Positions 1-39,431 of a DNA stretch of 39,431 bases are shown here, in pieces (the first letter of the stretch is position 1; each line of letters starts with the position of its first letter). The position numbers and the translations under genes were made by a program. Origin of the DNA: Piedraia hortae CBS 480.64. Taxonomy: Eukaryota. Under the pieces are notes generated by a model. That model worked only from the letters and a program-made list of their open reading frames with translations. It did no database searches and had not been told where the DNA came from. Location: contig MU005976.1 of assembly GCA_010093745.1 (NCBI GenBank), positions 248,001 through 287,431 on the forward strand, read 5' to 3'.

Positions 1-245
1 TCCTACATACATAACAAAACAGTGATGCAAATTTACAAGATGACGCTAAGCATTAGCGCAAACTTCATTTTTTATAGGACGCCACTGAGCTCCATTGCAA
101 TCTAAAGTTTAATTCCCAAGGAAACATTTTATGATGACGAATAAGTCCGCATTAGGACAACATACAATCTCAAGTGTGCAGAAATCCCTGAATGTAAGGT
201 GACAACGTCACGGGCACTGCACTCCCAGTAGAAGAGGCCTGACAG

Positions 246-1800
246 CTAAGGCACATCAATCTCGTCAAAATCAGCCACCAGCGTCATCCCAATCCCCCAA
301 TCATCCGGAACGCTTGATGTTTTATCATCCTCAGCCTCGGAGAGAACTTCCGTGGTGTGGTATTCCTCCTCGTCGAATCAAACCTCTGCAAGAGCCTCGG
401 CACCCTCCACAAGCTTCGAATTGCTGTAGATGCCCATCTACAGTAATTCAAAAAAAAGTTCGTGCCCAGCCCACGCGTGGCTGCGCGTAATCATCCCAAA
501 CTCCTTTGACAGCCATGCACACGACGCCCCACAAGCTACCTACCCTGGACAAGGAGGAAATCCGGCAAACTCATTGACATATTTAACAATCGAAGTAACC
601 AATGTCCTGGCGGTATATCTATCCACGAACGCCCTGGCGAATATATGAACCCAAAGCGTCCACAACCTTGACTCCAAGCCTGGACGCCACCTTAACGGAG
701 GTACCTTCGATAGTCACACGATCGTCTGTTATGTGTAACTCCTTGCGAGACTAAGTAGCGGTCAGTGATCCAACTCCTCAGATTCGAAAGATCGGAAACA
801 ACAGACTTCAGCTTCGTCGAAGTCACGACGTACATGTCCAGGTCCGTAGGGATTTCCAAAGAGTGGGTGATCACTCCCACATGTTCCGGATGATCGATTA
901 CGACCATCCTGTAAAACATCATCGCCCCGCAATTCTCGAGCAACTCTAAAGAGAACCAAGGCTTACGTCTACCAGCGATGCTGAAGGTATGCGAATTCAG
1001 CCGCGCCTTCCACGCGACAGTAGGATAACAATCTACCCCACTCGATCCCTTAGGGAAGTCGAACCCCACATAGTGAAAGTCCCTTGAGGCATGGATGCCG
1101 GTGCCGGACAACTCACCAGCCGAATTCAGCAACATCTCTGGATGATAAGGAAGAAACCCTTAACAGACTTGAGATTCAGCAGCAACCATAGTGGTAGCCA
1201 CCTGATAAGGTGAGTAGGCATTCAACCAACTGCCGATGCATATCGCATTATATCCGGGTGAACAACGCCACTCGGTGAACAATTGACATTCCATTCTCCT
1301 TGCACGTATCGATTGTAAACGGATTTGTGAAGCCCGGTACGGGTCACTTTGGAAACGTCGACGAAATCACGATAGAACCTGAATGCGTCCAAACTCTGAT
1401 GTCTCTCAAGTATAGCACCGAGTCAAGCGGGGTCTAGGATCAGATGGGCTTTGCCAAGGCCCGATTCCAAAGCTGGGATGATGGCTGGCGACAACACCAC
1501 CGCAAAAAAAGCCACTTTAAACGCCGACAGCATCAACCACTCGACTACCAACCTACGCATTTCAACGTAATACGCATATACTGGCTGGACACGAGACCAG
1601 CGTAAATTCTGGAAACATCTCGGTTAACAGGGATATGTCTTCACTAGCAAGGGAAACCGTAACTATCGAAACGGGTTTACTCACCTGAAACTACCCCTTG
1701 GCGGCTGACAACTGGTACACCCTTTTTCTATGCTGTCAGCCACGTTAGTGAACATTGGATGCGTGGTTGACCGTGAGACATTGTTCTCCAGAGCCCATAC
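246..1800 (-). pseudogene. Endogenous non-retroviral RNA-virus element: decayed alpha-like/virga-like (Martellivirales-type) viral methyltransferase-guanylyltransferase (Vmethyltransf) gene
   Basis: Manual minus-strand translation across frameshifts and stops gives these blocks in order: KPVSIVTVSLASEDISLLTEMFPEF (~1604-1678); YAYYVEMRRLVVEWLM (1531-1578); AICIGSWLNAYSPYQVATTMVAAESQVC*GFLPYHPEMLLNSAGELSGTGIHASRDFHYVGFDFPKGSSG; FSLELLENCGAMMFYRMVVID; DDRVTIEGTSV (~694-726); VHIFARAFVDRY. They are collinear with remembered tobamovirus replicase blocks (YPEF; HSLAGGLRSLELEYLM; AIALHS; FHFSENLLL; FSRDGDKLTFSF; WFCKFSRID; SRVIINGVT). No introns are needed. Includes the supplied ORF 692..1135. Confidence 0.8.
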
Positions 1801-1802
1801 GT

Positions 1803-1832
1803 ATAACTCGTGTACATCTGTACACGAGTTAT
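1803..1832. repeat. Perfect inverted repeat (14-bp arms, 2-nt spacer) at the virus-relic/hAT-relic junction
   Basis: ATAACTCGTGTACA-TC-TGTACACGAGTTAT read directly from the sequence. Confidence 0.95.
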
Positions 1833-2400
1833 CGGCAATTGCGAGGCTAAGAGAGTAAGAGATGCACCCGATGGTGTAAATATGGGCGTATTTCAGCCCC
1901 AGGATGCGGAGGCCAGACTCCTGGTTGGAGGATTGTCGCAGAAAACGGCGATGATGCGACTGGGTCCCACGACTTGGACAATCTTGCCAAGCTCACTCGC
2001 GATGAACCCACCAGAGTGCTTCTCAATTCCAGTGGGATCTGATCCCCAGAGAACTCTTGCCATGCGTAACGAGGAACCGATATTTGTCTTTTGGTACCAG
2101 CCATACTCATCCAAGCCCTGAAAGATGCACTGCATCTTGGCCATGAGGAAAATAAGGCGGAAGGAATTCACAGATGCGATCCTGGCCCCACCGTCCACCA
2201 CCAGCTCCTCCGCACAGACACCCAAGCACTGCCATGACAGCCACCGTTCATCGGTGTCCGGTCCGTTGTTCGCCCCGAAGCATCACAGCGCTCTTGGTTT
2301 CATTGTTTGACACACAGAGGACACATAGATGAGGATGCTATTGTTTCTGCCGCGCTGCCCAGACCTTATAGCAGAAGTCGCCGGACGCCTCCACTCCACC
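1833..2400 (-). mobile_element. Degenerate hAT-superfamily (DUF659-type) transposase fragment
   Basis: Minus strand gives BED-finger-like DFCYKVWAAR..HL...C (~2315-2385), then GLDEYG, TGIEKHSGGFIASELGKIVQVVGPSRIIAVFCDN (the HTGE..A..L......GP..I.AVVTDN motif), then a frameshifted KYAHIYTIGCIS-TLSLAIAD (CxxH region). Stops and frameshifts are present. Confidence 0.7.
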
Positions 2401-2469
2401 GGGAATACCACCCCAAGTAACATCGACCCCGATTGCGCTGTTGCACTTGCCATCGTCAACCGCCCGGCC

Positions 2470-2790
2470 TATAGTCGCTAATCGTTTATGCAACTGCATC
2501 ATGAGATCCAACGAGTGTTCGTGAGGTTTTTTCAACCCCGTAACAAAATTGGTGGGCGGTTCGTGTCCACTCTGAGGGATAGACCGTTCCACGTCCTTTT
2601 CGTGTAAGCCAGTATTTGGGCTACTGAAACAGAAGCCAAAAAGACACCCGCCCTGGGCAAGTGATAGAATATCATAGCCGACGGGGCATGGCTTGCCACG
2701 AACTTTCACCGTGTGCGTAGAGCACCCAGTAAACCTCACCATGCATTTGTCAATGGAAATCCCAGTGGCTAGAATGTTGGTGTTTTGGGA
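2470..2790 (-). mobile_element. piggyBac-like (DDE_Tnp_1_7) transposase fragment
   Basis: ISIDKCMVRFTGCSTHTVKVRGKPCPVGYDILSLAQGG matches the piggyBac IDE.MV.F.GR..H......KP...G motif. It is truncated and no TIR pair was found. Confidence 0.8.
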
Positions 2791-4234
2791 CCACGGAGTG
2801 TGCCGCTCTCAAAGAGATGAAATCTGACGATAGCCCGGAATAGAAAGCAAATCCTGAAACCACTAAAATCCGTCCGAGGTGGTGTGGCCCTTGGCACAGG
2901 ATCTGGACCTGGATCTTTCCCTAATAATTATGCCCGTATGATGTTGGGTGAGTCAAAGAGGTCTTATCCGTTGCAAGGCTAAGTGAGACCTAGAGCTTAG
3001 CATTCCGGGTGATCCGGCGTTCAGAATGGATGCCCCTTGAGATTGCAGTGGTATATGATGAGGTGGGGGTGATGGCTGTGGTATTGTGTGACTCTGCTGG
3101 AATATCTTGCTAGAAAGTTGAGGGGTGTTGTCACCTCCTGGCCGGTACCGGCCCGATCCACTTGGAACGTCACTGGGTATTCAGCTTGTAAGGAATCGCA
3201 ATCTCTCAATAACCGTATTTGATGTAGTTAAGGGGGACGAACTGATAGTGTGAGTACACTAAGACATGATTAATATAATAGTTATATGTGCTGCATACAT
3301 GAAAGGACGTTGTACATGGTCATCACGTGACACATCCTTCAACTGATGTCGATTATGCCCGGCTCATGTTATAGCCATGAGATATGAGGCGGTGGCTAGT
3401 GTCGATCCTTGCCGGTACCTTGACATGTCGATCCCATGGTCGACATTGGTGTCGCTGATAGATTATTTATTTCTTGTACATAGTTCCGCCCGCCGGTTCA
3501 GGCGGGAAGTCGCGTTATCCTTCTTTCATCACTGTTTCCTCTGTCCACACCAGTGATATTAGATTGGTGAGTACCAGCCCTTGGTCTATCTACATAATTC
3601 TGGGAGCGTAGTACGTTGCGGTTTCAAGCGACTTGACACCTTCCAGCCGAGTACTAATTACTAAGCGATAATACACGTAATCATCCGCGTATTACAGTCT
3701 AGCGTCTGAAATACTCTATGATCCCACGGCGCTTCGTATTCGGAGAACTCGTGGAGCACAAGAAATTGAAGCAATGAAGACGGCTAGCTGATTTGCCGGT
3801 GCTAGTGATTGGCTTGGCTTAAGCTGCAGGTCGTCACCAGACTTTTGAATCAACAGAAGAAAACACGGCTCAACGCAATGGTTCGGTTATTTTCCTTGCC
3901 GTTGCGGGGTTCGGTTCAGGTTGCTTGTGTGGGGAACCCCGTTGACTGTTGCCGTCCGCCACACCTAGCCACAGCTTTGATAACTATACGTCAGGTGCAC
4001 ATGCAAATGTTCATGTAACGACCGGGTTTCAAGACTAAGCCATGTCTGTAGACAAGGTCATAGATTGATATGGTATGCAAACACCTTATGTTCAGTGACG
4101 CCTTGATCATGATGAGTGAACGATCTGCAAAGTGTCAAAGGTAAGATTTCCCATGTGGCTGGAGCCACAGCCTTCTGGGCCTGGATCCTCCAAACTTATA
4201 ACGGAAGAGTCCCGGAGAACAGTCGAGGAAAACG

Positions 4235-5820
4235 ATGAGTCCTGTTGATCCATCTCCATCTACACTTTCAGCAAGCTCACGGTAAAGTTGATAAAGAAGA
4301 ACTCATCAGGAATTTTTGAATTAACTTGTGCAAAGACACAGATATCCGCCAGAATGTGATAGTCCGGTTAGTCTAATATGCGATCAGCCAAATGCCTGTC
4401 CATACACAACTTGGCCATTTCCAGATCATGAGAAAAGGGACCTAGCAGCACCTATTCCCTGTCCTATGCAGTCTGGAAGCGGGACCCAGGAGCCTATTAG
4501 AGAGGAAACATCTTTGAACATTCAATACCAGAGAAGAAGGATATGTGGGCGATCAAAATTGCGGTTCACATTGATATTACTTGTCTTGGCCTTCGCGATA
4601 ATAGCACTAACCGTTGGACTTGGGGTGGGCTTAGGACTGAAGAGGAAAAGGTATCATCTTTTCAGTGTTATCGCATAGCAACTACTGACTAACTAAGCTC
4701 GCCAGATTCTTTATCCAGTGACTCGACATCTAATTCAACTGGAGCAACGTCAGAGCTACATACGGGACCATTTGGGTGCATGGCAAAGGCAAATTCCACC
4801 GAGAGCGCAATACAAGACTCAGGAGTGGCGCTGATCACCCGCTCCCGCGTTGGCTTTTACCCAGATTATCCTGCGAGGCTATTCTACCAAGATCCCACTG
4901 GCCAGCTTCGCCAAAGGAAACTCGTAGGTGAGAGATCGTGGAGCGAGGAAAAGCTGCCGGTCGAAATTTTTGCCAAGAAGGGCACGACGCTGGCTGCAGC
5001 GGCAGACTATGTCGGAATTCATCTCTTCTGTGAGTCGAGTACAAGGCCCCAGCCAAGCTCTCGGCTAACACTGTAGCAAGACTTGGATCAAGACTCTCAC
5101 ATGAAGGAACTGGTTTTTAGCAATAAAAGTGTAGTTCACCATGGTCCTCTCGACGCTATGGACCCTCCCGTTGGGCTAGCAGCCAATCGAGCGACCAAAG
5201 CTTGCGGCTTTGGCTACTGGACCAGACAAAATGGCGAACCGGTAGTGCGGCCTGGTTACTTTCTCTACTTCGCATCCAACAAAACTACTTTGCAAGGATG
5301 GCTCAACATGAACGGCACCTGGCATTATCGCAGCTCAATCCCAAACGTCAACACGACCGCTGGACTATATTGTTTCATCCGACCCGACAATCCAGCAATG
5401 CAATTTCTATTTGCCAGCACCAGCGGCAATCTCGAGGTTTGGACTGACAACTATAACAACACATTGCCCAAAAAGGACTGTCAGGTCCCTGTTCCCACGT
5501 CTTTCATCAACCACGAAACGTATATCGGCGCCAGCGAGCAGTTCTTCTATTCCCAGGACGACAAGAATAGAATTCTGTATCGCAACGTCTCCCTTAAAAC
5601 AGTTAACAGGTGCAACGAAACAGTCTCCTTTGACGAAGATCCTTTACCCGTGAGTAATACACCGGCGCTGCCAGGAACAACGTTAAGCCAGGCCTTTTCG
5701 ACCGAGCTCGACGATAAAGAATGGCAGGTTGCCGCTTTTCAGACTCAACGGCAGGGCGTGACTGTTTACTCTTTCGAAAAGGGCGTTTTCACCGGTGGTG
5801 CGGATATTATCAGGTGTTGA
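4235..5820 (+). CDS. Type II single-pass membrane protein with a fungal fucose-lectin-like beta-propeller ectodomain (~477 aa, 4 exons)
   Basis: Exons 4235-4281, 4336-4650, 4698-5029 and 5081-5820 join in frame through GT..AG introns of 54, 47 and 51 nt. There is an RRRICG motif followed by a TM helix (LILLVLAFAIIALTVGLGVGLG), propeller-like blades RLFYQDPTGQLRQ and IHLFYLDQ, and several N-x-S/T sequons. Confidence 0.75.
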
Positions 5821-6717
5821 GCATGACTGACCTGCATGGGGTCATCTTCAACAGGAGAAAGGTTCAAATGAACCTTCACGATACAATCCTATTGCTATTA
5901 CCATTGTTCATACGCCGCTAAAGTTGTAAAGCTCTGCCTCCAAGGGCAAGCACTCCATCTATGCATATTGATAACCGAATTATATTCACTTCCTCTACGC
6001 CTTGCAGCCTGACTGTTCTCATACTAATTCGGGAGCTCACCACGCTCAGCTCGGTGACAAAGCGCTGTGGCCGTGACATCACAAAGGATCAGAGTCCAGC
6101 CATCGCCGCAGCCTCAGATGTTGATATTCAACTCCTCAGCATTCGTCTGGCCGCTTTTTGTCTCCGGGCCTGGCGTACATGCCACTCTGTCTCTCCCTCA
6201 TCATCGACTGTCTGGATCATCGAAGTCAGGACTCATCAGCTAAGAACGCATGCTTATTCATGTCTCCGTTTGAGCCAGAAGAGCTGGGGTTGAACTCGAT
6301 GAGAAACATGCGCAGCCTTCCATTGTCAAAATATACCTGGATTCTGGCCAATTTCTTTGACCCCATCACAAGCCAATAGGCTGACTGGGAGACAGCCACC
6401 ATGGACTCATTAAGGTGATGGGAAGCTGGCCGGTATCTGTCGGCGGACGCGGCTGGCCTTTCTTGTTGATTCTATCGCCCATATCTTTCGGCTGTCGGGG
6501 TTTTGTATACTCGTCCATTGCAGTCGCTGGATCGTTCTCATTTTTTATGGAGGCTTGTAGATCTTAGCGTGGTCCAGAATCGCCTGCATTCTATATACTA
6601 GCAATCATGTCTATGAGAACCAGGGTATGCCGGACCAGTCACGGTCTGTGGACGAAGACTTTTTCCCTCGTCCTCTCGCAAAATTAGGTATCCGTTGATT
6701 TATTCTTGTTTCGACCA

Positions 6718-7670
6718 AAATTGTCGCTGATGGCGCACGTTTGAAAGTCATACTCTGCGTGTATGTCATTCCGGTGGAACCAGGACAAGGGCGCTCTCAG
6801 TTGGTGTAGTGGCGATGTCCCCTGTCCAGTTGGATTGCATTAGCAAGCTACCAGTGCCTCCTTGAAAGACGTGTGATCGTCTGTATTCGCTTCCGTTTTG
6901 GCGTCCGCCGTCTTCCTAGATGCCTTGGGTCCATTACGCTTTTTCTACGGGATTGTCTGATGACATGTTCGGACGCAGATTTGTCAAACCTGAAATGGGA
7001 TATCCCTGGCTTGTTTCTTTTTACGGCAGAAGTGGTCGCTGATGGAGAGCTTTTTGAATAATAGTGCTCGTCATGTATGCCATCCCGGCGAAACGTTGCG
7101 GGTTTGCACAGAATCAAGGCTCGGTGATTTCTGCTCCAACTGGTGCAACGGAAGACGTTCCGTTGGGTTTCCATCGCAAGCAAGCAAGACCTTGCTAAGG
7201 AACAGCAGGTCCCATTGGAAAAAAATCTCGAGTCGCGGCAATGCTGCTATCATTCTCGGCAGGAAGTATGCCATACCTTCGGCGGTATATCTCTCGTTTC
7301 CTTCCTATTTCAACCAAAGTGATCACCAGTAGTGCACCTTTGAAATATCATCCTGGTAGAGCATTGCGGGTTCGCACAGGAGCAAGGCTCTCTTAGTTGA
7401 TGCCGCGGAGATGTTTCGTACTCAACTGGGTTTCCCTCGCATGCTAGGAAGGAGAAGCATGTCCTCATCCAAATTCACTTCCTTTTCAACACCTGATGTC
7501 TTGTTGACTGCCTTGAAGCTATCATGCGTCTTCCAAAACTTTTATGGAGCTTAATGCACTTCTCAGTCATTGCATCCGCTATAGCCTTCATGCTCTGCTT
7601 TTTGAATAGTGCGTGCTGAGCCCTCGCCTCAAAGATCTCATTCGTTGAGGTCTTTGGGCTTTGTATGCCG
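6718..7670 (-). pseudogene. Decayed gene for a protein with ~90-100-codon internal repeats (family not recognised)
   Basis: Three degenerate copies: RALLLCEPAMLYQDDISKVHY (~7330-7392), RALILCKPATFRRDGIHDEHY (~7062-7123) and FHRNDIHAEYDF with a shared CCATCAGCGAC (~6723-6780). Offsets are ~268 and ~312 bp. Many stops and frameshifts; boundaries are approximate. Confidence 0.5.
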
Positions 7671-8503
7671 TAGCAAAGACGAGTTTATAGCCGGGATTAT
7701 GTTCAGGTGGACCTCGTTTCACCCTATAGGGTCTGTCTGACGCTGCCTAATGGTGTGGCATAGACAGGTTCGTAGCCTATCCCGCGTTAGGGTGGCCCTC
7801 ATTGACACCTATATGATGATCGTGATTTTTTCATGTGGAGGGTATAAGTAAAGATATCTTTGTAGTGGTGCTCTTTGCGTTTGGAGTGTTGGGCAAAAAT
7901 GTGATCGCAGCGGAGAGGATTTCTAGTGCACGCAACAATGTATTGTGCGCAAGATAAGCCGACTTCTTGTGCCCGCAGTGGGATTGGCTTTTGACATACA
8001 GGAAATTCTTGTCTTGTTTGATATGTCGGGTTATTTTTGCTGCATGTGTGTGCGCTGTGTGTACGCTATGCCTGTGCGTTATGTTTGCAGGATATGTTCA
8101 CCTTTGTTAGGAGAAGAATGTAGGCAGAGGCATGCAATGCCTCCAACTGGTTGGGAAACGCAACAATTGGTTTTTCTACTTTTTTAATCAGCACACCGAA
8201 CACAGGTGCGTATCGCCTTACAGAAGCAAGCCCAGGCCTTCAAGTTCCACGGGTCCGTCCACCGAGGTTGCGAAATTCGCAAAAAATTGCCCAGCGCAAA
8301 AAGCCGCGGCCCACGCTTCAACGACAAGCACTGAAGCATCCAAACCACCAAATTTGTGTGCAAATCCAAGAAAAAAAGGCCACTCCCTCCAAGCGGTCGC
8401 GAAAAGAATAGGGAACGCAAATATATAGCACGTCATAGCGTCTCTGTGTGTACAGACAATTTTTTGCAGAACAATCCAGTAAGCACACCGTCTGAACAAT
8501 AGC

Positions 8504-8514
8504 AAAAAAAGAAA
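8504..8514 (-). terminator. RNA polymerase III oligo-T terminator of the 5S gene
   Basis: TTTCTTTTTTT immediately after the 5S 3' end on the minus strand. Confidence 0.85.
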
Positions 8515-8633
8515 ACTTACAGCAGCGGGGATTCCCACGTGGTCACCCACCGTAGTACTAATCCGCCGGTTTGCAGCTTAAGTTCAGGAGAGCAGACGGG
8601 ATCCTCTGTTCTCTGCAACCTATGGCCGTAAGT
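8515..8633 (-). rRNA. 5S rRNA gene (dispersed copy, 119 nt)
   Basis: ACTTACGGCCATAGGTTGCAG...GATCCCGTCTGCTCTCC...TTAAGCTGCAAACCGGCGGATTAGTACTACGGTGGGTGACCACGTGGGAATCCCCGCTGCTGTAAGT. The terminal helix ACTTACGGC/GCTGTAAGT and the internal helices pair. Confidence 0.97.
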
Positions 8634-8657
8634 AATCATAGTCATGGAATAGTAGGA

Positions 8658-8664
8658 TTTTATA
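8658..8664 (-). promoter_or_regulatory. TATA element about -31 to -25 upstream of the 5S gene
   Basis: TATAAAA on the minus strand, at the position where dispersed filamentous-ascomycete 5S genes carry a TATA box. Confidence 0.65.
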
Positions 8665-8944
8665 ATCATGGCACTTTACTATAGCAAACTCGAACTTCGA
8701 ACGCACCACATATGCGCGAGGATTGCTCAGTTGTGTACCGTTGATGCCCCTGCTAAGTCGCTTCCTTACAGCTTCATATCGTAGCATCATAGGTATCCTT
8801 TCGTGAAAAAAACTTCTTCTGTGCTCAAACTAACATGAAAGCAGTTGCTTCAACACAGATCATTTTATCCCAGGAAATTGTCCGAAAGTAGTCGTCCTGA
8901 TACGCCTTTCAGATTGATACGCTTACCAAAGTCGTAACCGTACT

Positions 8945-9535
8945 AAAGAAAGCGTAACTTCCCAAAACGGTCGTTTCTGGGCTCCAAAAAAATGTATCAG
9001 CGGCGTTCATATCGATGCGCTAAACCCGAAAGCGTTAGACTTTTCATTTTGGGCGGCGTTTATCGTGGCGTTTCCGCGGTCGAAAGGTTCATTGGAATCG
9101 CGAGAGAGTTTAGTCGATTGACTGAGCAAACGACAGAACACATCGCCATGGGATGAGTTATGAGTATGCAATGGAAAACTGAAAGGGGAAACGTTGCCGA
9201 GAGGTGACGCAGGAACAAATGGAGTCGCGAAAGCATACTCCTGTCTGGAAAGCATAACTAATCTCCACAGACTGTGACTGAACATTGAAAAGTCGAGCCG
9301 CTTTCCGTTTTTGGCAAAAGCCAAGCCTAAAAGCGTTAGACTTGCTTTTTTGAGCGACAACAGACTAGTGCTTGCCTTCGAGACTCCTAGCATTTCCGCG
9401 GCTGAAAGCTGGTGCGTTGGAATCGCGAGAGGACATATAGTTGATTGACTGAAGAGTAGACCAAACGCATTGCCAGGGGGTGAGATAAGGGTGTGTATTG
9501 AGAGGTAAATTTAGCCGAGAGAGCTGACGCAGGAT
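8945..9535 (+). repeat. Degenerate ~300-325-bp tandem duplication, possibly a decayed repeat-protein gene
   Basis: Collinear pairs: GAAAGCGTAACT/GAAAGCATAACT (8948/9248), AAAGCGTTAGACTT (9029/9330), TTTCCGCGG, TTGGAATCGCGAGAG (9092/9417), GATTGACTGA and TGACGCAGGA. Confidence 0.85.
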
Positions 9536-9830
9536 GGGTAGATCCGCTAGTGATAAGGAGATGAGGTGCTGGAAGGTGAAATTGGGGTGGCTATCATGAT
9601 TCTATATGAGAATTGACAGCCTCTTGATCGTAGTTTCCTCCGAATTAGTGGAACTATAGCCGCAGAACCCCCTGCGGGATAACGAAAGAAATAACCACGA
9701 CACACCCACCTGCCCAATAATCAGTATATCAAACACCGCCATGCATCCCCTCGCGCAGCGAATCTAATGTGGCGTCCATCTGACCCCACCTCCCAAAAAT
9801 TTCCAGGATGCGGGGTCTAGCTCGACAACT

Positions 9831-11372
9831 ATGAGCAGCCCTCCATCCAACCCCATCGCCGACTCAATCCTCGCCGACGACCTCTCCCCAGAAGATGAAT
9901 TCCCCATCACAACCACCCAACTCCCGTCCACCGACCTCCTCTCCGCAACCGAAGCCTCCCCCCTCCTCTTCACAACTGAACCCCCCGTCCCCACCAGAAT
10001 TCCCTCCTCTGAACCCACAACCACACCCCTCCGTGAAGCATCCCTTCTCACCCGCTTCACTCTCCCTCTTATGGGAACCTTCTTCCTCCAAAACAGCCAC
10101 ACCCTAACCAGCGTCTTCACGGTGGGCCGACTCGGCCGCATCCCCCTCGCAGCCATAAGTCTCGGCTCCATGACGGCGACAATAACCGGCTACGCAGTTT
10201 ACCAAGGCCTCGCCACCTCCCTCGACACGCTCTGCCCGCAAGCCTACGGCAGTGGCAGAAAACCCCTCGTCGGGTTGCAACTCCAACGCATGGTTCTCTT
10301 CCTCTGGGCCATCACAATCCCTATCGCGGGGCTCTGGCTCGCCGGCTCAAAAATCCTCCACCTAATCGTCCCCGAAGGCGACTCCGAGATCGCGGAACTC
10401 GCAGGCCTCTACCTCCGCCTCCTCATCCTCGGCGCGCCGGGCTATGCCTCCTTCGAGAGTGGAAAGCGGTACGTCCAAGCTCAAGGCAAGTTCAACTCCA
10501 CCCTGTATATCCTTCTCCTCTCTGCCCCCCTAAACATAGCTCTCCATTTCCTCTTCGTCTGGCACTTGGGATGGGGCTTCATCGGCTGTCCCCTCGCGAC
10601 CGTCACGGTCGAAACCCTCATGCCGCTGCTTCTAGCAGGATACATCTACCTCTTCGGCGATCCTGAATGCTGGCCTCCTCTGAGCCCCAAAATTCTAAAA
10701 AACTGGGGAGGCATGCTTCGCCTCGCTCTTCCTGGACTCGTGATGGTCCTGGCCGAATTTCTCGCGTTTGAAATCCTGACACTAGCCTCTGCTAGGCTAG
10801 GAGGCACGGTCCTAGCCGCGCAGACTGTCCTGCAGAGTCTAAGTGTCCTCGCGTACCAGCTCCCGTTTCCGCTGTCCATCGCCGCGTCGAACCGCGTAGC
10901 GAATCTCATTGGCGCGGGGAGGGCAAGGGACGCGAGGGCTAGTTGCGCTGCGGTTCTTGTCCTCGGGTCTGGTGTGGGGGTTTTGAATATGTTGGTTTTG
11001 TGGGGTCTGAGGGATTATCTGCCGTGGTTGTTCACCGATGATGGGGATGTGGTGGGGCTTGTGATAAGGACGCTACCGCTTTGTGCGGCGTTTCAGGTGG
11101 CGGATTCGTTGGGCGCGCAGGGTAATGGGTTACTTAGAGGGGTAGGGAGGCAGAGAATTGGGGGGTGGGTTGGGCTGGGAGCGTATTATGGGGTTGCGAT
11201 TCCGGTTTCGGTGGGGACGGCGTTTGGATTGAAGTGGGGGTTGATTGGGCTGTGGACGGGGCCGGCGGTCGCGTTACTAATTGTGGCGGTTGTTGAGCTT
11301 GGGTATCTGCTTTTTGGGCTGGATTGGGAGGGGGCGGTGCGGGATGCGGAGAGGAGGAATTTGGCTGGGTAG
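9831..11372 (+). CDS. MATE-family efflux transporter (ERC1-like), intronless, 513 aa
   Basis: VGRLG..PLAAISLG, GLATSLDTLCPQAYG, EFLAFEILTL, SIAASNRVANLIGAG and GLLRGVGRQ motifs; about 12 hydrophobic segments. Confidence 0.96.
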   Translation: MSSPPSNPIADSILADDLSPEDEFPITTTQLPSTDLLSATEASPLLFTTEPPVPTRIPSSEPTTTPLREASLLTRFTLPLMGTFFLQNSHTLTSVFTVGRLGRIPLAAISLGSMTATITGYAVYQGLATSLDTLCPQAYGSGRKPLVGLQLQRMVLFLWAITIPIAGLWLAGSKILHLIVPEGDSEIAELAGLYLRLLILGAPGYASFESGKRYVQAQGKFNSTLYILLLSAPLNIALHFLFVWHLGWGFIGCPLATVTVETLMPLLLAGYIYLFGDPECWPPLSPKILKNWGGMLRLALPGLVMVLAEFLAFEILTLASARLGGTVLAAQTVLQSLSVLAYQLPFPLSIAASNRVANLIGAGRARDARASCAAVLVLGSGVGVLNMLVLWGLRDYLPWLFTDDGDVVGLVIRTLPLCAAFQVADSLGAQGNGLLRGVGRQRIGGWVGLGAYYGVAIPVSVGTAFGLKWGLIGLWTGPAVALLIVAVVELGYLLFGLDWEGAVRDAERRNLAG

Positions 11373-11484
11373 ATTTTTATGGGGGAGGGGGTTTGAATGA
11401 TTAGTATGAGGATAGATACAGTGAAAACTGTGATAGCATCATGACTTCATTCGAACATCGTAGCTTCGTAATGAATATCTCCGC

Positions 11485-14400
11485 CTAAATTGTACACGCA
11501 GCGGCAGGTGTCCCATTTGCTCGATCCACTCCATTCTCTTTCTCACTCAAATGACACTGACAGTCATACTTTTCCCTAAACTCAAACGGCGCCAGGCCCT
11601 CAATCTTTTGAAGAGCATCCTGCGCCACGCGGAGACGGGCATAGCGGCCAGACTTGCCTTTTGAATGAGCAACAATGGTTTCATGAACGAGTACAACAGC
11701 AACAACATCCTTCCTCTCAGAAGGGTCCACGGTTGGAAGCTCCTTTGCCATCAGACAATAGTCCTGACACGCATATGTTATCTGCAGGAGGTTGTGAAGA
11801 TGGGTGCAGGGATGACTGTTTGCAAAGGTGTCGTAGAGAGTCATGTCCTCAAAGTACCATTTCATGTGCTGGTCAAAGAACTGCTGCACGACATTGTAGT
11901 CAAAGTCGCTGTCGATGAACATTGCACCTGTGAATGATTCGACAAGATCGGGCAGACACTTTGGTGGGTCGGAAACGGTGGTCCAATAGTCCCGAGCGTC
12001 GCCTGCAACGGCTTTGGCTTCGAGAAGCTCTGTTGTGTACTCTTGGATCTGGTGCTGGAGGATGGGCGAGTTGTGGCGGATATGCTTGTGGAAGCCAATG
12101 TTGACGCACACGGCACCGAGGAACTTGTTAGAAACCATGGCCATTTTGTGCTCCGTCAGCCATTGCGGGTCCTTGTCTGGATAGCGGTGGAAGAGATAGG
12201 TTATGCTAGCCATGTCGAGGAGGGCATCCCCCAAGAACTCGAGACGTTCGTAGTTGGGCAGCTTCTCAAACATGAACGGCTGTGATGGATGAATAAAGGC
12301 CGAACGGAGCAGGTGCGGATATTTGAAATGGTAATTGTGTTCCGTTTCCACCTTTTCTGCCAGCGCCCTCTGCGAAGCCGTGACTTCTCCTAGTTGATAT
12401 TCTGGCTTCACGTATGCATTACTGTATTCTTTCCAGGTCAGCATCACGTGGTCATCGCTGCTCACCAGCTTCGTCACAGCCCGCACTGCATTGTCCCAAT
12501 AACTGGGATGCCACATTTCATTCAGTCGGTTGTGGCTGACGTATGCCGCGCCGATCAAGGCTTCGCTCACATCTGCAATCGTCTTGATTCCCAGCGAATG
12601 AGTTGCTTCGTAATCACCTTCCCCTTTTCCTTTTCCCTTGCCCTTGAGAAGATTCAGACCCTCCGGGTACCACAGACGCCGAGAGAAGGGAACGGTTCGG
12701 ATATACTCAAAGAGCTTGAGCTCGCAGGCTACTGCGTACAGGTTCTTGTTGCAAAGCATCACCATGCGGCGGACGTGGAATTCAAACTCATTGTCGCCAG
12801 GATTCTGAATAAAGGTTGATATTGTCGTGGCCGTTTTCAAGAAGGTGTCCCCTATGAACTCTAACCGCTCGTAGTTGTCGCCCATTCCCTTTTTATACTG
12901 CACCTTGCCCCCATGTTCCTCTTTTCTACTATCCGTGTCCTTTGTCAATGCTTCCAGAGCAAGTTTGTAGTCTGCTTTGACGCCAATAAGCTCACACGCT
13001 TCTTCGGCTATCAGATATTGCTCCAGTCGGTAGATGACGGCTGGCCAGAGAAACGCTGACGCCGCAACGGTTGGTGGTAGTACAGACACCCTCAGTGGCT
13101 GAGGACAAAGCCAGGCCCTCGTACCCTGGGCAGATTCTTTGTGCGTCGGCACCTCCAGCAAATTACGACGTTGAAGGCACTTTTCAGCCTCAAACACAGG
13201 CTGGGAGAGATCCCACTCGTCTTTTCTTTTCTCTCGAGTGCTCTTGAACATGTAATTGGAATATTCCAAAATGTTCTTCATCCACTTTGCCCTCACCGCA
13301 CCCTCTGGCACGGGGTCAAGCGGCTTCTTGTCGTAGCAGATTTGCTTGACATAATACTTGCGGCTGCCGTCCCAGGGATCGACAATGAACCGACCCAGCA
13401 ACTGCTCGGGAGGCAACTCCGCAGTCCAGTTGAAATCGGTGCGGGTGGAAGCTAGGCGAAGAAGGTCCCAGTCGAAAAGAGTCTCGGGGTCATCACAAGG
13501 CTTACCGGCCGCTACTTCTACAGCAATGTCATTCAGAGGAGCCAGCCAATAAGACAGTTGGGCCGCGTCCTCCTCGTATTCTTTGGAAAATACATCGAGG
13601 AGCACGCGAAAAGTAAACTTTGTAAACATCTCAAGCATCGCCGGCGACACTTGCAAAGCCTTGCCGACAGACCGCGTATGCACAGCGGTTGGAGTCCCAT
13701 TGCCGAGATAAATGTCAAATCTAGGAAATGTCTCCGCTAGCGGTGTTCTGGTCAGCATTGCCAGAGTCTGATGAGGACGTTCCAGCCCCTCTGGGAAATC
13801 AACAATCACGATATACAGCGCACTTGGCAGCGTTCCCCTCGTCTCGTTCCATATCTTTGGCTTAGTCCGCATGGCATAGCTGTCCATTTTGGTCGAGGTA
13901 ACAGCCAAGAGAGCGTTACGCATCGCCGGCAGTTGCTTTTCATACACTGGCAACAGGTATTCATCAAGGTAGCCGCGTTTTCTGATCTGGAAACAAGCCG
14001 CAAAGGCTGCCGCACGCTTCGCCAGCGCCTTTGTTGGTCGCACATCCCCAACGACGGACCGCAATGGAGCATTCTCGCCGGGAAGCAGAACTTCGGCAAC
14101 GAACTTGTTTCCTCGCTGGCTCACAATATACGTGGGTGCCATCATCTCATTCGAGTCTGTTGGGATAGCAGAAACGAGATTGGCCAGAATACCCAGCGCG
14201 TTGCCGTAGGTCAGCTTGGCTTTGGTCGACGGTTCTACATAGAATTTGGCATACTTCTTCTCAGAAGCGGCGAGTTCCTGCATAAGGTCTTCGTTGCCCT
14301 CCAGCTTCCTGTCTTCGGGCAAAAGCTGGCAAAACTGCCTCATGGTAGCCTCCTGATATCGCACTTCGGACAACAGACTCTCATGAAGATGGTTTCCCAT

Positions 14401-16131
14401 CTCTATCATGTGGATGAATTTTGAATTCCCTTTTCGTGCCCGCCCCCGTGACTGCACATACTGGATCATCGTCTTGTACATGTCAAACCGGACCACAATG
14501 TTGCAGTCGGGCACATCCAGTCCTTCTTCCGCAACGGTGGTGGCAAAGAGACAGTTGATCTCGCCTTTGCGGAACTTCATCATGGTAACGACCTGGGAAC
14601 GGAAAGTAAAATTGTCCTCATCAATACCATTGGCATTGGCGCCAATCAGAAACCCCGGGTGGAGGTGTGGCGTTCCAATCTGTTCAAAGGCGTAGGCCAA
14701 TAGTCTCGCCGTTTGCCTGGCCTCGACAAAGATGATGCAACGGTGAGACGACGGCCTTTCAAATTCGCCTTGCAAAAAATTCTGCAAGGCCTTGACCTTT
14801 GTGGTGATGTTTTCCTCATTTATTTCAATAGTTTCTGGTCGTTCGGCTGCTACAAAGGCGATAACTTGTCGCATTTCTTCTACACCCTTGTCAAGCAGCT
14901 TCACGCCTTCGCCGTTGGATGTGCCGTCGGAGATGCCGTGAAACTTCCGCTCCATGTCGGCTTCATACCGCTTCTGCCTTTCATCTGAGAGCGCATCGAC
15001 AAGATAGGCGTCCGCCATGCCGAAGCCGAGGTGGCGGCTGATCTCTATTGCTTGGCTGAATTGCTTATCAAAGGCCTTGACTTCAGGAAATTTGTTTCGC
15101 ACAGCTTTCAGCAAGGCAGTTGGGCTGCCCCGAGCCTGCAGGGCCGCATATCTGAGGATTCGCTCCTCTGGTCGTTTGATGGCTTCGGTAAAGCTGGCAT
15201 CGTTTGTTGTTGCAATCTTGCTGTGCAGGATGGCCTCAAGCTCAGAGGCAGCCTGTGTGACATCTGTCTTGGCGTCAATGGGGCTTGCAGTCATGCCAAA
15301 AATCCTTGGTCTGTTCTCAGGCTCCTCAACCATGTAGTAATCTTTGATTATCCTAGCAAAAACATGATTTTTCTTGGCATGGTGGGCTTCGTCAAAGACT
15401 AGCAAATTGATCTGGTTTATTCCGATAAAGCCATGAGAAAGACAAGAGTGCACGATGTCAGCCGTGAGAACCACTACCTTGTGATCTTTAAACAACGCCG
15501 TCCATTTCGAGCGGTGCCAGAGATCGATGCCGTCGCCACCGCACACTTTGGCGATTTCGTAATCTGCATTCTGTTCCAGTACTGCATACTGCTGGTAGAC
15601 AAGAGTCACGCTGTCCACAACAAACAAGCTGACTTTGGGCTGCTCTCCTCTAGATCTACGCTCTAGTTCCTGATCGACGGTCCACCTAAGCAGCAAAACA
15701 GCAATAAGTGTCTTCCCGGAGCCCGTGTCCAGCACCGCAATGGTGTTTTCTCGTTGGGCTCGTTCAAACAGCTCTATCTGATACTGACGGGGGTTTTTAA
15801 TGATCAAGGCGCTTTCATGCTTTGCCATGAGAGACGCAATCGACAGAACTTCGTCAGCGGGTTTCCCTTCATCCTTACACTTTGGCTTCGCCTTTAGAGC
15901 CTCAATACCCGCTTCACTGGTCAGCCAATTTTCAAAAATAGCCCGCTGTGCCCTTCGACGCTGGACCAAAGTGTTTGCCGGCTGCGGCATAAACTCATCA
16001 TCGCTCGGGTCATCGTCTGAGAAACTGTCGCTGGAAGTATCAACTCCATCCCGCTTCGACACGCCACTAACATGCGGCTCTTCCTCTTCCTCGCCGTCCC
16101 TAATTAAATCCTCTTCTAAACGTGGTGTCAT
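11485..16131 (-). CDS. dcl1: Dicer-like protein 1 (DExH helicase, DUF283, PAZ-like region, two RNase III domains, Zn-binding dsRBD), intronless, 1548 aa
   Basis: PRQYQ, DTGSGKT, DEAHH, GMTAS, EEGLDVP and QSRGRAR helicase motifs; ERLEFIGD and ERLEFLGD RNase III signatures; C-terminal HPCTHLH...CQC as in fungal DCL1. Confidence 0.96.
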   Translation of the reverse strand: MTPRLEEDLIRDGEEEEEPHVSGVSKRDGVDTSSDSFSDDDPSDDEFMPQPANTLVQRRRAQRAIFENWLTSEAGIEALKAKPKCKDEGKPADEVLSIASLMAKHESALIIKNPRQYQIELFERAQRENTIAVLDTGSGKTLIAVLLLRWTVDQELERRSRGEQPKVSLFVVDSVTLVYQQYAVLEQNADYEIAKVCGGDGIDLWHRSKWTALFKDHKVVVLTADIVHSCLSHGFIGINQINLLVFDEAHHAKKNHVFARIIKDYYMVEEPENRPRIFGMTASPIDAKTDVTQAASELEAILHSKIATTNDASFTEAIKRPEERILRYAALQARGSPTALLKAVRNKFPEVKAFDKQFSQAIEISRHLGFGMADAYLVDALSDERQKRYEADMERKFHGISDGTSNGEGVKLLDKGVEEMRQVIAFVAAERPETIEINEENITTKVKALQNFLQGEFERPSSHRCIIFVEARQTARLLAYAFEQIGTPHLHPGFLIGANANGIDEDNFTFRSQVVTMMKFRKGEINCLFATTVAEEGLDVPDCNIVVRFDMYKTMIQYVQSRGRARKGNSKFIHMIEMGNHLHESLLSEVRYQEATMRQFCQLLPEDRKLEGNEDLMQELAASEKKYAKFYVEPSTKAKLTYGNALGILANLVSAIPTDSNEMMAPTYIVSQRGNKFVAEVLLPGENAPLRSVVGDVRPTKALAKRAAAFAACFQIRKRGYLDEYLLPVYEKQLPAMRNALLAVTSTKMDSYAMRTKPKIWNETRGTLPSALYIVIVDFPEGLERPHQTLAMLTRTPLAETFPRFDIYLGNGTPTAVHTRSVGKALQVSPAMLEMFTKFTFRVLLDVFSKEYEEDAAQLSYWLAPLNDIAVEVAAGKPCDDPETLFDWDLLRLASTRTDFNWTAELPPEQLLGRFIVDPWDGSRKYYVKQICYDKKPLDPVPEGAVRAKWMKNILEYSNYMFKSTREKRKDEWDLSQPVFEAEKCLQRRNLLEVPTHKESAQGTRAWLCPQPLRVSVLPPTVAASAFLWPAVIYRLEQYLIAEEACELIGVKADYKLALEALTKDTDSRKEEHGGKVQYKKGMGDNYERLEFIGDTFLKTATTISTFIQNPGDNEFEFHVRRMVMLCNKNLYAVACELKLFEYIRTVPFSRRLWYPEGLNLLKGKGKGKGEGDYEATHSLGIKTIADVSEALIGAAYVSHNRLNEMWHPSYWDNAVRAVTKLVSSDDHVMLTWKEYSNAYVKPEYQLGEVTASQRALAEKVETEHNYHFKYPHLLRSAFIHPSQPFMFEKLPNYERLEFLGDALLDMASITYLFHRYPDKDPQWLTEHKMAMVSNKFLGAVCVNIGFHKHIRHNSPILQHQIQEYTTELLEAKAVAGDARDYWTTVSDPPKCLPDLVESFTGAMFIDSDFDYNVVQQFFDQHMKWYFEDMTLYDTFANSHPCTHLHNLLQITYACQDYCLMAKELPTVDPSERKDVVAVVLVHETIVAHSKGKSGRYARLRVAQDALQKIEGLAPFEFREKYDCQCHLSEKENGVDRANGTPAAACTI

Positions 16132-16253
16132 TACCGGAGATTTAAATCAAACTGTGGCTGAAGCCTAACGCGAGAGTGGGGCAGCACAATGACGTCATAT
16201 TCACCAACCTCCACTGTCACTTCGACCAAACCCCCAAGCAGTGACTCCCAATC

Positions 16254-17303
16254 ATGAGCGAAGAACCCCAAACCCTCAAAGAAGTCTACCACCAAGCCGA
16301 AGCCAAACGCGCAGCCGCGGAACAAACCTCCACAACCTCTCCCTCCTACCACTCAACCGTCACCTCCGCCATCGAACTCTATGAACTATGCCTCACCATA
16401 TCCGACCGCATATCCCTCTTCAGCCCCAATGAATCCCTGGAAGATATCACCACCAGCAATCTCCAATACCTCCCCCTCCACTACCACTGCGCGGAGCTTC
16501 TAACCCACCTGTTTGGGGACCAAGCCTCTCGCATATCAACTCTCCAAAAGTCCCAACACCACTATACCCAATTTCTCCGCCTCCTCGACAACTACGACAT
16601 CATATCCAAAGACCACGTAACTCTATTCGAAATCTTCCAAAACTCCCCAAACAAATTCTCCACGGCCCCCACCAACGATCCTGCCCGCCGCCGCGAGACA
16701 AAAATCGCACAATACAAGGCTGAAAAGGAAATAAAACAAAAACTCGAATACCTCCGTCAGCGTCCCTCCCATGACGACTCTGTTGAACGAGAACTCCGCT
16801 TAACGGAGATATCATTCTATACGACCCAAGCTTTCGCGAACCTCGAGTCCATTGCACAGGAACTTGCTGTCCTCGCCCTCGCCCCGGCGGCGCCCCCGCC
16901 AATCAGCCCTGCTGATCCACGGGAGCAGGGCAACGGCGAGCGATCCAACATCTCGAACTTCTCAGATCGCCTCGACCCCCCTACAGGTCTCAACACCCCC
17001 CTCCTTTCTCCAGAGGGTAAACCCCTCCGCCCGTTTACCCTAACACCCAAACGCCAGGAACTGAGAAATGGAGTCTTCAGGCCGGATCACAGCCTCCCCA
17101 CTATGAGTATTGATGAGTACCTCGAGGAGGAGCGGAAGAGGGGAGGGATTATTGAGGGGGGTGGGGAGGCGAGTCGGAGGAGAGCAGTCATTGATGAGGA
17201 TGATGTTGAGGTCGCGGATAGGGAGACGATGAAAGCCAGGGAGTGGGATGAGTTTACGGAGAGTAATCCCAGGGGGGCGGGGAATACGATTAATAGGGGG
17301 TAG
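16254..17303 (+). CDS. TAP42: TAP42/alpha4 PP2A-associated protein, 349 aa
   Basis: SLFSPNESLEDI, RRETKIAQY, GKPLRPFTL, LPTMSIDEYL and AREWDEFTESNPRGAGNTINRG. Confidence 0.96.
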   Translation: MSEEPQTLKEVYHQAEAKRAAAEQTSTTSPSYHSTVTSAIELYELCLTISDRISLFSPNESLEDITTSNLQYLPLHYHCAELLTHLFGDQASRISTLQKSQHHYTQFLRLLDNYDIISKDHVTLFEIFQNSPNKFSTAPTNDPARRRETKIAQYKAEKEIKQKLEYLRQRPSHDDSVERELRLTEISFYTTQAFANLESIAQELAVLALAPAAPPPISPADPREQGNGERSNISNFSDRLDPPTGLNTPLLSPEGKPLRPFTLTPKRQELRNGVFRPDHSLPTMSIDEYLEEERKRGGIIEGGGEASRRRAVIDEDDVEVADRETMKAREWDEFTESNPRGAGNTINRG

Positions 17304-18314
17304 GAATTTTCTTTCCTTGAGTTGAAGATGGGGTGGTTATGGGGAGGTGAGCTGGAGTGTAATTCGGGAGGTTCATAGAGCGATGCAATTCATCACACGC
17401 ATCTCATCAAGAAACTGTCCCATAGACTACATAACAGATCTCACTCAATGTACAACGCCTCTCCCGAAAAACCCTACCCACCACAAATCCGGGACTTTAT
17501 ACACATCACTCGCATTTTAGATAAGTATCAAACTCACGTGACCTCTTGGCATTTTTAATCGCGCTAGTACTTGCCAGGACTTAGGACCTAAGTCATGCGG
17601 AAGGGCCCGGTCCGTCCACGGCCCGAGCCTAGTAGCCCCACTCTGCAGCACATACTCCAGGGGGCACTGACTTTTCTCTTCTCTTCTTTCATGCGTTGTT
17701 CTCTGTCTACATAGGGTCTACGCAGTCCTATCGTCCATAGCCCATTGCTTTGAGCTTCTCACCCTTGTCTCTCATCAATCCCCTAGCCCCGACCCTTAGC
17801 CTCTTGGGGTGACATCAACAAGTGAAACTCAACCCTCCTAAGAGAAAAATCATCCAATTAATTACAATTCTGCGTACCTTCCATTTCAACGTACTCCCTC
17901 TTCAACACATAACCAGTATGCAAAGTGAAACTCACCTCCCGTAAACTATATTACCGCCAGATTACCGCTTACATGTAACCCTCTTATCAAATGTACCTAC
18001 TCTTAAAGACGTACTTTAGCGGAAAAAATATGAGAAATATAAATAAACCATATTGTGATTATAAATTATGCGTACTCTGTGGCAGAAAGTGTACCAATAG
18101 TGGAAAGCATACTTGCAAGTTGGGACAATCACATCTCATCGGGAGTATACTTCCTTCCTCCCTGCACCACATCTCCTAGACAGCGTAAGGGACCCAGATC
18201 GCGGTTCATCGGCTCACAGGAGATTCAATGGTCTGCAGCACTTATCACACTTTACTCAAAAAAATATCTCTCTCTCCTCTTCACGTCCCCCAAAGCCATA
18301 TAGCGCGTCTACAA

Positions 18315-20644
18315 TTAATGCCTATCCTTCTTCCCAAAAAAATGATGTCTTTTCTTATCCTTTTTCTCTGTCATCTTCGTAGGGGCGGTATGCATTCGCT
18401 GTGCTGGGGGTCGTTCTGCAGGGGCTGCTGCCGCGGCCCCTGTTGAGCCTCCTCCTACATGGACTGCGACAGCAGGCCCGCCAATGGGCCCAGTAGATCC
18501 TCCAACAGGAGCTGCGACAGCAGGCCCTACCCCTGGCCCTGTACTTCCCCCTGCATGCCCCCCCTCTTCCTCCAGCACCTCCCTCGGCACCCTCGGCACC
18601 GGCCTATCGACCGGCAAGTCCAGTCTCCTCCTCTCCACCGCCAGATCACTAATCTGTCTCACAAACAAGGCGGGGGATAGCATATGCGACGTCACGAGGA
18701 AAACCTCCCTCGCCGTAGCCTTTCCGGTGGTATAACACACCCTCGACTCTGAATACGTCGCACCCCCCGCGATGAATACAATAACCCTCTGGTGCGATTC
18801 CGAGGAATTTGAGGGGCGGGTCTTCGCCCACGTGGGTTTTGCGGAGCGGAGGGATGATGCCGCGGGTGTTGATGTTTTGTTTGCGGTGGGATCGTCAACG
18901 TCAAGGGGGGGGCGGGTATATGGGAATCTATCCGCGGGGAGGGCGTTTGAGGCGTGAAGTTCAAGGAGGGTTTGGAGGATTGGTTCGTAGCGGGATAGGG
19001 CGAAGCCTTCTTCTGGGTTATTAGGGGGTGATTTTCGGCCGAAGAGGGGTTGGCGCGGTGGGCGGGGGTCTTTAAGGCCGCGGGATGTGTGGGCGCCTAG
19101 GAGGGTGAGGCTTTTGATTATGGAGAGATTTTGGGGGGAGAGGGATGCGTGGGAGATGAGTTTGTTGAGGTCGGAGGGGAGGATTCCATCGCGGTAGAGG
19201 ACGTAGAGGATTAGCAGGCGGAGACGGTCGGATGGGAGAATGGATTCTTCGTCGAGGAGACGGACCAAGGTGTCTTCGACGCCTTTGGGTTTTTTGTAGT
19301 CTTCGTCGAGGCCGGTAGAGAGGATTTGTTCGAGGCTGCCGAGTTCGGCGAGTTTGTGTTTTTGGAAGAGGTTCATGCTTTCTTGGGCCATGCCGAGGTG
19401 GAGACTGTACGCTTCTTTTAGTTCTTGGAATTGGGGGAGGCCGGCCATCATGTCTTTGATGGCGTTGAGGCTGTTGGATCCGCCCTGAGAGTCTTTGGTG
19501 AAGTTGGGATTATCTTTGATGAAACGTTGGAAGTCGGACATGAGTTTGTCGATGGTGTCTTTCATGTGGCGGTGCCGGTTTTCGACCCAGATGCGGTCGC
19601 GTTCGGCGATGGGGAGGTCTTTGATTTCTTGGTTTGGAGCGCCTTCGTTGATGATGGTGCAGTAGGTGATGGTGTCTCCTTCTGCGATGGGGAGGAGGTC
19701 GTGTGCCATGGCTTGGTAGGTGAATTCGTGGAGAAAAGGAGCGAATAAATCCATTGTGCGATCCGTTATGTAGAGAACCCCCCGTGGACGGGAAACCTGC
19801 GGGGGAAAGTCGGTGTGATATTTGGCATAGAGGTCCAGCTCTGCCTGCACAACTTTTGCGAGGTGGTGGCATAGTGAACTCGCCTTGTAGTTGGCATTGG
19901 GCGGTTGATAGTAGCGAATCGTGGGATATTCGCCCAGTGAGACGCAGACTCCAACAATCTAGACCAGTTAATCGAAAGGAACGAGTTACTGAGACTACCC
20001 CACCTTTTGGGCAACATCCTCCATGTGCTGTCTGACCAGATTTTCGCAGACGGGATGGAAGAACATTGGGAAACTCCACGGGTCTCTGAAGGTGGCCAGA
20101 TGCGACTCTCGTGGAAAGAACTCTACATTGAGAACTCGGAAAAGGGATATTTGTCCACGGGCAATGGGCGACTGGTCGATTCGTTCTTTCAACGCTGGAT
20201 GCAGCAAAGACGTCCAGACCAAATGCGCACTGCGATATCGCCGCCGCTGGAAATCAATCATGAGACAGTCTACAATGAGTGGCTGAGGAGTGAGGAAGTA
20301 AATGGCATCGGTGTCGCCACTCTGTGGACGGCGTTCGGTGATGAGCTCAATATCTGCTTGTTAGTCTGCATACAACTGCTAGGGAGCTTACGCACTGGTG
20401 ATGTTCTCGTTAAGAATCGCATCTTGATCAAGCACATTGTCGATCAGCCGTTTGGAATCCGTGTCTAGCACCAAGACTTTCCACTTGAACAGTCAGTTTC
20501 TACAACCTGAGCCTTTCCATTACACACTTCGTCACCCCTGGTCAAGTTCTTCAACACGCCCAGCAGGACTGCCCCGGTCAGATATGTAGTATAGCAATTT
20601 TCAATATTCTTACTATCGCGCTGCGCTTCGATGAGAGAGACCAT
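18315..20644 (-). CDS. SEC1: Sec1/Munc18 SNARE-regulating protein (~717 aa, 5 exons)
   Basis: Exons 20614-20644, 20528-20568, 20396-20483, 20004-20353 and 18315-19958 join in frame through GT..AG introns of 45, 44, 42 and 45 nt. Motifs: WKVLVLD, CVSLGEYPTIRY, APFLHEFTYQAMAHDLL and FIAGGATYSE. Confidence 0.95.
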
Positions 20645-20809
20645 GTTTGCGACTACAGAATCCGGCCAGTCGCTGCCATCAGACCCCGCTGGTGGCCTTG
20701 CGATTGTGATGCAGATGACGGCGGACTAGACCGAAAGAGGCTAAGACAAGGACCGGGCCGAACCTTTTCGCAACTTCCTTCTTCCCGCTTGCAGATTCTG
20801 ACAGAGGCA

Positions 20810-22981
20810 ATGCTCCGGCAGCGACCATGCGTTTACTGCTCCTACCGTGCTAATATCAGGCAGCTGCAGACACGGAGATGTCGATCTACGAAATCTTCCC
20901 CCAAGATCACCTTTCACAAGGTCGGTGACAAATACGAATCCCCCAGCCCAGCCAGACGAGCCAGAGATGCAGTGGCTGCAATGAAGAAGAACGGCAAAGG
21001 TGGATTTGCCATGGCCTGGAGGAGGGAAAAGCAGAGTTTCGAAGAGGCCCTAGATGACCGGCTGCACACTCTGAAAAACGAGTTCAAAAAGGCCCCCATA
21101 ATAGAAGTCGTACAGAAAGAACGAGGAGCAAAAGACGACATTTTCCCATCGATATGGTCGGAATTCGAAAAAACGACACAAAAATCTCTTAACCATACAT
21201 TGTCGGAAGCCTGGAAGGAGCAAGGGCTGAGAGGCCTGGAGAACAAAATCCGCTACGCCTTTTACGACCACATTACCAGTTCGCGATTCAATGCGACCGA
21301 GATGAAGAATCAAAAGTTTGTGGCCGATCTTCGTCATCCGGCGGAGTGGTTCCCCAAGGCCAGGATGAAGCAGCGAAAGATATACCTGCACGTTGGACCG
21401 ACCAACTCGGGCAAGACGTACCAGGCTTTGAAGCGAATGGAAACTGCCAAAAAAGCCATTTACGCCGGACCTCTGCGGTTGCTTGCCCATGAAGTGTACT
21501 CTCGGATGAATGCCAAGGGCAGGGCGTGCAGTTTGATCACCGGAGAGGAACGCAGGGTGGCGGCTGAAGACCAAAAAGAGCACGACGGCGCGGATCTCTG
21601 TGCGTGCACTGTGGAAATGATGTCCCTCTCGAAAGAAGTGGACGTTGCTGTGATCGATGAGATCCAAATGATAGGTAACGCGGAGCGGGGATGGGCGTGG
21701 ACACAGGCTCTGCTGGGAGTGAGAGCCGATGAGGTGCATCTTTGCGGCGAAAAGCGAACAGTCCCGCTGATCAAAGAGATTTGTGCCAGCGTCGGGGATG
21801 TACTCGAAGTCCACGAATACGAGCGTTTATCGCCGTTTAGGATGGACGACAAGAGCTTGGACGGCAATCTCAAGTTGCTGAGAAAGGGCGACTGTGTTGT
21901 TTCCTTTTCGGTCATGGGGATTCACGCATTGAGAAAGCAGATTGAGACGCAGACGGGGAAGAAGGTAGCTATTGTGTATGGCAGTCTTCCGCCAGAGACG
22001 CGGGCACAGCAGGCTCGACTGTTCAACGATCCTGATAACGACTACGACTTTTTGGTAGCCTCGGATGCCGTCGGCATGGGTCTCAATCTGGCTATCAAAC
22101 GTATCGTGTTTGAGACTTGCTCCAAATTCGACGGCTACAGACTCCGCACTGTACCTGTGCCTGATATCAAGCAGATTGCAGGCCGTGCGGGTCGTTATCG
22201 TACAGCAACGCAGGGCCAAGGAGGCGGTGAGAACGTGGGTTTGGTGACCACTTTGGAGAAATTCGATTATCCCCTCGTTGCAGCTGCGATGCAAGCCGAG
22301 CCAAGTCCGATCAAAACAGCTGGCTTATTCCCTCCATGCGGCGTCTTGGAACGCTTCTCCAGCTACTTTCCAGTTGGGACGCCATTCAGCTACATACTGA
22401 TGCGTCTTCACGAACTGTCAGAGATGCATCCCCGTTTCCATCTCTGTGGGCTGCGAGATCAGACATATGTTGCCGACTTGATCGAACCCATCAAGGGACT
22501 GACGATAGCCGACCGCAACATCATCTGTGCGACTCCCACGGGGAGGAACGCGAGCATGTGGAGCAAGTTGATGCCGGCGTATGCTCGCTGCATTGCCGAG
22601 CAGAGAGGAGGCCACCTAGCAGACATCAAGGAGCTCCCTCTCGAAGACTTAGAACGACCAGCACCCACTTCACGAGCGCAGTTAGCCAACCTGGAGAAAC
22701 TCCACCAAGGCATCGTCGCCTACCTCTGGCTCTCATACAGATTTGCCGGCATCTTCCCAACCCGCAGCCTGGCCTTCTACGTCAAAGGCATCGTAGAAAC
22801 CAAGATCGAAGAAGAACTAGACAAGCTCTGCTTCACCGACAGCCACCGGCGCAAAGTCGTCGAAGCCCGACAGAGGCGACTAATCCGAGAAATGCTCCAC
22901 CCAGCACCCGCTGAAGAAAAGACACTACCACCCTTAAACCACCAACCCCCAACCGAAACACAACTCCCCTCCATCCAATAA
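20810..22981 (+). CDS. SUV3: Mitochondrial ATP-dependent RNA helicase Suv3 (~723 aa)
   Basis: HVGPTNSGKT, GPLRLLAHE, VIDEIQM, RGWAWTQA, YGSLPPETR, ASDAVGMGLNL and QIAGRAGR. The first ATG (20810) starts an Arg-rich presequence-like N-terminus. Confidence 0.96.
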   Translation: MLRQRPCVYCSYRANIRQLQTRRCRSTKSSPKITFHKVGDKYESPSPARRARDAVAAMKKNGKGGFAMAWRREKQSFEEALDDRLHTLKNEFKKAPIIEVVQKERGAKDDIFPSIWSEFEKTTQKSLNHTLSEAWKEQGLRGLENKIRYAFYDHITSSRFNATEMKNQKFVADLRHPAEWFPKARMKQRKIYLHVGPTNSGKTYQALKRMETAKKAIYAGPLRLLAHEVYSRMNAKGRACSLITGEERRVAAEDQKEHDGADLCACTVEMMSLSKEVDVAVIDEIQMIGNAERGWAWTQALLGVRADEVHLCGEKRTVPLIKEICASVGDVLEVHEYERLSPFRMDDKSLDGNLKLLRKGDCVVSFSVMGIHALRKQIETQTGKKVAIVYGSLPPETRAQQARLFNDPDNDYDFLVASDAVGMGLNLAIKRIVFETCSKFDGYRLRTVPVPDIKQIAGRAGRYRTATQGQGGGENVGLVTTLEKFDYPLVAAAMQAEPSPIKTAGLFPPCGVLERFSSYFPVGTPFSYILMRLHELSEMHPRFHLCGLRDQTYVADLIEPIKGLTIADRNIICATPTGRNASMWSKLMPAYARCIAEQRGGHLADIKELPLEDLERPAPTSRAQLANLEKLHQGIVAYLWLSYRFAGIFPTRSLAFYVKGIVETKIEEELDKLCFTDSHRRKVVEARQRRLIREMLHPAPAEEKTLPPLNHQPPTETQLPSIQ

Positions 22982-23011
22982 CATCTATCTCTACCGTATT
23001 GCCCTAATACA

Positions 23012-23809
23012 TTACTCCCACTCCGTACCCCTCAACCTCTGAAGCAAATACTCCACCTCCACCTCCTTCGTCAACGAAATAACATGATCCCTATACACCG
23101 CCACCACAGCATCCACATCAATCTTCCTCGGGCCGGCAGCATCAAGCGTAGGATCCTTCCCATACAAATCCGCCTTCATCTTAAACCTCTCCAGCACCTT
23201 TTCCTCAACCCCCCTATCCGTAATCGCCTCATTGAGCCCCTCCCTATCCCTAGCCCTAATCAACTCCACAAACCTCCCCATCTCAGCCCGAAACTTCGAC
23301 TCAGCCACAAACTTTCCAAAATGAATCCTCCTCGAAAGCGCCTGAAGGCACTGCACATCCGCCGTCGCCGCGGAACCGTAGTTCTCTTGCGCTTCCCTCC
23401 TCTCCTGGGGTGACCGCTTACAAATAGAAGGTAGGATGGTATTTACATACCTCTCCTTTAGCTCTTTATTCAAATTAACGTCGTTATCCCAGAGGATTTT
23501 GGGGTATTGGAGGGGTGGAAGGATGAGAGGTTCCATCGCGTCCTCGAAAAAGGGATGTTCGTCAGGGGACTGGAAACGGCGGATTTTTGATTGGAGTTTC
23601 TCCTGTTCGCGGAGAACCCAGTCTGAGAAGGAGAGGGTTGAGTTTGGGAGGGGGGTTGCGCCGGGAGTGTAGATTGTTGGGTTAAGGAGGAATTGGGCGC
23701 GTTCGATTAGGAAGAATAGCACTGTGTCTTCGAGACGGATGAGTTGGTAGCGGATGTGGGGGAGGGAGAGGGATTTGGTGGGGTTGGAGAGGTCGATTGC
23801 TAGGTCCAT
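23012..23809 (-). CDS. ARO7: Chorismate mutase (eukaryotic type), 265 aa
   Basis: IRYQLIRLEDT..F.LIERAQF, RRFQSPDEHPF, LQALSRRIHFGKFVAESKF and TKEVEVEYLLQRL. Confidence 0.97.
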   Translation of the reverse strand: MDLAIDLSNPTKSLSLPHIRYQLIRLEDTVLFFLIERAQFLLNPTIYTPGATPLPNSTLSFSDWVLREQEKLQSKIRRFQSPDEHPFFEDAMEPLILPPLQYPKILWDNDVNLNKELKERYVNTILPSICKRSPQERREAQENYGSAATADVQCLQALSRRIHFGKFVAESKFRAEMGRFVELIRARDREGLNEAITDRGVEEKVLERFKMKADLYGKDPTLDAAGPRKIDVDAVVAVYRDHVISLTKEVEVEYLLQRLRGTEWE

Positions 23810-23994
23810 TTGATTTGCTGTAGGGAGGAGGTGTGATGATAGGGTGGTAGGTAGGTATTCTTGGGAAGTTGGACCGGGGGGGTGGAGGGATGGATGCGAG
23901 TGCAGCGCCTCTGATTGGACGAGGCTAAAGGGAGTACCCGTGCACGCTAAAATTTCTCGAAAGAATCCCGCCGCGACTTCATATCAACAGGATA

Positions 23995-26900
23995 ATGTTG
24001 GCGGGACGGAGACGACAGCTGCGACTAGCAGCGTCGTTGGCCCAGCCTTGGCTCGCCCTGGCGCAACTCCGACACATTCGGAGTTTACCCACCATTCGGC
24101 GCCATCTTGCGACGACGACCGACCAGCCCGTGCACGGAGGTAGCGCGGATGAATATGTCCCCTGGGGTGCGGCTATTGTGTCGAAGGATTCTCTCCTTCG
24201 AAGGCCTGACGAAAGTCCGGTGGTCCTGCCGACGCTGCTGCACTCGCCGGACGCGAACTCGACAAAGGTCCAGCATGGCGTGCTTGGCTCGACGAGTGAC
24301 CTCCTGCAGCACCTGTACACGAGTCTGAATATAGGGCGCTTGGCAAGGGCAGAGGCGATTATCAGACGACTGGCGGAGAACGTTCCTGTACAGTCACCGC
24401 ACTTGCGGCATGCGCATACGGTTTATTTGGATGAGAGGCTTGGTTGTAGCTTGGAGGCGGCTGATGTGCAGAGGAAGGGGGAGATTTTGAGGGAGATGAA
24501 GAGCTGGTTTGAGATGGAGGTGTGTCAGAAGGGCGTTCAGCCGGATGCGAGGATGCTGGTTGTGATGACCCGCGCGACTATCGATGCCTTGGAGGGGGAG
24601 AGTAGGGACGGGGAGATTAGGCGGTATGTTGAGTGGGCACATTCTTTGGGGGAAGATGTCGGGGAGGAGGTCCTTTATTCGGAGGAATATGACGATGATG
24701 AGCTGCTTGTTGTCGGCCAGGCCATGGATATGTTCCCTGCAGAGGAAGAAGCAGGAGAGGCAATTGAAGCAGCTCCGGAGGTTGTCGAGAAAGCTCCTTC
24801 GGTGGACATGCTGCCAGAACTGATATCTACCGAACAAAAGGGCTCGGGTCTCCAAGGCATCAAGTACACGATGCAGCCACTGACGGATGTCCCACCACTG
24901 CCGCCCGATGCTTCTGAGGAGGCCAAGCACCAGCGTGCCCTCATGCTCCAGAAGCAGCTCGAGGAACGTTCGCTCGAAATGGCAATAGACAGATGGCGGA
25001 GAGCGGACGAAGAACTGCGCGAAATGGGAATTTCCTCTGCTCTGGAGAGCAAACCGGTAGCGGCGTTGATGTGGCAGTGGCACCAAACCCTCGTTCCCAT
25101 TCTGAAGAAAGAAGTGGCTGAAGTCACCAAGCTGCTGAATAAACCAGACCAGAAAACCGACGACGACCGCTACCATTACGGTCCCTATCTCGAACTATTC
25201 ACCCCCGACACCCTCGCAGCACACACCATCATGAACGTCACAGCCATGATTGTGAACGGCAAGACCAGAGACATGAACCACTACGATTTGGAAGTCAAGC
25301 TGATCCAGCTCACCACGGGCCTCGTGAAGCATCTGGAAGAAGAATGCCAAATGCTGACTGCGGTGCGAAAAGCCAACCGCCGGCAGAAGAAGAAGCAGCC
25401 AAAGGGAGCCAAAGCTGGGCGGTTAAAGTTGGCCAAGAGGCGAACAGACAGAGCAGAGCCCGATCTCATCAACTGGCCCATCGAGGCCAAGGTCAAACTC
25501 GGTGCTCTGCTGATTGGGAAATTGATTGAAGCTGCTCAGTTACCCGTCACTCGCGAACACCCGCGAACCAAAGAGAATGTAACCCAGATGCAGCCTGCTT
25601 TCCTGCACAGAGTGAAGTACGTCTCGGGCAGAAAGGTTGGTGTCGTAGCTCCGAACCCAGCTCTGGTGGACAAGTTGTTGTCCGAGCCGACAGGCAGTCT
25701 ACTAGCTAAGCGGATGCCGATGCTTGTCAAGCCAAAGCCCTGGACAGGGTGGACGAGTGGCGGCTATCTCTTCCATCCAAGCACAATCATGCGGCTGACT
25801 CCACCAGACGAGGGAAACCGAGATTACTTCCGCGCGGCTGCCCAACGCGGCGACTTGCAGCAGGTGTATAATGGACTCAACGCGTTGAGCGAAGTCCCGT
25901 GGCGTGTTCACCCGGGGGTGCTGAAGACTCAGATCGAGGCTTGGAATACAGGAGAGGAAATTGCGAATTTTCCGGCTCTGAACCCGCACTTTGAAATCCC
26001 TCCTGAGCCTTCGGATGACCCCAGCACGGGGTCCAGGAGGAGATGGCTGGCTGCGTTGAAAGAGATTAAAGATCGACGGACGGGTTTGCACTCTAAGCGG
26101 TGTTTCCAAAACTACCAGCTCGAAGTTGCGCGTTCTTATGCCAACGAGACCCTTTATTTTCCCCACAATATGGACTTTCGAGGCCGAGCGTACCCCATCC
26201 CGCCCTATCTTAACCACATGGGTGCGGATAACGTTCGCGGGCTTTTAGTCTTTGCCAATGGTAAGCCCCTGGGCGAGAATGGTCTGCGGTGGTTGAAGAT
26301 CCACACGGCTACTGTTGCTGGGAAGGACAAGATCAGCCTCAGCGAGAGGGTGCAGTTTACAGAAGATCATCTAGAGGACATCTATGACTCTGCGCACAAC
26401 CCTCTCGGTGGACGGAGATGGTGGCTGCAAGCTGAAGATGCGTGGCAGACACTGGCCGCCTGCTTCGAGTTGACGGCAGCCATGGAGTCTCCAGACCCAA
26501 CCAAATTCATCTCTACATTACCCATCCAACAAGACGGCACTTGCAACGGTCTGCAACACTACGCCGCCCTCGGCGGAGACGAAGTCGGCGCCCGCCAAGT
26601 CAACCTCGAACCCGGGGACAAGCCCGCGGACGTGTACACCGCCGTGGCCGAAGCCGTCACGGAATCCATCCACAACGACGCTCTCGCGGGCGACCCTCTG
26701 GCGAAGGAACTGGACGGCCACGTCACACGCAAATGCGTCAAACAACCCGTCATGACCAACGTCTACGGCGTGACCTTCTTTGGCGCACGGGAACAAGTCG
26801 ACCGCCAACTCGAAGAAATCTTCCCAACCAAGCCCCCCACCCACCGCCGCGTCCTCGCACACTACATCACCAAAAAAATCTTCAGTTCCCTGGGGACAAT

Positions 26901-28026
26901 GTTCCGCGGCGCGCAGGACATCCAGTTCTGGCTGGGCCGGTGTGCAGGTCGCATCGTAACCTCCCTCACCCCAGAACAAATCACCGAACTCACCCAACCC
27001 GCGAAGCATCCCTCCTCCCCAACCCCAGAGGTGAAAAAACGAGGCCGTCGTCCCACCTCCCCCCCAAAAGAAACATCTCTCGTCACGGCCGAAGACATCC
27101 GCAACAGGCACCAAGCCATCGCCGCCTCCCGCTTTTTATTCAAATCAACCGTAATCTGGACAACCCCCCTCCGCCTTCCCGTCGTCCAACCCTACCGCCA
27201 ACCCCAATACCAATACATCAAAACGGGCCTTCAAACAATCCGACTCCAAAACCCCCAAATCCACAACCCCGTCTCCAAACGGAAACAACTTCAAGGCTTT
27301 CCGCCGAATTTCATCCACTCGTTGGATGCGACGCATATGTTTCTCTCGGCAATCTCGTGTAGGGAGAAGGGACTTACATTTGCGGCGATTCATGATTCCT
27401 TTTGGACGCACGCGTGCGATGTGGATGAGTTGGGAGGGACGCTTCGCGCCGCGTTTGTGAATATGCATGCGGAGGATGTGGTTGGACGGTTGAGGGAGGA
27501 GATGGAGGTTAGGTACGCTGGGTGTGTGTACCTTTGTCCCGTGATGCCGGAGTCGGAGGCGGGGAGGAAAATAAATGCGTTGAGGAAGGGGAGGAAAGGG
27601 GGGCACGAGCTGAAGATGGAGGTGGAGAGATTAGAGCTGCTTCGCAGTGATAATCCGGAGGAGAGGGATAGGGGGGAAAAGATGATCACGCCGGGGGCGA
27701 TCGTGGAGAAGTATGGGGAGGGGGGGGTTGAGATGGAGGAGTTGGGCGTTGTGGAGGGGCAGAAGTTGGGGAAGGTGCCTGAGGGGGTGGATCGGGATGT
27801 AGCCGGGAGAGAGGTGATCGAAGGGGAGGAGGAGGAAGAGAGGGAGGAGGATGCTGAAGCTGGGGCTGCTGCGCAGGAGAATGTCAAGGTGGTTAAGGGG
27901 AAGAAGACGGGAAAGTCGGCGACGCATTTGCTGTATGTGTGGAGGCCACTGACGTTTCCCGAAGTGCCGAGGAAAGGGTCGTTCAATGTTAGGAGGCTGA
28001 TTGGGAGTCAGTATTTTTTTCATTGA
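23995..28026 (+). CDS. RPO41: Mitochondrial single-subunit (T7-like) RNA polymerase, intronless, 1343 aa
   Basis: PHNMDFRGRAYP, QQDGTCNGLQHYAALG, RKCVKQPVMTNVYG, PPNFIHSLDATHM, IHDSFWTH and the C-terminal SQYFFH; basic N-terminal presequence. Confidence 0.97.
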   Translation: MLAGRRRQLRLAASLAQPWLALAQLRHIRSLPTIRRHLATTTDQPVHGGSADEYVPWGAAIVSKDSLLRRPDESPVVLPTLLHSPDANSTKVQHGVLGSTSDLLQHLYTSLNIGRLARAEAIIRRLAENVPVQSPHLRHAHTVYLDERLGCSLEAADVQRKGEILREMKSWFEMEVCQKGVQPDARMLVVMTRATIDALEGESRDGEIRRYVEWAHSLGEDVGEEVLYSEEYDDDELLVVGQAMDMFPAEEEAGEAIEAAPEVVEKAPSVDMLPELISTEQKGSGLQGIKYTMQPLTDVPPLPPDASEEAKHQRALMLQKQLEERSLEMAIDRWRRADEELREMGISSALESKPVAALMWQWHQTLVPILKKEVAEVTKLLNKPDQKTDDDRYHYGPYLELFTPDTLAAHTIMNVTAMIVNGKTRDMNHYDLEVKLIQLTTGLVKHLEEECQMLTAVRKANRRQKKKQPKGAKAGRLKLAKRRTDRAEPDLINWPIEAKVKLGALLIGKLIEAAQLPVTREHPRTKENVTQMQPAFLHRVKYVSGRKVGVVAPNPALVDKLLSEPTGSLLAKRMPMLVKPKPWTGWTSGGYLFHPSTIMRLTPPDEGNRDYFRAAAQRGDLQQVYNGLNALSEVPWRVHPGVLKTQIEAWNTGEEIANFPALNPHFEIPPEPSDDPSTGSRRRWLAALKEIKDRRTGLHSKRCFQNYQLEVARSYANETLYFPHNMDFRGRAYPIPPYLNHMGADNVRGLLVFANGKPLGENGLRWLKIHTATVAGKDKISLSERVQFTEDHLEDIYDSAHNPLGGRRWWLQAEDAWQTLAACFELTAAMESPDPTKFISTLPIQQDGTCNGLQHYAALGGDEVGARQVNLEPGDKPADVYTAVAEAVTESIHNDALAGDPLAKELDGHVTRKCVKQPVMTNVYGVTFFGAREQVDRQLEEIFPTKPPTHRRVLAHYITKKIFSSLGTMFRGAQDIQFWLGRCAGRIVTSLTPEQITELTQPAKHPSSPTPEVKKRGRRPTSPPKETSLVTAEDIRNRHQAIAASRFLFKSTVIWTTPLRLPVVQPYRQPQYQYIKTGLQTIRLQNPQIHNPVSKRKQLQGFPPNFIHSLDATHMFLSAISCREKGLTFAAIHDSFWTHACDVDELGGTLRAAFVNMHAEDVVGRLREEMEVRYAGCVYLCPVMPESEAGRKINALRKGRKGGHELKMEVERLELLRSDNPEERDRGEKMITPGAIVEKYGEGGVEMEELGVVEGQKLGKVPEGVDRDVAGREVIEGEEEEEREEDAEAGAAAQENVKVVKGKKTGKSATHLLYVWRPLTFPEVPRKGSFNVRRLIGSQYFFH

Positions 28027-28595
28027 TGTGTTATAGTTGCATGGCGAGCATGGGAGGGTATATGTATAGTATTCTGTACAATGAATGTGGGATAGCGTTT
28101 CAGGAAGCAGATACTGGGCCATCACCTTTACCAATGGTGACAGCGGGATTGCAAGACAGGGCGACACACCCTTGATAAAATCTATCAAACATTGCAACTT
28201 CAGTTTTACAGTAAGATAATCAATGGGACTGGATAAATCGTCAGAAAAGCTGGAACGCTGCTTGATACGCTGTCACGAGGGACCTTCATCAGATGCCATC
28301 ACGCTGACAGTCTATCTGAACTGTCATCGTGGTACCAGCGGTTCTGGTCCCACGCTTTGTATCATCACAGTATTACCACCGCGGCTCCACGCTATCTCGA
28401 AACCTTGACTTCCTGGAAAGACGTGGGCAAATGACAGCCTTTCTCAGGGCTATCTGCCCGTCTTTTAAAAGAGACTCTGCAACTCCGAGGCTTCCCGAAC
28501 CTGGCAAGCCCAATATTCCTTCACAAAATGTCTAGTGACAGATAAGACTGACTTCCCCGGAGTTCTACCGAGGCGTCAAGATCCAACCACGCAAC

Positions 28596-28732
28596 CACGT
28601 GTCACCCACGCGCCCAGCTTGTGTACCAACGTCTGTAATCTGGCCAGATACTAAACCTGTTTCAGTCAGATGAGACACTAGCGCATTCTTCCACGGGGAA
28701 GACAGTCGAACGTTGACAAATCGTGACACGTG
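28596..28732 (+). promoter_or_regulatory. Two CACGTG E-boxes, candidate Pho4/NUC-1 phosphate-response sites upstream of GDE1
   Basis: CACGTG at 28596-28601 and 28727-28732, within 270 bp of the ATG, with near-matches CACGCG and CACGGG between them. Confidence 0.5.
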
Positions 28733-28863
28733 TAGTAACACCCGTAGTCATTCTCAAAAGTTTCCACGAGAGCTGGAACAATGAGCCCATCATTGGAATT
28801 CGCTTGGCCGAAGTGAGCATTAAACCTGCCACATTTTTACAGCTCTACACCACCACTTTTGCC

Positions 28864-31800
28864 ATGAAATTCGGCCAAAACCTGCCTAGGAACCAAGTTC
28901 CAGAATGGGCCCATGCATACATTGATTACAAGGGCCTAAAGAGGCTCATCAAGACTGCGCAGAGAGAAAAAGAAGCCGGCCAGGAACCAGATCTTGCCGC
29001 TTTTCTGTTCATGCTTGATCGTCAACTGGAGAATATCGACACTTTCTATAATCGAAAATATGGCGAGCTGTCCAGGAGGCTTCGCTTGCTTTATAATCGG
29101 TATGGAATGTTGTCTAAAATGCAGGGTGCTATGGATAAGGACGAGATGGATGATCTCATGGCTACCTTATTGGAGCTAAGAGGCCAGTATAGGAACCTGC
29201 AGTGGTACGGTGAAGTGAATAGACGCGGTTTCATCAAGATTACGAAGAAACTGGATAAGAAAATCCCCCAGGCTGCGGCCCAGAGTCAGTATGTTTCCAC
29301 GAAGATTGACCCTAAGCCGTTTGCAACCAACAACAAGCTCGCGTTGGACCTGCGTAGTATTAACGATTGGTTGTCCAACCTTGGTCCTATCAAAGAGCAT
29401 CAGGAGGATGCTTCATCAGACACCAGCTCCGGCTCGCTCCGTCGCATGGCTTCCAAGAATGCGGTCACGATCCCGGCGCTTAAGCTGGAAGGGATTGAAA
29501 AGGCTATCCGTCAAGACGATGTTGTTGCCCTCTTTGAACTGCTTGCTGATGTGAAATTTACTACGGCCTCGCAAAGGGAGTGCATCTACCTTGATTTGCT
29601 CCAAAGGGCCATCACAAACCGATCCTTGGGATGCATCGAAGCCTTTCTCTCTCGCGTATCCAGCCTGCAGCAGGACGATGACATGAACAAGAGAAACTGC
29701 CTTCACAGGATTATCATTGCTATTGGACGCGCCAGGGCTTTAGCGAGTGAAGACGAGAAATACATCAGCGCTGCCCGACATCCTGTCAGCGCTCCTCCGC
29801 CTATTAACGTGGCAGAGTGTGATCCCGACTTGAGCGTAGGCGGCAAGGACTTGGAAGCTGTGAAAGTACTTGCCTTTTTACTGCAACATATGACTACCGA
29901 GCAGCGACCAGCCATTGCGTCAAAAGACTCTCACGGCAGACTGCCCCTGCACTACGCAGCGCAGTACGGCCTTGTCGACGTGTGTCAGGAACTTATCAAG
30001 TACATGCGTCGATGGGACCTGTTCAGCGCGTCTGAAGGGACGACCAACTCGGCGTGGTGGCAGGAATCAGACGGGAAGCTGCCACTGCATCTGGCTATCA
30101 TCGGAGGACATCCAAAGACTACGCGAGTTCTGCTTTGCATTGATGAGAAGACGGGTCACGCTGATATTATGCAGGGGGGTGCTTTGCTGGCTCTGGCGAC
30201 GAAATCGAATTTTCACGTCATTGTTCAGATGCTGGTTGATGCGGGCGTTTCGGTTAATTACCAGGATCAGTCGGGTGATACTGCTTTGCATATTGCTGCG
30301 CGTCTGGGACACGAGGACTGTGCCAAGGCTATCCTGTCTGCTGCTGATGTGGATGTTGAGATCGGGGAGAAGACGTATGGCTGGACGCCGCTGTTTATTG
30401 CGTGTGTTGATGGACATATGAGTATTGTGAAGATTTTGGTTTCTCATGGTGCCCGGGTGTTGGATAAAGATCAATCGGGATGGACGCCAAAAGAGCATGC
30501 TGCACTCCGCGGTCATATTGCTATTGCAGAGTATTTGGATACTCTGGGACCGGATAGTCCGGATGCCTCGACCGATAACAACTCTCTCGAGGACCGTACG
30601 TCAAAGTGCGTTTCCAAGGCGAGCAACACTCCGGTCAAGTCTTTTGGTCATCGGTATCTCACTGATTCGTCTCTGGTATTGGTCAGCCTTGGGTCAATGG
30701 ACCCGCGTAAGGACCATGTGCCTGCTGTCAGCTTCGAGAGCATTGCCCTTAACAAGGCGCAGTCGACGCAGCTTGACACTGCCCTGTCCATTGTGGTATC
30801 AGCACAGAATGCCACTGGAGACGCAACAGTCATTGATCTCCCGGTGCAGGAAAACATCAGCACGTCTCCCATTACGTTCCAAACCAAAGATCCGTCGCAG
30901 GTGAAGCTTCTCTTTGACGTTGTTCACACGTATTCTGGCCAGACAGATAAAATTGTCGGTCGTGCCGTTGCTATTCTATCCAGCATCAAACCGTCGATTG
31001 GGACGAAAAGGATGAACCTGCAAGGCGACCTCTCCGTTCCGGTGGTTGCCAGCACAACCCTCGACGTAATTGGCACCGTCAACTTCAACTTTCTCATCAT
31101 CACCCCGTTCGTCCACCCGAACATGTCCGTCTCAGCGGAACGAACATACTGGAAGAAATCAGCAACGCACGTCATCGGCCACCGCGGACTAGGCAAGAAC
31201 ATGCCTAACCGCAACAGCCTCCAACTAGGCGAGAACACCATCGACAGTTTCATCGCCGCGGCCTCTCTGGGGGCATCATACGTCGAATTCGATGTCCAAA
31301 TGACCAAAGACCACGTCCCAGTCATCTACCACGACTTCCTCGTCAGCGAAACGGGCGTGGATGTACCCGTCCACAGCCTTACATTAGAACAATTCCTTGC
31401 TCTGTCCGAGCATCGCAGTCCCCCTAGCCGGGGACAACCCAACAGCGAAGCCTCCCCGCCCACCCTCCCCCGCCGCCCCCAGAGGAGCTACTCAGTCGAC
31501 ACCCCTCCCTCGCATGCCACCCAGGACAGCGTTACCTCCCGCCTGCAACTAACCCGCGACTTCAAAAAGAAAGGCTTCAAAGGCAACCTCCGAGGCCACA
31601 GCATCGGAAGCGAATTCACCACCTTGAAAAACCTCTTCGTCACCCTCCCCGAACACATCTCCTTTAACATCGAAATGAAATACCCCATGCTCTGGGAATC
31701 CGTCGACGAGGAAATGGATACCTACTGCATTGAACTCAACTCGTTCGTGGACACGATCCTCTCGACCGTCTACGATTACGCTGCGACGTCGAACCGGCAG

Positions 31801-32214
31801 ATATTGTTTTCGTCGTTTAATCCGGATATTTGTCTACTACTGTCGTTTAAACAGCCGAATTTTCCGGTGTTGTTCCTCACGGATGCGGGCGTTACGGACG
31901 CAGGCGATCTTCGCGCCGCGTCGTTGCAAGAGGCCATCCGCTTCGCGTCAAGGTGGAATTTACTGGGCATTGTCTCCGCGGCGAAACCGTTAGTGATTGC
32001 GCCGAGACTGATTGAGGTCGTGAAGCAGTCGGGGTTGATTTGTATCTCGTATGGGGTGGAGAATAATGAGACGGGGATGGTTAAGGAGCAAGTGAGGAGG
32101 GGGATTGATGCTGTTATTGTGGATAATGTTGCGAGGGTGAGGAGGGATCTGGCGGGGGAGGATGGTGGAAATGAGGATGGTGGGGTAGGAGTGAATGGTT
32201 TGGATGGGGGGTAG
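28864..32214 (+). CDS. GDE1: Glycerophosphocholine phosphodiesterase (SPX-ankyrin-GDPD), ~1116 aa, intronless
   Basis: SPX start MKFGQNL...YIDYKGLK at ATG 28864 (the ORF track starts earlier at a GTG); ankyrin repeats GRLPLHYAA, GDTALHIAA and GWTPLFIAC; GDPD motifs VIGHRGLG, EFDVQ, NIEMKYP and FSSFNPD. Confidence 0.96.
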   Translation: MKFGQNLPRNQVPEWAHAYIDYKGLKRLIKTAQREKEAGQEPDLAAFLFMLDRQLENIDTFYNRKYGELSRRLRLLYNRYGMLSKMQGAMDKDEMDDLMATLLELRGQYRNLQWYGEVNRRGFIKITKKLDKKIPQAAAQSQYVSTKIDPKPFATNNKLALDLRSINDWLSNLGPIKEHQEDASSDTSSGSLRRMASKNAVTIPALKLEGIEKAIRQDDVVALFELLADVKFTTASQRECIYLDLLQRAITNRSLGCIEAFLSRVSSLQQDDDMNKRNCLHRIIIAIGRARALASEDEKYISAARHPVSAPPPINVAECDPDLSVGGKDLEAVKVLAFLLQHMTTEQRPAIASKDSHGRLPLHYAAQYGLVDVCQELIKYMRRWDLFSASEGTTNSAWWQESDGKLPLHLAIIGGHPKTTRVLLCIDEKTGHADIMQGGALLALATKSNFHVIVQMLVDAGVSVNYQDQSGDTALHIAARLGHEDCAKAILSAADVDVEIGEKTYGWTPLFIACVDGHMSIVKILVSHGARVLDKDQSGWTPKEHAALRGHIAIAEYLDTLGPDSPDASTDNNSLEDRTSKCVSKASNTPVKSFGHRYLTDSSLVLVSLGSMDPRKDHVPAVSFESIALNKAQSTQLDTALSIVVSAQNATGDATVIDLPVQENISTSPITFQTKDPSQVKLLFDVVHTYSGQTDKIVGRAVAILSSIKPSIGTKRMNLQGDLSVPVVASTTLDVIGTVNFNFLIITPFVHPNMSVSAERTYWKKSATHVIGHRGLGKNMPNRNSLQLGENTIDSFIAAASLGASYVEFDVQMTKDHVPVIYHDFLVSETGVDVPVHSLTLEQFLALSEHRSPPSRGQPNSEASPPTLPRRPQRSYSVDTPPSHATQDSVTSRLQLTRDFKKKGFKGNLRGHSIGSEFTTLKNLFVTLPEHISFNIEMKYPMLWESVDEEMDTYCIELNSFVDTILSTVYDYAATSNRQILFSSFNPDICLLLSFKQPNFPVLFLTDAGVTDAGDLRAASLQEAIRFASRWNLLGIVSAAKPLVIAPRLIEVVKQSGLICISYGVENNETGMVKEQVRRGIDAVIVDNVARVRRDLAGEDGGNEDGGVGVNGLDGG

Positions 32215-32280
32215 GGGTCAGTGGAGGGGTAGGATAGTTGTATATGGCTACGTCCAGAAGGGATCAGTTTCACTGTATGT

Positions 32281-33045
32281 CTACACTAAAGGAGTCACCC
32301 TCTCCGCCTCCCTCTTCGCCGGCTTCACGAGAGCCCCCTTGCGAACTTTGACCTTCTCCATCGTCGTCGGCGTCGGCTGTTCCGCATCCAACGTCACGGC
32401 AGACGTATCCCACCCAAGCCAAGTCTTCCTGATGCTAAGCGTCTTGGCCTGTACATCCCTCTTCGACGGCGTGACGACCGTAGCGGTAGCGCGTCCCAGG
32501 GGTCCCCTGCGGAATGTGTAGGAAAGTACCTTTCCCTCCTCTTGGTCGTCCTCTTGGTTTTCCCGCTTAACAACACCCGTCTTCTCCGTCTTCGGCAGGG
32601 GTATTTTAGGGAATGGACCACGAGGGGGAATGTACCGTGGCACGGGGGCGTATCCGCCTTCAGCCCGCTTCAATCTCGTTACAACAGCGGCGGTAGCGCG
32701 GCCGAGGGGTCCCTTCCTGAACCTGAATGTCGTTCCTGTACTTTCCTTCTCATCGGCGAGCTGGACGTCTCGCTTGGCTTGGATAATCAGTGGGGTCTCC
32801 TGGGTTGAGCTTGATGGTTGAGAGGGGATGGAGGTTGTAATGGGCTCGCCGCGTCGGAAATACACTTGTTGCGCGGGGAAAAGGTGTCCTTCCTCGTTGC
32901 CAATGAAGGATTCTAGTGCTGTGTGGGTTAGGTGGGTTGGTAGGTAGGATGGTCAGGGGAACGTACGTTGTTCAGCTGCGGGCACCGCTGGGGAGGCACT
33001 GACGAGGACGAGCCAGAGGAGGAGGGCTGGCAGGCGGTGGAACAT
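32281..33045 (-). CDS. Secreted repeat-containing protein with multiple KR sites (KEX2-processed repeat protein-like), ~238 aa, 2 exons
   Basis: Signal peptide MFHRLPALLLWLVLVSASP. Intron 32919-32966 (GTACGT..CTAAC..CAG) joins it in frame to the supplied ORF. Five KR sites and a repeated F-R-[RK]-GPLGRATA-x-VVT. Confidence 0.8.
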
Positions 33046-33430
33046 ATTTCTCGTGTGATTACAATGTTATTTGATGGATGTTGTGTGTTGTGCTGTGTTG
33101 TGTGAAGGGATTGAGAGGTGGTTTTTGTGTGGAAAATAATATTGTGCATTGGATCCACAGTGGGTACCTTCACGTTGCCTGGTCTGAATTTACAATTAAG
33201 GTTCGGCAGAGGGGAGGTGATTGGTCAGGCGGACAGTCCGTCGAATTAGAGTTTGCAATACACCCAATACGATCTCGTACCAATTTTCTGGTCATTACTG
33301 ATACATGACAGAGGCTATGATGACGCTGACGTATTTCATCTTCGTCATTGATGCGGCAGTACGCATCATGAAATGACTAATTCAGGAACATCATGGAGTA
33401 CAGATGTGACCGACGCTACGCTGAACGCAT

Positions 33431-33970
33431 TCAGAGGATCACCTCAGGCCAGACAAGCTCGACATCATTGTTCTCTTTGTCGTCGTAGGGGCGATTGTGC
33501 TCGCCATAAGGCTCATTGACAGCAATCCCTTGCACTATTCCACCGCGTCAGCTTGCCCACGAACCTGACAAAAGCTCCTCACCTTCAGGTTCAGGCGCAA
33601 CGGTAGACGTAATGGTCCTGATAACCGTTGTAGTAGTCGTCTTCGAAGTCGACGCCTCCGTAGTCGTTGCTTCTTGAGGATGACCCCCTGTCCCTCGTCA
33701 GCGAGGCCTTTACACAAGGATTAGAATCTTACGGTGAATGGTTATGACCTTGGTCACGGCGGGTTGTTCGAGCAAGGCATAGTAGTGGAATGTGGTGAAT
33801 GGTTTCAGTTCCTCCTCGATAGTGGAAGTGGACGAGACTGTGGCAGTCGTCGTGTTCCAGAACTTGTTCCAGAAGATGGAGGGAGCTACGTCCTTGGGTA
33901 CAACCGCTCCCAGGGCCGTGTTGGCGATGAGCGATGCACTCACGCTGAACGAGAGGATGTTGGGGAACAT
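33431..33970 (-). CDS. Small secreted Ser/Thr-rich protein, ~148 aa, 3 exons
   Basis: Signal-like MFPNILSFSVSASLIANTALGA. Introns 33688-33732 and 33535-33582 (GT..CTGAC..AG) keep the frame open to the TGA at 33431. Thr-rich tracts. Confidence 0.75.
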
Positions 33971-35130
33971 GGCTGCGGTGTACCTGCAGGAAGGAAGACG
34001 GGGTGTGAAGGAAAGTGAGAGGTATTGTCGAGGCGGGATACGCTTTTTGGGAATGGTTACGCGGCTGTCCATCTCGCTGGGACGGGTGGAACTTGTCAGA
34101 AGCTCAACGAGAGATTATCTTCGATCCCTTTCTGATGGTTCGTCATTGTAGACTTTGCTGGTATCAACAGGAGATTGTCTCCGACATTTGTCGAGCTTTT
34201 TGGCCGATTGGTATCCGGCAAAGGCAGGTAACAAGAGCGTTAAATGATCAATGGAGCTCTTCTCGTGTTATTCGTAGCTAACGACTTTGAAATCCGCATA
34301 ACGTGGCAGAGTGGATACCCAGATACAAGGGCGAAATGTGCGAGATGTAATACTCTACACTACGAACAAGGCTTCATTGGTTTGGGACCGGTTAGCAGGC
34401 CAGCCCTTGTTCTAGACCAGATCTGATCTGTGTAAAGTACAGAAGCCATCATCTAAGTTTCGACGTAGAAATTTCAGCAATTAGCGCTTACGTCTCGGCC
34501 ACCGGAACAATGATATCTGAAACAGGCTCAGAGGAGGCTTTGAACAACTCGCCTTGAAAACCCTTCAACGCGGATATGAGCCCAGATCCAAAAGTTCTCT
34601 TGCAACAAGCCGACGATAGCCATATGTCTAATGTGACGTGACAGGGGGTGGCCACGTATGTTTCCAGCTCTCCCCCGGCCCGTCGATTGAATTCCGCCTG
34701 TGATGCCTTGTGTTGAGGTTTCGAGAATTTTCGCGAAAGGTAGGCTCTGAAACAGATTAGACTACATGGAAAAAGGTCTGGTGGGTTTTCCACATGTTAA
34801 GCGGACTATTGTTGAGGCGACCAGATGCAAGACTGGCCTCGAATTCTAGTATACCGCAAGCATGTGGTCGGCCTTGCGTTTACCAACTCACTCCCGTAAT
34901 CACACAACAGCGTTGCTGGTTTAGGTACATACGACTTTGCAAGTGAGGTTATCTACTTGTCTATCAGACTCATCAGACGTGACATTACTGCGCCGATGGA
35001 CAAGATCTGAGTAAATGGAAGCATCCCATCCAGTGACAAGCACAGCAACGGCAAGAAAAGAAATTAAGAATGGTTCTCAGCACTCGCCTTTGAAGCACTT
35101 GTCTGTTCATGCCTAATAGAGCACAAAATA

Positions 35131-35460
35131 TCAGAGCTGACGGTGAGTGTTTGAAGGCATTTTTACCGGTCTGCGGCAAATGTGCCGCTTATTTTCTCCC
35201 GGTGGACATTGGCGAGAATGATGATGTACAAGGCGCACTGTCTTGCGACAACTTGGTATTGATTTCTTGCCGCCGTCCAAGGCCTTTCGATCGCGCCATC
35301 CGCCTTTGGCTACTATGTCAGCCTGGTCACGACGCAACACATCGGCCCAGAGTGCCTCACTCTTGCGCTTATTGGTAAGGATCGGGTCGCTTGTTTCGGT
35401 TAAGTGGGCATCGCAGAGACACTTGGTCTCGGTGGGGTTCCAGGCAGCCCCCTTACCCAT
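35131..35460 (-). pseudogene. Myb/SANT-like DNA-binding protein relic of the type carried by PIF/Harbinger transposons
   Basis: MGKGAAWNPTETKCLCDAHLTETSDPILTNKRKSEALWADV resembles the W...ED..LC.AW...S.DP.....QK...FW pattern. Similarity is lost downstream and no partner transposase is seen. Confidence 0.5.
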
Positions 35461-36558
35461 TGCGCTTGTGAGAGACGAGTTTATGAATGGATAATTAATA
35501 GCAGCGTGTTGCTCGAGAATGGGCAGCGGAAGCATCTGACCAGGATTAATCTGGTCAGGTTAGTAAGTTGCGTTTCATCGAAGTTGATCATGTGCAGTGA
35601 CGGATCCTGACCCCTGTGATTATGCGATTAGTCATACTCGCAGTGACATCCAATGCAGGTACGAGGGCTAAGTTTAAGCAGCCTCGACTCGACCCTCGCC
35701 CCCTTTTTAAGCCAGTGGGCTTTGGTTCCATGCTTCATAAGGTGGGGGAGATCAGGTTTGCGTTCCGTGGCCATTTCGATTGGTATTTTCCTTTGGCGAG
35801 CCTGTGATGGCGTGCGGTTGACTTGCTCTACAACCTAAGGAGATCGCGAGCTGTAAGCGGCAAAGGTGACAAGCTCTTGGTAAGGGGAAGAGTGGTGACG
35901 TTCATCTCACCACGTGAATATAGCCCCATTGTAGTTGCTCCTGTCAGAAAACAAAGACAGCGCCGAGCCACAGCGAGGTATGTATCATTTGGGTTAGTGA
36001 AATAATTGGACGGTACGCCAAGCGCAAAGTCAGGTCAGGCCGCGGTAGGCCAATTGATGATCGGTAATGCCCGCTTCAGGTCATTAAATGCATTGTAGGA
36101 TGCTTTCACTTTCACAATCTATGTGACGTTATCTTTGTGGATCGTTTCGGCGGTCGAAAATGGCTATTGAAGTTGAGAATCAGGAAGTGTGCGTTGAAAT
36201 GGCAGGAATTCGTTTCAGGTCCTGGGTTCCGGTCCTTTCGCACTTTCGAGCAGACTTGAGATACGCAGTCTCCATGTCCGTGCGATAGTGCTAACTTATT
36301 CCTCAAAAGTGAGGTTTGAGAGGCTTTTGCTCAATAAATTCCTTGGTGTCGTGGCCTTCAGTCCGTCCCACCATGACCCGCTGCTGTGCGTTTAGGGAAC
36401 CGGCGGGTCAGACGGGTCGGGCCAGAAGAGAGCGCCTGGACATTGTTTTTGATTAATTAATTCTTTAAACGTCCTGGCAGAACCTCGGGCGGGGAATCTG
36501 CGGCCTCCCGAGGGGCAACTAAAGGTAGACCGCGTGGAGAGCTAAGCCTCTTTGGGAC

Positions 36559-38294
36559 TAGGGTTGGCATCGATTGGACTTCACCTCTGTCGAGAGCTGC
36601 CTACAGTAGTTATGATCAGATGTTGACAGATCGCAATGGGTTCCAAATTCGGCGCTGAAAGCGTGAAGTGCAAGCTACATGGTGCTACGCCAGATTCCAT
36701 CAGCAAGTGCCGATAAACCTTGGAGAAAGGACCAGTATTTCTCTGATGAACCATGCTCACAATGGCTATGGTCATACATTTACAAGATGTGATGAACCCC
36801 AACTGGCGGTGCTGAAAGCATGAAGCGCAAATTACATGGCGCCACGCCAGGTTTCATCTACGTGCCGGAAGACTTGGGAGAGAGGAACAGATTTCTCTGG
36901 TTCTACCCCGGGCGCTGCTTCGTGGGCAAGCTGTCCGGAAACTAGTTCGGTATTTACTGAGGTAGAATCAAGTTCTCGACTGTCTACTCTTTGTGATACA
37001 TTCTTTCCTGTTTGATACTATTAACTCCGTTTGAAACCATCTACGTTTAGGCGAAACATCGTCTGTGAGGTAAAAACCCCGAGTTACGTGCTCATATCAA
37101 GATGCTCAAGCTCGCAGAGGCAATGGCCAACTCTCCCGGGGCCATCTCTCTGACCCTAGATGCCTGGACCAGCCCAATGCAGAACTCCAGGTTGGGCGTC
37201 ACAGCCCACTGGATTAAGGATGACTGGAAACTTGTGGACGTCGTTCTCGCCGTGAAAGACCTCAAGGGCCCACACAGTGGGGAGAACTTGGCGCGTGCCC
37301 TCGAATTCTGTCTCGATCAATTCAGCACCCGACTGGAAGTCCAGAGTATGATGACTAATAATGCGTCCAACAACGGCACCATGGCGGAGGAACTAGTGCC
37401 CAACCTGCCGATGTTTGACGAGCATCAGCACATCCCCTGCTCGGAACACATTTTCAACCCGGCTGTGCAGGCCGGATTCAAAGAGCTGGACGTCAAGGAG
37501 GCGCTGGGTGAAGATGAGGCCCTCCAGCTGGCCGATGACGTCCTGGCAGAGGTTCAAGGTGGATGGGTCTAGATGACGGCCGAAGCAAGGGCATATGAAG
37601 GAGGCCAAGTAAGATCACTTGAATCTGAACGACATTAGACTAAATCGTCTCTTGCAGTGTCTGCAACGCCAGGCGCACACCTGGCTTGTTGTTGTCCCGT
37701 CTGCGTCGCTTGGTCGCTCTTGTCAGAAAGTGCCCCCGGCAACGGGACGAGTACCGGCATCAGTGCTTGCGCCACGGCATGGACGGCAACATGGTACCCC
37801 TGGACGTCAAGACCTCGTAAAACAACACCTTGGACATGCGTGACGAGACCTTCCGGAAACGGGAGGTTCTCGAGTCCTTGGTGCGCCAGTGCGATTTGAA
37901 ATGGTACAGCCTCTTGCCCAGTCAGTGGGAGAAAGTCAGGGTCATCGTCTCCGCTCTCAAGCCCTTCAAGGACGCAACACGCTGGGTCTCTGGGTCAAAA
38001 TATGCCACTGCATCAGTGGCACTGAAAGTGTTCGCCGCTCTCCTGCAGATCATCGGCGGCTTAGCCACTACCAAGACAGACGAAAATCTCCGGTGGGCCT
38101 TCAGGGCGATGAAGCACAAATTGGACTAATATCAGGAGGTCCTCCGCTCGAAATTGTCCTTCTACGCCGCGATATTTCACGCGCACTTGATTCCACATTA
38201 GTATAGTACGCGGCCGACGTCATGCCATCGGAAGCCGTCGCGGAGGGTTTGTCATTCCTGCGTACAAGCCACTTGGCTGGTATCTCCAACCCTA
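36559..38294 (+). mobile_element. Degenerate Ac/Restless-like hAT DNA transposon; transposase relic at ~37050-38200, candidate TIRs TAGGGTTGG/CCAACCCTA
   Basis: ISLTLDAWTS, GVTAHWI, HSGENLA, TNNASNN, IPCSEHIFN, LDVKTS*NNT (from TRWNST), LKPFKDATRWVSG and AMKHKLD*Y. In-frame stops are present. The 9-bp inverted termini are at 36559 and 38294; no 8-bp TSD, so the ends are tentative. Confidence 0.85.
36651..36899 (+). repeat. Degenerate ~95-bp direct repeat (36651-36745 and 36808-36899)
   Basis: GCTGAAAGC.TGAAG.GCAA..TACATGG.GC.ACGCCAG...GTGCCG...ATTTCTCTG is present in both copies, offset ~157 bp. Confidence 0.9.
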
Positions 38295-38425
38295 GCTGAA
38301 TTTTCAAGGTCTCGGGTGAAAATCGGGGTTATGTATCACACGAACCAAAGTTTGTAAATCTATGCGGTACCTCTAACATCTCTAAAAATGTTTAACGCCA
38401 ACGCATATGTCCATGCCATTCCGTT

Positions 38426-38698
38426 CTAGCACCTTTTCTTGATCATCAGCCACTTCTTATTCTTCAAAGCGTGGGAAGGATGCAAAAGCTCCGGCTCCCT
38501 AACCGGAAGATATACCCTTCTCCTTCGTCTTCTTGGTACTTCGGAGGTTGTTCCTTCCATTCTTGCTGCGTACTTATTGACCAAATTCGTCATATGATCG
38601 GCCAGACGGCGTGCATTTGTATTTGTCCGAGACGATGGAGGACTGCCGACGTATGTGATTATAATGTTTGGGATAGATGCGCTAGATCCAGTGCCCAT
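38426..38698 (-). CDS. Possible small orphan basic protein (~90 aa)
   Basis: ATG at 38698 (MGTGSSAS...) with an Arg6 run, and a TATA-like, CT-rich upstream region. No recognisable domain. Confidence 0.3.
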   Translation of the reverse strand: MGTGSSASIPNIIITYVGSPPSSRTNTNARRLADHMTNLVNKYAARMEGTTSEVPRRRRRRVYLPVREPELLHPSHALKNKKWLMIKKRC

Positions 38699-39431
38699 GG
38701 TTTTTCTGTTTCGATGGTAGGATCTTTGTAGTGAGGATTGTTTTTGCTTGCTTTGCAAGAGATTGCAAGGGGATAGAGAATATATGAAGAGAAGGCTCGT
38801 TGTTGTCGGTTTACAATGATCCTTTGTTAGAAGCAATGTTTGTTTGGGTGTCAGTTTGCTTTGTTACAGGCCGAAATGTATACACAACAAGGTCAAAAGG
38901 TCATGCTCTCACGGGATGTAAGATTTGGAGAGTGAATGGGTCAACCAAAACCCAATTCCCTGCAACTTCTAGAGGTGAACCCATCCGTCTAGCTAGTGAT
39001 TATTTACACAAAACAGGCAAACCATTTCCTCAATAGCGAGGCTTGCCCTCACTCGGCCATAACCAACCCCCCATCAAGAACAATGCATTTCACATGCCCA
39101 CCCACTCACCCAACTCTCTTTATCCAACCCATTCGCCCATTCAAATATCAACAAAGCACCCCTCCCCTTCCTCCCAAACAATAGCCCCCATTCCATAACC
39201 ACCCCCTACCCCCCAAGCCACCACCCACCCCTCCAGAAACCAGAAAATCATCAAACCAAATCATCAAACAAGCATCCACAAATCAGCATGTCCTCCAAGA
39301 AACCCCAACTTCATCCAATCCAAACCAACAACAAGACCCCCGCCTCATCCACCCAACAACCTCCAACACCCTACCCCGACGAACCCCTATTATAATTGTG
39401 AGCAGATGTGTACCTGCATACAAATCTCTAC

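Follow-up and report, generated by a model that had tools for sequence, protein, structure and literature searches.

A palindrome-flanked fragment of a fungal chromosome, very probably a fossil of a vivivirus-like RNA mycovirus

Non-retroviral endogenous elements of RNA viruses are known as toti- and partiti-like sequences in fungi and plants and as virga-like ones in insects, and few reports of fungal fossils derived from positive-strand RNA viruses seem to exist. Viviviruses and their relatives are recently described segmented mycoviruses, and to our knowledge they are known only from RNA. The start of a stretch of 39,431 nucleotides from Piedraia hortae CBS 480.64 (the window, hereafter) raises the question of whether such a virus has left a copy in a fungal chromosome, which part of it was copied, and how the copy got there. 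We conclude with high confidence that the minus strand of positions 460-1794 is a chromosomal fossil of a lineage of vivivirus-like (fungal virga-/tobamo-like, Martellivirales) positive-strand RNA mycoviruses.

Origin and extent of the viral sequence

The comparison with viral proteins concerns two features:

460..1794, minus strand: stretch with recognizable homology to viruses, the decayed counterpart of residues ~16-490 in a vivivirus-like S1 protein (~1,150 aa)
692..1159, minus strand: longest intact frame, 155 aa, the query of the homologue search (best match P0001, E 1.1e-24, 44% identity)

A phmmer search of 1.84 billion representatives with the 155-aa frame returned 13 matches at E<=1e-3, seven of them at E<=1e-10. 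Twelve of these 13 homologues carry RdRP_2 (E 1e-71 to 1e-88) and four carry Vmethyltransf at E<=0.01, two of which pass the 27-bit cut-off (33.4 and 43.4) and two of which are just under it (26.8 and 24.6); a helicase family was found in none of the 13. The relatives lie on contigs of 3.3-3.9 kb, and the named ones include Botryosphaeria dothidea tobamo-like virus, Macrophomina phaseolina tobamo-like virus 2, Aspergillus fumigatus RNA virus 1, Erysiphe necator associated virga-like viruses 4, 6, 7, 8, 9 and 13, Plasmopara viticola lesion associated vivivirus 4, and Aspergillus flavus vivivirus 1. The only homologues found are viral replicases with Vmethyltransf and RdRP_2, in agreement with the virga-like capping-enzyme origin that a first-pass annotation of the locus had proposed. 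Its suggestion of a Martellivirales-type mycovirus as the source also holds: the named relatives are RdRp segments of fungal virga-like, tobamo-like and vivivirus type, assigned to Martellivirales in the accessible part of PMC12282112, where the vivivirus S1 is an Mtr-RdRP segment, 3,654 nt long in FaVvV1. The source was most probably the S1 (Mtr1-RdRP, helicase-free) segment of a segmented vivivirus-like virus. More precisely, the fossil corresponds to the 5' ~40% of such a segment in DNA form and comprises the nsP1-like capping-enzyme (Mtr1) region but no RdRp.

Frameshift-aware comparison with viral proteins, a check suggested at first pass, was positive. Identical residues are found at 173 of 428 aligned codons (40%) relative to the family consensus and at 179 of 434 relative to P0001, and the best tblastn match is P0024 (E 1.5e-72). 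With a profile of 18 full-length relatives we obtained three colinear matches, in which profile positions 17-194 fall at 1791-1270, positions 196-374 at 1267-734 (E 2.3e-48), and positions 392-484 at 756-481. The motif blocks on which the viral reading was originally built all lie on the minus strand in the order claimed, and the colinearity of the profile matches shows that this order is not due to chance: MFPEF is in frame 1562-1690, MRRLVVEWLM in 1423-1623, AICIGS in 1160-1366, HPEMLL...SRDFHYVGFDF...SS and LELLENCGAMMFYR in the 155-aa frame, and RVTIEGTSV in 619-750.

The extent of the fossil had been put at 246-1800, with a frame of about 500 codons. The part from 1794 down to ~460-493 is viral, whereas a viral origin of 246-460 could not be demonstrated, and the detectable homology amounts to only ~440 codons; its low end is uncertain, varying between 460 and 493 with the relative used. 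The copy begins ~6-16 codons inside the viral ORF and stops within it. With ten close relatives as queries, no remnant of the RdRp or of the linker was found at 1-470 (best E 0.03, none colinear), and the RdRp part of S1 was found nowhere within the window. In viviviruses, according to the accessible part of PMC12282112, the 5' terminus is conserved and includes (CAAAA)n, and the 3' end bears a poly(A); both are absent at the edges of the fossil.

In the tree, the fossil is placed inside an eight-row clade of viral contigs (SH-aLRT 96). Its end branch is long (1.58 against a median of 0.36, i.e. ~4 times), so that its exact sister is unsure. This placement bears on the reverse direction of descent, in which the sequence would be a pseudogene of a cellular family that gave Mtr1 to viruses. 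Mtr1 is described as an atypical methyltransferase domain (PMC12282112, accessible part), and P0001, the top match of the first search, has only 571 aa and no Pfam family. However, the 12 homologues with a viral RdRp are fused to it on contigs of ~3.5 kb, the relatives of P0001 are themselves viral contigs, and the fossil sits deep within the viral tree and not outside it. When longer relatives of the 155-aa frame were sought in a second search, none came up, which is weak evidence in the same direction. We therefore hold a cellular origin to be highly improbable.

Capping-enzyme domain and decay of the copy

The fossil itself stays under the Pfam threshold for the capping-enzyme family, a comparison that the first-pass annotation had suggested as a check. 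Neither PF01660 nor any other viral Pfam family matched the 12 separate frames tested, and for a 211-aa read-through piece of the fossil PF01660 was the sole Pfam family listed; its 11.4 bits (E 0.17), the best result, fall short of the cut-off of 27. When 30 Mtr1 regions of the family were aligned by hhalign with two Mtr-Hel-RdRp replicases at their N-termini, the probability was 98.8% (E 5.6e-17, 393 columns). The structural model was made for the nearest intact relative (L002 region, pLDDT 81.2) and not for the fossil, and all of its top 20 Foldseek hits are chikungunya virus nsP1 (E 1.9e-15 to 1.2e-12, TM 0.40-0.50). By PDB sequence-profile search alphavirus nsP1 was not found, whereas nsP4 matched the polymerase (E 1.5e-42), and the 155-aa frame, searched against PDB sequences, matched nothing above chance level.

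Two side results concern the same searches. In a first hhalign run, the polymerase alone aligned. An assignment of the 155-aa frame to PARP/ADP-ribosyltransferases (Atlas 0.91, recognition under threshold) was considered and rejected, as the HMMER homologues, the tree and the fold are those of a capping enzyme.

The stops and frameshifts reported at first pass are real. The frameshift-aware alignment contains six frame changes, near 1724, 1591, 1265, 748, 651 and 556, a deletion of ~25 codons in the fossil, and three in-frame stops, which are given here with two replaced residues located by alignment:

1691..1693, minus strand: in-frame stop TAG (frameshift-aware alignment)
1576..1578, minus strand: TAT (Tyr) at the conserved His of the family (P0002 His100)
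1423..1425, minus strand: in-frame stop TGA (frameshift-aware alignment and frames)
1232..1234, minus strand: GGC (Gly, in AICIGS) at the family-invariant Asp (P0002 Asp216)
1160..1162, minus strand: in-frame stop TAA (frameshift-aware alignment and frames)

The change of the expected His to Tyr, likewise noticed at first pass, is genuine: the column of P0002 His100 holds His in 18 of 18 relatives and in 90% or more of a set of 30, and hhalign places it opposite the His of the canonical methyltransferase. The motif I His is the cap-accepting residue in the enzymes that have been studied. The accessible part of PMC12282112 states that the Mtr1 of viviviruses is generally without the H, DXG and DXXR motifs, and the label of catalytic His thus rests on the alignment. 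Given the six frameshifts, the three stops, the deletion, and Tyr and Gly at conserved positions, the fossil cannot make the enzyme, and the Tyr in place of the conserved His fits a dead copy.

The RIP-type indices of the fossil are borderline by the thresholds that we assume for such dinucleotide measures (TpA/ApT 0.80, (CpA+TpG)/(ApC+GpT) 1.03; flanks 1.33-1.45). They show only that the composition of the fossil differs from that of its flanks.

Chromosomal setting and spliced RNA

Read data from two runs of a single organism, X1 and X2, bear on the setting of the fossil, along with these features:

281..3241, minus strand: span of the X2 contigs (281-750 + 807-1611, and 1685-3241), spliced RNA joining flanking DNA to the fossil
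751..806, minus strand: 56-nt GT..AG intron inside the fossil (X2 joint, side of 255; frame not restored)
1609..1684, minus strand: 76-nt GT..AG intron (X2 joint, shorter side of just 27 letters; removes the MFPEF block, frame not restored)
2338..2808, minus strand: putative remnant of a piggyBac-like transposase (Atlas 0.95, 29 of 30 hits DDE_Tnp_1_7), just upstream of the fossil and in the same orientation

In X1, one contig of 7,991 nt spans positions 1-3262 of the window with 0 differences, at a depth of 13.2 against 13 in the flanks. The contigs of X2, which comes from another study, also show 0 differences and have GT..AG joints on the minus strand; this run is labelled RNA only as a guess, no run being on record as RNA, and we take it for RNA from joints that are absent in X1. 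The junctions are hence bridged, as the initial reading of the locus implied: one DNA contig crosses both, and the contigs of the second study are spliced across the fragment. The same data speak to the possibility of an assembly chimera or contamination, in which reads of an exogenous RNA virus were wrongly joined to fungal DNA. X1 is possibly the very sample behind the assembly of the window, and to that extent not independent. However, an open frame would be expected in a replicating virus, and the copy has nine disruptions; the depth equals that of the flanks on a single contig bridging both junctions; and it is a second study whose contigs link the fragment to its flanks, with introns of nuclear type. 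We regard a chimera as extremely improbable. The bridging contig at single-copy depth and the host-type introns together indicate that the fossil is chromosomal and transcribed.

In X2, which behaves like an RNA run, the fossil belongs to a spliced minus-strand transcript that has no long ORF. In the spliced form no ORF exceeds 134 aa, and the largest viral-derived one has 116 aa. One could still see here a functional host gene domesticated from a virus, with introns mistaken for frameshifts, as the X2 contigs are spliced at GT..AG inside the fragment and cover it with 0 differences. Yet the observed introns do not restore the frame and leave only these short ORFs, four further frameshifts as well as three in-frame stops remain in the exons, neither the conserved His nor the conserved Asp is retained, and the end branch of the fossil is four times the median. 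Domestication is therefore very unlikely. The present RNA is most likely a functionless by-product of read-through from upstream.

The host genes of the window include Dicer, mitochondrial RNA polymerase, Sec1, Suv3, TAP42 and a Gde1-type gene. A decayed fragment of vivivirus type in a fungal-type chromosome is the record of a past infection: a relative of the viviviruses once infected an ancestor of this fungus. Orthologous copies in related species, if they exist, would set a lower bound on the age of the lineage. The spliced RNA is in turn an example of viral sequence gaining introns and joining a host transcript.

Concerning the putative transposon remnant nearby, Pfam and PDB sequence searches were negative for frame 2338-2808. 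Frame 1893-2282 was considered as hAT-like and this was dropped, BLASTP against frame 37069-37572 giving nothing; judging from a motif, it may instead continue the piggyBac-like remnant. Inverted repeat ends were looked for in the high-copy repeat at 3225-3560 and none were found.

Junction palindromes and relation to known elements

How the viral sequence reached DNA may be hinted at by two palindromes that flank the fossil:

1803..1832, no strand: perfect hairpin palindrome ATAACTCGTGTACATCTGTACACGAGTTAT, with 14-nt arms and a 2-nt centre, abutting the 5' (N-terminal) edge of the homology
415..452, no strand: second hairpin palindrome, with a 16-bp stem with one mismatch, around a perfect core at 424-443 (CTGTAGATGCCCATCTACAG; 9-nt arms, 2-nt centre)

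The first has a folding energy of -12.8 kcal/mol (z -6.05). The second, just beyond the 3' edge of the viral homology, has -9.4 kcal/mol (z -5.91), and both are also present in the X2 contigs. Hairpins with arms of at least 9 nt and a loop of at most 6 nt number two in the whole window, one on either side of the fossil, against a mean of 0.9 in 50 shuffles. This bracketing was noticed post hoc. If arms of 8 nt are admitted, the number of tight hairpins in the window rises to 10, which makes the 9-nt palindrome less exceptional than the 14-nt one.

These palindromes would be accounted for if part of an S1 RNA had been copied to cDNA by some reverse transcriptase and the cDNA joined into a chromosome break beside the piggyBac-like transposon remnant. 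The two palindromes would then be scars of hairpin ends, either snap-back-primed ends of the cDNA or hairpin-capped ends of the break, opened off-centre. Taken alone, such a hairpin route of entry is an idea that we put forward tentatively. Its full version is rather doubtful: no retrotransposon would have taken part, hairpin-ended cDNA, or filler in a hairpin-processed break next to a piggyBac-like transposon, would have left a ~30-bp palindrome with a 2-nt centre at each junction, and the insert, having gained introns, would since have become part of a spliced host RNA. If this held, the junctions themselves would be evidence that RNA-virus sequences have a distinct way into fungal genomes.

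The same fossil may also have come by the ordinary route, through template switching by an LTR or LINE reverse transcriptase and insertion with the retroelement, the palindromes being unrelated local features. This is the usual assumption for insertions of non-retroviral RNA viruses. The window reaches only 460 bases past the fossil, the X1 contig going on for ~4.7 kb beyond, and tight hairpins with arms of at least 8 nt are, as seen above, not rare. However, none of the 42 ORFs of at least 65 aa at 1684-9601 matches reverse transcriptase, integrase or gag families, no poly(A) in sense orientation was seen at the 3' edge, and each edge of the fragment bears one of the two longest tight hairpins in the 39 kb. 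We thus consider the ordinary route possible, with some reserve. The first-pass annotation had invoked cDNA made by a host retroelement; as none was found beside the fossil, that step stays an assumption. No target-site duplication was found at the fossil, and the literature searched for palindromic junctions of endogenous viral elements held nothing relevant. Junction palindromes with no nearby retroelement are in any case a concrete clue to how such insertions form.

The fossil can be compared with several known systems. The alphavirus-supergroup capping enzyme (PF01660, chikungunya virus nsP1) resembles it in that the viral family aligns with the canonical region and the model of the relative is nsP1-like; it differs in that the fossil is under the Pfam threshold, that its aligned His is Tyr, and that nsP1 was missed by sequence. 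The S1 family of viviviruses and related fungal viruses (VP1, Mtr1-RdRP), characterized in our searches and in the accessible part of PMC12282112 by a methyltransferase-like N-terminus with RdRP_2, no helicase and RNAs of ~3.5 kb, shares homologous residues ~16-490 and colinear blocks with the fossil, which is nested in the family tree. Unlike these RNAs, the fossil is chromosomal DNA, holds within the window the Mtr1 part alone, with six frameshifts and three stops, and is in its best-kept block at most ~44% identical to any relative found.

No vivivirus-derived insertion turned up in the literature searched. The accessible part of PMC12090730 mentions in passing an "endogenous" tobamo-like virus of Eutypa lata, which is described as a monopartite Mtr-Hel-RdRp replicase, unlike the segmented source inferred here. 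The fossil is a non-retroviral endogenous viral element, a kind already known, of which this copy is a new member. Like other such elements, it consists of part of an RNA virus gene that lies in host DNA, has decayed and is transcribed. It differs from them in its source, a segmented vivivirus-like mycovirus, and in its junctions, which carry palindromes and not retroelement sequence or poly(A).

Reading frames and relatives of the fragment

The peptide blocks quoted in the first-pass annotation are all present on the minus strand and in the order given there, scattered among several frames, and codon 1576-1578 does read TAT.

Peptide blocks in the fossil, by frame translation
1562-1690, minus strand, MFPEF block
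1423-1623, minus strand, MRRLVVEWLM block
1160-1366, minus strand, AICIGS block
692-1159, minus strand, 155-aa frame, the longest intact one
619-750, minus strand, RVTIEGTSV block

When a profile built from 18 full-length relatives was run against the minus strand, it matched three colinear stretches.

Matches of the 18-relative profile
1791-1270, minus strand, profile positions 17-194
1267-734, minus strand, profile positions 196-374 (E 2.3e-48)
756-481, minus strand, profile positions 392-484

A frameshift-aware alignment written for this analysis starts at 1794 and reaches 493 with the family consensus (173/428 codons identical) and 460 with the homologue P0001 (179/434). It reveals six frame changes (near 1724, 1591, 1265, 748, 651, and 556), three in-frame stops (1691-1693, 1423-1425, and 1160-1162), and the loss of around 25 codons near 750-770. 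Of the feature previously drawn at 246-1800, viral homology thus covers approximately 460-1794, and 246-460 has no detectable match. With ten close relatives as queries, no colinear match appeared below around 470, nor any polymerase match within the first 2 kb of the window, and the first 13 homologues gave no polymerase match in the whole window. Since these searches returned no RdRp, the Mtr1 region is represented in the window by about 440 codons, without the polymerase. The ratio (CpA+TpG)/(ApC+GpT) is 1.03 in 435-1816 versus 1.33-1.45 in the flanks, and the observed/expected CpG is 1.01 versus 0.76, a difference that could be residual viral composition or mild RIP-like mutation.

Twelve separate frames matched no Pfam family. 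In an exhaustive phmmer search of 1.84 billion representative proteins with the 155-aa frame, 13 proteins reached E<=1e-3 and 7 of these E<=1e-10; P0001 scored best (E 1.1e-24, 44% identity). The matched residues always lie around positions 180-380 of the homologue, within its N-terminal methyltransferase-like region. The Pfam family RdRP_2 is found in 12 of the 13 (E 1e-71 to 1e-88; 1,092-1,172 aa), Vmethyltransf at E<=0.01 in four (two above the 27-bit cut-off and two just under), and a helicase family in none. The contigs bearing the relatives are 3.3-3.9 kb long.

Named relatives
Botryosphaeria dothidea tobamo-like virus; Macrophomina phaseolina tobamo-like virus 2
Erysiphe necator associated virga-like viruses 4, 6, 7, 8, 9, 13; Grapevine-associated virga-like virus 3
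Plasmopara viticola lesion associated vivivirus 4; Luckshill virus; Uromyces virgavirus E
Aspergillus flavus vivivirus 1; Aspergillus fumigatus RNA virus 1

PMC12282112 describes viviviruses as segmented positive-strand mycoviruses within Martellivirales. VP1, the product of their largest segment, S1 (3,654 nt in FaVvV1), combines a methyltransferase (Mtr1) with an RdRP domain, and the helicase is on a second segment.

The fossil was placed by a quick IQ-TREE search on the first ~560 residues of 63 rows: the fossil itself, P0001, three viral contigs, and 58 family members no shorter than 1,000 aa. The set omits P0066-P0074, which are more distant, and six family proteins that are shorter (P0015, P0028, P0031, P0039, P0040, P0056). 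The fossil falls within an 8-row clade (SH-aLRT 96) with the family proteins P0017, P0020, P0023, P0024, and P0026 and the viral contigs L001 and L002, adjoining Erysiphe necator associated virga-like viruses 8 and 9. Its end branch is long (1.58 versus a median of 0.36), as expected from unconstrained decay, and its exact sister is therefore unsure. This nesting inside viral diversity argues for a transfer from virus to host.

The capping enzyme and its histidine

The family histidine (position 100 of the viral homologue P0002) is present in 18/18 sequences of one set and in 90% or more of another set of 30. The fossil has a Tyr opposite to it, and the invariant Asp216 has become Gly (GGC, 1232-1234). 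An hhalign comparison of 30 Mtr1 regions with two canonical Mtr-Hel-RdRp N-termini (probability 98.8%, E 5.6e-17, 393 columns) places the family His opposite the canonical one. According to PMC12282112, the motifs H, DXG, and DXXR are generally missing from vivivirus Mtr1; the His is retained in the clade studied here, where the alignment suggests that it may be catalytic.

The AlphaFold model of the Mtr1 region of the nearest intact relative (L002; pLDDT 81.2) was compared with known structures using Foldseek. Its best 20 matches are chikungunya virus nsP1 (E 1.9e-15 to 1.2e-12, TM 0.40-0.50), followed by cellular cap N7-methyltransferases at ~1e-4; a PDB sequence-profile search gave no match to nsP1. 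Against Vmethyltransf (PF01660), the profile proposed in the first-pass annotation, the fossil did not score significantly: this is the sole Pfam family of the fossil read through one stop, but with an E of 0.17.

Chromosomal setting, transcription, and splicing

The window carries nuclear genes (Dicer, mitochondrial RNA polymerase, MatE, Sec1, Suv3, TAP42, chorismate mutase, and an SPX-ankyrin-GDPD protein) with short introns (47-76 nt in X2 contig joints). The Dicer-type gene is full (11485-16146, minus strand: DEAD/Helicase_C, Dicer_dimer, two RNase III domains, and a dsRNA-binding domain), and its position ~10 kb from the fossil is most likely coincidental. In the C-terminal low-complexity region of the Sec1-family gene, a 48-nt unit occurs as two tandem copies with 73% identity (18450-18545). 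X2 contigs support a pair of short introns, 4648-4694 and 5030-5080, in the plus-strand gene at 4335-6000, whose frames, including 5077-5817 (247 aa), match no Pfam family.

The fossil stretch is present in two public runs of one organism, X1, which may be the source sample of the assembly, and X2, from a separate study. A single 7,991-nt contig of X1 spans window 1-3262 with no differences, at a depth of 13.2 (13 in the flanks), and extends ~4.7 kb past base 1. The X2 contigs, also without differences, join 281-750 to 807-1611 and cover 1685-3241. Their joints skip 751-806, 1609-1684 (where the shorter side is just 27 letters), and 3242-3298. All three are CT..AC on the plus strand, i.e., GT..AG on the minus strand, and a neighbouring plus-strand gene has two GT..AG joints in X2; X1 shows none of the five. 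The joint pattern suggests that X2 is spliced RNA, the RNA label itself being a guess. A free RNA virus or an assembly chimera is hard to reconcile with this splicing and with contigs running from flanking DNA into the fragment, which is viral-derived, decayed, chromosomal DNA that is transcribed and spliced. Removing the introns does not restore the viral frame, one intron takes out the MFPEF block, and the spliced form has no ORF longer than 134 aa. We saw no evidence of function for the fossil or its RNA; its protein identity to any known relative is at most ~44%, too low for those viruses to be silenced in a sequence-specific way.

Junctions and possible routes of insertion

A scan of the 39,431 bases for perfect hairpins (arms of at least 9 nt, loops of at most 6 nt) found exactly two, versus an average of 0.9 over 50 shuffles.

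Palindromes from the hairpin scan
1803-1832, 14-nt arms and 2-nt centre
424-443, 9-nt arms and 2-nt centre, extending to a one-mismatch stem of 16 bp (415-452)

The first, the sole inverted repeat that strong whose arms are separated by fewer than 40 bases, adjoins the first homologous codons (~1794-1800), and the second lies 10-40 bases past the last detectable homology. Their single-strand folding z-scores are -6.05 (1803-1832) and -5.91 (415-452), and both are also in X2 contigs. With arms of at least 8 nt the window has 10 hairpins, of which the bracketing two are still the longest. The bracket was spotted after the fact, and a 9-nt palindrome is by itself unremarkable.

We propose that a partial S1 RNA could have been reverse-transcribed and the double-stranded product then joined into a break, the palindromes being scars of hairpin ends. 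Either the cDNA ends would have snapped back, primed the second strand, and later been nicked ~14 bases from the loop, making the inner arms viral, or hairpin-capped chromosome ends would have been opened off-centre, making the outer arms host. The ordinary retroelement route is still a serious rival, because the DNA left of the window lies outside the sequence read. None of 42 ORFs (at least 65 aa, 1684-9601) matched a family of reverse transcriptases, integrases, or gag proteins, and we found neither a sense-strand poly(A) at the 3' edge of the fossil nor (CAAAA)n at its 5' edge.

Other repeats lie nearby. The frame at 2338-2808 (minus strand), ~500 bases upstream and in the same orientation, is piggyBac-like in Atlas (score 0.95; 29/30 matches in the DDE_Tnp_1_7 set), an identity that Pfam and PDB sequence searches did not confirm; a motif suggests that the remnant may continue into 1893-2282 (minus strand). 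The stretch 3225-3560 has very high contig depth (up to 1182 in X1 versus 13 in the flanks, about 720 in X2), many loose contig ends, and a joint on the opposite strand. Probably this is a dispersed repeat present in many copies, for which no terminal inverted repeats were found, and the spliced RNA crossing the fossil seems to begin at or near it. Further away, the 167-aa open frame at 37069-37572 (plus strand) looks, by a motif, like the central part of a hAT-family transposase and has no Pfam family at E<=0.01.

Within the literature searched, whose coverage is incomplete, neither an insertion derived from a vivivirus nor palindromic junctions turned up. Non-retroviral viral fossils are themselves of a known kind; the structure of these junctions is unusual and worth testing.
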